In this document: positions 1-64,000 of the stretch, piece after piece | Position numbering within the stretch: position 1 is the first letter of the stretch | How the letters are laid out: each line of letters starts with the position of its first letter | Source of the DNA: Desulfobacterales bacterium | GTDB taxonomy: Bacteria > Desulfobacterota > Desulfobacteria > Desulfobacterales > SpSt-501 | DNA: 64,000 nt | Assembly: GCA_025454255.1 (NCBI GenBank) | Contig: JALOOU010000005.1 | Coordinates: 3,045-67,044 of the forward strand | Reading direction: 5' to 3' | Translations under genes and position numbers: made by a program | The notes under the pieces: model-generated | Seen by the model: only the letters and a program-made list of their open reading frames with translations | Told to the model about the DNA's origin: nothing | Database searches by the model: none

Positions 1-200
1 CCGACCTTGCGATGGGTGACATCCCCGGCGATGTACCTTATGGATTTTTGGGGCTGTGAGAGATCGTGGACAACGACCTCGAGGTTGCGGGGGAAAGTGC
101 CAACAAGGGCGTCGCACAGTTGCTCTAACATACTGAAAATAAATTCGTTATCAAAATACTCTCGATTTTCGAACTTCTCCTTTTCGGCCTGTTTTTTCAT
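1..200 (-). CDS. YheO-like PAS-domain transcriptional regulator, first 66 codons only (gene runs off the window start)
   Basis: Not in the ORF track because it is truncated. The reverse-strand ATG at 200-198 reads MKKQAEKEKFENREYFDNEFIFSMLEQLCDALVGTFPRNLEVVVHDLSQPQKSIRYIAGDVTHRKVG. The EVVxHDL...SIxxIxGxVTxRKxG stretch matches my memory of YheO/DauR-type regulators. It lies on the same strand, 68 nt downstream of the 269-1525 gene. Confidence 0.5.
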   Translation of the reverse strand, partial: MKKQAEKEKFENREYFDNEFIFSMLEQLCDALVGTFPRNLEVVVHDLSQPQKSIRYIAGDVTHRKV

Positions 201-268
201 GTTCTTGCACCCGCTCAAATCGCATTTCAATTTACAATCGGATTCAATATATCCCTGTAACGACCGTA

Positions 269-1525
269 TCAGGATCGATCGGAATTCTTAAGCGCTATAC
301 TTTCAATGTGATGAATCCGATCAGCGGCGACGGCCCGTTTCTGCAATTGATCTTTGGCCTCTGACAGCCGGTCGTGCAATAGCCGGAAACTCTCAACAAT
401 CGTATTTGTGTACATTTCCAAATCCGTTTTGAATAGAATAGGAATTTGGTAGCGGGCCGCATGAGCCGATGTTACGGCAGAGGAGAGCACTGCGGCAGTG
501 CCGGGCAAAAGTCCGCCATTATCGACCACGTCGTTGACTTCATCGCTCATAAACGTAACGCCGCCCAAATCATGTTTCACAAGCATCGCCAGCTGGGCCG
601 CTATTTTATTTTTTTCTCCGGAAGTCCTGGCGCGGCCGAGACGGTTGCCGAGATCAACAATCTGATTTGCGATTTCTCGGGTCGCGCTGGAAAGAGCTCC
701 TTGTTTTCGCGGGTAGGGATTTTGAGGTCGAAAAACCGGATAACCCAAGTTTTGAGCCGCTTCGCTGATGCACTCCCCGACAACCGTATTGTCGTGTACC
801 TCGTTGGCACGCACGACCAGCGTTGTCTCTTTGATGTACTGATCCCAGGAGGGGACAAACGCCTTTGCCTCGACAATAATGGTTGGCAGAGAATCAAGCC
901 CCAGTTTGCGCATGAGCAGGCCCTTGTTTCCTATCGGGACATTGCCTTCCGTGTCTTCGTTGGGCCCGATACCGCCTGCACCGGCGTTGATTGTCAGCAT
1001 GGTCGATACCGCCATCTCGCCTATTTGCAGGACAGTGCCTAACGTGCAACCAGCGCTCAATGGCGTCTCTTCCGGAACATATGAAAAATTTTCGGGGTAA
1101 TTTTGGAGGAATGTTTGTACCACGGCCGTCGCAGCGGCTGTGATGAATGCAGATGGGACTTCGAGTACTCCCTGGCCGTTTACTCGACCGAAAATTTCGG
1201 TGGCCACTGTTTGCGGACACAACGCCTCCTTGCCTACGGCGTTCTGCATCAGTGCAATCTCGGCCGGAGTGATCCCGTCGCGGGCATATGCAGTTCCCGC
1301 GCCTCCGCCGTTAAGTGTGATTTTCACTGTACCATTTTCGGGGGTTGCCTCCACGCGTGCGATTCGCAGGTCGACGGAGCCGGCCATGTTTATCATTTGG
1401 GCCACAACGGCAAAACCGACGCCGTCCTCCTGCACAAAACCGGAATGGCTGTTCACATGGCTCACACCGATATGTCCTGAAAGCCCGGCTTGCCCCTTCG
1501 GTTCATTAGAAAAAGATATCCTCAC
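269..1525 (-). CDS. Hypothetical protein (418 aa), function unknown, co-transcribed with the TRAP transporter genes
   Basis: Long ORF with a GTG start at 1525. It is preceded by AGGAGG (rc of 1534-1539), which begins only a few nt after the dctM stop (1543-1545). I recognise no family signature. There are Gly-rich stretches NGGGAGTAYA and INAGAGGIGPN. Overlapping plus-strand ORFs (446-1042, 1140-1607) look like antisense artefacts. Confidence 0.6.
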   Translation of the reverse strand: MRISFSNEPKGQAGLSGHIGVSHVNSHSGFVQEDGVGFAVVAQMINMAGSVDLRIARVEATPENGTVKITLNGGGAGTAYARDGITPAEIALMQNAVGKEALCPQTVATEIFGRVNGQGVLEVPSAFITAAATAVVQTFLQNYPENFSYVPEETPLSAGCTLGTVLQIGEMAVSTMLTINAGAGGIGPNEDTEGNVPIGNKGLLMRKLGLDSLPTIIVEAKAFVPSWDQYIKETTLVVRANEVHDNTVVGECISEAAQNLGYPVFRPQNPYPRKQGALSSATREIANQIVDLGNRLGRARTSGEKNKIAAQLAMLVKHDLGGVTFMSDEVNDVVDNGGLLPGTAAVLSSAVTSAHAARYQIPILFKTDLEMYTNTIVESFRLLHDRLSEAKDQLQKRAVAADRIHHIESIALKNSDRS

Positions 1526-1542
1526 CGATACATCCTCCTATG

Positions 1543-2814
1543 CTAGAGCAGGCAGAGCACAATTGCAGGAACATAGGCCAACACGAGGATTGCCAATAGC
1601 ATGGTAAAGATGAAAGGCAGGACCGCGTAGCTGAGCCGTTCGATACTGATCCCGCTGATTCCGCAGCCGACAAAAAGGTTTACCCCGACCGGAGGGGTTA
1701 GAAACCCAAGCGAGACGGTCGCGATCATAATGATACCGAAATGGGTCATATCGATGCCGGCGCCGACCACCAGGGGCTGCAGCAGCGGTGTTAAAATAAG
1801 AATATTGGCCAAGGCATCCATAAAGGTTCCCAGTATCAGCAGCATGATGATGATGATAAAAAGCAAAAGAGCGGGATTGCTGGCCACACCCGAAAGCGCC
1901 TTCACAAGCGCATCCGGGACGTTATAGATAAGCAAAATTTGACCCAGTGCGGAAGCTGTTGCCACCACGAGGAAAATGGTCGCGTTGGTCAGTGTTGTGC
2001 CGCGCAGGATCTGCCAAAGCTTGTGGGCAGTTAGTTTCTTCAGGACAAGGCCTTCCACGATAAATGCGTAGGTGACTGCAATGGCGCCGGCTTCCGTTGG
2101 CGTGGTGATCCCGCCGTATATGCCGCCGAGCACGATGATGGGTACCAAAAGCGCATATTTGGCTTCTGAAAGCGCCTGCATCGTCTCCTTGAAGGTGGCC
2201 CTTTCACTCTTTGTATTGAACCCATGATGCCTTGATAAAAAATAGCAGGTGATCATCAGCACTATCCCTATGAATATCCCGGGGACAATTCCGGCTATAA
2301 AGAGATCGCCGACGGAGACGTTGGCGGTGGTGCCGTAAATGATCAAAGGAACACTTGGCGGAATCATAACGCCAAGACACCCGGCGGAGACGTTCGTTGC
2401 GGTCGAAAACGATTTCGAGAACCCCTCCTTTTCCATGGAAGGGATCATTATTCCCCCCACGGCCGCGACGGTGGCGGGTCCTGAACCACTGAGCGCTCCA
2501 TAGAACATGCAGGTGAGCACCGACACATGAGCCAATCCGCCGGTGATATGCCCGATCAGACAGCGCGAGACCTTCAGCAGCGACTCTGCCATACTTCCCT
2601 TCTGCATGATTTCACCGGCCATTATGAAAAAAGGAACTGCCAGCAGAGGGAAGGCGTCGAGCGAAAAAAACATTTTTTGCATCAAAAACTGAACCGGCAG
2701 GTCGGCCGCCATGACCGCAAGCGCTACACTCAAGCCGATGGCGACCCCAATGGGGACGCTTAAAATGAGCATCACAGGAAGAGAGATGGTTATGAGCAAA
2801 ATCGGCAAATCCAT
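1543..2814 (-). CDS. dctM: TRAP transporter large permease subunit (DctM family), substrate unknown
   Basis: 423 aa and highly hydrophobic. It has a typical DctM N-terminus (MDLPILLITISLPVMLILSVPIGVAIGLS) and FFIMAGEIM / GVMIPPS type motifs. It follows the dctP and dctQ homologues on the same strand. Confidence 0.9.
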   Translation of the reverse strand: MDLPILLITISLPVMLILSVPIGVAIGLSVALAVMAADLPVQFLMQKMFFSLDAFPLLAVPFFIMAGEIMQKGSMAESLLKVSRCLIGHITGGLAHVSVLTCMFYGALSGSGPATVAAVGGIMIPSMEKEGFSKSFSTATNVSAGCLGVMIPPSVPLIIYGTTANVSVGDLFIAGIVPGIFIGIVLMITCYFLSRHHGFNTKSERATFKETMQALSEAKYALLVPIIVLGGIYGGITTPTEAGAIAVTYAFIVEGLVLKKLTAHKLWQILRGTTLTNATIFLVVATASALGQILLIYNVPDALVKALSGVASNPALLLFIIIIMLLILGTFMDALANILILTPLLQPLVVGAGIDMTHFGIIMIATVSLGFLTPPVGVNLFVGCGISGISIERLSYAVLPFIFTMLLAILVLAYVPAIVLCLL

Positions 2815-2944
2815 AGGTCTTGCCCTTCCTAATTAAGCACAGCGGTTCACGTCCGTGTTACCTATTTTAAACCGATTCACAACGAGTTTCGCCGTCGGTG
2901 TTTTCCGGATCGGATCCATCGTGGCAGCTCTAAGTCAAATAGTG

Positions 2945-3442
2945 CTATTGAGTCAGTTGCGTGTTCGCATCTTCAGAAAATATTTTCCATATGACCCAAA
3001 TGGTGCGCAACCCCATCAGGAAAAACCCCAACGGGATACAGATATAAGCGATATACATCGGAAACTGGAGGGCGGGCGCCAGCTGGTTGGTTGTAATTAC
3101 AAAATCCACCATTTTTACACCCCACACAAACATCAAGCCGCAAAATACCACCGTGATGATATAAGCGATGATGGCGAAATAGTTCCCCGCCTTCTCACCA
3201 AAAGCCGTTCGCACGATTGTTACTTCCAAATGGCGCCGCCCAAAAGCAGCATAGCTTGCGCCGACATACACGGAATAGATGAAAAGGTAGCGGGCCAACT
3301 CTTCCGGCCAATCCAGAGAGTGCTGCAAAATATAGCGTTGAAAAACTTGCAGAATGATTATTACTGCCATCAAAAAAAGGGCAACGGATGAGGTGATTTC
3401 CTCGAATTTGTTCAACCAATTTAGAATGTTTTTCATTTTCAT
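2945..3442 (-). CDS. dctQ: TRAP transporter small permease subunit (DctQ family)
   Basis: 165 aa with four hydrophobic segments and a DWPEELARYLFIY motif typical of DctQ. It is positioned between the DctP and DctM genes. Confidence 0.8.
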   Translation of the reverse strand: MKMKNILNWLNKFEEITSSVALFLMAVIIILQVFQRYILQHSLDWPEELARYLFIYSVYVGASYAAFGRRHLEVTIVRTAFGEKAGNYFAIIAYIITVVFCGLMFVWGVKMVDFVITTNQLAPALQFPMYIAYICIPLGFFLMGLRTIWVIWKIFSEDANTQLTQ

Positions 3443-3509
3443 CCTCAGAGACGCGGCAGGCTGATAGTGATCCTGCCTGCCGCGTCTAACGGAAGAACAA
3501 CAATCGAAA

Positions 3510-4526
3510 TTATTGATTGAGTTTTTCTTTAATCGTCCTGCGCATCTCTTCGATCAGCTCCGGTGGAACCTCTTTGGCGAAAGACGGAGCAACATCAGCG
3601 GTTGCTTTTATCCAACGCGCGCGCTCTTCCGGAGTAAGCTCGATGACTTCACCGCCGGAAGCTTTTATCTTTTCGATAATCATGCTTTCATTGCCGCGGA
3701 TTTTCGCACGTTGAAATTTTTGCATAACTGCAAATGACTCGTTGATCCACGCCTGCTCCTGGGGTGCAAGCTTCTGCCAAAAGGCCTTGGATATCAAAAC
3801 CAGATGCGGGCTGTAAAAACTTCTCGTCAAGGTGACATATTTTGTGATTTCCGGAAATTTGTTGAACCAAGCCAGGTTCAAATCGATATCGATGGCATCC
3901 ACTGTTTTCTGTTGCAGGGCGGTGTAGACCTCCCCCCACGCAACCGGAGTGGGATTCATTCCAAGGGATTTGAGGATTGCGATGTGGGCTTTTGAATGCG
4001 TCGCACGTATTTTCAACCCTTTGGCGTCTTCCAGCGTGCGGATGGGACGGTTTGCGAAAATCTGGCGAAAACCAATTTCGATATAGCCCAAGCCCAATAT
4101 GCCGTTTTTTTCGAGCGCACCCGCCAATTCTTTCCCGATCGGACCGTCCGTAATGAGATCCGCAGCTTCGTAGCTGGGGATAACGAAGGGCATATCAAGG
4201 AACATCAGCTTCGGGTTGAAAACGGAAAAGTTGTTGGGCGCATCGGACCCCATCTGCAACACGCCCATCTGGAGGCCTTGGACAACGGCATCAAAATTGC
4301 CGTATTTGGAGCTGTCGTAAATGTCGACGCGGAAGAGGCCCCCGGAACGCTTCTCAAGGTCAGCCTTGAATAATTCATATCCCTCCCCCATCGGATGCTG
4401 CGGAACATTGGGGTGCGCCAATTTGATTACGATTTCTTTAGCCTCTGAAGGAAAAAACCCGCCACCGATTGCGATCGCCGCGGTGACGACCAGGAGCCCG
4501 ATGATCATTTTGCAATACGTTCGCAT
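3510..4526 (-). CDS. dctP: TRAP transporter periplasmic solute-binding subunit (DctP family)
   Basis: 338 aa with an N-terminal signal anchor (MIIGLLVVTAAIAIGGG). The remainder is a DctP-like body (KLAHPNVPQHP, FNPKLMFLDMPF, LKIRATHS). Confidence 0.9.
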   Translation of the reverse strand: MRTYCKMIIGLLVVTAAIAIGGGFFPSEAKEIVIKLAHPNVPQHPMGEGYELFKADLEKRSGGLFRVDIYDSSKYGNFDAVVQGLQMGVLQMGSDAPNNFSVFNPKLMFLDMPFVIPSYEAADLITDGPIGKELAGALEKNGILGLGYIEIGFRQIFANRPIRTLEDAKGLKIRATHSKAHIAILKSLGMNPTPVAWGEVYTALQQKTVDAIDIDLNLAWFNKFPEITKYVTLTRSFYSPHLVLISKAFWQKLAPQEQAWINESFAVMQKFQRAKIRGNESMIIEKIKASGGEVIELTPEERARWIKATADVAPSFAKEVPPELIEEMRRTIKEKLNQ

Positions 4527-5423
4527 TTCTCCTCCTATTCGCTATGGGTTTTGTCTCCCCAACATTTGAGCGCGTCGCTCATGATGGGAGTTTTGTGGCA
4601 CGGCACCGGAAATGAACGCTTACCCTATCGACGGGAAGCGGCGTCAACACCACGCTGCAGTCAGCGTCATGAAGTGATGATGTGTCCTTGCCGTACTCGG
4701 GGCGCTTGGCCCGGCGGTTGGCAATAAAGCAGGTTCAAACTACACTAAAAATGTATAAAGTCAACAAAAATTTTAATACAGAAACTAAAAAATTTGAGAT
4801 TTGGCATGTAAACCCCAAAAATTAACCGCTGCGCGCGCACATGGTTAAGCAAAGTGATCTTTTGCGAATGGTGAGGGCTTTATGAAATGGCAGACGCCTA
4901 TCTGAAGGACTTGGCGCGCTATATCGGCTTGAACCCTTTCAAGGAGCGGCATCGTATTCTCCTTGCGGGCTGCAGCGCGTTGAAACGAAACACCACGATC
5001 AGCAGCCCTGCTTGCGCAGGGTGCGGACGGATCTCCTGCGGGGGCGGCATCGGGAAAGCCCGCTCCGCGCGTCCGTAGGCCGCCGCTGCAGCGAGAGCCC
5101 CCAGGAGCATCAACCCGCAACTCAGGAGATAAGCAGCGGCTCCCTGAAACCGCGTACCGACTTCAGGATGCCAGCGGTCGCTCGAGAAGAATGATTCCCG
5201 TCCCACTAGATGCGCCGCCGCCTGCGGCCGGCACGCGGCCAGTTCGATGAAGCCGATTCCAAAACACCCCCGACCCGTCTTGTCCCAAGCGGAAAGGCGC
5301 GCGGCAAGAGAGCGTTGGTCTGATGCAGCGATGCATCGCGGCTGGAAGCCGCTCCCACAAAGTGGATCTCCTGTGTTGCAGCGCCGGCCGGCGGGCTGGT
5401 GGAAGACTGGCGCCCCGGCCGCC

Positions 5424-7136
5424 TCACGGCGACGGGTAGCTCTCGGTGTACTTCCTCTCCGCTTCGGCGGTCCCGATCAGGATCAGTTCATCCCCTTTTT
5501 GCAGCACGGTGGCGGGCTCCGGGTTGATGATCATCCGCTCCTCGCGTTTGACGGCGATGATGCTGCAGCCGGACTCCTCCCGGATCCGCAGGTCGTGAAG
5601 CGGCCGGTTGATCAGGGCGTGGTTGAGGACCGATCGGAAAATGTTGAGCCCTTCCGAGATTACCAGCAGCTTTTCGGGGTTGAGCAGGTTCAGGATGGTG
5701 GCGGTGCAAAGGGAGGCGAACGACATCACGAGATTGGCCCCCGCCCGGTGCAGGGTGTTGATGTTTCTGTCCAGGCTGGCCCGGCTGATGATCTGCACAT
5801 CGGGCCTCAGCCGGCGGCAGTAGATGGTGAGGTAGATGTTCAGGTCGTCGTCGTGGGTGGTGATGATGACCGAGGGGGTGTCGTTGATGCCGGCCGCGAC
5901 CAGGACCTCCAGGTCGGCGGCGCTGCCCTGGACCACGTGCTCGTCCTGGACCCGCGTGGTCTTCTTCTCCACCACGCGGTAGTCGATGCCCATGCGCTTG
6001 AGCGTGCGAGCGACCGACATCCCCACCCGGCCGCCCCCCAGGACGATGACCGGCCCTTTGTGCTCATCCGGCTGGCCCGCCGATCCCATGAGCTGGTCGT
6101 AGCGGTCGAGCTGCTCCCCGGAGCCGGCCAGAACCAGTACCGTGGAGGCCCCGATGCGGGTCTGCGGATTGGGCAACCGGAAACGGCCCTGGTCCCAGAG
6201 GCCGACGACATTGACCCCCGTGAGCTCCCGCAGCCGGCTTTCGGCCAGGGTCTGGTCCTGAAGCGGCGTGCGCATGACCGGCGCCTCGGCGATCAGCAGC
6301 TCGTCGAACCGGCCGATGACGTTGGCCTTCATGCTCAAGCCCATCACCCGGCGCGCGAGGGCCTGCCCCAGCATCTTGGTGAACTGGAAGGTGTTGGTGC
6401 TGCCGGCAAGGTGCAGGATGTCGAGCGAGTCGTCCTGGTCGGCGTTGGTGACCGTGGCGACGTCGCCCGAGACTTCGCGGATGGTGAAGATGATGTTGGT
6501 GCTGGTGACGTCGTCGTTCATGACGACCACCAGGGCGGCGTTGTGGACCCTCAGCCGGGTGTAGGTCTGCGGGTCGTCCAGCTGCCCCACCACCACCCGC
6601 AAGCCCATCTCGTGCAGGCCGAGCGCCTGCTGGAGGTCCGGAATCAGGATGACGTTGGGAATGTTGTACTGGTTGAGCTTCTCGACCAGGTTGGCGGCCA
6701 CGGCATCGAAATGGGTCAGGATGACGTGGTTGGACATCGTCTCCGGCACCTCCCGCGGGGCGCGCGCCTTGTTCTGCGCCTCCAGCCAGGGGGCATAGAA
6801 AAACTGGATGAACGTGAAGGGAAGCATGACCAGCAGAAAAATCACCCCGGTCAAGAGGACAATGATTGAAAACAGCCGGCCCAGGTCGCTCATGAAGGTG
6901 ATGTCGCCGAAGCCCAGCGTCGTCATGACGGTCAGCGTCCAGTAGAACCCGGTCAGCCAGGAGTGCTCCTGCCCTTCGAATCCCATCAGAAAATGAAAAA
7001 GCGTGCTGTAAAGGATGAAAAAAAAGAGCAGGATCAATAGAAAGCGCACCAGCAGCCGGGTGTTGCTCCTCTGGTTGGCAAGGTTCACCATGGCCGCAAT
7101 TTGTGAAAACATGAATTTCATGCGTTGTCCCTGCAA
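5424..7136 (-). CDS. Two-TM potassium channel with tandem RCK (TrkA-N/TrkA-C) gating domains
   Basis: 570 aa. The pore region is FYWTLTVMTTLGFGD, with selectivity filter TTLGFGD encoded by rc of 6903-6923 and flanked by two TM helices. A Rossmann GGGRVG module and a C-terminal TrkA-C-like segment (LHDLRIREESGCSIIAVKR...GDELILIG) follow. The 540-aa plus-strand ORF 5247-6869 is an antisense shadow. Confidence 0.85.
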   Translation of the reverse strand: MQGQRMKFMFSQIAAMVNLANQRSNTRLLVRFLLILLFFFILYSTLFHFLMGFEGQEHSWLTGFYWTLTVMTTLGFGDITFMSDLGRLFSIIVLLTGVIFLLVMLPFTFIQFFYAPWLEAQNKARAPREVPETMSNHVILTHFDAVAANLVEKLNQYNIPNVILIPDLQQALGLHEMGLRVVVGQLDDPQTYTRLRVHNAALVVVMNDDVTSTNIIFTIREVSGDVATVTNADQDDSLDILHLAGSTNTFQFTKMLGQALARRVMGLSMKANVIGRFDELLIAEAPVMRTPLQDQTLAESRLRELTGVNVVGLWDQGRFRLPNPQTRIGASTVLVLAGSGEQLDRYDQLMGSAGQPDEHKGPVIVLGGGRVGMSVARTLKRMGIDYRVVEKKTTRVQDEHVVQGSAADLEVLVAAGINDTPSVIITTHDDDLNIYLTIYCRRLRPDVQIISRASLDRNINTLHRAGANLVMSFASLCTATILNLLNPEKLLVISEGLNIFRSVLNHALINRPLHDLRIREESGCSIIAVKREERMIINPEPATVLQKGDELILIGTAEAERKYTESYPSP

Positions 7137-7743
7137 AACGGTTGCTTAAGCGAACGTTGCATCAATACCATTTTTTCTATGGCGATGCCAAGCGGCACGC
7201 AACCTGGCTGGGGCGCGGCGAGGATCAAGGGGATGGGCAGGAAACCTGTCGGATCGGCCGCCCGGAGCAGAGCGGCTGCAGCGGTGTTCGGCCGCCCGGA
7301 AGGAGCCGTTCGGTCTCTGACTTCCGCACGTTCCAGCCCCGGTCCATTTTCGGGGCGCGGATCCCGCCCCGGCAGATGAGCTTCAAAAAAAGGGGGACGC
7401 GAAATGCCTATTCAGCCGCAAGCCTAGCCGGCGCCGAGCACGGCCTTTCCTTCGAGATGACCATCCTGGTCGACCCGGCGCCGGTCGGATGCGCGCAGGC
7501 TTTTTCGTCCGGACTCCTGTTCCTTGAACATCCCCCCCCCGGGGAGGACCCTTACAAAAACCGCTTGCGGTGACTATCGCCCGGCGAGGGTTTTCTTGAG
7601 CAAATTAAATTCATTCAACACCAACTATCATAAAAAGCCTACGATCCCTCAATCGGCTTAAACTCAAACTAAAAGCCTTCTTGCACCAACCTTCCACCGG
7701 AGGGTATCCGCGATTCTCGCGCTTGCGACGGTCGGCGATAATT

Positions 7744-7773
7744 TTGACAGCGTGGCCTCATCCACGTTAAAAT
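7744..7773 (+). promoter_or_regulatory. Candidate sigma-70 promoter upstream of lptF
   Basis: Perfect -35 TTGACA (7744-7749), an 18-nt spacer, then -10 TAAAAT (7768-7773, 5/6 match). It sits about 60 nt upstream of the lptF GTG start. Confidence 0.35.
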
Positions 7774-7831
7774 AGAGAGTGTCCATCCATCTGAAACATT
7801 TCCCGATCGACGGGTTCGTCGAGGGCAGCCG

Positions 7832-8908
7832 GTGATCTACAAACGGTATCTCGCATCCGAAATCCTGCGCTCCGCAGCAGGCGTCTTTTTCCTCGTGGTG
7901 GTTATTTTCGCCTGTGATTGCGCCGTTAAATACCTCTCGGAGTCCGTCGCAGGATTCCTGCCTCCGGCCAAGGTCGGCTACCTGATCCTCTTAAGGGTGG
8001 CCATCGGGTTGGAGGTGATCCTGCCGGTGACATTTTTCCTCGCCGTCATCATCGCTTTGGGCCGGCTGTACAAGGATTCCGAAATGACCGCCTTCGGCGC
8101 CTGCGGGGTCGGAATGGCTAACATATTGAAAACAATAATCGCACTCGCACTTCCGGTGGCAATCCTCTCGGCCGTCGTATCGCTTTCCATTCGCCCCGGG
8201 GCATGGACCGAAATTTATCGTGTGATGGACGAGGCCCAGGATCAATTTGACATTTCCCGACTCTTTCCCGGCTCCTTCTTGAAGATCCGAGCCGGGAAAG
8301 TGGTTTTTTTTGCAGATGAAGTCGATAAGGCCGGCAGCAGCGCCCAAAATGTCTTCGTCCGCATCGCGGAGGGTGAAAAGCGAAGCGTGATACGGGCGCA
8401 AGAAATGGCCCAGGAAAAGCCGACATCGGAGGCGCTTCTGAATCTAACGTTCAGAAGTGGAACGATTTATGAGCCTCCCGCCAAAGGGGAGCCTGGCAAA
8501 GTCACACGCTTCCAGCAGGTCCAATACAGCGTTCCCGGCGAACCTCCAGGCAATTCAAACTACCGCCGTAAGGCAACCCCGACCAACCGGCTCATCGGTT
8601 CTGAACGGCCGCACGACATTGCGGAACTTCAATGGCGATTGTCCGCACCCCTTTCCACCCTGCTGCTGGCACTGCTTGCGGTGCCTTTGAGCAAAAGCTC
8701 ACCCCGCAAGGGCAAATTCGCGCGGATCGGGCTGGCCATAATTATTTTTGCTGTTTATTTCCAGGTGTTTACAATTGCAAGGACCTGGGTCGACAGAACC
8801 TACGTGCCTTCGCTGCCCGGCATTTGGTGGGTGCCGGCCTTGCTTTTTCTGCTGGCGCTCGTGCTGGTTTGGCGAACCGATGAGCTCTTCTGCCGACAAC
8901 CGAAATGA
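7832..8908 (+). CDS. lptF: LPS export ABC transporter permease LptF
   Basis: 358 aa with a GTG start. The N-terminus MIYKRYLASEILRSAAGVFFLVVVIF and the topology (3 TM, large periplasmic domain, 3 TM) are typical of YjgP/YjgQ-family permeases. It has an ATGA overlap with the next gene. Confidence 0.85.
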   Translation: MIYKRYLASEILRSAAGVFFLVVVIFACDCAVKYLSESVAGFLPPAKVGYLILLRVAIGLEVILPVTFFLAVIIALGRLYKDSEMTAFGACGVGMANILKTIIALALPVAILSAVVSLSIRPGAWTEIYRVMDEAQDQFDISRLFPGSFLKIRAGKVVFFADEVDKAGSSAQNVFVRIAEGEKRSVIRAQEMAQEKPTSEALLNLTFRSGTIYEPPAKGEPGKVTRFQQVQYSVPGEPPGNSNYRRKATPTNRLIGSERPHDIAELQWRLSAPLSTLLLALLAVPLSKSSPRKGKFARIGLAIIIFAVYFQVFTIARTWVDRTYVPSLPGIWWVPALLFLLALVLVWRTDELFCRQPK

Positions 8909-9984
8909 ACGACAAGCTCAGAATCATCGATCGCCACCTCGGACGAACCACCTTTCAGGGTTTTTTTTTGGTAATATCATTGCTCGTCGTTCTTTTTAGC
9001 GTATTCGAGCTGCTCCTCCAGCTGGACTACGTCGGCAAAGGCGCTTTCCTGATCGGCGACGCGTTCGGCTATGTGGCCCTGACGATGCCAAAGCGCTTCG
9101 CTGACCTCACCCCCATGGCGGTGCTTCTTGGCAGCGTCGGGGGGCTCGGAATGCTCTCCGACCATGAGGAATTGACCGCCATGCAGGTCGCCGGCGTATC
9201 CGCGCAGCGCATATGCAGGACCGTCCTTGCGACGAGCACTCTGCTCATGTTGGCCGCCCTCGGGGTGTCCGAGTTCATCGCCCCGCCCCTGGACCAGTAT
9301 GCCCGGACTCGACGTTTCCAAAGCATTTACGGAAACGACATCATGTTGACCAAACACGGATTTTGGGCGCGCCAGGGCTCGATGTTCATCTACGTGGACA
9401 AGACTTTGGATGGCGGAAAAGCCAATGATATCGAAGTGTACGAGTTTGATGAGCAGGGGGCCCTGCGCAAATTCGTGCAGGCCAGAAATGGCCGCATCCA
9501 AGCAGGAAAAGAGTGGGTTCTGACCGATGCGAAAGTGACCGCTTTCAACGAGGGCCATGTCGACCAGAGGACGCCGGACGAGTACCGCATAGCCGATTTT
9601 CTTTCGCTCGGCCAGGCCGCCGTGCTGGAGCTTCCCGCCGACAGCCTTTCCATATCGGACCTGTATGCCTACATCCAAATTTTGGCCCGAAAAGGTCAAA
9701 ACGCCAATCGCTACGAGTTGGCTTTTTGGCAAAAAATCTATCTGCCGCTGACAACCGCTGCCATGGCGCTGCTTTCGCTCACCTTCGTTTTCGGTTCAAC
9801 GCGGCTGCAGAACGCGTGGCAGCGGATCTTTACAGCCATGCTGGTCGGCACCCTCATCTACCTCATGAACCAGATCTTCGGCCAACTCAGCCTGGTCCTC
9901 CTCCTGCCGCCGACGCTGATGGCCTTGCTTCCAAGCGCCATCATCCTGGCAGTGGCCCTCAGACTCCTACGCCACGCTTTCTGA
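8905..9984 (+). CDS. lptG: LPS export ABC transporter permease LptG
   Basis: 359 aa. The N-terminus is LRIIDRHLGRTTFQGFFLVISLLVVLF, and the architecture matches LptF. It is translationally coupled to lptF (4-nt overlap). Confidence 0.85.
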   Translation: MNDKLRIIDRHLGRTTFQGFFLVISLLVVLFSVFELLLQLDYVGKGAFLIGDAFGYVALTMPKRFADLTPMAVLLGSVGGLGMLSDHEELTAMQVAGVSAQRICRTVLATSTLLMLAALGVSEFIAPPLDQYARTRRFQSIYGNDIMLTKHGFWARQGSMFIYVDKTLDGGKANDIEVYEFDEQGALRKFVQARNGRIQAGKEWVLTDAKVTAFNEGHVDQRTPDEYRIADFLSLGQAAVLELPADSLSISDLYAYIQILARKGQNANRYELAFWQKIYLPLTTAAMALLSLTFVFGSTRLQNAWQRIFTAMLVGTLIYLMNQIFGQLSLVLLLPPTLMALLPSAIILAVALRLLRHAF

Positions 9985-10110
9985 CCAAACGGCAGGGCTG
10001 ACGGCGTTGAAAACGGCCGCATACTGTTATATGGGTCATCGAAAAAGGCACTGTTTACCCGGTGAATCAGGAAAACCATACAAAAACGTTCTGCCTTTAG
10101 AGCACCGCCC

Positions 10111-11304
10111 ATGCTTTCGAATCCCGATCGTCATCCACGCATCGCCGCTCGAGCTCGATCCGCCAGACCTTATGACCCGGTTTCATCACTTTCGGCGATC
10201 AGGCGCAATCCGAGTGTGGCCCATCACAAGCTGGACTGGAATGAATCAACGATACCGCCGTCGCCTGAGGTTTTTAAAGCCTTGCAACGGTTTTTGGCCG
10301 ACGGCGATACCATGCATTGGTATCCGCCCTTCCCCTGCGATGGCGAGTTGCTTCGAAGAATTACGGAATACACATCCTGCCGGCCTGACAACATCTTGAT
10401 TACCAACGGGTCCGACGATGCGCTGTCGTTGGCGTGCCAAACCTATCTCGACCCCGGCGATGAGGTGGTGGCCCCGTTTCCCACTTATAGACATTTCCTG
10501 CAATTCGCGGAACTTGCAGGCGCCAGAGTTGGGCTGATTCGCAAGGAGGATCCATTCTCGGTCTCGCTCCAGGATGTGGAATCCGGGATCGCCGGTCGCA
10601 CCAAAATAGTCTATCTGGCGAACCCGAACAACCCGACCGGCATTCTCTTCGAGCCCGCACAGATAAGCCGGATGGCCAGCCGTCACCTGCAGGTTCTGTT
10701 TTTGGTGGACGAGGCCTATTATGAATTTTCAGGATTTTCATGCACTCCATTCCTAAAAAACACACCCAACATCATGGTTACGCGGTCGTTTTCGAAATGT
10801 TTCGGACTCGCCGCTCTTCGTTTGGGATATGTCCTCGCCTCAACGGGGATCATTCGCGACCTGCTTCGCGTTCACAACCCTAAAAGTACGAATATTATGG
10901 CTCAAATAGCAGCGGCAGCCGCCCTGGGGGATCTCGACTACTATCACGACTATGTCGCCGAAGTCGGACGGGCCGCCGCCATGACCAAACGTTTCTGCGA
11001 TGAGCATGGTATTCTCTGCCGGCTCACGCACGCCAACTTCGTTCTGATGACCATCGACCATCCGGAAAGGACGGTAGCAAAGCTCAGGAGTGCGGGAGTG
11101 CACGTCAGAAACCGATCGTCGCAGCTCCCCGGCATGATTCGGCTGACCGTGGGGACGTCAAAACAGATGGAGGATGTCCTGTTGCGGCTGAAGGCGGTGG
11201 TAAAAGAGGAGCGGTTGCCGCCCGGAAATCCAGCGACCATCGGATCTGGGCCGGCCAAACCGAGACAGGGCGGCCGGGTGGTGTGCAACCCGTCGCTTGC
11301 ATGA
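10111..11304 (+). CDS. Class I/II PLP-dependent aminotransferase, histidinol-phosphate aminotransferase-like
   Basis: 397 aa. Motifs seen are KLDWNEST (compare LxxNENP), ITNGSDDAL, ANPNNPTG, FLVDEAYYEF and SFSKCFGLAALRLGY (PLP-lysine context). The exact start is uncertain. Confidence 0.8.
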   Translation: MLSNPDRHPRIAARARSARPYDPVSSLSAIRRNPSVAHHKLDWNESTIPPSPEVFKALQRFLADGDTMHWYPPFPCDGELLRRITEYTSCRPDNILITNGSDDALSLACQTYLDPGDEVVAPFPTYRHFLQFAELAGARVGLIRKEDPFSVSLQDVESGIAGRTKIVYLANPNNPTGILFEPAQISRMASRHLQVLFLVDEAYYEFSGFSCTPFLKNTPNIMVTRSFSKCFGLAALRLGYVLASTGIIRDLLRVHNPKSTNIMAQIAAAAALGDLDYYHDYVAEVGRAAAMTKRFCDEHGILCRLTHANFVLMTIDHPERTVAKLRSAGVHVRNRSSQLPGMIRLTVGTSKQMEDVLLRLKAVVKEERLPPGNPATIGSGPAKPRQGGRVVCNPSLA

Positions 11305-11312
11305 ATTTTGCG

Positions 11313-12125
11313 TCAGGACTCTATCTTTGCGAGCCGAAGGCGTGCCTTTTCGATGAAGACGAAATCCTCCGGGGCTCGCGGGGCTTGGTGGATCGCCGCA
11401 CGATAAATTTCACGCGCCTTTGAAGAATTACCGGTTCGCTCGTAAAAAAGGCCGAGATCGTGCCTGTAAGCGACGTAGTCCGGTCTGAGGGCGACCGCTT
11501 TCTGAAGGCATGCGAAGGCCTGCTCGATGCTGGCCCCCTCGGGCAGCCCGCCGTAAAACAAAGAGGCCAAAAGCCGCTCCGCTGCGGAGACCTGCGCAAG
11601 TTTGAAATGCCACCACCCGAGAAGATACCAGACGTCCGGGTTGTCCGTGCGCTGATTCAAGAGAAACCGCGCATGATCTTCCAGCTCGCGTGCGGTTCGG
11701 ATCTTTTCGCCGGGGCTCTGAAACTCCGCCAATTTCGCCTTCGCGGCGCCTAAAACAAGGGTCGCCTCATAGCAGTCGGGGTGCTGGCGGAAAAGGCGCT
11801 CGGCATGCGCATGCGCCTTTTGGTAATACAGTCGCCTGGTTGTGGCATTTTTTTCGATCCAACCCAACCGAACGTAAAGATAGGCCGCCTTCCAGCGTGC
11901 ATCGCGGTTGTCAGGCTGAATCAGCAGCACTTCTTCGTAGATATCGACGGCCTGCTGGTCCGAATAGCGCAAGCGAAACCCCTCTGCCAGTTTCAACCGC
12001 TGCGACACATCTCCGCTTGCTTCCGCCGGGTGAGGCCCCCCAGCACAAATCAAGATGCACGCGAGGACAAGAGCGCCGCGGGCCAAGATGCTTCGCGAGG
12101 TCTTACTGGCGCACAGGGACGTCAT
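11313..12125 (-). CDS. TPR-repeat protein with signal/lipoprotein-like N-terminus
   Basis: I prefer the ATG at 12125 (MTSLCASKTSRSILARGALVLACILICAGG) over the 338-aa track start at 12329. TPR-like helical repeats follow (for example AFACLQKAVALRPDYVAYRHDLGLFYERTGNSSKAREIYRAAI). There is no strong RBS, so the start is tentative. Confidence 0.6.
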   Translation of the reverse strand: MTSLCASKTSRSILARGALVLACILICAGGPHPAEASGDVSQRLKLAEGFRLRYSDQQAVDIYEEVLLIQPDNRDARWKAAYLYVRLGWIEKNATTRRLYYQKAHAHAERLFRQHPDCYEATLVLGAAKAKLAEFQSPGEKIRTARELEDHARFLLNQRTDNPDVWYLLGWWHFKLAQVSAAERLLASLFYGGLPEGASIEQAFACLQKAVALRPDYVAYRHDLGLFYERTGNSSKAREIYRAAIHQAPRAPEDFVFIEKARLRLAKIES

Positions 12126-12439
12126 GGTTTCGGGCAAAACCTCCTTGCTTTTGGTGCTGACCGCCAATTCGCCGAACACCCCGCGCATGCCGCCGCAATG
12201 CATGCGCGGCTGCGGTCTTGAAATCAAATTTTCGCAAAGCCGCGGTGTGCTGACGGGTATGGCATGCATCCTGCTTTCGCGTTGACACGCATCTGTCTTT
12301 ATTATACCAATCGGACCTCCTTGCGACAAGCCGCCCGCTGCGGGCGGATGGCGGCACTACCCGCCGATCCCTTTTTCGGTCGTCGCAGATGCCGTGGATT
12401 CAGTTTGGGAGGCTATCCGATCGGCCCGGAAGGAATTCC

Positions 12440-14992
12440 ATGAGGGCCAAAACGCTTTTACTGATAGTTCCGGCCGCACTGCTGGTGCAGCTTGCCGCGT
12501 TCTGCCCCCTGGAGGCACCCGTCTCCGTATCTGCCACCCGGCACCCCGCCCCGGCCGCAGGCGAACGCGGGCAGCGCCAAGTCATTGTGATCGTGGACAG
12601 CCTCCGGCAAGCGACACTGGAGAAGCCCGGTGTGATGCCACATTTGTTTGCGCTGGCTATGGCCGAAGGCACTCGGAGCGTCCCCGTGCTGACCTGCAGC
12701 GCCAACTTCAGCCTTCCCTGTCTGCAAACGCTGATGGAAGGCCGCCAAAGCCCGTTTGCAAGCGGCCTGCACAATTTCACCGGGAAGGCGGGGGGCGCTG
12801 AGAGTTTCGCCCGCAGCGTCCAGCAGGCCGGATTGCGCCTGGCCCTCGTCGGCGACCACACGCTGCTCAGCTTGTACGGAAAGCACGCGGAGCAGACCTG
12901 GACGATCGAATCCGTGGCGGGCGACCCGTTGCAGCGCGATCTAGCAGCGATCCGCAAGGCCGCGGAGCTCCTGGATGCTGAGCCGGCCTTTGATGTGCTT
13001 CTGCTGCATGTGCCGGGCACTGACAAAGCGGCTCACCACAAGCGGCCCGGCACCGCAGCCTACGACGAGCACCACCGGCAGGTCGATGAAGCCCTGGCTG
13101 CCGTGTGGCGACGGATCGACCCCGCCAGAGACGACCTGCTGATCATGGGCGATCACGGTCATGACGATCTGGGAAACCATACGCGTTATTCACTGGCGCT
13201 TTTCAACGGTCCGCACGTTGCCGAACTTTTCGGCGCTCTGAAAGGGCTGCCGGAAGGGCTGGGCCAGGAAGATCTGCTTTTGTTCATGTCCTATCCATTC
13301 GGGCTACCTCTGCCTGCAAGCTACGAAGGGCGTTTTTTCCCTTTAGAGAAAGATGCCGCTCACAGCGACGGCGCCGGCACAGGGGTTTCCGATTCGCTGC
13401 GGCGCTTCGAGGAAATGCAACGCCGCGCCTGGTTGGCGCCAAACGAGGAGAAACCATCGCTTGCCGCAGTGCAGGCCCAGCGTGAGGAGCGGCGACGGGA
13501 TGCCCCCAAAAGGCTTCTCAACCGGATGCTGCCGCTGATCGCCCTAGCCTTTTCCTGGGCGCTGTTCTTTTTTGACGGCCGGGTCGGACCCGCACGCACA
13601 GCTCTGGCAGCCACACTGTTTTTCGTTGCCTCCTCGGCAGCCGTCTGCAGTTTTTCCGCCTCCGCCGGTGGTTGGGCGCTGGCGTTCATCGGATGGACCG
13701 CATGCGCCTGTCTGGCGTGGAGGTACCGGGCGCAACGCAGCTTCGCCTTCCTTTGCGTGGCAACTGCCGGGGCCGGACTGATGGGTTGTTTTGCACGTGA
13801 CTGGGCCGAGCTCATGCACACCCGCGAATCGGTGAATTACCAGGCGATTCTGTTCCATTTGCTGCTGCCATTGATCGGAGCCGCAATGGCATGGGTACGT
13901 TTCGGCAGCGGCGCCCGGTTTCCGGAGGGTATGGGGCTGGTCTGTTTATTGGTGCTGCCAAGCGGTGTTTATTACTATCAATCGGGCCGAAACCTCTTGC
14001 TCGGGTACGCGATCGGCGAAGCGATGCTGTTGTCATGGAGGGGCGTGCGAGCGCTCTATCTGAAACGAAAAGCACCGTTGCGGTGGAGATTCAGCCCTTG
14101 GATCTCGCCGTTCTCCTTGCGGCGGCCAGCGGCCGGTATCGCCTTCGCCTTCGCCCTCACGGTGCTTGTTTTCCAGGCAGCCGGCGGCTGGGAATGGCGG
14201 CTTCAATGGGTTAGCTGGTTGCGTTCCGGTCCGGAGTGGGTGCCCCTCTTTTTCTTCTGGGCCATCGGCGGTTATTTAACCTTGCAGGTGCCCTCCATCC
14301 ATGGCCGATACCTGTTGCTTGCCGTGCTCTGCCTCACCCGGCTCTACTCGGTGGGAATTGCCGGACTGGACCTCTCTGCGCTCACGGCCTCCCTGGTTGC
14401 GGTGTTGCTGCTTTCTGCGGTTCTCGAGCTCGATCCGGCCGCGCCGAAGGTAAGCGACGGCCGAGAGACTTCGGACGCGAGCAACCCGAATCGGCACGCC
14501 CGCGATGCTCTTCTCATCGCCGGGGTGTTGGCGTGGATGCTTTGGGTGTTGATGCGGGGCTTTTTCATCAACCACGTGGATTACCATTTTGCCTTCGATC
14601 TGCTGGGCGGGATCCGCCGGGAGAGCTCGTTGGCGCTGGCCATCGCGATGGCCACATTGCTAAAATACGGGTTGCCGCTCGCATTCGCTCTGCTCTTCTT
14701 CCGCCTGCGTCGAGGAAGAGACGCTTTTCGGGTAGTGTTCCCCGGTTTGCTCTTTCTGCTGCAGCTGAAGCTGTTTTTCCTCCTGATCCAGGCGCTGCTC
14801 ATCCCATTGCGGACCGATGAAAAATTGCACGAGCTCGCCTTGGCCGAAATTGTTTTCTTCCTGGGCATTCTTATCATCGCGCTAATCGTCTGGCTGCTGC
14901 TGGGCGGGCTCGACAGAGGAGGGCCCCGGCACGATCCCGATACACTGGAAGACGGGCACCAACCGGTAGGCAAACGGATGGCTACCGCCTGA
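12440..14992 (+). CDS. Polytopic membrane protein with N-terminal alkaline-phosphatase-superfamily domain resembling GPI ethanolamine-phosphate transferases (PigN/PigO/Mcd4 type)
   Basis: ATG at 12440 follows GGAAGGA. A signal anchor (MRAKTLLLIVPAALLVQLAAF) comes first. The catalytic-domain motifs are VIVIVDSLRQ, LLLHVPGTDKAAHH and LLIMGDHGHDDLGNH (metal/nucleophile signatures of the superfamily). About 500 aa of repeated hydrophobic helices follow. Confidence 0.65.
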   Translation: MRAKTLLLIVPAALLVQLAAFCPLEAPVSVSATRHPAPAAGERGQRQVIVIVDSLRQATLEKPGVMPHLFALAMAEGTRSVPVLTCSANFSLPCLQTLMEGRQSPFASGLHNFTGKAGGAESFARSVQQAGLRLALVGDHTLLSLYGKHAEQTWTIESVAGDPLQRDLAAIRKAAELLDAEPAFDVLLLHVPGTDKAAHHKRPGTAAYDEHHRQVDEALAAVWRRIDPARDDLLIMGDHGHDDLGNHTRYSLALFNGPHVAELFGALKGLPEGLGQEDLLLFMSYPFGLPLPASYEGRFFPLEKDAAHSDGAGTGVSDSLRRFEEMQRRAWLAPNEEKPSLAAVQAQREERRRDAPKRLLNRMLPLIALAFSWALFFFDGRVGPARTALAATLFFVASSAAVCSFSASAGGWALAFIGWTACACLAWRYRAQRSFAFLCVATAGAGLMGCFARDWAELMHTRESVNYQAILFHLLLPLIGAAMAWVRFGSGARFPEGMGLVCLLVLPSGVYYYQSGRNLLLGYAIGEAMLLSWRGVRALYLKRKAPLRWRFSPWISPFSLRRPAAGIAFAFALTVLVFQAAGGWEWRLQWVSWLRSGPEWVPLFFFWAIGGYLTLQVPSIHGRYLLLAVLCLTRLYSVGIAGLDLSALTASLVAVLLLSAVLELDPAAPKVSDGRETSDASNPNRHARDALLIAGVLAWMLWVLMRGFFINHVDYHFAFDLLGGIRRESSLALAIAMATLLKYGLPLAFALLFFRLRRGRDAFRVVFPGLLFLLQLKLFFLLIQALLIPLRTDEKLHELALAEIVFFLGILIIALIVWLLLGGLDRGGPRHDPDTLEDGHQPVGKRMATA

Positions 14993-16235
14993 AGACGCTG
15001 CCTTCAGCCGAGCCTTTCACGGTACCGGACGCCTGCAGTTTCATCAATTTCTCGACCAGCCGATCGTTCAGTTTTTCGATATCAAACTCCTTTTCGACCC
15101 TTGCACGGCCAGCTTGCGCCATCGCCAGCCACGCGGCCGGAGCGGCCAGCAGGCGGCAGATGTTTTCGGCAAGAGCGTCGACGTCCCTCTCCCGGGCCAG
15201 AAGGCCGGATACGCCGTCCTCGACCAGCTCAGGGATCCCGGAGTGGGCGGTGCTCAGCACCGGCAGGCCGCTGGCCATGGCCTCCATCAGTGCCACCGGC
15301 ACGCCCTCCACGTCCCCGTTGCCTGCGGTGACGCTTGGCGCCAGGAAGAGATGCATTCGCGACAGGCAGTCGACGAGCGCATCCTGCCCCATCCATCCCG
15401 CAATGCGGACCTGCGCTTGCAGCTGCAACTCTTCGATCAGATTCTCCAACTCCCCGCGCAGCGGGCCGTCCCCGATGATAGTGTACTCCAGCGCCGGGTA
15501 CCGGGGCACCACCAGGGCCAGGGCCCGCAGGGCATATGCGATCCCCTTCTTCTCCACCAGCCGGGCAACGGTCACCAGCCGGGTTACGCCATCGGGCCCC
15601 GGACGCCGCGGATGAAACGAGAAGCGGGCGCAGTCGACACCCATGGGGTGCACGGCGGTCCGCTCCGGAGGGCAGCCGAGTTCCCAAAGGCGCTGCTGCC
15701 ACGATCGGCTGATCGGGAGAAAAAGGTCTCCATGATGAAAAAGGCGCTCATAGACGCTCTCTCCCCGTTCTTTGAGAAAAACGCTCAGGTCATAGGCGTG
15801 GAAGAACGTCACCAGGTTTCCCTGCAGGGCGCCCGCCTCGCGCAGCCGCAGCGCCTCCAATCCCACATGCCCGAAATGGGCGATGATGGCATCGTGCTCT
15901 GCGGCAGAAGGCGCGGTTCCTCTCGAAGCCCGACGCGGTACAAACGCACGACGCAAAACGCTCCGGCATCGTCGTATAGAAGCGCCGCGCGCCAACGCCG
16001 CTCCGGCAAGCCGCAGCAGCCCCGTCCGGCGCCCGGTCAGCTCGGGCCAGTAGCGCACCCTTTCCAACATCCGGTAGCGGCCGACGTCCGGGTGGGCGAA
16101 AACCTCCGGGCCGGGGCGTCCCGCAATAATGGTCACCGCATGGCCTCGTTGGAGAAAACCCGCTATCTGGCCGAGGATGAATGTCTCGGAGAGTTTGGGA
16201 AATTCGCCCACCACGAAGGCTATACGCATCGTCAT
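14982..16235 (-). CDS. Glycosyltransferase family 4 (GT-B fold, WcaL-like)
   Basis: 417 aa. The N-terminus is MRIAFVVGEFPKLSETFILGQI. The C-terminal half has EGVPVALMEAMASGLPVLSTAHSGIPELVEDGVSGLL (E-x7-E type GT4 motif). Its ATG overlaps the flippase stop (ATGA at 16232-16235). Confidence 0.85.
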   Translation of the reverse strand: MTMRIAFVVGEFPKLSETFILGQIAGFLQRGHAVTIIAGRPGPEVFAHPDVGRYRMLERVRYWPELTGRRTGLLRLAGAALARGASIRRCRSVLRRAFVPRRASRGTAPSAAEHDAIIAHFGHVGLEALRLREAGALQGNLVTFFHAYDLSVFLKERGESVYERLFHHGDLFLPISRSWQQRLWELGCPPERTAVHPMGVDCARFSFHPRRPGPDGVTRLVTVARLVEKKGIAYALRALALVVPRYPALEYTIIGDGPLRGELENLIEELQLQAQVRIAGWMGQDALVDCLSRMHLFLAPSVTAGNGDVEGVPVALMEAMASGLPVLSTAHSGIPELVEDGVSGLLARERDVDALAENICRLLAAPAAWLAMAQAGRARVEKEFDIEKLNDRLVEKLMKLQASGTVKGSAEGSVFRR

Positions 16236-17791
16236 CCCTGTCCAGGCCGTGTCATGGGGCTATTCATGGGTTTTTGGCGCTTGCGGATAAATTCGCCGGA
16301 AAGCTGCGCGGCATCGCGCAAAGCTGCACGGCCGCGGCCGCAGGCCGCCAGCGTTCCCAATGCCGCCATCAGGGAGAGCGCCGCCGCGAACAGCAACCCG
16401 GGTGCAGGACCCCACGCCGGGCCGAAGAGGCGGGCCCCCCCCACCACGGCCGTCACGGAGACGGCGACCATGGCATGCGGAGCGGTCGCATGAAAGAAAT
16501 CCATCGGCCGGATGGGGCCATGCCGGGTGACGTACCAGATGAGCAGCGGCTTGCGCACCAGAAGCCCCATGAGAGAATAGGCCAGCGCCACCCCAAAGGC
16601 CCCCCATGGCAGGCCGATGAAAAAGGAGGCCACGGCAATGCCGGAGCCGATGAATCCCCAGCGCAACATGTGATGCGTGCGGTTCTGCGTGATAAAAAGC
16701 CAGCCCGTCGAATTGCCGATGGGCTGAGTGAAAAGGGCCACCCCGAGGGCGGCAAAAATGAGGCTGGCATCGATCCACGGCTCACCGAGCACCAGCAGCA
16801 CCAGCCAGTCCGAGGTCATGATCATGAAGGCGCTCATGGGCATGGTGATCAACAGGATTTTTTCCAGTATGCGGAAGTAGGCGCGCCGGTAGCGCTCCGG
16901 CTGATCGGCGAGCCGGCTGAGCACCGGAATGGCGATCGAACTCACGGGCTCGTTGATCTGGCGCAGCGGTATCAACATAAAGTCGTAGGCTTTCTGGTAG
17001 AGTCCGACAGCGGCAGGGCCGTAGTGGCGACCCAGAAGCACCTGGTCCAGGTTGCGGGCAAAATAGTTGACCACGCTGAAGCCGGTGAGGTTGCCGCCAA
17101 AGGCGAGCAGGTCTCCGATTTCAAAACCGCGCCGGGGCAACCCCGGACGCCAGCCGCAGATGACCCAGCAGGCGGCAGCGGCAACAGCCGTGGTGATGAT
17201 CCGCTGGCCGACCAGCGCCCAATATCCGAAATTCATAGCGGCCAACGCGACGGCGGTGCCGAGACCTGCGGTGATGGAACTCAGCTCGACCGCGGTCAAG
17301 GCGCCGAATCGCATCCGGCGCTTGAGCAAGGCTGCATGCTGCGAGGCGAGCCCGCCGAAAAGAAACGCCCCGGCCAGGGCCAGCCCGATCCGGTTCAGGC
17401 GAGGTTCCCCGTAGTACCAGGCCAAGGCCGGGGCGATGGCGGCTGCGAGAAGCATGGCGGCAGCGCTGAGCCCTAAATTGATCCAGAACAAACTGCTGAT
17501 CTGCTCGTGGGTGATCTCCTTGCGCTGAATGGTGGCCACCGGCAGCCCCAGGTCCTGGAACATGGCGATGAATCCGGTTACTGCGGCAACCATGCCAACC
17601 AGGCCGAAATCGGCCGGGCTCAGCAGGCGGGCCAGCACCAGGATCGAGGCGATTTGAATCGCAGATTTCGCTGCCTGCCCGGCCGCCGTCCAGGCGCCAC
17701 CTCGGACGGCTTTGGCGCGAAGCTCACCCTCTATATCCGCTGTGTCAAAGTAGGATTGAGTTTTTCCAGGTGGGTGCGCTTCTCGGGTCAC
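16232..17791 (-). CDS. Wzx-like polysaccharide/oligosaccharide flippase (MOP superfamily)
   Basis: I prefer the GTG at 17791-17789, which overlaps the upstream gene stop (GTGA), giving 519 aa. The pattern LRAKAVRGGAWTAAGQAAKSAIQIASILVLARLLSPADFGLVGMV is the usual N-terminal signature of this family, and there are about 12-14 hydrophobic segments. Confidence 0.8.
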   Translation of the reverse strand: MTREAHPPGKTQSYFDTADIEGELRAKAVRGGAWTAAGQAAKSAIQIASILVLARLLSPADFGLVGMVAAVTGFIAMFQDLGLPVATIQRKEITHEQISSLFWINLGLSAAAMLLAAAIAPALAWYYGEPRLNRIGLALAGAFLFGGLASQHAALLKRRMRFGALTAVELSSITAGLGTAVALAAMNFGYWALVGQRIITTAVAAAACWVICGWRPGLPRRGFEIGDLLAFGGNLTGFSVVNYFARNLDQVLLGRHYGPAAVGLYQKAYDFMLIPLRQINEPVSSIAIPVLSRLADQPERYRRAYFRILEKILLITMPMSAFMIMTSDWLVLLVLGEPWIDASLIFAALGVALFTQPIGNSTGWLFITQNRTHHMLRWGFIGSGIAVASFFIGLPWGAFGVALAYSLMGLLVRKPLLIWYVTRHGPIRPMDFFHATAPHAMVAVSVTAVVGGARLFGPAWGPAPGLLFAAALSLMAALGTLAACGRGRAALRDAAQLSGEFIRKRQKPMNSPMTRPGQG

Positions 17792-18750
17792 CTTGCCGGC
17801 TCCTGACGAGGTCCTAATGCCTCTCCGGCCTGGCGGCGGCCGGATGCCTTCATCGCCCCCAACTGTTGGACGATTCTCCAGAAGCGCGGCCCCGCATCGC
17901 GCAGCACCTCCAGGGCTTGGCTGTCGGGAAGATGCCACCAAGCCTCCCCCGTCACCCCGACATGCCGGTTGGTCACCACCTCGCAGCCGAGGAAGCGGGC
18001 CTCCACCGGCATTCGACCGGCCGGCTCCAGTCGGGCGGGCAGAAAAACAAACTGGGCGCAGCGCTGCATCAGGTCAAGCACCTCCTGTGGGTTGATGTTT
18101 TGAATCACCTGCGGCTCGACCCCTCGCTTCCGGCAGTAGGAAAGCGCTGCTCTGAATCCCTTGATGCGGTGCGCCGAATAGGCGATGCAGGTGCCGCGGC
18201 GATCGGTGCGCAAGCGCCCGCTGCGGACCCGGGCCACCCGGTCGAAGAACTCCTGCCCGAAGACCGAAGACCCCAAGACCTGCACCGCTGGAGGACGAAA
18301 AAAGGGGTTGCGCCGGTAGACCGAAAGCTGGTGGTGGGTGAGAAAAATCATGCCCAGCGACGAGGCGATCAATGAACGCAAAGGCCGGTGCGGGCAGATG
18401 CAACGGCCCAGCCAGCGGTGGATGGGATCGCAGGCTGCGGGAAAATTGCCGCGCCAGTGGCAGATGCGCACGTCGTGCTCGAAGAGCACGTGGCGGCCCT
18501 GGTGAACCAGGGCCGCCATCACCTCCGGCCGCGCATGCTTCATGTTGCCGAGAACGTGCACGTCAAAATTTTCAAGCAGCTCCGGCGTGGCCTCCCGGGA
18601 GGTGACGGTATCCACGTGCCAGGGGGCTGCTTGCATAAGCGCCTGGTCGGTCTGCTCCGCCCCGCCGGGGTACCGGCTTTGATCATCACGAACCGATTGC
18701 ATGAACTGATCGGCGATGAAAAGTGTGCGGAGGGGGCGCATCGACATCAT
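17788..18750 (-). CDS. Hypothetical protein, possibly a GT-B-type glycosyltransferase-like protein (320 aa)
   Basis: The track ORF extends to 19122, but the ATG at 18750 (MMSMRPLRTLFIADQF) overlaps the upstream GT4 stop (ATGA at 18747-18750). The C-terminal part (FVFLPARLEPAGRMPVEARFLGCEVVTN) weakly resembles the nucleotide-sugar-binding half of GT-B enzymes. Confidence 0.55.
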   Translation of the reverse strand: MMSMRPLRTLFIADQFMQSVRDDQSRYPGGAEQTDQALMQAAPWHVDTVTSREATPELLENFDVHVLGNMKHARPEVMAALVHQGRHVLFEHDVRICHWRGNFPAACDPIHRWLGRCICPHRPLRSLIASSLGMIFLTHHQLSVYRRNPFFRPPAVQVLGSSVFGQEFFDRVARVRSGRLRTDRRGTCIAYSAHRIKGFRAALSYCRKRGVEPQVIQNINPQEVLDLMQRCAQFVFLPARLEPAGRMPVEARFLGCEVVTNRHVGVTGEAWWHLPDSQALEVLRDAGPRFWRIVQQLGAMKASGRRQAGEALGPRQEPAR

Positions 18751-19991
18751 CCGGTCTCCTGGAGTGCCCGGCGGTAACACGCCACGGTTTGGAGGGCACA
18801 TCGCCGCCAGGTGAAATGTGCGGCCCAGGCACGTCCGCGGGCGGAGAGTTCCTGCCGAAGATTTGAATCGTCGATCAGTTTTCCAATCGCCGCGCTCAGC
18901 GCCTCCTGGTCGTCTGCAGGCACGGTCAAGCTCGCATTGCCCGCCACCTCGCAAAGCGATGTCGTCAGCGTCGTTATGGCGGGAGCGCCGCAGCCCATCG
19001 CCTCCAAAACGGTCAGCCCGAACCCCTCGTAGACGGAGGGAAAAACGTAGCCGAGGCAGCTCCGGTAGAGTGCGGGCATAAGCCCTTCGTCGACGAAACC
19101 GGCCAACACCACACGGGAGCAAACGCCTGCCGCCTCGGCTTCAGCCGCCAGGCCGCGGCGCTGGTGAGAGGTCAATGCACCAGCGATGACCAGCTGTACA
19201 TCCCGGGCCCGGCCCGACTGCGCAAAGGCCCGGATCAGCAATTCAAGCCGCTTGCGGGGGTCGCCGCCGCCAACAGACAGCAAAAACGGATCACGCACAG
19301 CAAGGGCGGCTTTCACCTGCGCGGACTCTCCGGCGGCGCCGCGGCTGCAAAATCGCTCGTGATCGACGCCGTGCCCGACGACATCGATGCGGGCCGGGTG
19401 AATGCCCAACAGTTCGATTACGTCCCGGCGGGTCGCCTCGGAAATGGCGATCAGCCGCACGGCGCTGCGATAGCGGACAACATCGCGCAATCGCCTGACG
19501 AAGCGAGCGCCAGGAAACGCACCCATATACTGCTTATGCAAAATGAGGGGGATCAAATCGTGGCAGGTGATAATCCGCGGCACGCGGCAGTCCCATGGCG
19601 TGCCTTTCGGGTCCGTAAGGTGCATCAGGCGGGCCCCGGTGGAGGCGGCCAGAGTTCCCATCGTTAGACGCCGCACGATGTTGTACTTGGCGTACTGCCA
19701 TTGCGAAGGTCTCAGGTTGGGGTTGCCGGAGTAGCGAAAGGCCGGATCCGTCAGCGGCCCCGAACCGAGGCCGTTGCGGACCAGAGCCTCCACCCTCAAC
19801 CCGAGTCCGCCCGCTGCGGCCAGCTCGGCAATTCCCCGGGCCAGACCGGCCGCATAGCGGCCGATGCCGCGGAACCGCGACGGCGTATCCAGCGGAGTCA
19901 GGTCGACCAATACATCCGGGCCATGCGCCCGGCCGTCTTTTGGATCGACCGGCCGAATTCCCTTGTCTCGCATTGTTTCCCGATCGGGCAA
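18747..19991 (-). CDS. Glycosyltransferase family 4
   Basis: 414 aa. Motifs seen are VLVDLTPLDTPSRFRGIGRYAAGL and FPSVYEGFGLTVLEAMGCGAPAITT (GT4 E-x7-E region). Confidence 0.85.
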   Translation of the reverse strand: MPDRETMRDKGIRPVDPKDGRAHGPDVLVDLTPLDTPSRFRGIGRYAAGLARGIAELAAAGGLGLRVEALVRNGLGSGPLTDPAFRYSGNPNLRPSQWQYAKYNIVRRLTMGTLAASTGARLMHLTDPKGTPWDCRVPRIITCHDLIPLILHKQYMGAFPGARFVRRLRDVVRYRSAVRLIAISEATRRDVIELLGIHPARIDVVGHGVDHERFCSRGAAGESAQVKAALAVRDPFLLSVGGGDPRKRLELLIRAFAQSGRARDVQLVIAGALTSHQRRGLAAEAEAAGVCSRVVLAGFVDEGLMPALYRSCLGYVFPSVYEGFGLTVLEAMGCGAPAITTLTTSLCEVAGNASLTVPADDQEALSAAIGKLIDDSNLRQELSARGRAWAAHFTWRRCALQTVACYRRALQETG

Positions 19992-19993
19992 CT

Positions 19994-21166
19994 TTAGGTG
20001 TCGTCGCTCTCCGTCCGGCCCGGCAGGCCGATGGACCCCTCCCCTCTTGAGGCGAGGAGTCTTCCATATACGCCAGCCGTCTGCTCAGCGGAATCGACCC
20101 ATGCGAAATCCTGCGCCCTGAGAAGTCCCACTTGCCTCAACCGAATGCGTAACCGCGCATCCTTCAGCACCCGTTCGATCGCCGCGGCGATGGCGTCCGG
20201 GCGCAGAGGGTCCGCAAAAACCGCCGCGTCTCCGGCGACCTCCCGGGCGATGGGAATGTCGGAGGTGATCACCGGACAGCCCAGAGCCATCGCCTCCACG
20301 AGGGGAAACCCGAAGCCCTCTATCAGGCTGGGGAACACCAGCGCCCGGGCGCCGCTGAGCATGCGACGCAGCTCGTCATTCGAGACCATACCGCAGAAGT
20401 CCACCTGGGCGTTTATTCGCAGCCGATCTGCAAAGACTTGCAGGCGATGATAGCTGTCTCCCCGGCCGGCGATTTTCAGTCTAAGGCCGGGGTGGCGGGG
20501 CGCCACCAGAGCAAATGCGCGCAGCAGCCCGCGCAGGTTCTTGTAGGGCTTGCTGTTGCCCAACGAGAATAGATAGGCCTCGCCCGAGTCATCCGCATGA
20601 TCCCGTGTCCGGTTCACCGGCATATGGTCTGCGCCGTGATGGACGACGGACATCCTTTCGGCCGGCCACCGATAGCGGGCCTGGGCGCGCCGCGCCGTGT
20701 GGCGGCTGATGGCGATGATATGGTGCGCCCCGGCGAGGACGTGGCGCATCGTTGCACAGCCGTAAAGATGCGTCAGGCGCCACTTCAGCCAGGAGTGGGG
20801 CGTGTCAAACGTCAGGCGGGCATGCTCCTGCCAGATCAGGTCGTGCAGGGTGACGACCACGCGGGGGACCCGCAGGCCCAGCGGCAGGAAATGGTGCAAG
20901 GCATGGTAGAGGTCCAGACCAAGCCGGTTGAGCTGAGGCCCGGCCAGCAAATTGCGCGGGTGGTCGAGGAAGCCGGGAAGAAGCGTCTCTCTCACATTGG
21001 GCCCCTCGCCCAGTTGAACCCGAGCCAGGCGAGGCCGTTTGATCACGATGAAGTCCCACTCGGGTCGCAAGGCGGGCAAGCGCCGGGCCAGCTCCCGGGC
21101 ATAGCGTCCGAGACCTGTTTCGATAATATCCACCATCCGCGCATCCAGCCCGATGCGTGGCCGCAT
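19994..21166 (-). CDS. Glycosyltransferase family 4
   Basis: I prefer the ATG at 21166 (MRPRIGLDARMV, preceded by GGGAGAGGA) over the track start at 21208. It carries the FPSLIEGFGFPLVEAMALGCPVITS motif. It is the first gene of a five-gene minus-strand operon. Confidence 0.85.
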   Translation of the reverse strand: MRPRIGLDARMVDIIETGLGRYARELARRLPALRPEWDFIVIKRPRLARVQLGEGPNVRETLLPGFLDHPRNLLAGPQLNRLGLDLYHALHHFLPLGLRVPRVVVTLHDLIWQEHARLTFDTPHSWLKWRLTHLYGCATMRHVLAGAHHIIAISRHTARRAQARYRWPAERMSVVHHGADHMPVNRTRDHADDSGEAYLFSLGNSKPYKNLRGLLRAFALVAPRHPGLRLKIAGRGDSYHRLQVFADRLRINAQVDFCGMVSNDELRRMLSGARALVFPSLIEGFGFPLVEAMALGCPVITSDIPIAREVAGDAAVFADPLRPDAIAAAIERVLKDARLRIRLRQVGLLRAQDFAWVDSAEQTAGVYGRLLASRGEGSIGLPGRTESDDT

Positions 21167-21376
21167 GCATTCCTCTCCCTTGGCGCTGCCAGGCCGACCG
21201 TGCGCCATCAGCGGGGCCGCCGGACAGGTCGTTGCCCGAGCACAGCCACACGCTGTGCAAAACGGGGGGGGGCAAACTTCGATACAAAGCCGGGACTATG
21301 CTGAAAACCGATTCGGGTGTCAACGCCAATTTGGCTGCACCGCACGTTTTTGAATCGAGCCGATTCCTGTTAGACC

Positions 21377-21405
21377 TTGTCAAGCCAACTGAATTTTCGT
21401 ATAGA
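21377..21405 (+). promoter_or_regulatory. Weak candidate sigma-70 promoter upstream of the first PlsA/GeR-like gene
   Basis: -35 TTGTCA (21377-21382), a 17-nt spacer, then -10 TATAGA (21400-21405). It lies about 190 nt upstream of the ATG at 21596. Confidence 0.25.
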
Positions 21406-21595
21406 TGCTGGCTTTCTATCTTGGCCTGTAACGCGGCTGCCGGTGCCGGTTTCCTTTTCCGAGATGGGAAGCGGCGAGGGGCATGATCTCTTGGCGTAAC
21501 CCGGAATCCATCCCGCCGAAGCTTGTTCACGGTTGCGAAACTGCCTGACGCACCCTCCCATGTGTGATTCGCAGATGGCTCACAGGGAATTTTGA

Positions 21596-24500
21596 ATGCA
21601 GGATATCGATTGGAACGACTTGGCCCGACGGGCCGCTTTCGTGGGGGTGGATGTCGGGTCGCTGTCGGTCAAAGCCGCCGCCGTCGCGCCCGGCGGCGAG
21701 ATGGTCTGGTCCTTGAAGCGGCCCCACCAGGACGATGCCCTGGAGATGGTGGAGGATCTGGAGCGCCGGTGCCGCTTGAGCGGAATCGCCTTCGGGGTCA
21801 CCGGCCGTCTGAAGGCGGCGGAGGGGCGGCGGCCCCTGGATTCGGTCCTCTGCCTGCACGCGGCCGCCAGGCATCTGCACCCGTCGGCGACCAACATCCT
21901 GGAAATCGGCGCGACGCACTACTGCCGGGTGCGGCTGGACCGCAGCGGCGGCATCCAGTCCATTCAAACCAACCCGATCTGCGCAGCGGGCACCGGCTCC
22001 TTTCTGGACGCCCAGGCGCAACGGATGGGGCTGGCCCATGACGCCCTCGAGTTCGCAGGGATAGAAGCGGACCCGCCGGGAATCGCGACCCGCTGCGCGG
22101 TGTTCGCCAAGAGCGATCTCATCCACCGGCAGCAGGAGGGGTACGACATACAGGCCCTCTGGTCGGGCCTCTGCCGTGGCTTGGCCGAGGGGCTTCTCCG
22201 CGCGCTTACGCACGGCAGCCCGATGCGGGGGGAGGTGCTGTTGTGCGGCGGGGTCGCGCTGAATCGCACGTTTGTCGCCTGGCTGCGGAGCTCGTTCGAC
22301 GGCAATGGAAACAGAGCCTCCGTCACCGTTCTCCCGCAGCCCGAACTCGCCGCCGCGGTGGGGGCGGCGCTTCTCGGCCGCAACGGGAACGGCTTTCACC
22401 GGCGGCCCGTCCAAGCGACCCCCCAGACCTCCCGCACGCGCAGGCCGGCCCTGGCGCTGACGCGATCCAGCCGCGTCCGATACCGGCCTTTGAACTTCCG
22501 CAGCGATCATCTTCAAAACGAAATCACCGTCCACCGCCTGCCCCAGGGGCCCCCGGAGGAGACGCCGCTGTTCCTGGGAATCGACATCGGCTCAACCAGC
22601 ACCAAGCTGGCGTTCGTCGATGCGTCGGGCAGCCTGCTGCTGGACATTTACCGCCGCACCCAGAGCGACCCCGTCCAGGCGACCCGGCATCTGCTGAGCG
22701 CCGCCCGGGCCTGTTTCCAGCAATTTCGATGGGACCCCGTCGTGGCCGGCGCCGGGACCACCGGCAGCGGCCGCAGGCTCATCGGCGAGATCATCGGGGC
22801 CGATCTGATCGTCAACGAAATTTCGGCGCACGTGGCCGGCGCCGTGCGAATCGAGCCGGGGGTCCAAACGATCTTCGAAATCGGCGGCCAGGACGCCAAG
22901 TACATGCGCGTCAGCAACGGCCGCATCGTCGACGCCAACATGAACTACGTCTGCGCCGCCGGGACCGGGTCCTTCATCGAGGAGCTCTGCTCCACGCTCG
23001 GCTACCGCGTCGAGGAGCTCGGCGAGGAGTTGCTGGGCGTCGAGCCGCCCTACATCAACAGCCGCTGCACGGTGTTCATGGAGCAGGACATTCACGCCCT
23101 GCTGCAGGAGCGCGTCCCCCGCCGGGAAGCGGCCGGCGCCATCGTCTATTCGGTCATCGAAAACTACCTTCACCGCGTGGTCGGCAAACGGCCGGTGAAT
23201 GGGCCGCGCGTCATGTTCCAGGGGGCGACCGCGCGCAACATCGCCTTGTCGGCCGCCATCGAGCGCCTGCTGCAGCGGGAGGTGGTCGTATCGCCCTATC
23301 CCCACGCCATGGGCGCCTACGGGGCGGCCTTGCTGGTGCAATCCTCGCCGCCGGATGGAGCCTCGAAATTCAAAGGGCTCGATCTGGCATCGCGGCGCAT
23401 CGAAATCGAAAAGCAGACCTGCGGCGGCTGCCGCAACCGCTGCGAGCTGACGCGGGCCGTCATCGAGGATGAACCGCGGCAGCCGCTGTGGGGAATGAAA
23501 TGCGGGCGCGACGAGACCGGCGGAACCCACAACGAATTGGCGGCCTACGAGCTCTTTCGAAAGCGGCAGGAGCTGGTCCGGCCGGCCCCTGCGGCTGCAA
23601 AACGCCCCTCCTCGCCCAAACGCCTCCTCCTGCCGCTCGCGCTCTCCGCCTATTCGCTCGGCCCGTTCTGGGCCGAGTTTTTCAGCCGCATCGGACTCGA
23701 GCTTGCCGCGGGGCCGCCGACGGACGAACGCTGCCTGCAGTCCGGCCGACAAGTGGCGGCGTCCGAATTCTGCCTGCCGGTCAAAACCGCCCTCGGCCAT
23801 GCCGCTCAGTGCCTTGAACACACCAGCGACCCGCTGTTCGTGCCGCATTTGATTGCCGACTACAAGGTCGCAGGGACCACCCAGACCCGGTTCTGCCCCT
23901 ATCTGGAGGTCTTGCCCTCTCTCATCCGGCCGATGGCTGATAAAAAGGGCGGCGCCGAGGCCCGGATCCTAGCGCCGATCATCGACCTGCGGCTGCCCGA
24001 TTCGAAAAACGCCCAGGCGCTCATCGACAGCCTGCGCCCCCTTGCTTCCATCAGGCAACGAGATGCCGTGCAAGCCCTGCAGCACGCCCATCGCATCCGC
24101 CGGCAGCAGCGGGAGAAAATCGAGGCTGCCGGCCAGACGCGCTGGTCGAGCCTGCGCTCATCCGGCCGGCCGGCCGTGGTCGTCATCGGCCGCCCCTACA
24201 ACACGCTCGACCCCTTTCTCAGCCAACGCCTGCCCTACGAGATCGCCGCAGCCGGGATCGACGTGCTGCCCATGGACGGGCTCGCCTTCCGGCCGGAGCT
24301 GCTCAAGGGGTATTTTTCCAATCTCTTCTGGTCCTACGGCCAGCGGATCGTATCGGCCCTCATCCAGATCGCGCAAACCGACGGCCTCTACCCCGTGTAC
24401 CTGTCCAGCTTCGGCTGCGGGCCGGACAGCTTCATCCTCTCCTATGCCGAAACCATCATGGGCGACAAGCCGCTGTTGATCCTGGAGCTCGACGAGCATG

Positions 24501-25819
24501 GATCGAGCGGCGGGTACCTGACCCGGCTGGAGGCTTTCCTGGAGGTGGTCAAGGCGGACAACTCCAGGCGGCGGCCGGCGGCCGGGTCGGCGCCGTGGCG
24601 GCCGCCGGCGGAAGCCCCGACCCCAGCGGACATCAAGAAACGAAGGCTGTGCGTGCCGCATATGCACCCCACCGGCAGCCGGCTGCTGGCAGCGGCCCTG
24701 CGCGGCGAGGGGTTCAACGCCGTGGAGCTTCCCGTCGAGGACGACACGGCCTATGCCGAAGGCCGCAAATGGGCCAGGGGTTCGGAGTGTCTGCCGGCTC
24801 CTCTGACCCTTGGCAGCTTCCTGAAGCATTGCGGGGAGCAGCGCCGTAAAGGGGAAGACCCGAATACGGGGCTGGCCCTCTTCATGCCCACCTCCGACGG
24901 TCCCTGCCGCTTCGGCCAGTACTGCGCCCTGGACCGAATCATACTGGATGGCGTCGGCTGCCGGGGCCTGCCGATCTTGTCGCCCAGCTCGGAAAACGCC
25001 TATTACGGCATCGACCAGAAGATATTCGAATACATCCTCCTGGCCGACATCCTGTTCAAGCTGCGCTGCCGGGTCAAGCCCCGGGAGAAAACCCCGGGGG
25101 ACACCGAGGAAGCCCTTGATTTGTGGATGAAAAAAGCGGAGCGTGAGATCGAACAGCGGCGCATGCGCCTGAACGCCTTCCTGCCGGAGGCGGTGCGCGC
25201 GTTCCAGCGCATCCCGGTCGAGACCTCCCCCCGGATTCTCGTCGGGGTGGTGGGGGAGATCTACGTGCGCTGCCACGCCTTCGCCAACCGCGGCCTGGTC
25301 GACACCATCGAGCAGCTGGGGGGCGAGGCCTGGGTGGCCCCGGCCACGGAGTGGATCATGTACACCGCCTGGGTGGAGCGCTACCGCTTGAAGCGCAGCG
25401 GCATGGGCCCCTGGCAGGCCGCAACGCTTGCATTGAAGTGGCGCTACATGCAGCGCAGGGAGCACGCGGCTTACCGCCTGGCCGCAGCGCTGCTGTCGGA
25501 TCGCCGCGAGCCCTCTGTCGATGAAATCATTGCCGCCGGGCGTAAGTTTATACCCCCTGATTTCGAAGGCGAATCCATTCTGACCCTGGGGCGCGCCATG
25601 CTCTTCAAGCGCGACGGTGTCGGGCTGATCGTCAACTGCGCCCCCTTCGGCTGCATGCACGGCAACATCACCGCGACGCTTTTCAGCCAGGCGGCCGACG
25701 AATTCCACGCCCCGGTCGTCAACATCGCCTACGATGGGGTCGGAAACGCCAACTCCGCCGTGGAGACGTTCATGGAAGCGGCATGGCGCAACATGAAACC
25801 TGATCGCGGAACCCTCTGA
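21596..25819 (+). CDS. Fused BCR/HAD-family enzyme (PlsA/PlsAR/GeR-like), paralogue 1: two BcrAD/BadFG-type activase ATPase modules, a Cys cluster, and DUF2229/HgdB-like dehydratase-type domains
   Basis: 1407 aa. Module 1 has GVDVGSLSVKAAAV, NPICAAGTGSFLD and TRCAVFAKSDLIH, but EIGATHYC replaces the EIGGQD motif. Module 2 is intact: GIDIGSTSTKLAFV, FEIGGQDAKYMRV, NYVCAAGTGSFIEE, SRCTVFMEQDIHA. A Cys cluster follows, CGGCRNRC...KCG (nt 23420-23503). The C-terminal ~750 aa has VVVIGRPYNTLDPFLS and RILVGVVGEIYVRCHAF segments typical of the activase-associated domains. Confidence 0.8.
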   Translation: MQDIDWNDLARRAAFVGVDVGSLSVKAAAVAPGGEMVWSLKRPHQDDALEMVEDLERRCRLSGIAFGVTGRLKAAEGRRPLDSVLCLHAAARHLHPSATNILEIGATHYCRVRLDRSGGIQSIQTNPICAAGTGSFLDAQAQRMGLAHDALEFAGIEADPPGIATRCAVFAKSDLIHRQQEGYDIQALWSGLCRGLAEGLLRALTHGSPMRGEVLLCGGVALNRTFVAWLRSSFDGNGNRASVTVLPQPELAAAVGAALLGRNGNGFHRRPVQATPQTSRTRRPALALTRSSRVRYRPLNFRSDHLQNEITVHRLPQGPPEETPLFLGIDIGSTSTKLAFVDASGSLLLDIYRRTQSDPVQATRHLLSAARACFQQFRWDPVVAGAGTTGSGRRLIGEIIGADLIVNEISAHVAGAVRIEPGVQTIFEIGGQDAKYMRVSNGRIVDANMNYVCAAGTGSFIEELCSTLGYRVEELGEELLGVEPPYINSRCTVFMEQDIHALLQERVPRREAAGAIVYSVIENYLHRVVGKRPVNGPRVMFQGATARNIALSAAIERLLQREVVVSPYPHAMGAYGAALLVQSSPPDGASKFKGLDLASRRIEIEKQTCGGCRNRCELTRAVIEDEPRQPLWGMKCGRDETGGTHNELAAYELFRKRQELVRPAPAAAKRPSSPKRLLLPLALSAYSLGPFWAEFFSRIGLELAAGPPTDERCLQSGRQVAASEFCLPVKTALGHAAQCLEHTSDPLFVPHLIADYKVAGTTQTRFCPYLEVLPSLIRPMADKKGGAEARILAPIIDLRLPDSKNAQALIDSLRPLASIRQRDAVQALQHAHRIRRQQREKIEAAGQTRWSSLRSSGRPAVVVIGRPYNTLDPFLSQRLPYEIAAAGIDVLPMDGLAFRPELLKGYFSNLFWSYGQRIVSALIQIAQTDGLYPVYLSSFGCGPDSFILSYAETIMGDKPLLILELDEHGSSGGYLTRLEAFLEVVKADNSRRRPAAGSAPWRPPAEAPTPADIKKRRLCVPHMHPTGSRLLAAALRGEGFNAVELPVEDDTAYAEGRKWARGSECLPAPLTLGSFLKHCGEQRRKGEDPNTGLALFMPTSDGPCRFGQYCALDRIILDGVGCRGLPILSPSSENAYYGIDQKIFEYILLADILFKLRCRVKPREKTPGDTEEALDLWMKKAEREIEQRRMRLNAFLPEAVRAFQRIPVETSPRILVGVVGEIYVRCHAFANRGLVDTIEQLGGEAWVAPATEWIMYTAWVERYRLKRSGMGPWQAATLALKWRYMQRREHAAYRLAAALLSDRREPSVDEIIAAGRKFIPPDFEGESILTLGRAMLFKRDGVGLIVNCAPFGCMHGNITATLFSQAADEFHAPVVNIAYDGVGNANSAVETFMEAAWRNMKPDRGTL

Positions 25820-25822
25820 CCG

Positions 25823-27055
25823 ATGGAGCGCATGCGCAGCAAATCCGAAGTCGATACCGCTTTGATCTATTTGGCAGGGGAAGAGCTCTGCGGTTTCAAT
25901 CCCTCATTGCAGCAGATCGCCGGTTTGCCGCTCCTGCAGCGCCAGCTTCTCTGGCTGGCCAGGCACGACATCCGCACCGTTCATCTGATGGCCGCCCCCC
26001 CACAGGTGCCGGACTTAGAGGCTCGCCTGCACGGATGGCGCCGGCGACGCTCCATGCCGGAGGTGATCGTGGGGGGTGAGCCGCCTCGCAAAGCGCAGGG
26101 GAAGGCGGTCGTAGTGGACGGCCGCTTCCTGCATCACCCGGACCTGCTGCGGCACGCGCTGGCCGCCGAGGGGGAGTTTGCCTACGTCGACGGTCAAGGC
26201 GGGTCATGCGGCCTGGGCATCGTCGATCTTCAGAAGGCGGTCGGCCCAAACACTTTTCAATACCTTCCCAAGAACCCGATTCCAATAGATCTTTTCGCCT
26301 GCCGGCTCATCGACGCCCGGCAGGCCGGGCAGGCCGAAACCAAACTGCTGCGAAGCTTCATCAAGCCGACCGACGGTTGGTTTTCGAAGAGGATCAATCG
26401 ATCGGTTTCGCTCGCCATCACGCGAAAAATCGCGCCCCTGCCCCTGACGCCCAACATGATATCCGCCTTTGCCCTGCTGGTGGGGATCGGCTCCGGCTGG
26501 AGCGCCGCGCAGGGAAGCTGGGCCTGGCTGGCGGTCGGCGGGCTTCTCTATCAGGCCGCCAGCATCCTCGACGGGGTGGACGGGGAGCTGGCGCGGGCAA
26601 AACTGCTCTACTCAAAAATCGGCGAATGGATGGACAACGTTTGCGACGACCTGACCAATATCCTTTTTATTGCGGGGGTCACGATCGGGGTCTACCGCAG
26701 TTCGCTCGATCCGTTCTGGACGACCCTCGGCTCTCTATCGTTGGTCGTCTATGGGGCAACGATCGTCATCATGTACGGCAATCTGATCGCAAACAACCGC
26801 AAAGCCTCGCTTTTGGCCTTCCAGGAGAACATCCGCAGGCCCGGCTACCGCCCGGGGAGGATAACTTCATGGCTGGTCGCGCTGCAGCCTTTCATCAAAC
26901 GGGATTTTCACGGATACGCCATGATGGCTGCCGGCATGCTCGGCCTCGCCAAGCTCATCCTGGCCGGTTGGCTGATCGGCTCCGTCCTCACCTTGGGGTT
27001 CGTCTGGTCGGAGGTAAAGCGCCCGGCCGCCGGAGGCTCCTTCTGGAAAGACTGA
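25823..27055 (+). CDS. CDP-alcohol phosphatidyltransferase with N-terminal degenerate nucleotidyltransferase-like domain (IPCT/DIPPS-like architecture)
   Basis: 410 aa, starting 3 nt after the previous stop. The C-terminal membrane domain has the full signature DGVDGELARAKLLYSKIGEWMDNVCDD (DG-x2-AR-x8-G-x3-D-x3-D, about nt 26569-26650). The N-terminal ~190 aa has an NTP-transferase-like layout (ALIYLAGEELCGF...IAGLPLLQRQLLWLARHDIRTVHLM) but lacks the GxGxR loop. The linker KPTDGWFSKRINRSVSLAITRK resembles bifunctional IPCT/DIPPS proteins. Confidence 0.75.
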   Translation: MERMRSKSEVDTALIYLAGEELCGFNPSLQQIAGLPLLQRQLLWLARHDIRTVHLMAAPPQVPDLEARLHGWRRRRSMPEVIVGGEPPRKAQGKAVVVDGRFLHHPDLLRHALAAEGEFAYVDGQGGSCGLGIVDLQKAVGPNTFQYLPKNPIPIDLFACRLIDARQAGQAETKLLRSFIKPTDGWFSKRINRSVSLAITRKIAPLPLTPNMISAFALLVGIGSGWSAAQGSWAWLAVGGLLYQAASILDGVDGELARAKLLYSKIGEWMDNVCDDLTNILFIAGVTIGVYRSSLDPFWTTLGSLSLVVYGATIVIMYGNLIANNRKASLLAFQENIRRPGYRPGRITSWLVALQPFIKRDFHGYAMMAAGMLGLAKLILAGWLIGSVLTLGFVWSEVKRPAAGGSFWKD

Positions 27056-27078
27056 GCTGAAACGGAGAGGGAACCGAA

Positions 27079-27795
27079 ATGGCATTTAAGCTGAAGGACG
27101 TCTGCACGGTCTTCAACATTGTTCTGTCGATTTATGCGGTGGTGCTTTCGTTTGCAGGACAGCTCGGCCTCGCGGCCTGGGTCATCTTCATCGCCTGGTT
27201 CATGGACGGGCTCGATGGACTGATCGCCAGGTGGACCAGGACCGGGAACGAATTCGGCGTGCATTTCGACAACCAGGCGGATCTGTTCATCTACACCGTC
27301 GCGCCGGCGTTCTATGCCTTCGCGGTGTATCGGGACGCCCACTATCTTTTGGGTATCGCGATCTGCTTTGCCGTCATCACGGTGGGATGCATCCGTCTGT
27401 CGCGGTTCAACGTCAAGCCGCTCATCTACCCGGGGTTCTGGATCGGCTACCCGCGCTCGGCGCTGGGCGTGCACATCATCTTTTTGCTGAATTCAAAGTT
27501 GTTTGCCGTGCATCAGCCCTACGTAGCCGCGGCGGTGATGCTGCTCGTTCTGACCGCGCTCAACCTCTCCTACATCCCCTATCGCAACCACAAGCGCAAG
27601 TTCACGCGCTTCGAGTGGGGGGTGTGCATCTTCTGCTGGGTGGTCTGGCCGATCAGCTATTTTTTCGGCTACTTCTGGGACACGGCGCTCTTCGGCAGCA
27701 CCGTCTACGCGCTGCTGCCCTTCACCCCGCTGCACGCCCGATACCGCGAGCCCATCCGGCGCTACATCGAGGAGTGGAGGGCCGCCACCCGCTGA
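27079..27795 (+). CDS. CDP-alcohol phosphatidyltransferase, phosphatidylserine-synthase-like (small PssA type)
   Basis: 238 aa, with RBS GGAGAGGG 8 nt upstream. The signature is DGLDGLIARWTRTGNEFGVHFDNQAD (about nt 27204-27285). The N-terminus KLKDVCTVFNIVLSIYAVVL and TVAPAFYAF match the short PssA-like layout. Confidence 0.8.
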   Translation: MAFKLKDVCTVFNIVLSIYAVVLSFAGQLGLAAWVIFIAWFMDGLDGLIARWTRTGNEFGVHFDNQADLFIYTVAPAFYAFAVYRDAHYLLGIAICFAVITVGCIRLSRFNVKPLIYPGFWIGYPRSALGVHIIFLLNSKLFAVHQPYVAAAVMLLVLTALNLSYIPYRNHKRKFTRFEWGVCIFCWVVWPISYFFGYFWDTALFGSTVYALLPFTPLHARYREPIRRYIEEWRAATR

Positions 27796-27813
27796 AGCGT
27801 TTCCAATCTTTCG

Positions 27814-28563
27814 TCAATTCGCGTAACGGAAAAATGCAAACTGTCTCTCCGCATGGGCGAGCATCTCGGGCGTATCGATATCCTGCCAATACCCGTCGAC
27901 CGCAGCCGCCCGCATGCGGCCGGCATCGGCCAGGCGCTGGATGCCATCCGATAGGCTTGCATCCCCCTTTTCCGCCAGCACGGCAGCCAAAGCGGCAAAA
28001 AGCCCGGGCGTGGCCGAAAAGACCCCGATGTCCACGCAGTTGAACTCATCGATTTTTTTGCCGATACGATGGATGCGCCCGTTCGCCTGCTGCACCTTGG
28101 TGGCATCCTCCAGATCGAAAACCCGCTCCAGCCTGTGGTCGACCAGCAGGGTCGCCCCGCCGTCCGGCGGCGGGTGGGCGGGCAGGCCGGTCATGATGTC
28201 GTCGCTGACCAGATGGTCCCCCATCGCCAGGAAAAAATTTTCCGTGACGTGATGTTGGGCGCACAGGACCGACACTCCGTTGGACCTCCTGTAACGCGGG
28301 TTGAACACGAATTCGATTCGGGCGCCGCCGGAATAGGCGCGTGCGACCGCCTCGCGGACACCATCGGCCGAATGCCCGAGAACCACAATGATCCGCCGGC
28401 ATCCGGCAAGCTCGAGCCCCCGGATGGAATGCCAGATCAGCGGTTTTTCTTGGACGGGTATCAGCAGTTTGGAAAGCCCCGGGCATTCGGCCCCCGCCAG
28501 CCGGACCCCGCAGCCGGCAGCCAGGACAACCCCGGTCGAGATTCTCTTCGAATATGCCCGCAA
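27814..28563 (-). CDS. Nucleotidyltransferase (sugar- or alcohol-phosphate cytidylyl/uridylyltransferase family)
   Basis: 249 aa with an intact N-terminal loop VVLAAGCGVRL (GxGxRL). It has the usual beta-alpha layout (KLLIPVQEKPLIWHSIRGLELAGCRRIIVVLGH) and RBS GGGGGAGGAG. It converges on the CDP-alcohol transferase genes with an 18-nt gap. Confidence 0.8.
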   Translation of the reverse strand: MRAYSKRISTGVVLAAGCGVRLAGAECPGLSKLLIPVQEKPLIWHSIRGLELAGCRRIIVVLGHSADGVREAVARAYSGGARIEFVFNPRYRRSNGVSVLCAQHHVTENFFLAMGDHLVSDDIMTGLPAHPPPDGGATLLVDHRLERVFDLEDATKVQQANGRIHRIGKKIDEFNCVDIGVFSATPGLFAALAAVLAEKGDASLSDGIQRLADAGRMRAAAVDGYWQDIDTPEMLAHAERQFAFFRYAN

Positions 28564-28618
28564 ACCGCGGCTCCTCCCCCATATTCAATTGAAATTATTA
28601 ATTAGTTTCAAACCCGGG

Positions 28619-28646
28619 ATAATATCAAATTATTTCTTTTTTTCAA
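28619..28646 (-). promoter_or_regulatory. Candidate sigma-70 promoter (extended -10) for the nucleotidyltransferase gene
   Basis: On the minus strand: -35 TTGAAA (rc of 28641-28646), a 16-nt spacer, then TGATATTAT, an extended -10 (TATTAT = rc of 28619-28624). It lies about 55 nt upstream of the start codon at 28563, in an AT-rich intergenic island. Confidence 0.4.
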
Positions 28647-28703
28647 AGTGCATCGTGGAAGCGGCTATCTGCCGGTTAAAAAGATTAGGGCACTCCCGCT
28701 CAA

Positions 28704-28732
28704 TTGACATGGCCAGGGCGCCCTTATATTAT
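28704..28732 (+). promoter_or_regulatory. Candidate sigma-70 promoter for the FAD-oxidoreductase/GT-C gene pair
   Basis: Perfect -35 TTGACA (28704-28709), exactly a 17-nt spacer, then -10 TATTAT (28727-28732). It is followed by the palindrome GGAACAcccTGTTCC (28754-28768) in the predicted leader. Confidence 0.45.
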
Positions 28733-28822
28733 CCGCGCTTCGAAACGACACAAGGAACACCCTGTTCCAACATAACAATTTAAAAAAATTATATTTTTTT
28801 ATGATCGACGATTCATTTCGAG

Positions 28823-30400
28823 GTGATCGTGCAACGTAGGGCCGTAATCATAGGAGCTGGTCCGGCCGGGCTGACCGCAGCTTACGAACTTCTGGAAAAA
28901 ACCGACATCAAGCCGATTATAGTTGAGGCGACCGGAGAGATCGGCGGGATCTCGCAGACCGTAAACTACAAGGGCAACCGGATCGATATCGGGGGGCACC
29001 GCTTCTTCTCGAAATCCGACCGGGTGATGGCATGGTGGCAGAATATTTTGCCCCTGCAGGGCAAACCCGCGAGGGACGACCTGGCCCTGGGTCGCAAGGT
29101 TCCCCTGTCGGATCAACCGCACGCCCCCGATCCGGAACGCGAGGATCGGGTGATGCTCGTTCGTTCCCGCCTGTCGCGCATCCTGTTTCTTCGACAGTTG
29201 TTCAATTATCCCATCAAGTTGAATCTCGACACGGTCAAGAAGCTCGGCTTGAGGCGGCTTGCCAGAGTCTGTTGGGCGTACTCCAAAATCAGGCTCTCCC
29301 CGCGGCGCGAAGAAAAAAACCTGGAGGATTTTTTCATCAACCGGTTCGGGCGGGAGCTGTATCAGCTGTTTTTCAAAGACTACACCGAAAAAGTCTGGGG
29401 AGCCGCATGCCGTGAAATCAGACCGGAGTGGGGGGCCCAGCGGGTGAAGAACCTGTCGGTTTCCAGGGTCCTGGCCCATGCGATCCGATCCGTCTTTTTG
29501 AAACAGCAATCGATTGCACAAAAAGAGCTTGATACAAGCCTGATCGGCCGATTCCTCTACCCCAAGCTGGGTCCGGGGCAGATGTGGGAGGAGGTCGCCA
29601 AGCGCATCAGCGCCAAGGGGGGGGAGCTCCACCTGCGCCACAAGGTGATCGGCTTGAAACAAAAAAACGACCTCATCGTTGGCGCGCTGGCGATGGACCG
29701 ATCGGCGGGAAAAACCCGTCTCTGGTCCGGAGATTATTTTTTTTCCTCCATGCCTTTGAGAGATCTCATACTAGGCTTTGGCGAGGAGGTGGACCCTGAA
29801 ACCAGGCGGGTTGCAGCCGGCCTGAGGTACCGAGACTTCATTTCGGTGGGAATTCTTGTGCCGCGGCTCAAGATGCGCAACGAAAGCCCGATCCCGACCA
29901 TCAACGGCGTGATACCGGACAACTGGATCTACATCCAGGAGCCGGGGGTCAGGCTCGGAAGGCTGCAGGTGTTCAACAACTGGAGCCCCTACATGGTGCG
30001 GGACCCGCAAACGGTGTGGCTGGGGCTGGAGTACTTCTGCAACGAAGGAGACGAGGTGTGGAGCAAACCCGACGCCGAGATCATCCGCCTGGCCATCGAG
30101 GAGCTGCTGCGCATCGGGGTGATCGAAAAAGTGAGCGTCTTGGACAGCACCCTGATCCGGATGCCCAAGGCCTACCCGGCCTACTTTGGAACCTATGACG
30201 AACTCCACGTGTTGAGAAAATTCACCGACCGGTTTGCCAATCTGTACCCCATTGGGCGCAATGGGATGCACCGCTACAACAATCAAGACCATTCGATGCT
30301 GACCGCCATGCGGGCGGTCGAGACGATCCTCCAGGGTGTTTCGCACAAGGACCCGATCTGGCAGGTGAATGCCGAGGAGGATTACCACGAAAACGAATGA
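28823..30400 (+). CDS. NAD(P)/FAD-dependent oxidoreductase (amine-oxidase / protoporphyrinogen-oxidase-like fold)
   Basis: 525 aa with a GTG start. The dinucleotide-binding N-terminus is [18 protein letters not shown]...[13 protein letters not shown]...[11 protein letters not shown]. The substrate is not inferable from sequence. Confidence 0.8.
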
Positions 30401-32048
30401 GGCTCGCGTGGAGGCTCTTGCTGAAACAAGGCAGGTGCCGGCCGCTGCATCATCCCGATTCCCGGGCGGGTGGCTCTGCCTGACGCTCGTCGTCTATGCG
30501 GCGGCATCCATCGTCGGCATCCTGCACCATGAGCCCTGGCGCGATGAAGCCCAGGCATGGTTCATCGCGAGGGACTGCCCGGATCTTTCTTCCCTGATTC
30601 GGGCAGCGGGCTACGAGGGGCACACGATCTTATGGCACCTCGTCCTGATGCCCCTGGCCCGATCGGGGCTTCCGTTTTTTTCGGCCGCCCTGGTGCACTT
30701 CGGGATCATCCTGGCGGCGCTTCTTCTGTTTTTGCGCCATGCGCCCTTTTCGCTCCACCAAAAGGCCCTTTTCGTTTTCGGCTACTATGTCTTGTACGAG
30801 TACAATCTTATCGTGCGAAACTACGCGCTTTCCGTCCTGGTCCTGTTCGCCCTCGCGTCGCTGCACCCCTTTCGTTTCAAGAAGCCGATAGCCTATGCGG
30901 CGCTGATTGCCCTTCTGGCGAACACCCATCTGCTTGGGCTGGTGATCGCGCTGCTCCTCGCGCTGACTCAGCTGGCTGATGTCAGGCTCTCCGATAACCG
31001 CCGCGGCGGCTGGCGGCGGGGGCTGGCCGTTTTCTTGATTGCCGCGGGCATTGCCGCCTCGGTCTACCAGCTTTGGCCGCCGGCGGATGTGATGCCGCCG
31101 ACGGCCCACCGCGGCGGAGTCGATCCCCCCCTGCTCAATTTCAGCCTTTCGATCGGCCACCTGAGCGTCATTACGCGCTCGCTCGTCGGGGCCTTTCTCC
31201 CGCTCCCGGAGCCCGGCCCCCATTTCTGGAACAGCCGGCTGGTTCACGTCCCTCTCCAGGCGGCCGGCTTGCTTGACGGTTCGCCGTGGGCGGTTCGATG
31301 GGCATATGGCACCCTGCTGGTGTTGCCCGCGCTGCTGTCGGTGCCGTTTTTGGCCCGCAAAACCATCCCCGGGCTGTTTTATCTTGGTTCGGTCTGCTCG
31401 CTGCTGGCCCTTTTTTTCCTGGTCTACGAGGGCGGACTCAGACATTACGGCTTTATCTTCCTGCTGTTCATCTTCGCGCTGTGGATCAGCCGCGACTATC
31501 CCGAGAATCGGCTCGCCGCGCGCCCCTTTATGGATGGGTTTAATTCGAAAAACCGCAACCGGATGGTGACCGCTTTGCTTCTGGTCCATGTGGCCGCAGC
31601 GGCGGTCGCTTTTCACCACGATATCAAATACGATTTTTCATCCGGCAGGAGGGCGGCCGCATTCCTTCAGGACGAAGGGCTGATCAACGCGCGCACGTTC
31701 ATCGCCGCCTACCCGTCCAAAATCGCCTGCTCAGCGCTCGTGCACATCAAAGACCCCGCTGCCGCCGTCTTCATGGTCGAGTACCAACGGATGGGCGCCC
31801 ACATGGTCTGGAACAAGGAGTACATGGACAACCAGGCGCTGCCCGTTGCAACCGTCATCGAGAGGGTCGATGCGGCGGTTGCGGGCAAAGCGTATGAGCG
31901 GGTCGTTCTCATCACCAACTCGAAGACCGCCGATCGGCAGCTGCACGAGCGCTACCAGCTGATCGCCTCCTTCCCTGAAGCAGTGGATCGGCAGGAGTCC
32001 TTTCGCATCTATGAGCTTCGGGCCCCCCTGAATCAAAAACCGGATTGA
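30369..32048 (+). CDS. Polytopic membrane protein, candidate GT-C-fold (PMT_2/ArnT-like) glycosyl- or lipid-transferase
   Basis: 559 aa (start uncertain: ATG 30369 overlaps the previous gene by 32 nt, and in-frame GTGs exist at 30408 and 30429). It has about 11 hydrophobic helices. The first-loop acidic motif [16 protein letters not shown] resembles the DE/DxD loop of GT-C enzymes. A soluble C-terminal ~150 aa follows. Confidence 0.55.
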
Positions 32049-35000
32049 GGTTCTTTTTCCGCCTTAAGCAACCGCATCTGATTTTTCCTGCCCCGGCGGG
32101 TGGTTCTGAATGAGCGGACCTGGTGGGCGAAGGCCTCGAGCCGGTTGACCGTGTGGGTCGATTTCAACCCCTCGAAGACCAGGCTGCAGAAGGGCTTGTC
32201 GTCGATATCCTTGCGGATGCTTTTCGACAGCGAGGCCGTCACCGTCCCCAGCATGCAGTTGTGGCACATGACGTTGATGATCCCATCGGCCCCCGCCCGG
32301 TGCAGCTCCTCGATCCGGTTCAGGTTCAATGAGAGCACCTTGTCGATCCAGAAGCTGACGTAGCGGGAGGAGGCCCGCAGGACATCCGGGTAGTGCCGCT
32401 CCTGGGGGGTGCGGATGCTGTCCGGGAAACAGCGGTCAATGAGCCGCCGGCCGCTTTTAAGCGCCGGGATCAGGGCCTTTGCGGCGGCGGCGGCGGCCGG
32501 CCGGCCCTCTTTGAAAAGCTCGGCATGCCGCTGTTCCATGGCCAGAAAGGAGACGTCGATCACCGAGCCCGAGCTCCAGACGTCGAAACCCATTTGGTTG
32601 AGCTTCGCGTACAGCTGGTCGTTGGAGTGCGGGTTGACCCGGGTGAACACATCCCCCACGATCCCGACCCGGGGCCGCGTGCCGACCGCCCGCCTCAGGG
32701 GAGTCGCCCGGAAGCGCGCCGCCGACGTGTTGAGGGCCCGAAAAAACCCGCCCGTCGCCAGGCCCTTTTCGAGGTCGGAGAGGATCTCGCGATAAACGCG
32801 CCGGACAGAGCCCTTTTCGGCCTCCCGGGGCTCGATTTCGGTTTTCCACTTGTAGAACCGGTCGATGGCATAGAGGCCGAGCGCCAGGCGCACCATGTAG
32901 GAGCGGCCGAGCTCCTTCATGTTGGTGGGATCGGTGATGTTCATGACGGTCACGCCGGCAAGGCCCACTCTTTCCAAGATGAGATGAAGCGCCAGAGGAT
33001 ATTGCGGCAGCAGGCAGGGACCGAAATAGGAAGGGCCGAAATAGCAGGCCTCCTCCGGGACAAAGCCCGGCCGCTCGGCGGCTTTCAGAAGGTCCCCGGC
33101 AAATGCGATGAACGGGTGGCACTCCCGGCCGTAGGCGTGCTTGAGTCCCAGGTTCCAGCTGGCGTCGTCGGTGGGGGGCAAGAGCACTGTCTTGCACCCG
33201 GAGGCCTTCAAAGCCCCGGTGATGGCATACGCGTGGTCCATGAACGCGGGGACGTAGTAGGTGTACTCCCTGAGGGGCCGGCGCGGCTTGCCCGGGTCCC
33301 TTCCGGTCAGGACCGGGGGCGGCGGGGAGCGGCGGATTTTAAAATTGCGCGCAAACGCCTCGATTCGGGTCACCAGGCCGGCCTCGGCCTGGTGATCGTC
33401 CAGCTCCAGGAGAAGGTGGGGAACCCCCTTCAGTTCGGCCTCCAGATACTGGTCCACGAACGCATCCGGCCCGCATCCGAAGTTGGTGACGATGACGGCC
33501 CCGAGATGGGGGTGGTGTTTGAGGGCTCTCGCCGCCTGGACCAGCTTTCGGCCGTATCCCCAGCGGATCCGCTCCCAGAGGGGCGGCAGCGGCTCCCGCT
33601 CCAGGGGCAGGAAATCGAACGGGATCGGTTCGACCCCGAGCCCCTTCAGCCGGCGGGCCAGATTGAGGCTGAGATGCCTGTCGGCGGTGTTGTAAGGCCG
33701 GCCGAGGAGGACCGCGCCCCGTTTCCCGTCTTTGGTCAAACGGCTCAAAAACGCCTGGCCTTCGGCGCGGCAGCGTGCCCGGAACGCATCCTGTGCCGCC
33801 TGCGCAGCCCTGCCGGCGCTTTCGACCTCGGCGCGGCGGACCCCGAGCGCCTTCGCGAGCGTCTCTGCCCAATGGGCGGCCTCGCGCTCCACCGGGTACT
33901 CGAAGGTGAGGATTTCGGCCTCGGGCGCTACATTTTCCCGCACCACATACGGGGCGGCCTGGGTGTAGGGGCAGGCGTAGCGCTCGCTGCTTTCGCCGGG
34001 GGGAATGAACAGGCGCAGATGGGGAATGAAAATTTGGCGGATCCCTTTTCCGATCAGCTCGTAGACATGCCCGAAGAGGATTTTGACGGGGTAGCAGAAC
34101 TCCGCCGGCACGCGCCGCAGGCCGGCGGCGACGATCGAGCGGTTCGTGGCTCCCGAAAAATGGGTCCGGTAGCCGAGGTGTCGGAAAAAAGTGCCCCAGA
34201 ACGGAAGATAGTCGCACATGGTCAGGGTCAGGGGAATGCCGACCTCGCCCCTGAAGCAGGTGTCGGAGGGCTTGGCCACTGAATCGTGCAGGAGACGCTC
34301 GCGAATGGCAAAGGCATCTTCTCCCGCAGCCGGATGGAGCGCGGCGCCTTCGAATCGACCGCACACGCCTCCGAAATAGGCCGGCCGCCTGTTGCCGGAG
34401 GCGACCTTGCGAATGGCGCAGCTGTTTTCGCAGCGGCCGCATGCAACGCTCTCGACCCGGCCCTCCAGCTGCAGCTTGTCCAGCCGCAACGGTTGGCCGG
34501 TGATGCCCTGGGAGAGATCCTCCAGCGCCGCAAATGCCGCGCCCAGGGCCCCGGAGAGCTCCGGGCGGGGGTGGCGGTGGATGGTCTTGGCGAGAAGGTT
34601 TTCAAAGACCGCGTGCACCGCGCGATTCCGGGCGACCCCGCCCTGGAAGACGATTTTTTCCCCCACCGGGTTCGAACCCACGACTTTTTCCAAGTAGTTG
34701 CGGCCGATGGCATAGGCCAGCCCCGCGCACAGGTCCGCACCCGATGCGCCCCGCTGCAGGTAATGGACGAGATCGGAATCCATGAACACCGTGCAGCGGC
34801 TTCCCAGCACGGCCGGGGCCGATGATCGAAAGGCGGCAGCTGAAAACTCCTGCGCGATCCCGATCCCGAGCCGGCCGGCCTGCTCCTCGAGGAAAGCGCC
34901 CGTGCCGGCGGCGCAGGCGCGGTTCATGCGAAAGGTCTCGATTTCACCGGCCGCCATCCGGATGAATTTGGAGTCCTGGCCGCCGATCTCGATGACCGTG

Positions 35001-36250
35001 TCCGCGTCGGGGACGAAAAAAGCGGCCGACAGGGCCTGGGCCGAAATCTCGTCCAGCACCGAGCCGCCGCCGATGAGGGCGCGCGCCAGCTGCCTGCCCG
35101 AGCCGGTCGCGGCGGCATGCGCAATCCACGCACCCGGGAGCTGACGCCGGATGTCGTGCATCGCCCGTTTGAGCGCGCCGATGGGGTCGCCGGCGGTCGG
35201 AAGGCAGGCTGCCGCGATGAGATTGCGGGCCGAATCGACGACGACCGCCTTGGTGCTGGCCGAGCCCATGTCGACGCCCAGCACATGGGTGTTTCCGCGG
35301 GCTTGCGCCGCTGCCGATGGTGATACCGTTGGAACCGGCTTTTGAACCAGCGGCGCCAGGGCTGAAGCCGTTTCTCCGCCGAACGGCCGGCGGGAGAGCG
35401 CATCGATCAGGGCCGTGAGGGCCAGCGGCGGATGCAACGGTCGTTCGCCTGCGATCAGGGCGGCTCCCAACGCCCCCATCGCCTCGCAATGCTCGGGAAC
35501 GACCAGCCCGGCCGCATCCAGGTTCAGAAGCTCCCGAAAGGCCCGCACCACCCCGTGGTTGGCCGCGACGCCGCCCTGAAAGAGGACCGGGGCCGGGGGC
35601 GTGCGGCCCCGGCACAGGGTTGCGAGGTAATTGCGCGCCAGTGCATAGCAAAAACCGGCGGCGATCTCATCGGCGGGCACGGCCCGCTGCTGGAGATGGA
35701 TCATATCCGATTTGGCAAAAACGGAGCATCGGCCCGCCACCTGTGCGATCCGGACGGCATCGCGCGCGCAGGCCGAAAACCGCTCGATATCCAGCCCCAT
35801 TCTATCCGCCTGCTGGTCCAGAAACGCCCCGGTTCCGGCGGCGCACAACTCGTTGAAGGCGTGGTCGCGCAGAAAATAGAGGCCGTCGGCGCCTCTGCCG
35901 ACGACAATATACTTCGAGTCCTGGCCGCCGATTTCGATGATGCTTTCGATCCCGGGATGACGGGTCCAAGCGGCCGTTGCATGCGCGACGATCTCGTTGA
36001 CCGCATCGATCCCCGTGGCGGCGGATATCAGCTCTTTGCCGGAACCTGTGACGACCGCTCCCGAAAACTCGACGGCCCCCAGCGCTGCGGCCATCGCGCG
36101 GAGCAACTCCATAGCGGCTTGAAGAGGCTGCCCGCCGGTGCGCAGATAGGATTTGAAGCGGATGCGGCCCGACGGATCGAGCACCAGGCCCTTCAGGCTG
36201 ACGGAGCCTAAATCCAGACCGAGGCGATATGCAGGGGCCGATGGGCTCAT
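32033..36250 (-). CDS. Fused BCR/HAD-family enzyme (PlsA/PlsAR/GeR-like), paralogue 2
   Basis: I prefer the ATG at 36250 (MSPSAPAYRLGLDLGSVSLKG; 1405 aa) over the track start at 36397, which would overlap the acyltransferase gene. Both ATPase modules are intact: IEIGGQDSKYIVV / NELCAAGTGAFLDQ / GRCSVFAKSDMIH, and IEIGGQDSKFIRM / NRACAAGTGAFLEE / SRCTVFMDSDLVH. The Cys cluster is CGRCENSC...VCG. The C-terminal domains are colinear with paralogue 1 (AVLLGRPYNTADRHLS, RVGIVGDVFTRVNPHSN). Confidence 0.8.
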   Translation of the reverse strand: MSPSAPAYRLGLDLGSVSLKGLVLDPSGRIRFKSYLRTGGQPLQAAMELLRAMAAALGAVEFSGAVVTGSGKELISAATGIDAVNEIVAHATAAWTRHPGIESIIEIGGQDSKYIVVGRGADGLYFLRDHAFNELCAAGTGAFLDQQADRMGLDIERFSACARDAVRIAQVAGRCSVFAKSDMIHLQQRAVPADEIAAGFCYALARNYLATLCRGRTPPAPVLFQGGVAANHGVVRAFRELLNLDAAGLVVPEHCEAMGALGAALIAGERPLHPPLALTALIDALSRRPFGGETASALAPLVQKPVPTVSPSAAAQARGNTHVLGVDMGSASTKAVVVDSARNLIAAACLPTAGDPIGALKRAMHDIRRQLPGAWIAHAAATGSGRQLARALIGGGSVLDEISAQALSAAFFVPDADTVIEIGGQDSKFIRMAAGEIETFRMNRACAAGTGAFLEEQAGRLGIGIAQEFSAAAFRSSAPAVLGSRCTVFMDSDLVHYLQRGASGADLCAGLAYAIGRNYLEKVVGSNPVGEKIVFQGGVARNRAVHAVFENLLAKTIHRHPRPELSGALGAAFAALEDLSQGITGQPLRLDKLQLEGRVESVACGRCENSCAIRKVASGNRRPAYFGGVCGRFEGAALHPAAGEDAFAIRERLLHDSVAKPSDTCFRGEVGIPLTLTMCDYLPFWGTFFRHLGYRTHFSGATNRSIVAAGLRRVPAEFCYPVKILFGHVYELIGKGIRQIFIPHLRLFIPPGESSERYACPYTQAAPYVVRENVAPEAEILTFEYPVEREAAHWAETLAKALGVRRAEVESAGRAAQAAQDAFRARCRAEGQAFLSRLTKDGKRGAVLLGRPYNTADRHLSLNLARRLKGLGVEPIPFDFLPLEREPLPPLWERIRWGYGRKLVQAARALKHHPHLGAVIVTNFGCGPDAFVDQYLEAELKGVPHLLLELDDHQAEAGLVTRIEAFARNFKIRRSPPPPVLTGRDPGKPRRPLREYTYYVPAFMDHAYAITGALKASGCKTVLLPPTDDASWNLGLKHAYGRECHPFIAFAGDLLKAAERPGFVPEEACYFGPSYFGPCLLPQYPLALHLILERVGLAGVTVMNITDPTNMKELGRSYMVRLALGLYAIDRFYKWKTEIEPREAEKGSVRRVYREILSDLEKGLATGGFFRALNTSAARFRATPLRRAVGTRPRVGIVGDVFTRVNPHSNDQLYAKLNQMGFDVWSSGSVIDVSFLAMEQRHAELFKEGRPAAAAAAKALIPALKSGRRLIDRCFPDSIRTPQERHYPDVLRASSRYVSFWIDKVLSLNLNRIEELHRAGADGIINVMCHNCMLGTVTASLSKSIRKDIDDKPFCSLVFEGLKSTHTVNRLEAFAHQVRSFRTTRRGRKNQMRLLKAEKEPQSGF

Positions 36251-36285
36251 TGGGCGGGTTGAAACGGCGGCGCGAGTCGAGCGCG

Positions 36286-37227
36286 CTATCTCGAAGGGTT
36301 CGACCTTACAGGGGCTGCGGCCGCCGGCGCGCCGTGCCAACCGGCCAGCAGCTCCTCGATCTGCCGGTCCTTCTCGGCCCACAGATCGTTCAGCCATTGT
36401 TGAAATTGCGCGCGGAACCCCCCGTCGCCCAGCGGGTCGCCCATCAGTTCAGGGCCCACCGGCAGGCAGCGCACCCGGACCTTGATCTCTTCGATATTTC
36501 CGCACAACAGCGCCCAGAAACCGTGGACCCCGGCCGGGTAGACGATGGTCACATCCAGGATCCGATGAATCTTATCGCCCATGGCGTGCAGCACGGCCGC
36601 TATGCCGCCGGCTCTCGGCCTGAGCAGATGGGTGTAAGGGGACTGCTGCTGCCGGTGCTTCTGGGCGGTGAAGCGTGTGCCTTCGACAAAATTCATGATG
36701 GAGATCGGAATCTGCTGGAATTTGGTGCAGGCCCGGCGCGTGATCTCCAAATCCTTGCCCCGCAGGTGAGGCTTGCGCTGGAGCTTGGCTTTCGAATAGC
36801 GCTTGATGAACGGAAAATCCAGCGCCCACCAGGCCTGCCCCAGGACCGGCAGCCAAAAGAGCTCCTTTTTGATGAAGAATTTCAGGAAGGGGATCTTGCG
36901 ATGAAAAATCCGCTGCAGCACGACAATGTCGGTCCAGGACTGGTGGTTGGCCAACACCAGGAACCACTGCGACGGATCCAGGCTTTCGGCCCCCTGCACG
37001 TCCCAGCGCGTGCCATTGGTGATCCTCTGGTTCAGGTTGTTGCCCCAGACCCATTTTTCGGCGATGGCATTGAGCACCCGGCTGCAGCCCGTGCGCCAGC
37101 CGTGGATGGGGACCAGCGCCTTGAGCGCCGCCATGATGAAAAGCGCCGTGCACCAGACAGCGGTGTTCACCGCAAAAAGAAGAAACGACACGATGCCCCG
37201 AACGGGCCCGGGCAAGGATTTGATCAT
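36286..37227 (-). CDS. PlsC-superfamily lysophospholipid acyltransferase, YihG-like
   Basis: 313 aa. It has an N-terminal TM anchor, the HX4D motif in LANHQSWTDIVVL, then FVEGTRFT, and a C-terminal FQQWLNDLWAEKDRQIEELL that matches my memory of E. coli YihG. RBS is GAGGTG. Confidence 0.8.
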   Translation of the reverse strand: MIKSLPGPVRGIVSFLLFAVNTAVWCTALFIMAALKALVPIHGWRTGCSRVLNAIAEKWVWGNNLNQRITNGTRWDVQGAESLDPSQWFLVLANHQSWTDIVVLQRIFHRKIPFLKFFIKKELFWLPVLGQAWWALDFPFIKRYSKAKLQRKPHLRGKDLEITRRACTKFQQIPISIMNFVEGTRFTAQKHRQQQSPYTHLLRPRAGGIAAVLHAMGDKIHRILDVTIVYPAGVHGFWALLCGNIEEIKVRVRCLPVGPELMGDPLGDGGFRAQFQQWLNDLWAEKDRQIEELLAGWHGAPAAAAPVRSNPSR

Positions 37228-37323
37228 CTTGGTTCACCTCAGCGGCGGTGCCGGCGCCTTCGAGCGGCTCGACGGGGCGCTTCAGCGCACCGGTGTTCGA
37301 TCCTGATGCAGGCACAAGTGTTC

Positions 37324-37352
37324 ATTATACGAACATATAGGAGCCACTTCAA
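37324..37352 (-). promoter_or_regulatory. Candidate sigma-70 promoter for the acyltransferase / PlsA-like paralogue 2 operon
   Basis: On the minus strand: -35 TTGAAG (rc of 37347-37352), a 17-nt spacer, then a perfect -10 TATAAT (rc of 37324-37329). It lies about 95 nt upstream of the start at 37227. The -10 sits inside the small inverted repeat TGTTCattatacGAACA (37319-37335). Confidence 0.4.
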
Positions 37353-37511
37353 CCATGGTTTTTCCCGATGCGGAGAACAAATAATCTGTCCGCAGCTGCA
37401 GCACACGATCTGTCCGGTTTAGCAGGCGACCGAGGCAGAGACCGGGAGGGCGGCTTCCCGGCCGCGCTTGCCAAGCCCGTCAAGGTGGTTTAGGGTCCCG
37501 AGTGCATCCTG

Positions 37512-38339
37512 ATGGGGGGAGGCCCACCGGTGACCCTGAAGCAAGCCGCGCGCGCCCGAAAAATTCTCGGCAGGATCGGCGCTGTCATAATAATCGTCTT
37601 TTTCGCCGCCGTGCTGGACAGCTGCGTCGCCCGGTTCCGGGAGCCGCTGTTTACGGTCCATCTGCTGCCGGGCGCCAGCGAACTGGTCGAGGGGCAGGTG
37701 GATCACGAGCTCAAAGACCTCTCCCTGCTGCGCGTCGAGGCCTCGCATGCAGGCGTTCAGCTGAAAATCGAGAGGTTTCAGACCGGCTACTGGCTCGGCG
37801 GCAACATGTGGATCGGCGCCATCAGCGCCGCGGCCGATGCCGCCGCCGGCACCTACGACCTGCGGGTCTTCGCCGCCGGCAAACCGCCCGACACGCCGGT
37901 CGCGGCCTTCCGGGCCCATGTCTACCCGGACTACCCGGCCCTGCGAAAAAGCTTCCTTTCCGTCATCCGGCGCACCTTCGATATATCCCCGGGACGAGCG
38001 GCCTTGGCCTGCATCCCGCTGTTGGCTGCGGTGCTGGGCGCGCTCTACCTGCTCAGCCGCAAGGTGGAGCGATTGATGGCGGGCCAGGGGCGGGCGGAGG
38101 TTTTCATGCTCAAGGCGGCCCCCGGCGGGATCGAGGTCTATTTCGGACTGGGCCGCCGCCACGGGGCCGAACCGGGCATGGCCGTGCAGATCTGCGAAGA
38201 GAACGGCCGGCTGATCTGCGCGGCGGTGGTCCGGCAGGCGGACGATGCAAACGCCATGGCCTTTGCCGCGGGTGGCCCCGAAAAACTGCCGCACGGCGCG
38301 CTGGTCGTGCTGGGCGGCGCCGCGGAAAAGATTGATTAG
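37512..38339 (+). CDS. Hypothetical membrane protein (275 aa, two predicted TM helices)
   Basis: The hydrophobic segments are IGAVIIIVFFAAVL and AALACIPLLAAVLGALYLL. I recognise no family. It is the first gene of a plus-strand string ending at 43396. The 911-aa minus-strand ORF 37419-40154 is rejected as antisense. Confidence 0.5.
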   Translation: MGGGPPVTLKQAARARKILGRIGAVIIIVFFAAVLDSCVARFREPLFTVHLLPGASELVEGQVDHELKDLSLLRVEASHAGVQLKIERFQTGYWLGGNMWIGAISAAADAAAGTYDLRVFAAGKPPDTPVAAFRAHVYPDYPALRKSFLSVIRRTFDISPGRAALACIPLLAAVLGALYLLSRKVERLMAGQGRAEVFMLKAAPGGIEVYFGLGRRHGAEPGMAVQICEENGRLICAAVVRQADDANAMAFAAGGPEKLPHGALVVLGGAAEKID

Positions 38340-38348
38340 GAGGTGGCC

Positions 38349-38441
38349 GTGGAATATCTTACCATCATCGTTCTCGTTTTCGGGTCGATCATCATCGGGC
38401 TGGTCATCGGCAACCGGCTTCGAAATAGAAACAAGCAATAG
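38349..38441 (+). CDS. Possible 30-aa single-TM micropeptide
   Basis: Not in the track. AGGAGG (38338-38343) overlaps the preceding TAG stop, and a GTG at 38349 follows 5 nt later. The product is (M)EYLTIIVLVFGSIIIGLVIGNRLRNRNKQ: a hydrophobic helix plus a basic tail. Confidence 0.3.
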   Translation: MEYLTIIVLVFGSIIIGLVIGNRLRNRNKQ

Positions 38442-38477
38442 GATCCCCGCCGCACTGCCCGCAGACGAGGTGGCGAC

Positions 38478-41400
38478 ATGAAGCTTTTCGCCAAGTCTGA
38501 CGCCTGCCGCCTGCTGGCCGACCCGCAGGGCCCGGCCGCCAAGCGCTATCTTCACTACGCCGCATTTCTCGACCACAACCACCGGGCGCTGCGCCTGCTC
38601 GCCGAGCTCGAGCTTCTGGACCGGGGCGCCGGGTTCGCGACGCTCGCCTCGATCCGGCGCCGGGCCGGGGAGCTTCTGGAGGAGGTGCGCGGCCTGGTGG
38701 CGGCGCTGAGCGGCCTGGCCGGGACGCGCTACCAGGAGCTGCTGCCGACCTTCCAAAAAGTGGCGGAGGAGCTTGCCCCGTGGATCGATCGGCGGCGCGC
38801 AGCCATCGCGGGGCCGCTCACCCTGCCGTTTGCAGCGTTGGCAGGTCGGCACATCCCTTTGGCCGGGGCCAAGGCGGTCAACCTGGCGCGGATCAAAAAC
38901 GAACTCGGCCTCGCGGCGCCGGAGGGGTTCTCCGTGACGACGGCGGCCTTCGACCTGTTTTTGCGCGATAATCGGCTGCGCGAGCCCATCGATGCCATGC
39001 TGGCCGCATTCGATCCGGAGGCCGAAGAGAGCGATGCGGCCTGCCGCCGCCTCCGGGAAAGCATCTGCGCGGCCCCGCTGCCGCGGGCGCTGGCTGCCGC
39101 CATCGACCGGGAGGTCCAGGTGCTTGCCGCCCGCCTCGGGAACCCGCCGCTGCTGGCCGTGCGCAGCAGCGCCGTGGGCGAGGACGGCGCGGCCTCTTTC
39201 GCCGGCCAGTATGCCAGCGTGCTGCCGGTGGAGGCGGAAAAGATCGCCGCCGCCTACAAAACGGTGCTGGCCAGCAAATACACCCCGCGCGCCATCACCT
39301 ACCGGCTGCGCTACGGGCTGACCGACGACGCCACTCCCATGGCCGTGGCCGTGGTGGCCATGATCCGGCCGCGGGCAAGCGGCGTGCTCTACACCGTGGA
39401 CCCGTCTCTGCCCAACGCCGGTCTCGCCCGCATCGACGCCGCTGTCGGGGCGGGGGAGCAGGTGGTGGGCGGCTCGGCCTCGCCGGATGTGTTCCGGGTC
39501 GACCGCAGCTCGCTTAAAATCACCCAGCGCCGCGTTCAGCCCAAACCGGGCGAGCCCGACCTGCAGCAGCCGACCCCGGCCGTTGCCGAGGAGACCGCGA
39601 TCGCGCTGGCCAAGTCCGGCGTGCAGATGGAGGCGCATTTCGGCGCGCCCCAGGACATCGAATGGGCCGAGGACGAACGGGGCGGGCTGTTTTTTCTGCA
39701 GGCCCGGCCCCTGGGCCTGGCCGGCAGCGCCGAAGCGCCGCCGGCGCCCGAGGTTTCCGGCCTCAAGCTGCTGCTCGCGGCCGGGCAGACGGCCTCCCCC
39801 GGCCGGGTGTCGGGAAGGGCGGTGCTGGCGACCCCTGACGTGAAACCGGCAGCCGCCGCTGGCGCCATCCTGATTGCGCGCACGGCCGCCCCGGAGCTGG
39901 CGCCGCTCGTGGGCCGGGCGCGCGGTCTCATCACCGACCTGGGAGGAGCCGCCAGCCACCTGGCCTCGGTCGCCCGAGAGTTCAACGTGCCGGCCCTCAT
40001 GGACACCCGGGTGGCCACCGCCTCGATCGCAGCGGGCCGGGAGATCACTCTCCTGGCGGATGAATGCAAGGTCTTCGAGGGGCTGGTGCCCGAACTGGCG
40101 CGCAAGCCCCCGGCCCGAAGCGCAGACGACGAGCGCGGCCCGATCGGCAGCCACCTGCGCGAGCTGCTAAGCCGCATATCCCCTTTGAACCTGACCGATC
40201 CCGCCTCCGCCGAGTTCTCCCCGCGCGGGTGCCGCAGCCTGCACGATGTGATCCGCTTCGCCCATGAAAAAGCCATGGCGGAGATGTTCAACCTCTCCGA
40301 ATTGGCCGACGCCTCCGTCGTCTCCCGTAAAATGAGCGCCAACATCCCCTTGTCGATCTACTTCATCGACCTGGGCGGGGGGCTCGCTCCGGAGCTGACC
40401 TCCTGCGACGAGATTCTGCCCGCGCACATCCGCTCCAAGCCGATGGCGGCCCTGTGGCGCGGGCTGACCCACCCGGGGATCAGCTGGTCCGGGGCCGTGG
40501 ACATCAGTGCGCGCAACTTCATGGCCCTCATGGCCGGCAGCATCGGGCCCGAAAATGCCGCGCCGCCGCAGGTCGACTCCTATGCCTTGGTGTCGGCCGA
40601 CTACCTGAACCTGAGCGTCAAATTCGGCTATCACTATTCCAACCTGGATGCGCTCTGCTCGGCGGATGCGAACGCCAACACCCTCACGCTCCAGTTTTCG
40701 GGGGGCGCCGGCACCGGCGCGGGCAAGGCCCTGCGCATCGAATTCCTCTCCCAGGTGCTGAACCGGCTGGGATACCAGGTGGCGGTGCGCGGCGATATGC
40801 TGCAAGCGGCATTGAAAGGATTGGACCGCCCCTCCATGGAGGAAATACTGGACCAGACCGGGCGCCTGCTCGGCTGCAGCCGGCTGCTCGATCTCGCCAT
40901 CCCCAGCCAGACCGAAGTGGCGGCCTTGACCGAGCTGTTTTTCAATGAGGACTACGACTTTCTGGGCCGATCCGAGAAGCGGCTGCCGGGATATCATGCT
41001 GCGGTGGGGGAGTGGTCGCAGGGCGAACTCGACGGGCAGGCGGTCATCGTTCAGAACGGCGCAGGCATGACGAGCACGATCGCCTGCAGCCTGCACCATG
41101 CCCTGGACAAGGTGCTGGGAGGCCGGTACCAGAAATTTTTAGAAAACCGGCACGCCCGGCATTACTACCCCGTGGCCGTGAAACGCGACAGCCGCCGGAG
41201 CGGCGGCCGCAGCCGGGTCGATCTTCGGATCGGGGCCGGCTGCGTGGATCTCGCGGCCGGGCTCGCTTTCGGCCTTGCGAACGTCGGCAACTGCCTGGTG
41301 CTCGCCGCCGATGCCAGCGCCGGCGAGCTCCAGCTATTGGAGTTCATCAACAACACCCGCCATTTCCGCGCACGCAAAGCGGCGGAAATCCCCATGGACC

Positions 41401-41570
41401 GCTGGCTGAAGCTCGAGGTGCGTGTGGCCGGAAAAAAAATTACGGGCACCCTGGACGGCCGGGCCGCGCTGGAATTCACCGCCGCGAAGCCGGTCGAGGG
41501 CCATGTGGGGCTCTGGTGCAAGGGTGACACGACGGCCTACTTCAGGGACCTTGAGGCGAGTGCGCCATGA
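38478..41570 (+). CDS. PEP-synthase-like phosphotransferase: PPDK_N ATP-grasp + phosphohistidine swivel domain + non-TIM-barrel C-terminal region ending in a LamG/DUF1080-like module
   Basis: 1030 aa. ATP-grasp motifs are AGAKAVNLARIKNELGLAAPEGFSVTT, LAVRSSAVGEDGAASFAGQY, RASGVLYTVDP and PQDIEWAEDERGGLFFLQARP. The swivel is GLITDLGGAASHLASVAREFNVPAL (His494, nt 39957-39959). I could not find the NDLTQ or catalytic-Cys signatures of the PEP/pyruvate TIM barrel downstream. The last ~120 aa (DRWLKLEVRVAGKKITGTLDGRAALEF...EGHVGLWCKGDTTAYFRDLE) resemble a jelly-roll DUF1080/LamG module. Confidence 0.75.
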   Translation: MKLFAKSDACRLLADPQGPAAKRYLHYAAFLDHNHRALRLLAELELLDRGAGFATLASIRRRAGELLEEVRGLVAALSGLAGTRYQELLPTFQKVAEELAPWIDRRRAAIAGPLTLPFAALAGRHIPLAGAKAVNLARIKNELGLAAPEGFSVTTAAFDLFLRDNRLREPIDAMLAAFDPEAEESDAACRRLRESICAAPLPRALAAAIDREVQVLAARLGNPPLLAVRSSAVGEDGAASFAGQYASVLPVEAEKIAAAYKTVLASKYTPRAITYRLRYGLTDDATPMAVAVVAMIRPRASGVLYTVDPSLPNAGLARIDAAVGAGEQVVGGSASPDVFRVDRSSLKITQRRVQPKPGEPDLQQPTPAVAEETAIALAKSGVQMEAHFGAPQDIEWAEDERGGLFFLQARPLGLAGSAEAPPAPEVSGLKLLLAAGQTASPGRVSGRAVLATPDVKPAAAAGAILIARTAAPELAPLVGRARGLITDLGGAASHLASVAREFNVPALMDTRVATASIAAGREITLLADECKVFEGLVPELARKPPARSADDERGPIGSHLRELLSRISPLNLTDPASAEFSPRGCRSLHDVIRFAHEKAMAEMFNLSELADASVVSRKMSANIPLSIYFIDLGGGLAPELTSCDEILPAHIRSKPMAALWRGLTHPGISWSGAVDISARNFMALMAGSIGPENAAPPQVDSYALVSADYLNLSVKFGYHYSNLDALCSADANANTLTLQFSGGAGTGAGKALRIEFLSQVLNRLGYQVAVRGDMLQAALKGLDRPSMEEILDQTGRLLGCSRLLDLAIPSQTEVAALTELFFNEDYDFLGRSEKRLPGYHAAVGEWSQGELDGQAVIVQNGAGMTSTIACSLHHALDKVLGGRYQKFLENRHARHYYPVAVKRDSRRSGGRSRVDLRIGAGCVDLAAGLAFGLANVGNCLVLAADASAGELQLLEFINNTRHFRARKAAEIPMDRWLKLEVRVAGKKITGTLDGRAALEFTAAKPVEGHVGLWCKGDTTAYFRDLEASAP

Positions 41571-43396
41571 CGGCGGACCAAATCAAAATCAGCGTCATTC
41601 TGATCGCGATGATAGCGCTCTTCATCTGGGACCGCTGGCGGCACGACTTCGTTTCGATGGCAGCGCTGCTCGCCTGCGTGTTCACCGGGCTGGTGCCGGC
41701 GACTGACGCCTTCGCCGGCTTCGGCCATCCCGCCGTCATCACCGTCGCGGGGGTGCTGATCCTGAGCGGGGTGCTGGAGTCCTCCGGCGCCGCCGACATC
41801 CTGGTGCGCGCCGTCATGCCGCGCGCGGCCGGACCCACCCTCACCATCGCCGTTCTGGTCGGTCTTGCGGCGCTCATGTCGGCCTTCATGAACAACGTCG
41901 GCGCGCTCGCGCTGCTGATACCGGTTGCCATCCAGATCGCCGCCCGCCAGGGCATTCCGCCCGGCCGCCTGCTCATGCCGCTGGCATTCGGTTCGATCCT
42001 CGGGGGGATGACCACCCTGATCGGCACCCCGCCCAACCTGATCGTATCGGGGTTTCGGGCCGAAAACGGCGCCGGGACCTTCGCCATGTTCGACTTCACT
42101 CCGGTGGGGCTTGCGGTGGCCGGGGCCGGGGTCGTGTTTATCGCCCTCTTCGGCTGGCGGCTGGTCCCGGAGCGTAAAAAGGCGGGCATCCAGGGGTTTG
42201 AGATCGGGGCCTATCTCACCGAGGCGCGCGTGCCTGAAAAGTCCAAGGCCGTCGGCATGACGCTCTATGAGATCGAAAAGGCGCTGGACGAAGCCGACGC
42301 CCAGGTCGTCGGCCTGGTGCGCCACGATGTCCGCATCCCGGCCCCCGACCCGCGGCGCCGCATCCATACGGGAGACATCCTGGTGATCGAGGCCGACCCG
42401 CCGGCGCTGCGGGAGTCGCTCTCGCTGCTCGGGCTGAAGTTGGAGGAGGACAAGCCGGCCGAGGCGCCGGAATGCGCAGGGGTTCTGAGCAAGGCGGAGG
42501 CCGCCCGCTGCGCCGAACTGGAAAAAGCCGTGCAATCCGAGGACGTGGGCCTGGCGGAGATGGTCCTGTTTTCGGATTCGAGCCTCGTGGGCCGCACGGT
42601 CACCGACATTCAACTGCGCACGCTGCACCACATCAACCTGCTGGCGGTCTCGCGCCAGGGGCGCCGAACCACGGCGCGTCTGCGCTCCCTGGTGCTCGCG
42701 GCCGGGGACGTGCTGCTCCTGCAGGGCGCACGCGATGCACTGAGCGACTTTGCCATCCGTTTTGGATGCGCGCCGCTGGCGGAGCGGCCGCTGCAGCTGC
42801 CGCGCAAGCGCGAAGCCCTTCTTGCCGGGGCCGTCATGGCGCTGGGCGTGGGTGCGGCGGCGTTCGGCCTGGTGCCGGCGGCGATCTCCTTCCTGCTCGC
42901 CGCGCTGGCCTCCGTGCTGCTGAAGCTCATGCCCCCGCGCAGGTTCTACCACGCAGTGGACTGGCCCGTGGTCGTGCTGCTCGCAACGCTGATCCCGGTC
43001 GCCCAGGCGGTGGCCGGCACCGGCACCGCAGCCATGATCGGCCGAACGCTGGTGGAGGCCGTGGCGCAAGGCCATGCGGTGCTCGCGCTCATCTTGATTC
43101 TGCTTGCCACGATGACGCTCACCAGCTTCATGAGCAACGCCGCCACCGCCGCGGTCATGTGCCCGGTGGCCATCAGCACCGCCAACAACCTGGCGGCCAG
43201 CGCCGACCCCTTCCTGATGGCCGTGGCGGTGGCCTCTTCCTGCGCCTTCCTCACGCCCATCAGCCACCAGAACAACACGCTGATCCTGGGGCCCGGCGGC
43301 TTCCGCTTCGGCGACTACTGGCAGCTGGGGCTGCCGCTCGAGCTCATCGTCATCGCGGTCGGCGTGCCGATGATCCTGCTGGTCTGGCCGCTGTGA
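41567..43396 (+). CDS. SLC13/DASS-family anion permease with two central TrkA-C (RCK-C) domains
   Basis: 609 aa with an ATGA overlap onto the previous gene. It has hydrophobic N- and C-terminal halves with SxMNNVGA / SFMSNAATAAVM (SNT-type hairpin motifs). The two cytoplasmic segments are IEADPPALRE and GDVLLLQG, which are TrkA-C-like. Confidence 0.85.
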   Translation: MTADQIKISVILIAMIALFIWDRWRHDFVSMAALLACVFTGLVPATDAFAGFGHPAVITVAGVLILSGVLESSGAADILVRAVMPRAAGPTLTIAVLVGLAALMSAFMNNVGALALLIPVAIQIAARQGIPPGRLLMPLAFGSILGGMTTLIGTPPNLIVSGFRAENGAGTFAMFDFTPVGLAVAGAGVVFIALFGWRLVPERKKAGIQGFEIGAYLTEARVPEKSKAVGMTLYEIEKALDEADAQVVGLVRHDVRIPAPDPRRRIHTGDILVIEADPPALRESLSLLGLKLEEDKPAEAPECAGVLSKAEAARCAELEKAVQSEDVGLAEMVLFSDSSLVGRTVTDIQLRTLHHINLLAVSRQGRRTTARLRSLVLAAGDVLLLQGARDALSDFAIRFGCAPLAERPLQLPRKREALLAGAVMALGVGAAAFGLVPAAISFLLAALASVLLKLMPPRRFYHAVDWPVVVLLATLIPVAQAVAGTGTAAMIGRTLVEAVAQGHAVLALILILLATMTLTSFMSNAATAAVMCPVAISTANNLAASADPFLMAVAVASSCAFLTPISHQNNTLILGPGGFRFGDYWQLGLPLELIVIAVGVPMILLVWPL

Positions 43397-43583
43397 GCCC
43401 TGAGGCCCGCAGATGGCCCGCCTCGAGCTGGCCGGGCCGCCCTCGCCGGCCGCCGAAAATGGCGCAGCGGGCCGGAAAAAGCTACATTTTTGTCATATTG
43501 GCCGTGGCCTCAGCCTTCAGGCTGCACGCGGGGCGTGCCCGTTTTTCATTCCGAACCGTATGGTTAGCCCGATGCAGCGGCAA

Positions 43584-43599
43584 TGGTATAATACTTGCT
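43584..43599 (+). promoter_or_regulatory. Candidate promoter upstream of the ATP-grasp operon, readable either as sigma-54 (-24/-12) or as extended -10 sigma-70
   Basis: The sequence is TGGTATAATACTTGCT. It has GG and TTGC with the exact TGGCAC-N5-TTGC spacing. It also contains TGGTATAAT, which equals TGnTATAAT with a perfect -10 hexamer (43587-43592). It lies about 185 nt upstream of the ATG at 43781. Confidence 0.35.
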
Positions 43600-43780
43600 C
43601 TGTTGGTCGTCGCGCAATATTAAAGGCACTTAGTCGCCGCTGGTGTTCCACTGGGGGGGAGCTGCAGGACCGTCTATGAGCTGACAGTTATGAGACCTTC
43701 ATCAGAAGGGGCAGCGCTTTTGGTGCCGGCCCCCGACACCCATCGGCTTCGAAACCTTCCCGAACCCGGAGTGGCGGAAG

Positions 43781-45268
43781 ATGGACTTTTCAAACTACCA
43801 GGTTGAAGGCTTTTACGACGAACTTTTCCTGCCGACGGGCACCCCCCGCCTTGGGGCAAGAACGCTCATCCAGCGGCTGGAGTCCTTCGAGGCGGAGCGG
43901 ATTCTCGCCATGCAGCAGGCAGCTGAAACCGCCCTGCTCCAGATGGGGATCACCTTCAACGTCTACGGAAACGAGAGCGGCGCCGAGCGCATTTTCCCCT
44001 TCGACATCATACCGCGGATCATTCCGGCAGCCGAGTGGGCGGTCATCGAGCGCGGGCTCAAACAGCGCATCCACGCCCTGAACCTCTTCATCCAGGACAT
44101 ATACAACGAGCGCCGCATCATCCGCGACCGCGTGGTTGCCGAGGAGCTGATCGCCTCCTGCCGCGCCTACCGCAAAGAGCTGGCCGGGTTCACCCCCCCG
44201 GGGGGCATCTGGTGCCACATCACCGGCACCGACCTGATCCGGGACGCGGACGGCCGCTTTTTCGTGCTGGAGGACAACCTGCGCTGCCCCTCGGGGGTCT
44301 CCTACGTGCTGGAAAACCGCCAGGTGCTGAAGCGGACCTTCCCCAAGGTGTTCAACGACATGCCGATCCGGCCGGTGGAGGACTACCCGAACCGGCTGCT
44401 GGAGATGCTCGAGGCCATCGCGCCGCCGGACGCCGGGCGGCCCGTGGCGGCCGTCCTCACCCCCGGCGTCTTCAACTCGGCCTATTTCGAGCACTCGTTC
44501 CTGGCGCGCCAGATGGGCATCGAACTGGTGGAGGGCCGGGACCTCGTCGTTCAAGACGGCCGGCTTTACATGTGCACCACCAAGGGGCTCAAGCGCGTCG
44601 ATGTCCTCTATCGGCGCATCGACGATGATTTCCTGGATCCCACGGTCTTTCGCCCCGATTCGCTGCTCGGGGTGGCCGGGATCATGGAGGCCTACCGCAC
44701 GGGGGGCGTCTCCCTTGCCAATGCCCCGGGCACCGGGGTTGCCGACGACAAGGTCATCTACGCCTTCGTGCCCGAGATCATCCGCTACTACCTGCAGGAG
44801 GACCCGATCCTGCCGAACGTGCCCACCTACATCTGCTCGGACGACCGCCAACGGAGCTACGTTCTCGACCATCTCGACTCGCTGGTCGTCAAGAGCGCCA
44901 ACGAATCCGGCGGCTACGGCATGCTGATCGGCCCCCACGCCACGGCCGCCGAGCGCAGCAGCTTTGCCGAAAAAATCAAGGCCCGGCCCCGCGACTACAT
45001 GGCCCAGCCCACGATCCAGCTCTCGCGCGTGCCGACCATTGTCGGGGAGCGCTTCGAGGGCCGGCATGTCGATCTGCGGCCGTATGTCATCTGCGGCCGG
45101 GAGATCTACGTGATGCCCGGCGGCCTGACCCGCGTCGCCCTGCGCAAAGGCTCCCTGGTGGTCAACTCCTCCCAGGGCGGGGGCAGCAAGGACACCTGGG
45201 TGCTCGAAACCGACGATCCGTCAGGCTGGGAATCGCCCGGGACGGGCGAAATGGAGGAGGCATGCTGA
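43781..45268 (+). CDS. Circularly permuted ATP-grasp type 2 protein (DUF404/DUF407 family)
   Basis: 495 aa. The family-typical stretches are [54 protein letters not shown] and [17 protein letters not shown]. Confidence 0.85.
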
Positions 45269-46254
45269 GCCGAGTCGCCGATGCGATCTACTGGATGTGC
45301 CGGTACATCGAGCGGGCCGAAAACGTGGCCCGGTTCATCGACGTCAATCTGCACCTGAACCTCGACTTGCAGGAACCGGCCGGGCGGCAGCAGTGGGCGC
45401 CCCTGGTCACCATCACCGGCGATCAGGCCGTTTTCCGCGAACGCTACGGCGAGGCCTCCGCGGAGAACGTCATCCGCTTCCTGACCTTCGACCGGGGCTA
45501 CCCCAACTCGATCCTCGCGTGCCTGCTGTCCGCCCGTGAGAATGCGCGCATGGTCCGGGAGATCATCTCCTCGGAAATGTGGGAGCAGCTCAACCGCTCC
45601 TTCCTGATGGTGACCGCCGCGGCGCAGCACACGGAGCCGGCCGCCTTGTCGCACGAGTTTTTCGAACGGGTCAAAATGGCGAGCCACCTGTTTACCGGCC
45701 TCACGGAGGCCACCATGTCCCACGGCGAGCCTTGGCACTTCGCCCAGCTGGGCCGGCTCTTGGAGCGGGCCGACAAGACCTCCCGCATCCTCGATGTCAA
45801 ATACTTCATCCTGCTGCCCAAGATCGAGTACGTGGGGACCCCCTACGACAACATCCAGTGGGCCGCCGTTCTCAAGTCGGTCAGCGCCCTGGAGATGTAC
45901 CGCAAGCAGTACCGCCGCATCCACCCGGAGCAGGTGGCCGACTTTTTGCTGTTCGACCGCAGTTTTCCGCGAGCGGTGCGCTACTGCCTGAGCCGGGCCC
46001 AGGCCTGCCTGTGCGCGATCAGCGGTTCGCAGCCCGACGTGTTCTGCAACGAAGCCGAACGCCGGCTGGGGCGTCTGCGCTCCGAGTTGGACTATGCCGA
46101 CATCCAGGAGGTTTTCAGAATCGGCATGCACGAATACATCGACCGGCTGCAGACGCGGCTGAACGAGGTGGGGGCGGCGATCGCCGGCGCCTTCTTCGTC
46201 GCCTGCGAGCCGAGGCATCGCCCCGCTCCGGCAGGCCGGTCCCCCCTTCAGTGA
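45262..46254 (+). CDS. Alpha-E domain protein (DUF403)
   Basis: 330 aa with the N-terminus [29 protein letters not shown], the hallmark of the family. It overlaps the ATP-grasp gene by 7 nt. Confidence 0.85.
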
Positions 46255-46260
46255 GGCCGG

Positions 46261-47142
46261 TCAGGGCTCCGGCTCGACGTCGACGCCGACCGTCATTTCA
46301 TGCTTCCCGCTGCTCACCAGAACGCCCTTCAAGGGCGCGATGTCGCCGTAATCCCGACCCCACGCCAGCACGATGTGCCGCTCGCCGGGCATCTGGCCGT
46401 TGGTCGGGTCGAAATCGCACCAGCCGGCCCCCGGCAGCCAGGTCGCAAACCAGGCGTGCGATGCATCGGCGCCCCGCAGCCGCTCCCGCCCGGGCGGCGG
46501 GACCGTCTCGATGTAGCCGCTCATGTAGCGCGCGGCCAGCCCGAGCGAGCGCAGGCAGGCGATGGCCAGGTGCGCAAAGTCCTGGCAAACCCCTTTGCGC
46601 ATCCGCAGCAGGTCGCTCAAGGGCGTGGCGAGCGTGGTCGCGGCCGACACGAACTCGAAATCGCCGTAAATGCGCTGCATCAGGCTCTCCGCCGCGTCGA
46701 GCGCGGGCCGTCCCGGCGCAAAGCTCTCGAGCGCATAGTCGCGCACCGCTGCGGATGCAGCCGCCAGCGGCGAATCGAGGACGAACTGCCTGGCCTCCAG
46801 CGTCTCAGCGTCCATCCCGCTGCGCAGCGCGTCGCGCACCGCCTCCCAGTGAAGGGTCCGCGCGGCCTGCGGGACCGGCGGCGGCCCCATCACCGATACC
46901 GAGCTTGCCGCCGTGACCGTCAGTGCTTCATGCGGCTGTTCGATCGTAAAAAACACCACCCGGTTTCCGAAAAAATCGTATCGCTCGCTGTGGTCGGTCG
47001 GCGCCGGATCGATGAGCAGCTGGCAGCGGTGGCACTGCTGACGGCCGGCCAGCTCCCGCGGGAGCAGGCGCGCCTCGTTGTGGCAAAGGCTGACCGGCTC
47101 GTGGTAGAGGTAGTGGGTGCGATGGGTGATGCGGTAGTTCAT
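46261..47142 (-). CDS. Transglutaminase-family protein (Bact_transglu_N + transglutaminase core)
   Basis: 293 aa. The N-terminus is MNYRITHRTHYLYHEPVSLCHNEARLLPR. The Cys-His-Asp triad context is intact (KGVCQDFAH ... ADASHAWFATWLPGAGWCDFDPTNG). It has an ATGA overlap with the upstream gene. Confidence 0.85.
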   Translation of the reverse strand: MNYRITHRTHYLYHEPVSLCHNEARLLPRELAGRQQCHRCQLLIDPAPTDHSERYDFFGNRVVFFTIEQPHEALTVTAASSVSVMGPPPVPQAARTLHWEAVRDALRSGMDAETLEARQFVLDSPLAAASAAVRDYALESFAPGRPALDAAESLMQRIYGDFEFVSAATTLATPLSDLLRMRKGVCQDFAHLAIACLRSLGLAARYMSGYIETVPPPGRERLRGADASHAWFATWLPGAGWCDFDPTNGQMPGERHIVLAWGRDYGDIAPLKGVLVSSGKHEMTVGVDVEPEP

Positions 47143-49712
47143 CGGGAGTCCACGATCAAACGGGGCGAGGTAAGCTGGTGCGGCCGGAGGGCATGGCTGA
47201 AATAGGTCCGGTTGAGCTCATCGGAGGCCTCCGCGGATAGCCGGCTGACGGCTGCGAGCAGCTCCCCCAGGGCCGCATAGCGGCTGCCGTCCCCGCCGGC
47301 CCGACAGAGTTCATCCACATCCGCCAGCAGCAGCCGGTTGACGGCCTCGAGCACGGTTCGGTCCACCCGGTGCAGCCGCTGTTCGGCCGGCTGGCGCGGC
47401 AGCCGCGCCGCCTGGCTCTGAAGCCGCTGGAGCTGGTAGAGCAGGCTGCGGGGGTTGTAGCCGTCCAGCAGGACCTGCTCCAGCATGGTCGGCAATTGCA
47501 TGAAGTTGCGGTAGCGGTGGCGGTAGGTGATGATGTTCTCGGTCGTGGCGAGCACCGCCTCGAACACGAGATGGAAAACCGGCGTCGCGTGCACCGGAAC
47601 GAGGGTCCCCCGCAGGAACTCCGCCAGCACGATGCTGCGCTCGATGCGCCGGCCGATGTCCAGCAGCAGCCAACCCTGCTCCCGGGTCATGCTCTCGCTG
47701 GTCAAGCCCGCAAAGGCCATGAGAGAGATGATGACCTCGTCGAGCAGGCTGCGCAGCCGCCGGATGTGCACCTGCGGTCCGACCCCCAAGGATTCCGCGA
47801 ACCCCTCCAGCCGGTTGATGGACCGCCAGGTGTCGCTCGACCAGAGGTGCCTGACGGCGTGTGCCGCGCGCAGCATGAACCGCAGCGTGGCGAGCAGGTT
47901 GGCCGGCCGCTCCGGCCCGCCCACGCCCGACAGGAGCTCCCGCTCCATGCGCACCCGGAGGGAGTCTGCGCCAGGCGCTGCCGGCGCCTCGGGGGCGGCC
48001 GTCAGGCGGGCCATGGCCCGGAAGAGAATCCGAACGGTTTGGGCATCGGCCGACTCCTGCAGCAGGCTGCTTCGCTGATACCCCCTGGCAATGGTTCGCA
48101 GCAGCCGCGTGATGCCTTCCGCGCGTTCGGCGTAGCGCCCCACCCAGAAGAGATTTTCGGCGATCCGGCTCGGCAGCACCGTCGTGGCCGGGGCGCTCTC
48201 CTGGCTGCGGCCGGGCTCCTGCCAGAGGCTGATGTGCGTCTGCGGCGCTTCGGCGACAATCCACGTGTCCTTGCTGATGCCGCCGCTGCGGGCGGAGAGC
48301 TGCAGCGTGGCGTCGCTCGCAGCGCTGAGCGTCAGCCCGCCGGGGAGCACCGCGTACCCCTGCCGGCCGGCGGCGAGAAAGCAGCGCAGAACCGTCATGT
48401 GCGGCTCGAACCGGCCGCCGCTCCACGCCGGGCAGGTGGCGAAGCGCACGGCCGCCTGCCCCACGAAGGCGTGGGGACGGGCCCGCATTCGGCTCCGCAG
48501 GGCCTCCTGCGCCGCCCGGTCCAGGAGTTGGCCGTGCACGGGAGCCGATCCCGGCCCGTTGGCAAGGCTGCGGACCACCATGTTCTCCAGGTTCGCCTGC
48601 ACGTGATCGAGCGCGACCGGATCCCCGCACCACCAGGTCGGCACCGATGAGAGCCGCAGATCCTCTCCCAGCAGGTGGCGGGCGATCGCCGGCAGGTAGG
48701 CCGGCAAGCCGGGATTCTCCAAAACGGCGCTGCCCACCGGATTGGCGACGCTGACCCCTGCCCGCCGCACGGCGCTCAGGAGCCCCGCCACCCCGGTCGT
48801 CGACTCCTCCTGCAGTTCCAGCGGGTCGCAGAGGCGGTCGTCGACGCGCCGCAGCAGGATGTCGAGCGGCTTGAGGCCGTCGAGCGCCTTGAGCATGACG
48901 CGGCCCTTGCGCACGGTCAGGTCGGCCCCCTGCACCAGCGGGTACCCGAGATAGGCGGCCAGATAGGCGTGCTCGAAGTAGGTGCCGTGGCCGGGCCCGG
49001 GCGTCATCAAAGCCACCCGGGGGGCCGCGCCGGCCTGCGGTGCCGCCGCCTCCAACCCCGCCCGCAACTCCCGGAAGAACGTCGAGAGACGGCGAACCCG
49101 GCAGTCCCGGATGAGGTCCGGCAAGAGCCGGTCCATGACCATCCGGTTTTCGACCGCGTACCCGACGCCCGAGGGGGCCTCGGTCCGGTCCGCAAGCACG
49201 GCGAGCCCCAGCTCGGGGTCGCTGGTCAGGTCGGCGGCATAGAAAAACAGCCGCCGGTTGGCAGCCTCAGGCATCCCGCAGCACGGGCGGCAGAACCTGG
49301 GATCGCCGAAGAGCAGCTCGGGCGGAAGCAGGCCATCTGCGATCAGCTTGCGGGGACCGTACAGATCGGCCAGGATCAGATCGAACAGCCGGGCGCGCTG
49401 GAGCAGACCCGCCTCCAGCAGCTGCCAGGAGCGCTCGTCGTAGATCAGCGGAATGGGGTCGAGGCGCCACGGCCGCCGCGTGTCCTTGGGGTCGCCGTGG
49501 ACGTTGAAGCTCACCCCGTTCTCGGCGAGCAGCCGATCGATCTCCAGCTGCAGCTGCTGGAGCTCCGCCGTGCCCATGGCGTGGATGGCGCTGACATACG
49601 GGAGCCAGTGCGGCCGCACCTGGCCCTCGTGCCACATGGCGTCCCGGCGCCCCTCGGCCGGCCGATAGGCGAGGTCCAGGTGGGAGGCCTGCGAAGATGC
49701 CGATTCGGACAT
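47139..49712 (-). CDS. Fused circularly permuted ATP-grasp + alpha-E protein
   Basis: I prefer the ATG at 49712 (MSESASSQASHLDLAYRP; GAGGAG RBS; 857 aa) over the track start at 49940, which overlaps the upstream gene. The N-terminal half is GVSFNVHGDPKDTRRPWRLDPIPLI and SVANPVGSAVLENPGL. The C-terminal half is RIAENLFWVGRYAERAEGITRLLR (alpha-E signature). Confidence 0.85.
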   Translation of the reverse strand: MSESASSQASHLDLAYRPAEGRRDAMWHEGQVRPHWLPYVSAIHAMGTAELQQLQLEIDRLLAENGVSFNVHGDPKDTRRPWRLDPIPLIYDERSWQLLEAGLLQRARLFDLILADLYGPRKLIADGLLPPELLFGDPRFCRPCCGMPEAANRRLFFYAADLTSDPELGLAVLADRTEAPSGVGYAVENRMVMDRLLPDLIRDCRVRRLSTFFRELRAGLEAAAPQAGAAPRVALMTPGPGHGTYFEHAYLAAYLGYPLVQGADLTVRKGRVMLKALDGLKPLDILLRRVDDRLCDPLELQEESTTGVAGLLSAVRRAGVSVANPVGSAVLENPGLPAYLPAIARHLLGEDLRLSSVPTWWCGDPVALDHVQANLENMVVRSLANGPGSAPVHGQLLDRAAQEALRSRMRARPHAFVGQAAVRFATCPAWSGGRFEPHMTVLRCFLAAGRQGYAVLPGGLTLSAASDATLQLSARSGGISKDTWIVAEAPQTHISLWQEPGRSQESAPATTVLPSRIAENLFWVGRYAERAEGITRLLRTIARGYQRSSLLQESADAQTVRILFRAMARLTAAPEAPAAPGADSLRVRMERELLSGVGGPERPANLLATLRFMLRAAHAVRHLWSSDTWRSINRLEGFAESLGVGPQVHIRRLRSLLDEVIISLMAFAGLTSESMTREQGWLLLDIGRRIERSIVLAEFLRGTLVPVHATPVFHLVFEAVLATTENIITYRHRYRNFMQLPTMLEQVLLDGYNPRSLLYQLQRLQSQAARLPRQPAEQRLHRVDRTVLEAVNRLLLADVDELCRAGGDGSRYAALGELLAAVSRLSAEASDELNRTYFSHALRPHQLTSPRLIVDSR

Positions 49713-49722
49713 GCGAGGCTCC

Positions 49723-52700
49723 TCAGCCCGGCTGCCGACGCAGGTCGAGCGTGCAGGGATACTCCGGGTCCGCTCCGTCCCGCGGCGGGGCCATGGGGCC
49801 GGGGGGGCGGCCCTCGGGGACAAACCGCCCCGGTTCAGTGCGCGGCGGCGGGGGCTGGAATGGGCCGGGGGTGTGCCCGTGGTGTTGGAAGCGGCTGATC
49901 CGCCGGGACTCGGCCTCGTAGGCGTTGACCGGGAAAACATCGTAGCTGCGGCCGCCCGGGTGGCTCACGTGGTAGGTGCAGCCTCCGATCGAGCGGCCGT
50001 TCCAGGTGTCGATAATATCGAAAACGAGCGGCGAATGCACGCCGATCGTCGGGTGCAGCGCCGAGGGCGGCTGCCACGCCCGGTAGCGGACGCCGGCCAC
50101 GTGCTCGCCCCGAACGCCGGTGGGGCGCAGCGGTACGCGGCGGCCGTTGCAGGCGATGACGAAGCGCGGGTCGGTCAGGCCGCAGACCCGCACCTGCAGC
50201 CGCTCGACCGAGGAGTCGACAAACCGTGCGGCCCCCGCCCGCGTCACCTCCTCGCCGAGGACGTGCCAGGGTTCGACCGCCATTCGCAGCTCCAACTCCA
50301 GCTCGCGCACCTGCACCGACCCGTACTTAGGGAAGCGGAACTCGAAAAAGGGGTCCAGCCACGCCAGCTCGAACGGCCGGCCGCCTTGCTGGAGCTCCTC
50401 GACCACCCCGGCCAGGTCGGCGCGCACGTAGTGGGGCAGCATGAAGCGGTCGTGCAGCTCGGTCCCCCAACGGACGAGCCGGTGCCGGTAGGGCTGCGAC
50501 CAGAACCGGGCGATCAGCGCCCGCACCAGAAGCATCTGGACCAGGCTCATCCGATAGTGGGGCGGCATTTCGAAGGCGCGCAGCTCCACCAGGCCGAGCC
50601 GCCGGCCGCCCGGGTCGAGCGGGTAGAGCTTGTCGATTGAAAATTCGGCCCGGTGGGTGTTGCCGGAGGCGTCGATCAGCAGGTTGCGCAGCAGGCGGTC
50701 GGCCATCCAAAAGGCGCCCGTGTCCCCCCGCGGCAGCTCGTCGAAAGCGATCTCGAGCTCGTAGAGCTGGTCGTTGCGCGCCTCGTCCACGCGGGGGGCT
50801 TGGCTGGTGGGCCCGATGAACAGGCCCGAGAAGAGGTAGGAGAGCCCCGGGTGGTGCTGCCAGTAGGTGATCAGGCTGCGCAGCAGCTCCGGCCGCTGCA
50901 GAAAGGGGCTCGCGGCCGGGCTCGGGCCGCCGAGGGTGAGGTGGTTGCCCCCGCCGGTGCCGGAGTGCCGGCCGTCGAGCATGAACTTCTCGGTGCCGAG
51001 CCTCACCTGGCGGGCCTCCCGGTAGAGCGTCGCGACCGTTTGCGAGAGCTCGGGCCAGCTTCCGGAGGGATGCACGTTGACCTCGATCACCCCGGGGTCG
51101 GGCGAGACGCTGAGCCGGCGCAGGCGCGGGTCGTCCGGGGGCGGATAGCCTTCCAGCGCCACCGGCAGCCCGGTCTGCACGGCCGCCTGCTCGACCAGCG
51201 ACAGGAGGGCAAGCCAGGCCTCGAGGCGCTCCGCCGGCGGCAGAAACACAAACAGGCAGCCGTCGCGGGGCTCCACGCAGAGCGCCGTGCGCGCGACCCA
51301 CGCCCCGCCGGAGGCGCCCGGCGCATTCGGCGGCGCGGCGGACGGCAAGCCCGCGTTCAACCGCCCCGCCCCCCGCGGCAAGGGGGGTAAGACCGGCGGG
51401 GGGCCGACCCGCTCCACGATGTCCGCCAGACTCGGCGGCGCAGCGGTCTTTTCGTCAAGGGCGTCTGCGGGCGGCGCCGCTGCCGGCTGAGGAGCCTCGA
51501 CCCTCAGGGAGTCGAGCGGCAGCCGCAGGCCCATCGGGGAGTTGCCCGGCACCAGGTAAAGCTCCCGCCGCCTGAAGTCCCAGGCGCTGCTGCGCCAGCA
51601 GCCGGCACCCTCGTCCCACTGCAGCGGCAGCACCCAGCCGGCCGGCGCGCCCAGCCCGCGTTCGAAAACCTCCGCCAGCTTGCGGCGCTCGATCGGGCTG
51701 GAGGGGTCGAACGCGGCCGGCTCCTCGCCGACCGGCAGAAGGGCCTCCTGCCAGGCGTGGTAGAGCGGGTCCTCGTAGCCGGCGCGGATGAAGTCGGCCG
51801 GTACGCCCAGGCGGCCGGCCAAAACATCGATCAGGCGCCGGCCGTCGTTCACGGCGCCGCCACCGCCGCCGCCCGGCTCCCCCAGCAGGTCCGCTTCGCG
51901 CCACAGAGGCTCGCCGTCCGGACGCCAGAGAATGTCCACCTGCCAGCGGGGCAGAGGCTCCCCGGGATACCACTTGCCCTGGCCGAATTGGCGCACACCG
52001 CCGGGGGCGAATGCCTGCTGCAGCCGCCGGCTCAAGGCCAGCGCCAGGCGGCGCTTGCCGGGCCCGTCGGCCGCCACGTTCCACTCGGCCGAATCCATGT
52101 CGTCGATCGAAACGAAGGTCGGCTCCCCGCCCATGGTGAGCCGCACGCCGCCTTCCCTGAGCTCCGCGTCCACCCGGTGGCCCAGCGCGTCGATGGCGCG
52201 CCACTGCTCCTCCGTGTAGGGCCGGGTCACGCGCGGATCTTCACGGATGCGGCGCACCGAGTTTTCGAAGTCGAGGCGGGATTCGCACCTGCCGGTGGCG
52301 CCCGTCACTGGCGCCGCGCTCTCCGGGCTCGGCGTGCAGGCGAGCGGGATGTGGCCCTCCCCCGCGAAGAGGCCCGAGGTCGGGTCCAGCCCTAGCCAGC
52401 CGGCGCCCGGGACAAAGACTTCGGCCCAGGCGTGCAGGTCGGTGAAGTCGGCCGCGGGCCCCGACGGCCCGTCGAGCGATTTGACGTCCGGCGCCAGCTG
52501 GATCAGATAGCCGGAGACGAAGCGCGCCGCCAACCCTAAATGCCGCAGCATCTGGACCAGCAGCCAGGCCGAGTCCCGGCAGGACCCGGCAGCCGATTTG
52601 AGCGTCTGCTCGCAGCTCTGCACCCCCGGCTCCATGCGGATCATGTAGGCGACCTCCCCGCTCAGCTGGCGGTTGAGCTCGACCAGGAAATCGACGATTC

Positions 52701-53118
52701 TCCGGCGGCTTCGGGCGACCTTCCGGAGCCTCTGCCGCAGGAGTTCGCCGGCCTCCGCCGGAGCCAGGTAGGGCCGCAGCTCCTCGGCGAGCCGCGGCTC
52801 GTAGTCAAACGGGTAGAATTCCGCGCTCTCCTCGAGAAAAAAATCAAAGGGGTTTATGACGGTCAGCGTCGCGACCAGGTCGACCTCGATCGTGAGCGAC
52901 TCGGCCGGCTGCGGGAAGACCGCGCGCGCCAGGAAGTTTCCGAAGGGGTCCTGCTGCCAGTTGACGAAGTGGTTGGAGGGGGTGATTTTCAGCGAATAGG
53001 CGTCGACCGGCGTCCGCGTGTGGGGCGCCGGGCGCAGACGGAACACGTGCGGGTGGATCTGCACCGGCCGGTCGTAGTGGTAGGCGGTGCGGTGGTTCAG
53101 AGCAACCTGAATGCTCAT
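49723..53118 (-). CDS. Large transglutaminase-family protein (Bact_transglu_N + transglutaminase core + DUF2126-like C-terminal region)
   Basis: 1131 aa. The N-terminus is MSIQVALNHRTAYHYDRPVQIHPHVFRLRPAPH. The triad context is AGSCRDSAWLLVQMLRHLGLAARFVSGY ... DLHAWAEVFVPGAGWLGLDPTSG. A long C-terminal extension with a Pro/Ala-rich linker follows. Confidence 0.85.
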   Translation of the reverse strand: MSIQVALNHRTAYHYDRPVQIHPHVFRLRPAPHTRTPVDAYSLKITPSNHFVNWQQDPFGNFLARAVFPQPAESLTIEVDLVATLTVINPFDFFLEESAEFYPFDYEPRLAEELRPYLAPAEAGELLRQRLRKVARSRRRIVDFLVELNRQLSGEVAYMIRMEPGVQSCEQTLKSAAGSCRDSAWLLVQMLRHLGLAARFVSGYLIQLAPDVKSLDGPSGPAADFTDLHAWAEVFVPGAGWLGLDPTSGLFAGEGHIPLACTPSPESAAPVTGATGRCESRLDFENSVRRIREDPRVTRPYTEEQWRAIDALGHRVDAELREGGVRLTMGGEPTFVSIDDMDSAEWNVAADGPGKRRLALALSRRLQQAFAPGGVRQFGQGKWYPGEPLPRWQVDILWRPDGEPLWREADLLGEPGGGGGGAVNDGRRLIDVLAGRLGVPADFIRAGYEDPLYHAWQEALLPVGEEPAAFDPSSPIERRKLAEVFERGLGAPAGWVLPLQWDEGAGCWRSSAWDFRRRELYLVPGNSPMGLRLPLDSLRVEAPQPAAAPPADALDEKTAAPPSLADIVERVGPPPVLPPLPRGAGRLNAGLPSAAPPNAPGASGGAWVARTALCVEPRDGCLFVFLPPAERLEAWLALLSLVEQAAVQTGLPVALEGYPPPDDPRLRRLSVSPDPGVIEVNVHPSGSWPELSQTVATLYREARQVRLGTEKFMLDGRHSGTGGGNHLTLGGPSPAASPFLQRPELLRSLITYWQHHPGLSYLFSGLFIGPTSQAPRVDEARNDQLYELEIAFDELPRGDTGAFWMADRLLRNLLIDASGNTHRAEFSIDKLYPLDPGGRRLGLVELRAFEMPPHYRMSLVQMLLVRALIARFWSQPYRHRLVRWGTELHDRFMLPHYVRADLAGVVEELQQGGRPFELAWLDPFFEFRFPKYGSVQVRELELELRMAVEPWHVLGEEVTRAGAARFVDSSVERLQVRVCGLTDPRFVIACNGRRVPLRPTGVRGEHVAGVRYRAWQPPSALHPTIGVHSPLVFDIIDTWNGRSIGGCTYHVSHPGGRSYDVFPVNAYEAESRRISRFQHHGHTPGPFQPPPPRTEPGRFVPEGRPPGPMAPPRDGADPEYPCTLDLRRQPG

Positions 53119-53291
53119 CGGCGTCGCTCCGTTCAGTCGGTGCGGATTTTGGCCTCCGGGCTGTATTCGAGCGGAAGCGGGCGGGCTCGACTATAGTCGC
53201 AATCAACGGACCGATCAATGCCGGGGAGTGATTTTCAAAAATGCGACCCCCATGGGATGGAGGCGCTTTCCGCCGCCGTCCGCCGCTGCCG

Positions 53292-54767
53292 CTATCGCCA
53301 GACCGACGCCGTATAGCGGTCCACGGGGGCGAACTCGTCGGTGAGCGGCGCACAGCTTTCCTCCGCCGGAGGCTGAACCCAGCGGGCAAGCATGGCGTCC
53401 AGCTGCGGGTCCGATGCGGTAAGGGAGGGCATGCCGGCCGAAGCGAAGGCGGCGATAATGATGTTTTGCGTGTTGGCGCGATCGAGGGGATCGCTCACGG
53501 CGAAGACCAGCACCCTTGGGAACACCGAGGCGTAGGTGGCGTGCAGGGCGCAGAAGAGGCGGCCGCGCTCGCCCGCGAGGGCCGATATCAGGTTGACCAG
53601 AACGACCCCGTTCGGAGCGAGGGATGATTTCATGCGCCGGGCGGCCTCTTGCGTGGCCAGGTGGAAGGGAACGGCATAGTGGGAGTTGAAGGTGTCGCAC
53701 AGGATGGCATCGTAGGGCTTCTGGTTGCGGTTCAGGAAGGTGCGGGCGTCCTCTGCGATGATGCGCTGTCGCGGGTGGTCCTTCAGCCCGAAATGCTCCC
53801 TGGCCAGAGCGACGATCCCGGGATCCAGCTCCACCACGTCGAGGTCGACCCGCGGATAATTTTCCAGGGCGTACTTCGGGAAGGAGAACCCCCCGCCCCC
53901 CAGGACCAGCAGGCGCCGCATCTGCGGCGCGAAATGCTCCACCAGCCGGAAATAGCGCGTGTAGGCCAGCGCCAGCGCTGCGGGCGAATCCAGGTACATG
54001 GCCGACTGCTTGGCGCCGGGCCCGGTGGCCATCACGCGCATGAGCCGGCCCGTTGGACCCTCGGCGGCCGAGTAGACGAGCACCCGGTTGTAGGGGGTGT
54101 CGGTGTCCACGAACCCCTCCGCCGCCAGGCGCCCATCGCCTGCCGCCGCCTGGAAGAGCAGCGCCAGAAAAATCGCGAGGAGAGCCCCCTTGGCGGGGGC
54201 GCCGCTGCGCGCGGCCAGAAAGGAGGCCAGCACCAGGACCGCTGCCATCAGGAGCATGATGTTCGTGCTTCCGATCCAAGCGATGAGCACGAACCCGGCC
54301 AGGAAGGTGCCGACGATGCTGCCGACGGTTGAAATGGCGTAGAGGCTCCCGGCCGTGCGGCCGCTATGGCGCGCGTCGCTCAGCTTCAAGCGCACGGCAA
54401 ACGGCGCCACCATGCCCAGACACAGCGCAGGCGGCGCGAACAGCACGAGCGTCGCCCACACCGCGGCCGTGTGCAGCCCCGCGCCCTGTGCCTGCAGAAA
54501 CCCGAGCACGAAGGGGTTGGTCAGGCCGATGGCCCCCGTTGCCAGCGCCGCCAGCAGGATGATCCTGCCGAGCAGGCGGGCCTCGGGGCGCCGGTCCGCC
54601 AAGCGCCCGCCCCACCAGCACCCCAGGCTGAGGGCGGCCAGGATGATCCCGATCAGGCTGGTCCAAACCACGAGCGAGGTCCCGAGATAGGGGGCCATCA
54701 CGCGCGAGCCCGCAAGCTCGATCACCATGACCACCGCCCCGCAGAGAAAAACCGCAAGTTCCAGCAT
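53292..54767 (-). CDS. Fused membrane-domain / spermidine-synthase-like aminopropyl- or methyltransferase
   Basis: I prefer the ATG at 54767 (MLELAVFLCGAVVMVIELAGSRVMAPYLG; 491 aa). About 7 TM helices come first. A class-I SAM/dcSAM fold follows (LVLGGGGFSFPKY, LDVVELDPGIVALAREHF, YDAILCDTFNS). Confidence 0.75.
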   Translation of the reverse strand: MLELAVFLCGAVVMVIELAGSRVMAPYLGTSLVVWTSLIGIILAALSLGCWWGGRLADRRPEARLLGRIILLAALATGAIGLTNPFVLGFLQAQGAGLHTAAVWATLVLFAPPALCLGMVAPFAVRLKLSDARHSGRTAGSLYAISTVGSIVGTFLAGFVLIAWIGSTNIMLLMAAVLVLASFLAARSGAPAKGALLAIFLALLFQAAAGDGRLAAEGFVDTDTPYNRVLVYSAAEGPTGRLMRVMATGPGAKQSAMYLDSPAALALAYTRYFRLVEHFAPQMRRLLVLGGGGFSFPKYALENYPRVDLDVVELDPGIVALAREHFGLKDHPRQRIIAEDARTFLNRNQKPYDAILCDTFNSHYAVPFHLATQEAARRMKSSLAPNGVVLVNLISALAGERGRLFCALHATYASVFPRVLVFAVSDPLDRANTQNIIIAAFASAGMPSLTASDPQLDAMLARWVQPPAEESCAPLTDEFAPVDRYTASVWR

Positions 54768-54923
54768 GCCGTTGCCCCTGACAGTTTGCTGAGCGGCTGC
54801 CGGCGCATCCACCCGCGGCCGAAACACCGCGCGGATGGGCCGCAACCCGGTTCTGATCGATCGGCGGAAGGTATCCTATTTCGTGCCGGCTTGACAAGGC
54901 CGCTTCAGAAATGAAACCGGCGG

Positions 54924-56603
54924 TCAGGCCGGCCGCTTCACCCCGAATCGGCGCATCCGCTCGATCAGCGTTGTGGGTTTTATCCCCAGAAGGGCGGCCG
55001 CCCCTTTGGCTCCGTATATCCTCCAATTGGAGCGGACCAGGGCTGCCAGCATGTTGCTCTTTCGAATGGCGCTGAGCTCGGCATCGGTCAAGATCGACGC
55101 CTCCGCAACGGCATCGGCCGCGGGCCGGCCCCGATCCGGCGGCGTGACTTCGGCCCCGGTCCGGGGAAGATCCAACCGCAGGCGTCCGTGCGGTGAAAGA
55201 ATCAGGGCGCGTTCGAGAATGTTCTGAAGCTCCCGCACATTGCCGGGCCAGCTGTGGGCCCTGAGGTCCATCAAATTGGCCTCGGTAAACCGGGGGGCCG
55301 GCCGGCTCAACCGCCGGGAGAACACCTCGATGAAGTGCGCCGCCAAAAGAGGGATGTCCTCTTTGCGCGCGCGCAGCGGCATCACCTCGATCGGGAACAC
55401 GTTCAGCCGGTAATAGAGGTCCTCCCGAAACCGGCCGTTCTTGATCTCCTCCACCAGGTTCTTGTTCGTGGCCGCGATGAGCCGCACGTCCACCTTGCGC
55501 GTGCGGCCCTCGCCCACGCGTTCGAACTCCCCTTCCTGGAGCACCCGCAGGAGCTTGCCCTGCAGGCCGGGCGGTATTTCGCCCACTTCATCCAAAAAAA
55601 GCGTGCCGCCGTCGGCCGCCTCGAAGCGGCCCATGCGGTCGCTGGTGGCCCCCGTGAAGGAGCCTTTGACGTGGCCGAAAAATTCGCTCTCGTAGAGCTC
55701 CTTGGCGATAGTGGCGCAGTTGACCTTGATCAACGGGCGGTCGCGGCGCGTGCTCCGGGCGTGGATCTCGCGGGCGATCAGCTCCTTGCCGGTGCCGGAC
55801 TCCCCCAGGATGAGCACATTCGCGCCGGTCGGGGCCACCAGCTCGATGCGCGAGAGGACCGACTTGAGCGACGGGCTCTCGCCGATGATGCTGCCGTAGG
55901 CATGCACCCCGGCAAGCTCCTCCTTCAGGTAGATGTTCTCGGCGTGCAGCCGCTCCTGGAGCTTGCTGATCTCCGCCGTGCGCCGGGCGACCTCCAGCTC
56001 CAGCTCGTCGCGGGACCTCTGCAGGGCCGACTTCTGGAGGTCGCATTCGGATTGCAGATGCTCGCATGCGCCCCGGAGCTCCTCCAGCGCCTGCGCATTT
56101 CGCAAAGCCGCCGCCAGACGCGGCGCCGCGGCCTCAAGGAACAGGCGAAGCCCCGCCGCAATCCCATCGACCCGTTTGGAGCCGACGATCAGGGTCCCCA
56201 CCCTGCGACCCGCCGACGAGAGCGGGATCAGCGCGATGGAGCGGATCTCCCGTGGGACCCGGCCGAAGAACCCGCCCCTGCGCCGGGTCTCTTCGGTCAG
56301 CCGCCGGCAGTAAAAGGTTTTTCCGCCCGGGATGAGGGCCGCCGCCTCGGCCGGGGCGTCGGCGGCCGGCAGATCGAAGGAGGCAATCCCGCTCTCCGAG
56401 CGCACCAGCATCCGGAGCGGTTGGCCCCCGGCTGCCTCCAGCACCAGGGAGACATGGGCGTGCTTGAGAGACTGCTCGAAATGGCGAAGCGCCCCCTCTG
56501 CCGCGGCCGCGACCTCATCGCGGGTGATGGCGCCATCGAGCCTTTTGAGCTCCCTTAGGGTCTTTTGAAAGCTGATCGGCTTCATTGCGGTTCGAACCCT
56601 CAA
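54924..56603 (-). CDS. Sigma-54-dependent transcriptional activator (GAF sensor + AAA+ + Fis-type HTH)
   Basis: 559 aa. The N-terminal region is GAF-like, followed by a coiled coil. Then come [18 protein letters not shown] (Walker A), [15 protein letters not shown] (GAFTGA variant), [13 protein letters not shown] (Walker B) and the C-terminal [24 protein letters not shown]. Confidence 0.9.
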
Positions 56604-56912
56604 CGCCGTAGAGCCGGATGGCTGGATGGCTGCAGGAGGCCGGCGCCGCGCCTCACCCCTTGGTCGCTGCAGTCCCGCCGTGGCGGCAATCGCCTCCCGA
56701 GACGCAATTCGCGCGCCACGATCTTGGGTTTTTTACAACCTCGTTCGTGCCGGGAACATTTTTGCGAGCCCATCGGTGTTGAGACTGAAAAATAATCAAC
56801 TAAATGAGATTTACAAACAAAAATTTGAGACTCTCAATATTCTGAGGGCCAGGGTTCCACCGACACGAGCCGTATTGGCTGAAAAATTGAAATCTTGCGC
56901 TCCTGAACGGAA

Positions 56913-56928
56913 TGGCATGGCATTTGAT
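56913..56928 (+). promoter_or_regulatory. Imperfect sigma-54-like -24/-12 element upstream of the OsmC gene
   Basis: The sequence is TGGCATGGCATTTGAT. The GG is correctly spaced from TTGA, but the -12 reads GA instead of the conserved GC. It lies about 80 nt upstream of the ATG at 57010 and is divergent from the sigma-54 activator gene. Confidence 0.25.
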
Positions 56929-57009
56929 ACATAATGTGGGCGAGCATCGCGGCGCAACGGCGGCCGCCCGATGCCCAGCGGCCGACTCTATAGACGGAGG
57001 CAAGGACTC

Positions 57010-57588
57010 ATGAAACCCGCAACAGTCCAAAAACCGACCACCGTGAACGGGGTTGATGTCGACGAGCTGCATCAAACCGTGGAATCCGTGAAACAAAACA
57101 CCTCGATTGCCAAATTCCGATTCCGGGCCGACAACACCTGGATCGACGGCGGCCACAACCGGACATCCATCCGCAACTTTTACGGAGCCGGGGCGGAGGA
57201 CACCTCGCGCAAAACGCCTTTCGTTTTGGATGCCGATGAGCCGAAAGTGCTCCTGGGCACCGACCGGGGGGCGAATCCGGTCGAGTATGTGCTGACGGCC
57301 CTGGCCGGGTGCCTGACCACCTCGTTGATTTACCACGCCGCCGCCCGCGGCATCGCCATCGAGGAGGTGGAGTCGCATCTGGAGGGGGAGCTGGACCTGA
57401 GAGGGTTTCTGGGGATCTCCGATGAGGTCCGCAACGGCTACGACAACATCCGGGTGAGCTTCAAAATCAAGGCGGATGCGCCCGAGGCCCAGCTGCGCGA
57501 ATTGGTGGAGTTGGCCCAGAAGCGCTCCCCCGTTTTCGACATCGTCTCCCACCCGGTCCCGGTCACCGTGGAGCTTAAAAGTTCCTGA
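57010..57588 (+). CDS. OsmC/Ohr-family peroxiredoxin-like protein
   Basis: I prefer the ATG at 57010 (GGAGG 9 nt upstream; 192 aa). Matching stretches are VNGVDVDELHQTVESVKQN, ANPVEYVLTALAGCLTTSLIYHAA (conserved Cys) and LAQKRSPVFDIV. Confidence 0.85.
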   Translation: MKPATVQKPTTVNGVDVDELHQTVESVKQNTSIAKFRFRADNTWIDGGHNRTSIRNFYGAGAEDTSRKTPFVLDADEPKVLLGTDRGANPVEYVLTALAGCLTTSLIYHAAARGIAIEEVESHLEGELDLRGFLGISDEVRNGYDNIRVSFKIKADAPEAQLRELVELAQKRSPVFDIVSHPVPVTVELKSS

Positions 57589-57621
57589 GGCATCCCGGCC
57601 GGACAGGAGAGCGGCCCTTCC

Positions 57622-57957
57622 ATGGAGAAGATCCCGGAAAGACGACGGCACGAGCGCTTCGCCTGCGGTTCGACTCTGGAGTGGTCCTATTTCAACCAGG
57701 CGGAGGTCCACCATGCCCGGATGTGCAACTTCAGCCACGCCGGAATAGGCTTCGAGAGCCCGAAAAAACTTCTGCCCGGCGCCACGATAGTGGTGCGGCT
57801 GGAGGGTTATCGGGTCGAATGCACGGCGCAGTGCCGGGATCAAGGCGACTGCCCCTGGCCGCGTTCGATCGCGGTGGGAGAGGTCAAATGGTGCCAATAT
57901 GCGCACAGCGGGGCGCCCTCGTTTGAATCCGGGCTGAGATTTCACCTGCCGGTGTGA
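57622..57957 (+). CDS. Stand-alone PilZ-domain protein (candidate c-di-GMP receptor)
   Basis: 111 aa with RRRHERF (RxxxR) near the N-terminus and NFSHAGIGF (D/NxSxxG) 30 residues later. Confidence 0.6.
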   Translation: MEKIPERRRHERFACGSTLEWSYFNQAEVHHARMCNFSHAGIGFESPKKLLPGATIVVRLEGYRVECTAQCRDQGDCPWPRSIAVGEVKWCQYAHSGAPSFESGLRFHLPV

Positions 57958-57974
57958 GCCGTGAAGGAGGCGAA

Positions 57975-58151
57975 ATGGACAGCACTGACCGAAAAAGGAA
58001 AAAGGACTGCTGTGCGCATGAGCATAAAAGACTGGCGTTGGAGCTTGAAACCTGCGACCGGCTCGCCGCGGCCCCAGCCAAGTGGCACCGTTGCGCCCGC
58101 CTCATCTCACGCCGCAGCAGCCGGCGGGCCAGGCAATGCATGCAGAACTGA
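57975..58151 (+). CDS. Small basic Cys-containing protein (58 aa), unknown function
   Basis: AAGGAGG (57963-57969) lies 5 nt before the ATG at 57975. The product is MDSTDRKRKKDCCAHEHKRLALELETCDRLAAAPAKWHRCARLISRRSSRRARQCMQN. Third-position GC is high, consistent with coding. The track lists it from 57954. Confidence 0.4.
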   Translation: MDSTDRKRKKDCCAHEHKRLALELETCDRLAAAPAKWHRCARLISRRSSRRARQCMQN

Positions 58152-58246
58152 CCCCCTGGAAAGGGTCTGGAATCAAAGAACGACCGATTCCAACCCCAGA
58201 CGCGGCAACGATGATCCGATTAAAGTTGGACCATACGGAGCGCAAG

Positions 58247-59689
58247 ATGAATACTCAACAATTCAAAGCTGATGGCCGGAGTGCAAAGCCCTTTTCCGGG
58301 GAGGGGCTCGCCTCTTTGCGAAACCGGATTCGCGGCCGCATCCTCACCGCAGGGGACGAGGCTTATGACTCGGAGCGCAGGGTATGGAACGGCCTGATCG
58401 ACCGAAAACCCGGAGCCATCGTGCAGTGCCAGGATGCCGCGGATGTGATGGCCGCGGTCGCCTTTGCCGCGGAACGCGGCATCGCCATTTCGGTTCGCGG
58501 CGGCGGGCACAATGTGGCCGGCTCCTGTATGGTTGAAAACGGCTTCCTGATCGACCTTTCTTCCATGCGAGGAGTCCGCGTCGAGCCCGGAAAGCGAATT
58601 GCGGTGGCGGAGGGCGGGGCCCGGCTCGGGGACCTGGATCGCGCCGCCCAGGCCTACGGGTTGGCGGCCCCCGTCGGGGTTGTCTCCGCCACCGGCGTCG
58701 CCGGCCTCACGCTCCACGGCGGGGTCGGCTGGCTGCTTCGCAAACACGGGCTTGCCATCGACAACCTTCTATCCGCGGAGATCGTCACGGCCGACGGTCG
58801 CTTGAGGCGTGCCGACCCGACCGAAAATTCGGACCTATTTTGGGCCATTCGCGGCGGCGGCGGCAATTTTGGGGCCGTCACCTCATTTACCTTCAAAGTC
58901 CACCCGGTTGGCCCTGAGGTGTGGCTTTCTGCACCCATCTATCCGCTCGATCGGGCTCAAGAGGTGCTGGCGGCTTTCCGGGACTTCATGGAAGCGGCCC
59001 CAGACGAGTTGATGGGGCTTGCGGTTTTCTGGAGTGCGCCCGAGGCCCCCCAGGTCCCCAAGGAGCTCCATGGGTCGCCTGTTTTGATCCTGCTAACCTG
59101 CTACACCGGCCCCTTTGCCGAGGGCGAAGCGGTCATCGCCCCGCTGCGCCGCATCGGCACGCCCATCGCCGACTTGGGCGGCCCCATGCGTTTTGTGGAT
59201 GTGCAGACGTTTTTGGACCAAGATTACCCGGATGGGAAGTTTTATTACTGGAAGTCGATCTACCTCGACAGACTCGATGCCGAGGCCATCCAAGCGCTTT
59301 TCGATCACACCGCATCTCGGCCCTCGCCGCTGTCATCCATCGATGTCTGGACCCTGGGCAGGGCCATGCGCCGGGTGAAGAGCACGGATACAGCGTTCTA
59401 CAAAAGAGATGCCCCCTACATGATCGGGATCGAGGCGAACTGGGACAAACACGAAGACACTGAGGCCAACATCGAGTGGGCCCGCCGGGTTTTCGAGGAG
59501 ATGAAAAAGTTCTCGCACGGGGGGAATTATCTGAATTTTCCGGGGTTTTTCGAAGAGCAGGAGAGCCTTCTGCTTGGCGCATACGGCGAAAACTTGAAGC
59601 GCCTCAAATCGATCAAGGCCGAATACGACCCCGCGAATCTGTTTCTCGGGGCAATCAATATCGCGCCGGGACCCAGCGGATTGACCTGA
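58247..59689 (+). CDS. FAD-linked oxidase (FAD_binding_4 + berberine-bridge-enzyme-like C-terminus)
   Basis: I prefer the ATG at 58247 (ACGGAG RBS; 480 aa) over the track start at 58082. Matching stretches are YDSERRVWNGLIDRKPGAIVQCQDAADVMAAVAFAAERGIAISVRGGGHNVAG and LIDLSSMRGVRVEP. The C-terminal YGENLKRLKSIKAEYDPANLF is the BBE-type tail. Confidence 0.85.
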   Translation: MNTQQFKADGRSAKPFSGEGLASLRNRIRGRILTAGDEAYDSERRVWNGLIDRKPGAIVQCQDAADVMAAVAFAAERGIAISVRGGGHNVAGSCMVENGFLIDLSSMRGVRVEPGKRIAVAEGGARLGDLDRAAQAYGLAAPVGVVSATGVAGLTLHGGVGWLLRKHGLAIDNLLSAEIVTADGRLRRADPTENSDLFWAIRGGGGNFGAVTSFTFKVHPVGPEVWLSAPIYPLDRAQEVLAAFRDFMEAAPDELMGLAVFWSAPEAPQVPKELHGSPVLILLTCYTGPFAEGEAVIAPLRRIGTPIADLGGPMRFVDVQTFLDQDYPDGKFYYWKSIYLDRLDAEAIQALFDHTASRPSPLSSIDVWTLGRAMRRVKSTDTAFYKRDAPYMIGIEANWDKHEDTEANIEWARRVFEEMKKFSHGGNYLNFPGFFEEQESLLLGAYGENLKRLKSIKAEYDPANLFLGAINIAPGPSGLT

Positions 59690-59740
59690 AGTTGAGGCTG
59701 GCCGCCCGGTCGATTATAGAACGCGAAATATGGAGGCGCC

Positions 59741-59860
59741 ATGAAATCCATTGATGGTTCGGATGAAACCAAAGGCGGCGAGCCTGAGATCGGCTCGGAT
59801 AGCGATGGGTGTTGCTGCTGCTGTTGTTGCGAGACGGATGAGGAGTGCCTGGTCGAATAG
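59741..59860 (+). CDS. Acidic 39-aa peptide with a run of seven consecutive cysteines
   Basis: Not in the track (<60 aa). TGGAGG (59731-59736) lies 4 nt before the ATG at 59741. The product is MKSIDGSDETKGGEPEIGSDSDGCCCCCCCETDEECLVE, ending at TAG 59858-59860. It starts 51 nt after the FAD-oxidase stop on the same strand. Confidence 0.45.
   Translation: MKSIDGSDETKGGEPEIGSDSDGCCCCCCCETDEECLVE
59810..59830 (+). repeat. (TGY)7 trinucleotide tract encoding the Cys7 run
   Basis: The tract tgt tgc tgc tgc tgt tgt tgc was read directly. On the opposite strand it produces the poly-Gln stretch seen in the spurious ORF 59527-59880. Confidence 0.9.
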
Positions 59861-59973
59861 CCGCCGGCACCGGAGAGCATGACGTTAATTCAACCTACCG
59901 GATGGATTCGACCCACGCCCTTTTTCCGGCGCCCCTCTGATCGAGGAAACGGACAAGGGAGAGCGGGTCATCC

Positions 59974-60147
59974 ATGGCGAGGGCTGACATCATGGAAAAG
60001 AGCCATACCAGCGCAGGCAACTGCGCGGAAAAATGCGGGCATGTGATCGCCGACTGCATAAAGGACGGCAGGTCCGAAGACCAGTGCCGCGTCTCCTACA
60101 AACAGTGCGTGTCGGAGTGTGTCTTCACCACTTATCCCTATTCGTGA
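59974..60147 (+). CDS. Small six-cysteine protein (57 aa) with symmetric Cys spacing
   Basis: Not in the track. AAGGGAGAG lies about 10 nt upstream of the ATG at 59974. The product is MARADIMEKSHTSAGNCAEKCGHVIADCIKDGRSEDQCRVSYKQCVSECVFTTYPYS, with Cys spacing C-x3-C-x6-C-x9-C-x6-C-x3-C. Third-position GC is high. The competing minus-strand ORF 59968-60312 has no recognisable features. Confidence 0.45.
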   Translation: MARADIMEKSHTSAGNCAEKCGHVIADCIKDGRSEDQCRVSYKQCVSECVFTTYPYS

Positions 60148-60162
60148 CAACGCGCACCCGAA

Positions 60163-60184
60163 GGCCGCAGCGCAGGCTGCGGCC
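60163..60184 (+). terminator. GC-rich hairpin after the last gene of the OsmC...Cys6 string (possible terminator)
   Basis: The perfect 9-bp stem is GGCCGCAGC (60163-60171), the loop is GCAG, and the other arm is GCTGCGGCC (60176-60184). It lies 16 nt after the stop at 60147. No U-tract follows, so intrinsic terminator function is uncertain. Confidence 0.3.
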
Positions 60185-60357
60185 CGCTTCCAAAAATCAA
60201 CGCCTCCTGTCCAGGCCATGATTTTTTTCCAATTGGTTATTCTGCAAACGACCCGGTATCGGCCGCCCCGGTTCGGGGCCATCGCGGGCCTTTGCCGCAT
60301 GGGTCCCGCCAATGGAGTTGCGGGGAAAGGGATGGCCCGGCCCGCGGGGCATGCGGC

Positions 60358-60747
60358 CTAACGCCTCTTTTTGAAGCGATTCGGGTTGACGGTGATTCGT
60401 TTCAGGAAGGAGAGCCCGACGACCATGTGGCCGTTGAAGGGCCCCTCTTGGAGTTCGGTGATGTGCTCGACCCTCGACAGATAGTGGCCGGATGGCTCTT
60501 TGAAGCCCCGCGGCGGCACCACCCTGGCCCTGAGTTCCTGCCCCACCTCGATTTTTTCCAACAGATTGGAATCGGCCCGCACCACGATGCCCGCGCCTTC
60601 GCCGGACAGGTCCCTCGCCTTCAACTGGTAAAGGGGGCCGCCGGGCAGGCTGATTGCCACCATGGGGTGGGTCAGCTCCCTGGGCCGTGCCCTGGCTCTT
60701 CGGTTTTGCGGCTGAACTGGGGGAAAAAAATCGACCGGGGATTTCAT
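60358..60747 (-). CDS. Stand-alone PilZ-domain protein
   Basis: I prefer the ATG at 60747 (MKSPVDFFPPVQPQNRRARARPRE; 129 aa). It has an RxxxR motif (RRARAR) followed by DLSGEGAGI (DxSxxG). Confidence 0.55.
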   Translation of the reverse strand: MKSPVDFFPPVQPQNRRARARPRELTHPMVAISLPGGPLYQLKARDLSGEGAGIVVRADSNLLEKIEVGQELRARVVPPRGFKEPSGHYLSRVEHITELQEGPFNGHMVVGLSFLKRITVNPNRFKKRR

Positions 60748-60832
60748 GTCACGCCTGCAAGCGGCTGTAAGGTCATCTCTTCGAGGGTAGCGGCAGCGCC
60801 GCCGCAAAACTTGAGCGGTTTGGCGTCAGAGG

Positions 60833-61072
60833 CTACTCCTCGTTTTCGAGCGGGGTTTCACGATCCCGGCAGTTCTGGCAAAATTTCCGCGGCACCCCCC
60901 TGCCGATCCATTTCATCTTCATGACGTGCACCCTGCCGCACCCGGGGCAGACGCACTCCACCTTCGATTTGGAAAACTGCGCCGCCCCGGCCTCTTCATC
61001 GAGCTCCTGGTCGATGTCTTCCAAGGAACGACCCTTCTGATCCGCGAAAATCTCCGACCCCCGTGCTTTCAT
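60833..61072 (-). CDS. Small zinc-ribbon protein (79 aa)
   Basis: I prefer the ATG at 61072 (GAGGGGG RBS). The product is MKARGSEIFADQKGRSLEDIDQELDEEAGAAQFSKSKVECVCPGCGRVHVMKMKWIGRGVPRKFCQNCRDRETPLENEE. The CPGC...CQNC pair forms a four-Cys knuckle. It is immediately upstream of the PilZ gene on the same strand. Confidence 0.5.
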   Translation of the reverse strand: MKARGSEIFADQKGRSLEDIDQELDEEAGAAQFSKSKVECVCPGCGRVHVMKMKWIGRGVPRKFCQNCRDRETPLENEE

Positions 61073-61444
61073 GTCGCCCCCCTCTTCAGCTTCTATGCAT
61101 GGTGTCCAGCCGGATGTGGAGGATTCCGGTCGAGGCCAAGGCCGCAATGATTACAACGCCGCAGGCGCCAGGCTCGATGACTGGCAAGACCTGACGCCCC
61201 CGCTCGGACCGGAATATATCAGCCTGTTTCTGGCAGACACCTAAAGATAGGGCTATTGTGACAAAAAACAACCGGATATCGTTCCAGTAATTTTCGAAAA
61301 TCCGAACAGGCGAAACCTCTCCTTTCAAGAACTTTTCAGAAAGTGTCGCGGATGTGGTATTCGTATGCCATCCGATGCGGCTGGAGAGCATGCGGCCGAC
61401 ACCGGCTCAAGCTCCGGCAAATTGGGCAAGCGCGCAGACTCGGC

Positions 61445-62029
61445 ATGAATACCTCAACGGGGAAATTTCTGGCGGTGTTGTTCTGTGCTGCAGCCTCCCT
61501 TCTATCCGTTGCAGCCACCGCATCCGCCCAACCATCCCAAACGGCCTCCCCCCAGTCCATCTGGGCCGGGCTGCTCGAGCGCCGGCCCTACCCCTATCTC
61601 GTGCCGATACCTGAGCCCAAGCCATCCGCCATCGACGGCACCTACACCAAAGCCGTCATCGCCGCAGCCGAGCGCGTGCATTGCCTGCGCTGCCCTGATT
61701 ATGCACCGGAGGGTGGGGTTTGGAAGCTGAACCTGGACAAGGGCGTGTTTCGGATCTTGCACCTCGAGAGCGGATGGAGGAGCATCGGAACGTTTATTGT
61801 GACTGAAGACCGCCTGCTGCTTGCAAACGACCCGGCCTGCATCGACGGCATGGGGCTCTACCGGTGGCAATTGGACAACGGCCGGCTCTCCCTCGAGGTG
61901 ATCGACGACCCCTGCGCCATCAAGCTGCGCGGTCTGAACCTGACCCAGCAGACTTGGATCACCTGCCGCCCCCCCAACACCGCAGCCGCCGTCACCGACC
62001 ACTGGCCCAAACCCGCAGGGTGCGAGTGA
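61445..62029 (+). CDS. Secreted hypothetical protein (194 aa)
   Basis: I prefer the ATG at 61445, which gives a classical signal peptide MNTSTGKFLAVLFCAAASLLSVAATASA/QP. The mature part has six Cys, and I recognise no family. Confidence 0.55.
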   Translation: MNTSTGKFLAVLFCAAASLLSVAATASAQPSQTASPQSIWAGLLERRPYPYLVPIPEPKPSAIDGTYTKAVIAAAERVHCLRCPDYAPEGGVWKLNLDKGVFRILHLESGWRSIGTFIVTEDRLLLANDPACIDGMGLYRWQLDNGRLSLEVIDDPCAIKLRGLNLTQQTWITCRPPNTAAAVTDHWPKPAGCE

Positions 62030-62371
62030 GGCTGGGGAGGATAAAAGCGAAAGATCGAGGGGGAAGTCGGAGTGGAAAGTCTGCTCGACCGGCGCGGGTC
62101 ACAGGGTGACGATGGTGAAATAGTCAATTTCTCGGCTTCGCAGGGGCGCATCCGGGCGCCCGGAAGAGGGCTTTGGCCAGCCTTTCCGCCTGCACCTCCT
62201 TGCGCCCGCGCTGCGCGAGTTTGCAGGCCGCCAAAATCCCCCCGTTTTACCCGCGCGACCGCTCCTGGCCGCAATTAAACGTGACACGGGGGCGGTCATT
62301 CGAATCTTATCGTCAAATGTTGGGAGCCTCCCTCACGCCTCGTCCCATAAAAATGTGTTGTACAGAAGCGC

Positions 62372-63163
62372 TTATTTGATCCCTAGAATCCATCCCTCTG
62401 TCTGAGCCTTGGTCTTTTCGCTCGCCGTCAGGGGGGGGGTGAAAAACTCTGCAAGGCTGCCGTCGAGATCCGCACGGCGCAGCCAGGCGGCGACCGAATA
62501 GGCGTCGTGCTGGTCGGCGGTGCGGTCTTCACGCGCAAAGCCCTTGCTCCACAGGGATGGATAGACTTCCGCTGTCACCGATCGCCCCGCCGGGAATTCC
62601 CAGCCGTCGAACGGCCAGAAATGCACCCGATTGCCAAGCTGCTGCCGGATGCAGCGCAGCCACGGCAGGCCGGCATGGGTGGACTTGGCCACCGAGCCCG
62701 GCACGTCGAAATGAAAGACCGACTTGGCTCCGGCCCGAACTTCCGTCAGGCGCCGCCAGTGCGAATCCCCGGAACGGGCGGCACCGTCGCCGCAAAGGCC
62801 ATGCCGCACATCATCCACCGAGGTGTGGTCATCATCCGTGGGCCAGTGCTTTTGAAAGTCGCCGAGGAAGGAGGTCCATTCAGGCAGCAGGCGATGGGCT
62901 TCGAAATACCGCAACGGAAAAGAAAAGGCATGGTCTATTCCGATCAATGCCGGCTTGTTTTCGGAAAGCAGGCCGGCCAGCCACTCGGCTATGCCGCGGC
63001 GGGTCCAGTATTTGCGTGGGCCGGGAGGCGGAAAGACTTCAAACGCCGGTGAACCGCGGCTTGCCAGAAAAACCCGCAACCCTTTCAGGCTCGTCACCGG
63101 CGACGCAGCGCCGGAGTAGTCGATGCCGACATACCGTTCGAAAGCCGGATTCTTATCGGCCAT
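62372..63163 (-). CDS. Hypothetical protein (263 aa), possibly RNase-H-like/DUF429-like
   Basis: The ATG at 63163 lies 18 nt after the stop of the DUF499-like gene. The N-terminal YVGIDYSGAASP and later LIGIDHAFSFP resemble the acidic-residue strands of RNase-H-fold/DUF429 proteins. This assignment is weak. Confidence 0.5.
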   Translation of the reverse strand: MADKNPAFERYVGIDYSGAASPVTSLKGLRVFLASRGSPAFEVFPPPGPRKYWTRRGIAEWLAGLLSENKPALIGIDHAFSFPLRYFEAHRLLPEWTSFLGDFQKHWPTDDDHTSVDDVRHGLCGDGAARSGDSHWRRLTEVRAGAKSVFHFDVPGSVAKSTHAGLPWLRCIRQQLGNRVHFWPFDGWEFPAGRSVTAEVYPSLWSKGFAREDRTADQHDAYSVAAWLRRADLDGSLAEFFTPPLTASEKTKAQTEGWILGIK

Positions 63164-63181
63164 AGTTTGATCTGTTCAGGG

Positions 63182-64000
63182 TCACTCGCTCTCGAACCCC
63201 TGGCTCTTGAACTTCAGCACGCGGCAATTTTCGGTCACGGCCCGCACGACGTTGTCGGGGGCGCCGGTCTTGACCTCGGCCTCGATTTCGAGACTGACCC
63301 TCACCTCGGCGCCCACGAGGCCGGCCAGGTGGGAAATGACCTCCTCTGCGATGCGGCCGGCGTCGCGCCCCACGCGCGCCGGGTCGAGATCGACGCTGCC
63401 GTGGAAGCGCGTGAGCTTCGGCGGCGGCGCGGGCCCCGCACCGGGCGGCGGATCGGGACCGGGAGAGGGACCAGGTCCGCCGCTGGGGGTCGTGTGCCCG
63501 GGCGGAGCCACCGTCGGGCTCGGCGGCGTTTCGGCATCCATCTGCCGGCGCGCCACCTCCGGTTTGACCAGCAGGCCCGCCGAGTCCGCGTCGAGGTGAC
63601 CGATGCTCCAGCCCCCGCGCAGCCCCCGGTAGCGCCCCTCGGCCTCGTCGAAGCTCTCCGCGTAGGCGAAGGCGTCCTTTTCCCAGGTGATCAGCGCCAG
63701 GCCGTCGCAGATCGCATCGAGCAGGACCTTCGGCTCCGAAAGCCGCGGCAGGTAGAGATAGCGGGCGAAATCGTCCACCAGGACCTTGATCGGCACGTGG
63801 TTGCCGCGCCAGAGCGGGACTTTGTTCAGGTACTCCGATCGGAGAACGGATGCGCCGAGGCTCGGGATCAACAGGTCGTCGCTTCTCAGCTTCCTGCTCG
63901 CCCGCACCGCAAGGGGGTTCTGGCCCGTCAGCCGGTGGGCCTCCCATTTCACGGCCGCCTTCGGGTCCGGCTGCACAGGGACCAGGAGCCACTGGTAGGC
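63182..64000 (-). CDS. C-terminal ~270 aa of a large DUF499-type (BrxC/PglY-like) ATPase; gene continues beyond the window end
   Basis: The frame is open to nt 64000 (the track GTG at 63976 is internal). A Pro-rich linker (PPSPTVAPPGHTTPSGGPGPSPGPDPPPGAGPAPPP) is followed by the tail RFHGSVDLDPARVGRDAGRIAEEVISHLAGLVGAEVRVSLEIEAEVKTGAPDNVVRAVTENCRVLKFKSQGFESE. From memory, that tail is the conserved C-terminus of DUF499 defence-associated ATPases. Confidence 0.55.
   Translation of the reverse strand, partial: AYQWLLVPVQPDPKAAVKWEAHRLTGQNPLAVRASRKLRSDDLLIPSLGASVLRSEYLNKVPLWRGNHVPIKVLVDDFARYLYLPRLSEPKVLLDAICDGLALITWEKDAFAYAESFDEAEGRYRGLRGGWSIGHLDADSAGLLVKPEVARRQMDAETPPSPTVAPPGHTTPSGGPGPSPGPDPPPGAGPAPPPKLTRFHGSVDLDPARVGRDAGRIAEEVISHLAGLVGAEVRVSLEIEAEVKTGAPDNVVRAVTENCRVLKFKSQGFESE

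Follow-up and report, generated by a model that had tools for sequence, protein, structure and literature searches.

The 1030-residue protein P0001, encoded in a 64,000-nucleotide stretch of Desulfobacterales DNA (the window), has the sequence features of a swivelling phospho-histidine enzyme of the PEP-synthase type and is predicted to be catalytically active. The PEP/pyruvate-binding TIM barrel is absent. Its place after the swivel domain is taken by a conserved domain (residues 552-835), the hallmark of a large family of paralogues in the Desulfobacterota, and by a lectin-like module. Because genes of this family lie beside those of ion and anion transporters, the family probably controls transport and does not synthesize PEP. 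P0001 may well be a phosphoryl switch that turns the co-encoded ion/anion permease on or off, a reading that is put forward tentatively.

Domain architecture of P0001

The features of the gene and its surroundings are collected in the table. A GAGG sequence lies 8 nt upstream of the ATG, and the N-terminus is kept among homologues. An orthologue with 75% identity is encoded at locus L058 of the cultured Desulforhabdus sp. TSK. The N-terminal three-helix region, in which C10, L12, L13, N34 and E45 are conserved in the homologue alignment, is specific to the family; it is found in the short members and is missing from PEP synthase. When the N-terminus was read by eye no signal peptide was seen and, as the enzyme also requires ATP, P0001 is probably cytoplasmic.

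Features of the P0001 locus (positions in the window)
Feature	Position	Strand	Basis
P0498, 275-aa protein, two hydrophobic transmembrane-like segments	37512..38339	+	Translation
30-aa ORF, one hydrophobic transmembrane-like segment, VEYLTIIVLVFGSIIIGLVIGNRLRNRNKQ	38349..38441	+	Behind AGGAGG
Whole gene, 1030 aa (P0001) and stop codon	38478..41570	+	Open frame; full-length homologues, 45-88% identity
N-terminal three-helix region (residues 1-~115)	38478..38822	+	AF2 helices 19-48, 56-81, 88-103
ATP-grasp nucleotide-binding domain (PPDK_N, residues 127-421)	38856..39740	+	Pfam E 8e-70
Phospho-histidine swivel domain (PEP-utilizers, residues 461-525)	39858..40052	+	Pfam E 4e-14
Conserved alpha+beta domain (residues 552-835), presumed acceptor/output domain	40131..40982	+	AF2, alignment, 1419 clusters
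Concanavalin-A-like jelly roll (residues ~838-1030), CBM66/DUF1080 type	40989..41567	+	Foldseek, weak Pfam PF06439
Permease, 609 aa, CitMHS/DASS type with two TrkA_C	41567..43396	+	Pfam CitMHS 1e-85, TrkA_C x2, Na_sulph_symp
Terminator-like hairpin and T run, 3' of permease gene	43524..43538	+	Consensus scan only; count equals shuffle expectation

The initial annotation of this DNA had described a PEP-synthase-type ATP-grasp followed by a swivel domain with His494, and the Pfam domains, the invariant motifs and the alignment to PEP synthase 8a8e bear this out. The ATP-grasp motifs RSSAxGED..SFAGQ and QDIEW are invariant in homologues, as are the swivel residues G489, S493, H494, R500 and E501. 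His494, whose CAC codon (39957-39959) lies within GGAASHLASVAREF, is aligned with the catalytic histidine of 8a8e (GGRTSHAAIVSREL). The alignment of the two proteins covers the ATP-grasp and swivel domains and ends at residue ~550.

The same annotation held that the barrel had been replaced, and that a divergent but complete PEP-utilizers_C barrel would argue against this. Such a barrel was looked for by Pfam, profile-profile comparison, AlphaFold2 topology and Foldseek, and was found by none of the four. Pfam gave no PEP-utilizers_C match in P0001 even at E<=1, or in 28 diverse family members at E<=10, and the NDLTQ and catalytic Cys motifs of the barrel are not present in P0001. In hhalign, the new domain matched the barrel with a probability of 2% (score 22.9, P 0.025), while unrelated controls scored 27.0 (receiver), 23.6 (P-type ATPase) and 21.9 (DSP). 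The score fell to 15.3 against a profile of PEP synthase barrels only; the positive control, the PtsI barrel against the PpsA barrel, gave 99.9%. The predicted topology of the region after the swivel is a beta-meander with helices, not (beta-alpha)8, and Foldseek alignments to PEP synthase or PPDK span only ~560-630 columns, stopping past the swivel.

Three short motifs of P0001, CRS, IDLGGG and KPMAALW, are loosely collinear with RTE, IRTLDxGGDK and NPxLGxR of the barrel, both by eye and as aligned by hhalign. A hidden TIM barrel built on these motifs was rejected as chance since the hhalign score was no better than that against unrelated families.

P0001 could still be a functional PEP synthase or PPDK paralogue with a barrel that has drifted past recognition. 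Its domain order is that of PEP synthase, its best NCBIfam matches are the PEP synthase models TIGR01418 and NF005057, and there is the loose collinearity of the three motifs. However, the model scores are far under their cut-offs (262.8 vs 598 and 246.2 vs 739.75 bits, respectively), and the hhalign score within the range of the controls, the predicted topology, the Foldseek coverage and the missing barrel motifs make this explanation highly improbable.

The unknown region that had been reported after the swivel is real, although its size is ~280 residues (552-835) and not ~350, the jelly roll beginning at ~838. Most of it is predicted with a pLDDT of 70-95, and the fold is not a beta-alpha barrel. 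Residues H589, D590, R593, H596, E597, Y718, H719, G742, G743, R753 and D805 are invariant in the family alignment. The invariant polar set (HDxxRxxHE / YH / R / D) is kept in members just 33-45% identical to P0001, and the domain is under strong constraint. Neither a Pfam scan of 28 diverse members (E<=10) nor a profile search against PDB sequences gave a match to it. Three Foldseek runs, with the whole protein or residues 540-1030 as query, likewise gave no match to its fold among the 50 matches listed in each; all of these were to ATP-grasp/swivel domains or jelly rolls, and the lists for residues 540-1030 reach down to E about 1.5e-5. The conserved, catalytic-looking pocket would suit a small molecule no less well than a protein.

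The C-terminal DUF1080/LamG-like beta-sandwich was correctly recognized at the outset. Its best Foldseek match is CBM66 (4b1m, E 2e-10, TM 0.85); the galactocerebrosidase lectin domain and galectins were matched as well. The sandwich has a helical insertion at residues 867-892. The Pfam match to DUF1080/3keto-disac_hyd (PF06439), at residues 962-1026, is below the gathering cut-off (23.2 vs 26.8 bits).

The operon and the gene neighbourhoods of the family

The ATG of the permease gene overlaps the stop codon of the enzyme gene (ATGA), an arrangement that indicates translational coupling. The match of the permease to the DASS model TIGR00785 is below cut-off. Upstream, the 30-aa ORF sits between the P0498 gene and the enzyme gene, and loci L048, L062 and L070 encode the same peptide in the equivalent position. 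P0498 has no Pfam or NCBIfam match; its relatives adjoin family members of both the long and the short type at 10 other loci. The three kinds of small membrane partner (P0498-like, the 242-aa family and Alph_Pro_TM) showed no mutual homology in hhalign (probabilities <=1%). No response regulator adjoins the enzyme gene in the window. The ORF at 36229-37422 was dismissed as a gene; it is Arg/Pro-rich, belongs to no family and looks like a non-coding shadow frame.

A lipid or lipid head-group precursor had initially been suggested as the acceptor. This suggestion finds no support, as the P0001 operon contains no lipid gene and the partners at 140 family loci are transport and signalling proteins. 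A lipid link through the amine-oxidase/phytoene-desaturase-like ORF at 28823-30400 was also rejected, since a 4.4-kb gene on the opposite strand intervenes and the ORF is not kept beside relatives.

A survey of the domain architecture, which the initial annotation had proposed, revealed a large family in the Desulfobacterota. A C-terminal fragment of P0001 matches 1419 clusters at 50% identity, and of 151 genomes sampled across the phylum 60 encode the new domain, with one to nine paralogues per genome (five in that of P0001). N-terminal helices, ATP-grasp, swivel and the HDxxRxxHE / YH / GG..R domain make up the family architecture in P0001. The majority of members are of a short form of ~850 aa without the jelly roll, and the long form that carries it is a single clade. 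A literature search by annotation names returned nothing on the family beyond Korte et al. 2014 and VadK.

Ion/anion permeases and small membrane proteins are conserved partners at the 140 loci, together with two-component proteins and a DSP phosphatase. In 9 of 29 related loci the adjoining gene on the same strand encodes a permease of the type seen in the window, and in two others such a gene lies upstream; that it lies on different sides of the enzyme gene in different loci argues for selection on the linkage. As transporter genes are common, loose proximity alone counts for little. The one convincing linkage is the tight same-strand coupling in the P0001 clade, seen in about a third of its loci, many of them on short contigs. 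Other neighbours of the long type include, besides CitMHS/DASS+TrkA_C, ChrA/ChrB, TauE, TrkA channels, CNNM, P-type ATPases and a Na/H exchanger with KhtT or CBS domains.

The short-type cassettes combine the enzyme with a TauE permease and a small membrane protein, and with a receiver protein and a sensor kinase. A receiver is adjacent in 36 of 60 short members and TauE in 18 of 60, whereas only 1 of 80 long members has an adjacent single-domain response regulator. The long form, missing this partner, may therefore work differently from the short form. A DSP phosphatase gene is adjacent to the family enzyme in seven loci and is fused to it in P0256; in P0136 the fused domain was judged by eye to be ArsC/LMW-PTP-like.

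The DSP phosphatases and the jelly roll bring to mind a glycan or polymer dikinase like the plant alpha-glucan water dikinase (GWD), in which the jelly roll would bind the polymer and the phosphatase would remove the phosphate, as do SEX4 and laforin. GWD pairs with the DSP phosphatase SEX4, and in this family too DSP phosphatases occur as neighbours or fusion partners; the best fold match of the jelly roll is a carbohydrate-binding module. Such a function is nevertheless unlikely for P0001, whose location is probably cytoplasmic. The conserved neighbours of the family include no genes for glycogen or polysaccharides, most members have no jelly roll, and concanavalin-A-like sandwiches bind proteins and small ligands too. 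The Pfam match of the jelly roll is, in addition, sub-threshold.

Proposed phosphoryl transfer and control of transport

If P0001 is a phosphoryl switch, the ATP-grasp domain would phosphorylate His494. The reaction is most likely that of PEP synthase, with ATP converted to AMP and Pi and the beta-phosphate transferred to the histidine. The swivel domain would carry the phosphoryl group to the new domain, where a pocket made of the HDxxRxxHE helix, YH, R753, D805 and the glycine loop may pass it to an acceptor other than pyruvate. The output, as the operon content and the behaviour of the whole family suggest, would be control of the transport module, that is, the CitMHS/DASS + TrkA_C permease, the two-segment membrane protein and the 30-aa membrane peptide. 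In the short members, two-component receivers and the DSP phosphatase would take part. In the long form the jelly roll may stand in for the receiver and bind a ligand or a partner.

In a broader version of this model, which is possible although we hold it with more reserve, the family would be an ATP-fuelled counterpart of the regulatory branch of the PTS that gates sulfur-oxyanion/ion transport in sulfate reducers and is reset by the DSP phosphatase. The phosphoryl group would be delivered, directly or via the receiver, to secondary ion/anion permeases or their small membrane partners, and the lectin-like module of the long form could sense a ligand or attach to the permease.

Alternatively, the permease may import an organic acid, sulfonate or oxyanion that the enzyme phosphorylates (ATP to AMP and Pi), in the manner of rifampicin phosphotransferase, phenylphosphate synthase or the Hpe dikinase, with paralogues that differ in substrate. 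The chemistry of the superfamily, the invariant polar pocket, the occurrence of up to nine paralogues per genome and the co-transcribed transporter are consistent with a small-molecule dikinase, and the known barrel-less relatives do use small molecules as substrates (PMC4844700). However, the invariant residues are identical across paralogues, while enzymes that have diversified in substrate usually vary in the pocket. Moreover, downstream catabolic genes are not among the conserved neighbours of the family, whose partners are a DSP phosphatase and signalling proteins. Loss of DVU0246, a Desulfovibrio enzyme linked to the family by architecture and gene order, mimics loss of the permease, and transport control fits this better than catabolism. 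A small-molecule dikinase is thus a somewhat doubtful explanation.

P0001 might also be an AMP/ATP-sensing, autophosphorylating sensor or scaffold whose binding partners are the TrkA_C or CBS domains of transporters and which transfers no phosphate. The neighbouring transporters often have nucleotide-binding TrkA_C, TrkA_N or CBS domains, and VadK works through autophosphorylation and protein contacts (bioRxiv 10.1101/2025.10.30.685616). The invariant catalytic-looking residues and the DSP phosphatase partners, on the other hand, suggest that a phosphoryl group is really transferred and removed, and a pure sensor appears improbable.

Sulfate reducers carry up to nine copies per genome of an enzyme whose signature domain has no Pfam or PDB-sequence match. 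The sole phenotype available is the nitrate resistance that follows when the Desulfovibrio cassette, tied to the family by Pfam architecture and gene order, is broken. This phenotype bears on the control of oil-field souring, and it suggests control over the uptake of sulfur oxyanions, a step in the sulfur cycle with poorly known transporters and regulation. A phosphoryl switch, if true, would be a new mode of regulating secondary transporters and would extend the PEP-synthase superfamily by a new output domain. The P0001 locus is the simplest such system, with the enzyme, one permease, two small membrane proteins and no two-component layer.

Comparison with known systems

The best solved relative of P0001 by sequence is the PEP synthase PpsA (pyruvate, water dikinase; PDB 8a8e, 9dae, 2ols; E 3.5e-49), in which the ATP-grasp is followed by the GGxxSH swivel in the same order. 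P0001 differs in that the TIM barrel is missing and that it has an extra N-terminal three-helix region, the new ~280-aa domain and the jelly roll.

Rifampicin phosphotransferase (RPH), to which P0001 had been likened in the initial annotation, PigC/RedH, phenylphosphate synthase and HpeI also combine an ATP-grasp with swivel-histidine chemistry and have the barrel swapped. The parallel holds for the chemistry, which is analogous, and fails for the domain order. The RPH group has its acceptor domain between the ATP-grasp and a C-terminal swivel, whereas the swivel of P0001 is central (461-525 of 1030) and the new domain comes after it. No similarity was detected between the acceptor domains of the RPH group and the new domain, and the score against the rifamycin phosphotransferase model NF041857 was 203 bits (cut-off 999). 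The alpha-glucan water dikinase has CBM45/CBM20 modules and a glucan substrate; its swivel precedes a C-terminal ATP-grasp, an order that also differs from that of P0001.

The C-terminal jelly roll (~838-1030) shares the fold of CBM66/DUF1080 (PF06439, the 3-keto-disaccharide hydrolase family), and its G-x-W-x-K-G..F+ motif resembles the last strands of the PF06439 family. Unlike members of that family, P0001 is sub-threshold in Pfam and is apparently a cytoplasmic kinase, and carbohydrate binding is only putative.

A parallel in gene order is offered by the Desulfovibrio 'nitrate cluster' and its protein DVU0246 / Dde_0604; DVU0246, of 744 aa, is annotated with PPDK_N and the mobile domain only (PMC4001038). 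Encoded in its cassette are also a TauE permease with a small hypothetical protein, and a receiver and a DSP phosphatase. Nitrate resistance resulted when an insertion hit DVU0246 or the gene of the permease, of its small partner or of the receiver; the DSP phosphatase mutant was still sensitive and of low fitness, and a leaky thiosulfate transporter was proposed (Korte et al. 2014, PMC4001038). This gene order recurs around the short members and in the clade that is sister to the long form. DVU0246 was linked to the family by this order and by matching Pfam architecture; a search with a DSP-linked family member returned no D. vulgaris protein among the 120 matches listed. DVU0246 lacks a jelly roll, and its partners include a receiver and a phosphatase, neither of which P0001 has.

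Finally, VadK (Rv1127c) of Mycobacterium tuberculosis is a PPDK-derived regulatory histidine autokinase that acts outside central metabolism and targets enzymes of the methylcitrate cycle, not transporters (bioRxiv 10.1101/2025.10.30.685616). It is a precedent for a regulatory autokinase derived from a dikinase. VadK originates from PPDK, and no added C-terminal domain is described in the abstract of that paper, whereas P0001 appears to descend from a PEP-synthase-like ancestor and carries a new C-terminal domain.

Kinase half and the missing PEP/pyruvate barrel

The ATG of the gene for P0001, a 1030-residue enzyme, is preceded by GAGG on reading the sequence, and the start is sound because the first residues are kept in homologues. 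Pfam located ATP-grasp and swivel domains (table), and the NCBIfam matches (PEP synthase, rifamycin phosphotransferase, PigC/RedH) all fell within the first ~540 residues, scoring far under the cut-offs for these families. The best solved relative by sequence was PEP synthase 8a8e. In the alignment, GGAASH(494)LASVAREF of P0001 pairs with GGRTSHAAIVSREL of 8a8e, and the match ends at residue ~550, the expected start of the barrel. Judged by sequence, both domains are intact and the catalytic histidine is present. A sensor or scaffold that transfers no phosphate is considered improbable.

The PEP-utilizers_C barrel was not found in P0001 by Pfam, even at E<=1, and a Pfam scan of 28 diverse relatives of the C-terminal region at E<=10 gave no match. 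A profile of this region searched against all PDB sequences returned nothing below E 0.06. For comparison, PtsI, PPDK and PEP synthase genes from the same phylum served to build barrel alignments. Profile-profile comparison of the C-terminal region with these gave 2% probability and a score of 22.9, within the range of unrelated families (receiver 27.0, P-type ATPase 23.6); the positive control, PtsI barrel against PEP synthase barrel, gave 99.9%. AlphaFold2, run on an alignment of 41 sequences, gave models with a mean pLDDT of 81 (whole protein) and 78 (residues 540-1030). The replacement region runs through two long helices, a beta-hairpin, two helices, a four-stranded meander, a helix, a hairpin and three helices, a topology that differs from a (beta-alpha)8 barrel. 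When the whole model was compared with PEP synthase and PPDK by Foldseek, only ~560-630 columns aligned, the size of ATP-grasp plus swivel. Because of these Pfam, PDB profile, profile-profile, AlphaFold2 and Foldseek results, the barrel is judged absent from P0001, and a true PEP synthase is extremely improbable. The initial annotation, which described an ATP-grasp and swivel with none of the expected barrel signatures, was correct by Pfam, NCBIfam and the 8a8e alignment; its own refutation test, the search for a hidden barrel, was run in four ways and none was found.

The new domain, its jelly-roll branch and their spread

The region beyond the swivel comprises a new domain and a separate concanavalin-A-like jelly roll. 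When residues 540-1030 were searched against 1.84 billion cluster representatives, 1419 proteins were matched. Most are ~820-870 aa long and align, through their own C-terminus, with no more than the initial ~290 query residues; they consist of a helical N-terminus, ATP-grasp, swivel and new domain without the jelly roll (short type, those with it being long type). Across members just 33-45% identical to P0001, the invariant residues of the new domain are H589, D590, R593, H596 and E597 on one helix face (HDxxRxxHE), together with Y718-H719, G742-G743, R753 and D805. These residues may make up a phosphoryl-transfer or metal/phosphate site.

The best Foldseek match of the jelly roll was CBM66 of Bacillus subtilis (4b1m, E 2e-10, TM 0.85), followed by the galactocerebrosidase lectin domain, galectins and DUF1080 structures. 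A GWD-type glycan dikinase is held to be quite unlikely.

All homologues with a named source belong to Desulfobacterota (Syntrophobacteraceae, Desulfobacterales, Desulfomonilaceae, Desulfovibrionales, Desulfobaccales, Desulfobulbus), and their sole annotation is "PEP/pyruvate-binding domain-containing protein". The new domain was present in 60 of 151 sampled genomes of the phylum, in 1-9 copies each, often in tandem. The genome from which the window derives has five copies, and at least 11 PPDK_N genes vs a single PEP-utilizers_C barrel (C106). Its PPDK_N loci C70, C49, C188, C45, C32 and C137 (L006-L010) revealed two further architectures besides the five family members. The first is a 753-aa RPH-like protein whose swivel is C-terminal. 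The second occurs in three frames of ~1020-1050 aa, two of which extend beyond their locus: a long N-terminal region, with a weak receiver-like match in two of the three, precedes a C-terminal ATP-grasp, and Pfam detects no swivel.

In the midpoint-rooted tree of the new domain, all 79 jelly-roll proteins form one clade (support 0.76); a single acquisition of the jelly roll is therefore probable. The sister clade is of the short type and is linked to DSP phosphatases. Two metagenomic proteins carry additional domains: P0256 is a family enzyme fused to a C-terminal DSP phosphatase and a Cys-rich YkgJ-like tail, and P0136 has an N-terminal ArsC/LMW-PTP-like domain, as judged by eye, ahead of the jelly-roll form.

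The window operon and related loci

Features of the window operon, its flanks and P0001
Feature	Position	Strand	Remarks
1454-aa protein	32033-36397	-	two BcrAD_BadFG ATPase stretches and DUF2229 (acyl-CoA dehydratase activase type)
397-aa Arg/Pro-rich ORF	36229-37422	+	no family match
275-aa protein	37512-38339		first operon gene; two hydrophobic transmembrane-like segments
30-aa ORF VEYLTIIVLVFGSIIIGLVIGNRLRNRNKQ	38349-38441	+	AGGAGG upstream; one hydrophobic transmembrane-like segment
P0001 gene	38478-41570	+	open frame, 1030 residues
PPDK_N ATP-grasp	residues 127-421		Pfam E 8e-70
PEP-utilizers swivel	residues 461-525		Pfam E 4e-14
New domain	residues 552-835		distinct from jelly roll
Jelly roll	residues ~838-1030		Foldseek
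DUF1080/3keto-disac_hyd	residues 962-1026		Pfam, sub-threshold
CP_ATPgrasp_2 (circularly permuted ATP-grasp) and Alpha-E gene pair	43781-46254	+	downstream of permease

P0001 is encoded by the third operon gene, after the 30-aa ORF, which gene callers likely miss and whose protein sequence is kept at the same position in three related loci (L048, L062, L070). Relatives of the 275-aa protein recur next to both long and short family members. The next gene encodes a permease of 609 aa and CitMHS/DASS type that carries two TrkA_C domains; its ATG overlaps the enzyme stop codon (ATGA), and a terminator-like hairpin follows. Of the 29 loci of the window clade, 9 have the permease gene next to the enzyme gene and in the same orientation, and in some related loci it lies upstream rather than downstream.

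The divergent 1454-aa gene upstream of the operon is not kept beside relatives. In this GC-rich DNA the Arg/Pro-rich ORF is most probably non-coding, a shadow frame; on this reading, no obvious gene occupies ~1.1 kb upstream of the operon. The CP_ATPgrasp_2 and Alpha-E pair is widespread and has no assigned function.

The flanks of 140 family genes (60 short-type, 80 long-type) were gathered, and the neighbours were clustered and recurrent clusters named by Pfam. Short-type cassettes run from a TauE permease and a small membrane protein, either Alph_Pro_TM or a member of a 242-aa family, through the enzyme, a single-domain receiver and often a second enzyme to a Cache histidine kinase and a sigma-54 activator. 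Among the 60 loci, a receiver was counted in 36, a histidine kinase in 26, a paralogue in 20, TauE in 18 and an NtrC-type regulator in 15. A receiver was near 1 of 80 long-type genes. These adjoin a CitMHS/DASS permease with TrkA_C (10/80), ChrA (8), ChrB (7), a TrkA-type K+ channel (4), or a P-type ATPase, TauE or DSP phosphatase (3 each), and single loci a Na/H exchanger with KhtT or CBS domains, or CNNM/CorC. At the base of the jelly-roll clade (L096, L102, L110, L112, L120, L125 and others) the enzyme gene lies immediately 3' of a ChrB - ChrA pair, a chromate/sulfate-type transporter pair, sometimes with an added MFS gene.

Proposed role and known systems

The P0001 gene is tightly linked to permease and small membrane-protein genes. 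Tentatively, and with somewhat less than an even chance, we favor a joint reading in which ATP would be used as in PEP synthase, releasing AMP and Pi and placing the beta-phosphate on His494, the swivel domain would carry the phosphate to the HDxxRxxHE pocket, and the acceptor would be part of the transport module or control it. A small-molecule dikinase forming an uptake-and-activation pair with the permease is possible and rated rather unlikely. The lipid acceptor suggested by the initial annotation found no support in the window operon or related loci.

Swapped acceptor domains on the ATP-grasp/swivel chassis have precedents (RPH, PigC, phenylphosphate synthase, GWD, VadK). In P0001 the acceptor domain itself is undescribed and belongs to a large, unstudied family, in which jelly-roll members coupled to DASS or ChrA permeases form a branch of their own. 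VadK of M. tuberculosis is presented as a dikinase relative turned regulatory autokinase (bioRxiv 10.1101/2025.10.30.685616). Furthermore, Korte et al. (2014) described a "nitrate cluster", DVU0251-DVU0245 / Dde_0597-0605, comprising a TauE permease, a small hypothetical protein, a PtxB-like protein, a histidine kinase, a receiver, DVU0246 (described with PPDK_N and a mobile domain only) and a DSP phosphatase (PMC4001038). D. vulgaris mutants with a transposon insertion in the permease, small protein, receiver or DVU0246 were indifferent to nitrate at 100 mM, the phosphatase mutant was still inhibited and had low fitness, and a leaky thiosulfate transporter was suggested by those authors (PMC4001038). 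This cluster has the gene order of the cassettes seen at short-type loci and in the clade sister to the long form; by gene order and described domains, DVU0246 is a candidate family member.

Follow-up and report, generated by a model that had tools for sequence, protein, structure and literature searches.

A conserved gene for an acidic seven-cysteine peptide in a candidate sigma54-type operon of uncultured Desulfobacterales

The window analyzed here, a 64,000-nucleotide stretch of Desulfobacterales DNA, encodes a 39-aa microprotein with seven consecutive cysteines, MKSIDGSDETKGGEPEIGSDSDGCCCCCCCETDEECLVE, at positions 59741-59860 of the forward strand (39 codons and a stop). We refer to it as Cys7. 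Across homologous loci its cysteines and C-terminal tail are under purifying selection, the length of the run is fixed and the reading frame is coding, and we put the probability that Cys7 is a coding gene with a functional peptide product at about 0.9. Protein-level selection has kept the exact run of seven, an eighth cysteine and an acidic tail across ~50% divergence, which argues that what functions is the peptide itself. Homopolymeric runs of cysteine that are conserved are, to our knowledge, very rare in proteins; in bacteria the only ones studied belong to regulatory leader ORFs, in which the peptide product is thought to be irrelevant. Were Cys7 to bind a metal, a metal-sulfur cluster or persulfide, it would provide a minimal poly-thiol ligand that is genetically encoded, with relevance to metallobiochemistry, the stress physiology of anaerobes and peptide-based metal capture.

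The gene is preceded by a Shine-Dalgarno sequence, TGGAGG (59731-59736), and a 4-nt spacer (CGCC) before the ATG; a longer reading is ruled out by a TAG in the same frame, 24 nt 5' of this ATG. The stop of an FAD oxidase gene lies at 59689, leaving a gap of 51 nt. Codons 24-30 form the (TGY)7 tract (59810-59830; TGT TGC TGC TGC TGT TGT TGC), and they are followed by the C-terminal tail ETDEECLVE, which contains the eighth cysteine (59831-59857). The initial annotation had the ORF, its translation, the ribosome binding site, the intergenic gap and the position of the tract correct in every detail. The peptide is 21% cysteine (8 of 39 residues), has no Phe, Trp, Tyr or His and carries a net charge of about -11; neither a signal peptide nor a hydrophobic segment was found in its sequence. 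The tract occurs once in the window, against 0.01 occurrences expected from shuffles, and cysteine makes up 1.3% of codons in the window's genes, giving a probability of ~7e-14 per position for seven in succession, so that the run is far above chance expectation.

Homologues were sought through protein clusters and a word-index search, with HMMER against the full set of 1.84 billion representative proteins, and by synteny walking and one DNA-pattern scan. These yielded ten distinct proteins of 39-44 aa from Desulfobacterales metagenome-assembled genomes (MAGs) and metagenomes. The HMMER scan returned only seven matches, five of them members of the Cys7 family, and the scan of JGI metagenome DNA for the pattern C5+-[ED]x[ED]xEC-L added just one locus. 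Gene calls for the identical ORF exist on seven public contigs, which come from NCBI metagenome assemblies, JGI metagenomes and Logan. Among the members of its 90% cluster, P0002 is named "hypothetical protein" at the source, and the window's own sequence is unnamed. Searches of Cys7, Cys6 and Cys5 (the latter two are neighboring small ORFs described below) against Pfam, NCBIfam and PDB sequences gave nothing significant, and Cys7 had no match to Pfam at E = 10 or to NCBIfam at E = 0.1. Relatives of the adjoining PilZ gene come from Desulfobacterales and Desulfobacteraceae MAGs. The Cys7 family is tiny, its members coming from a few uncultured Desulfobacterales, and this narrow distribution in uncultured organisms limits its interest.

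The layout proposed in the initial annotation, an acidic N-terminus followed by a Cys7 block and one further cysteine, is shared by all ten homologues. Each has a seven-position run, all cysteine in nine and CCCCSCC in the tenth, and each has the eighth cysteine six residues past the run within a tail of the form [ED][TS][DE][EA]ECL[VAI]E. The N-terminal 17 residues drift to ~50% identity while retaining their acidity (net charge -10.6 to -12.6). From eight DNA alleles, Nei-Gojobori counting gave a pN/pS of 0.41 for the whole ORF, 0.64 for the N-terminus, 0.18 for the tail and 0.03 for the cysteine run, where pS was 0.52 and TGT/TGC switches were many. Synonymous changes in the tail (ACG/ACA, GTC/GTA/GTG, TGC/TGT and GAG/GAA) indicate that constraint acts on the amino acids rather than on the RNA. 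The Shine-Dalgarno sequence and start are invariant, GGAGGC-N3-ATG preceding Cys7 in all homologous loci read, and in three loci (L020, L027 and L033) the oxidase stop and the Cys7 start share an ATGA, which suggests translational coupling. Together the homologues, the invariant translation signals and the pN/pS values support the claim that Cys7 is a genuine small gene, protein-coding and with a good ribosome binding site.

The opposite strand was considered as well, since a poly-Gln ORF runs antisense to the tract. In an antisense frame that shares third codon positions with Cys7, the block is open in 8/8 loci with a pN/pS of 0.38, and in L029 a gene caller overlooked Cys7 and chose an antisense ORF instead. 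The similarity of the sense and antisense pN/pS values follows from the coincidence of third positions. The antisense open stretch, however, varies from 57 to 366 aa between loci, its first start codon shifts by locus and is missing upstream of the poly-Gln in L020 and L027, and a second antisense frame contains stops; the sense ORF has a fixed Shine-Dalgarno sequence, start and stop region inside a co-directional operon. Inconsistent in start and extent, the antisense frame was rejected as a shadow ORF, and it is highly improbable that the real gene lies there or that Cys7 is a chance product of high-GC DNA.

It had also been proposed that the (TGY)7 tract is prone to slippage, a contingency repeat that varies the number of cysteines between strains. 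On paper the tract is indeed of the trinucleotide-repeat type, but exactly seven positions are found in nine DNA alleles and ten protein variants, down to ~50% identity, and the single change seen, the one that produced CCCCSCC, is a point substitution of TGT to AGT. The tract is interrupted by its mixture of TGT and TGC, the longest pure (TGC) run being 3-4 units, and Tandem Repeats Finder detected no array in it at a score of 30. TGT accounts for 44% of cysteine codons in the runs vs 7% in the window's genes. This composition looks like the result of selection for an interrupted, stable repeat, the opposite of a contingency locus, and we give the slippage proposal next to no credence.

Cys7 is the fifth and next-to-last gene of an operon whose members are all co-directional on the forward strand: an OsmC-like protein (57010-57588, Pfam OsmC), a Cys-rich PilZ-domain protein (57622-57957), a basic 58-aa ORF with five cysteines (Cys5, 57975-58151), an EncM-like FAD-linked oxidase with FAD_binding_4 and BBE domains (58247-59689; PDB EncM, E = 1.5e-107), Cys7, and a six-cysteine mini-protein (Cys6, 59992-60147), with the Cys5 ORF and the oxidase being optional. 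The OsmC-like protein scores 78.9 bits against NCBIfam NF041052, "OsmC-related (seleno)protein", under the 95-bit cut-off. The PilZ protein, identified by alignment and by weak precomputed Pfam PilZ matches, keeps the RxxxR (RRRxxR) and NxSxxG c-di-GMP motifs and has four invariant cysteines (C67, C71, C77 and C91) in a C-x3-C-x5-CPWP...WC cluster, which suggests a metal or Fe-S site within the PilZ domain. The Cys5 ORF, MDSTDRKRKKDCCAHEHKRL...CMQN, is conserved, with five invariant cysteines (CC...C...C...C) and a charge of +8.7, and may pair electrostatically with the acidic Cys7. It is called as a gene in JGI loci and uncalled in NCBI-derived loci; it travels with the oxidase, yet it persists without the oxidase in L017 and L023. 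An untranslated spacer of 131 nt and poorly conserved sequence (59861-59991) separates Cys7 from Cys6, and a GC-rich stem-loop with a 9-bp stem (60163-60184; -22.7 kcal/mol, z = -2.8) stands at the end of the operon, with an equivalent hairpin following Cys6 in L008, L016, L018, L019 and L020. The locus can be described as an operon of overlooked Cys-rich microproteins (Cys5, Cys7 and Cys6) that gene callers have handled inconsistently.

Upstream of the operon, ~80-95 nt before the OsmC start and ~2.8 kb before Cys7, lies a sigma54-type promoter, TGGCATGGCATTTGAT (56913-56928). The motif TGGCAYN5TTTGA was found by regular expression at approximately -60 to -124 in 8/10 related loci; L020 was missed because the final A of the element is G, and L017 is without the element. 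The -12 element is unusual, TTGA against the consensus TTGC (TGGCAYN5TTTGAT), and the label "sigma54-type" accordingly reflects conservation of the element and a neighboring activator rather than an exact consensus match. That activator is a divergently transcribed sigma54 enhancer-binding protein (54924-56603, reverse strand; Pfam Sigma54_activat, 2.3e-71) that carries a GAF-like sensor at its N-terminus; in L029 the orthologue matches GAF_2 weakly. Two palindromic sites of the TTGAGACTCTCAA type (56803-56837) are candidate enhancers for this activator, and palindromes of this type are conserved upstream in the window and in L008, L016, L019, L020, L021, L022, L023 and L026.

Several other features of the neighborhood were noted. 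A two-gene cassette on the reverse strand, consisting of a 101-aa protein with a weak PilZ match (60358-60663) and a 79-aa protein with a zinc-ribbon-like CxC/CxxC pattern (60833-61072), is found downstream of Cys6 in the window; in L008-L010 and L016 it lies between the activator and a spermidine-synthase-like gene, and in L007 it is present in duplicate. The cassette appears mobile within this locus. At 63182-64000 on the reverse strand, and continuing beyond the window (L001:13442-18533), are a 1112-aa HEPN_Swt1 and DUF499 protein and an AAA_15/AAA_21 ATPase, a probable defense island unrelated to Cys7. A cluster of circularly permuted ATP-grasp, alpha-E, transglutaminase and DUF2126-type genes occupies 43781-53118. 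According to Pfam labels, the DUF2126/transglutaminase gene recurs at the edges of L001-L003 and L005, and in other loci it is unlinked to the Cys operon.

The initial annotation had raised a possible coupling of Cys7 to the adjacent flavoenzyme, and comparison among loci speaks against this. L016, L018 and L026 lack both the oxidase and the Cys5 ORF, the PilZ gene being directly followed by Cys7, and in L017 only a C-terminal remnant of the oxidase is left; in all four the Cys7 gene is intact, indicating that Cys7 is independent of the flavoenzyme. In L017 the remnant lies at 9800-10000, upstream of Cys7, and upstream of the PilZ gene there is an apparent internally deleted OsmC gene, which suggests ongoing decay of the enzymatic members of the operon while the small Cys-rich genes persist. 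The same four loci weigh against the idea of a RiPP-type precursor, in which the flavoenzyme or another maturase would modify the Cys-rich core of Cys7. In favor of this idea, Cys7 does have a variable N-terminal "leader" and a conserved C-terminal "core", and the EncM-like oxidase lies directly 5' in the window, with the ATGA overlap in some loci. No radical-SAM, YcaO, Lan-type, protease or export gene, however, is conserved near the Cys7 loci, and Cys7 matches no RiPP family in Pfam or NCBIfam. We accordingly consider a RiPP precursor improbable, and this part of the initial annotation was abandoned.

The gene that follows Cys7, Cys6, encodes a 51-aa mini-protein with the spacing CX3C-X6-C-X9-C-X7-CX3C; its start is fixed by a conserved GAGGG-N8-ATG (GAGGG at 59979-59983 in the window), and its six cysteines are invariant in nine homologues. 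An AlphaFold2 model predicts a two-helix hairpin (pLDDT 84) with the six cysteines on the facing sides of the helices. There was no significant sequence match to the PDB, and a Foldseek search with the model gave no match at E <= 0.001. With Cys6 as a single query, the word-index protein search recovered only Cys6 itself, and a profile was required to find relatives. Cys6 follows Cys7 in every locus for which DNA downstream of Cys7 is at hand, and Cys6-like genes also exist without Cys7, including 46-aa forms in L023 and L034. The L034 gene is at 3769-3909. Cys6-like proteins of 46 aa with the same cysteine spacing are found in unrelated contexts lacking Cys7, among them aldehyde dehydrogenase, LarA-like and TctABC genes, which indicates that Cys6 hairpins form a larger family than Cys7.

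In two loci, L019 (7840-8011) and L021 (5015-5100), the Cys7 gene and the spacer are precisely deleted, placing Cys6 behind Cys7's own Shine-Dalgarno sequence (atggaggcgccATGAAAGAG...); in L021 the Cys6 gene is truncated as well. Absence of the run from orthologous loci had been named in advance as evidence against the peptide. Such absence is real in these two loci, and the clean deletions show that Cys7 is dispensable in some lineages; they do not show that it is without function. Taken with the presence of Cys6 after Cys7 wherever this can be seen, and of Cys6 alone elsewhere, the deletions indicate that Cys7 is accessory to Cys6.

The position of Cys7 immediately 5' of Cys6 and the enrichment of a rare cysteine codon in its run are also compatible with a cis-regulatory role, in which Cys7 would be a Cys-sensing upstream ORF and ribosome pausing at scarce Cys-tRNA would alter the expression of Cys6. 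There is a documented precedent in the mycobacterial "Cys ribulon" (Ms5788A / Rv0815A), leaderless small ORFs (sORFs) with up to eight C-terminal cysteine codons that sense Cys-tRNA (Canestrari et al., bioRxiv 10.1101/834739). In Ms5788A, eight consecutive cysteine codons are separated by a 97-nt spacer from the regulated gene, and the RNA of the tract pairs with the Shine-Dalgarno sequence of that gene until a stalled ribosome releases it (bioRxiv 10.1101/834739). This was the only relevant paper found in a literature search on consecutive-cysteine or polycysteine proteins and on sigma54/OsmC operons in sulfate reducers. Consistent with regulation of this kind, no Cys7 lacking Cys6 directly downstream has been found, Cys6 does occur alone, the identity of the cysteine codons is the most conserved feature of Cys7, and the run is enriched in the rare TGT codon.

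An Ms5788A-type mechanism was evaluated in seven loci with minimum free energy (MFE) folds, constrained partition functions and comparison of duplexes against shuffles. Blocking the tract in the window raised the predicted accessibility of the Cys6 Shine-Dalgarno sequence from 0.33 to 0.53, but the effect was slight in L016 and absent in 5/7 loci, the MFE partners of the tract varied by locus, and the tract:SD duplex energies were no better than those of shuffles in any of the seven. Folding and duplex analyses thus gave no consistent support for such an attenuator. Among loci the spacer is 56-135 nt long and is without a terminator or consistent structure, and no Rfam family was found in 56500-60500, so a transcription attenuator was rejected also. 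The tract is not C-terminal but is followed by 9-14 conserved codons, with the eighth cysteine under protein-level selection, and the ORF is neither leaderless nor first in its transcript. One tRNA reads both cysteine codons, and the enrichment of TGT is better explained as repeat interruption; the downstream gene, moreover, encodes a mini-protein without a family match and is not a recognizable cysteine-biosynthesis gene. On this evidence we regard a cis-acting role for Cys7, perhaps through an unconventional form of ribosome stalling, as unlikely.

We return to Cys7 as a peptide acting in trans, and infer that it is translated in vivo, that its chemistry involves metals or redox reactions and that Cys6 is its partner. 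That Cys7 acts in trans in a metal or redox role seems to us about an even proposition. Cys7 would be expressed under the control of sigma54 and the GAF-containing activator, as the next-to-last gene of a thiol- or stress-type operon, and translated as a cytoplasmic, disordered, very acidic microprotein whose functional core is the invariant C7 block plus one more cysteine in the conserved acidic tail. It could then serve as a multidentate thiol ligand, either binding soft metals or metal-sulfur clusters in the manner of metallothioneins and phytochelatins, or acting as a sacrificial thiol/persulfide buffer, and it would probably partner the Cys6 hairpin. This reading of its chemistry draws on the composition of Cys7 and on its neighbors, as the other core proteins of the operon are all Cys-rich too. 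An AlphaFold2 model of the peptide (pLDDT 54) is without secondary structure or fold, as expected for an apo metal- or thiol-binding peptide. The surroundings of the Cys7 loci include no conserved metal transporter or metal-responsive regulator, and since consecutive cysteines cannot all chelate one ion together, the chemistry is speculative. Of the roles initially suggested, metal or thiol chemistry stands as the most reasonable reading, and the link to the oxidase or to RiPP maturation falls away.

A more specific and rather doubtful possibility is that Cys7 represents a new class among microproteins, one with a homopolymeric thiol run, and that Cys7, Cys6 and the c-di-GMP-type PilZ protein with its Cys cluster form a sigma54-controlled module for capturing or storing soft metals, or metal-sulfide or persulfide clusters, in anaerobic sulfate reducers. 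In such a module the strip of seven cysteines would be a linear surface for binding or nucleating clusters, its length set by selection.

Among known systems, Cys7 resembles both the polycysteine sORFs and metallothionein-like peptides, and it does not show the defining features of the former that were tested. Like the mycobacterial sORFs it is a very short ORF with 7-8 homopolymeric cysteine codons, followed by ~100 nt of untranslated spacer and then a further gene of its operon; in both, the cysteine codons are the most conserved part, and some members keep non-Cys residues too. Consecutive cysteine codons are present, whereas a leaderless first position, a C-terminal tract and conserved tract-SD pairing are not. 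The mycobacterial sORFs start leaderless at the transcription start, whereas Cys7 is Shine-Dalgarno-led and fifth in a sigma54 operon; their tract is C-terminal, whereas that of Cys7 is internal and succeeded by a conserved nine-residue tail. They precede a sulfur- or cysteine-metabolism gene, whereas Cys7 precedes Cys6, an uncharacterized mini-protein without a family match, and they occur in Actinobacteria, whereas Cys7 belongs to Desulfobacterota.

The predicted Cys6 alpha-hairpin, with cysteines at i, i+4 and i+11 on facing helices, recalls Csp1/Csp3 and the twin-CX3C/CX9C hairpins. Csp1 and Csp3 are copper storage proteins, helical bundles lined with cysteines. Cys6 differs from all of these in being only 51 aa long and in lacking a significant PDB sequence or fold match.

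Known metallothioneins have CxC, CxxC and CC(C) patterns and no C7 homopolymer, and Cys7 departs from them in its homopolymeric run, in having no Pfam metallothionein match and in its lack of a metal-resistance context; the Pfam and NCBIfam searches placed it in no described metallothionein family. In its general character, on the other hand, Cys7 does correspond to metallothioneins, micro-metallothioneins (MymT, SmtA) and phytochelatins: it is small and high in cysteine, the window peptide contains no aromatic residues, and it is predicted to have no stable independent fold. Metallothioneins likewise have no stable fold in the absence of metal, and the acidic residues of Cys7 are interleaved with its thiols, as they are in phytochelatin, (gamma-Glu-Cys)n.
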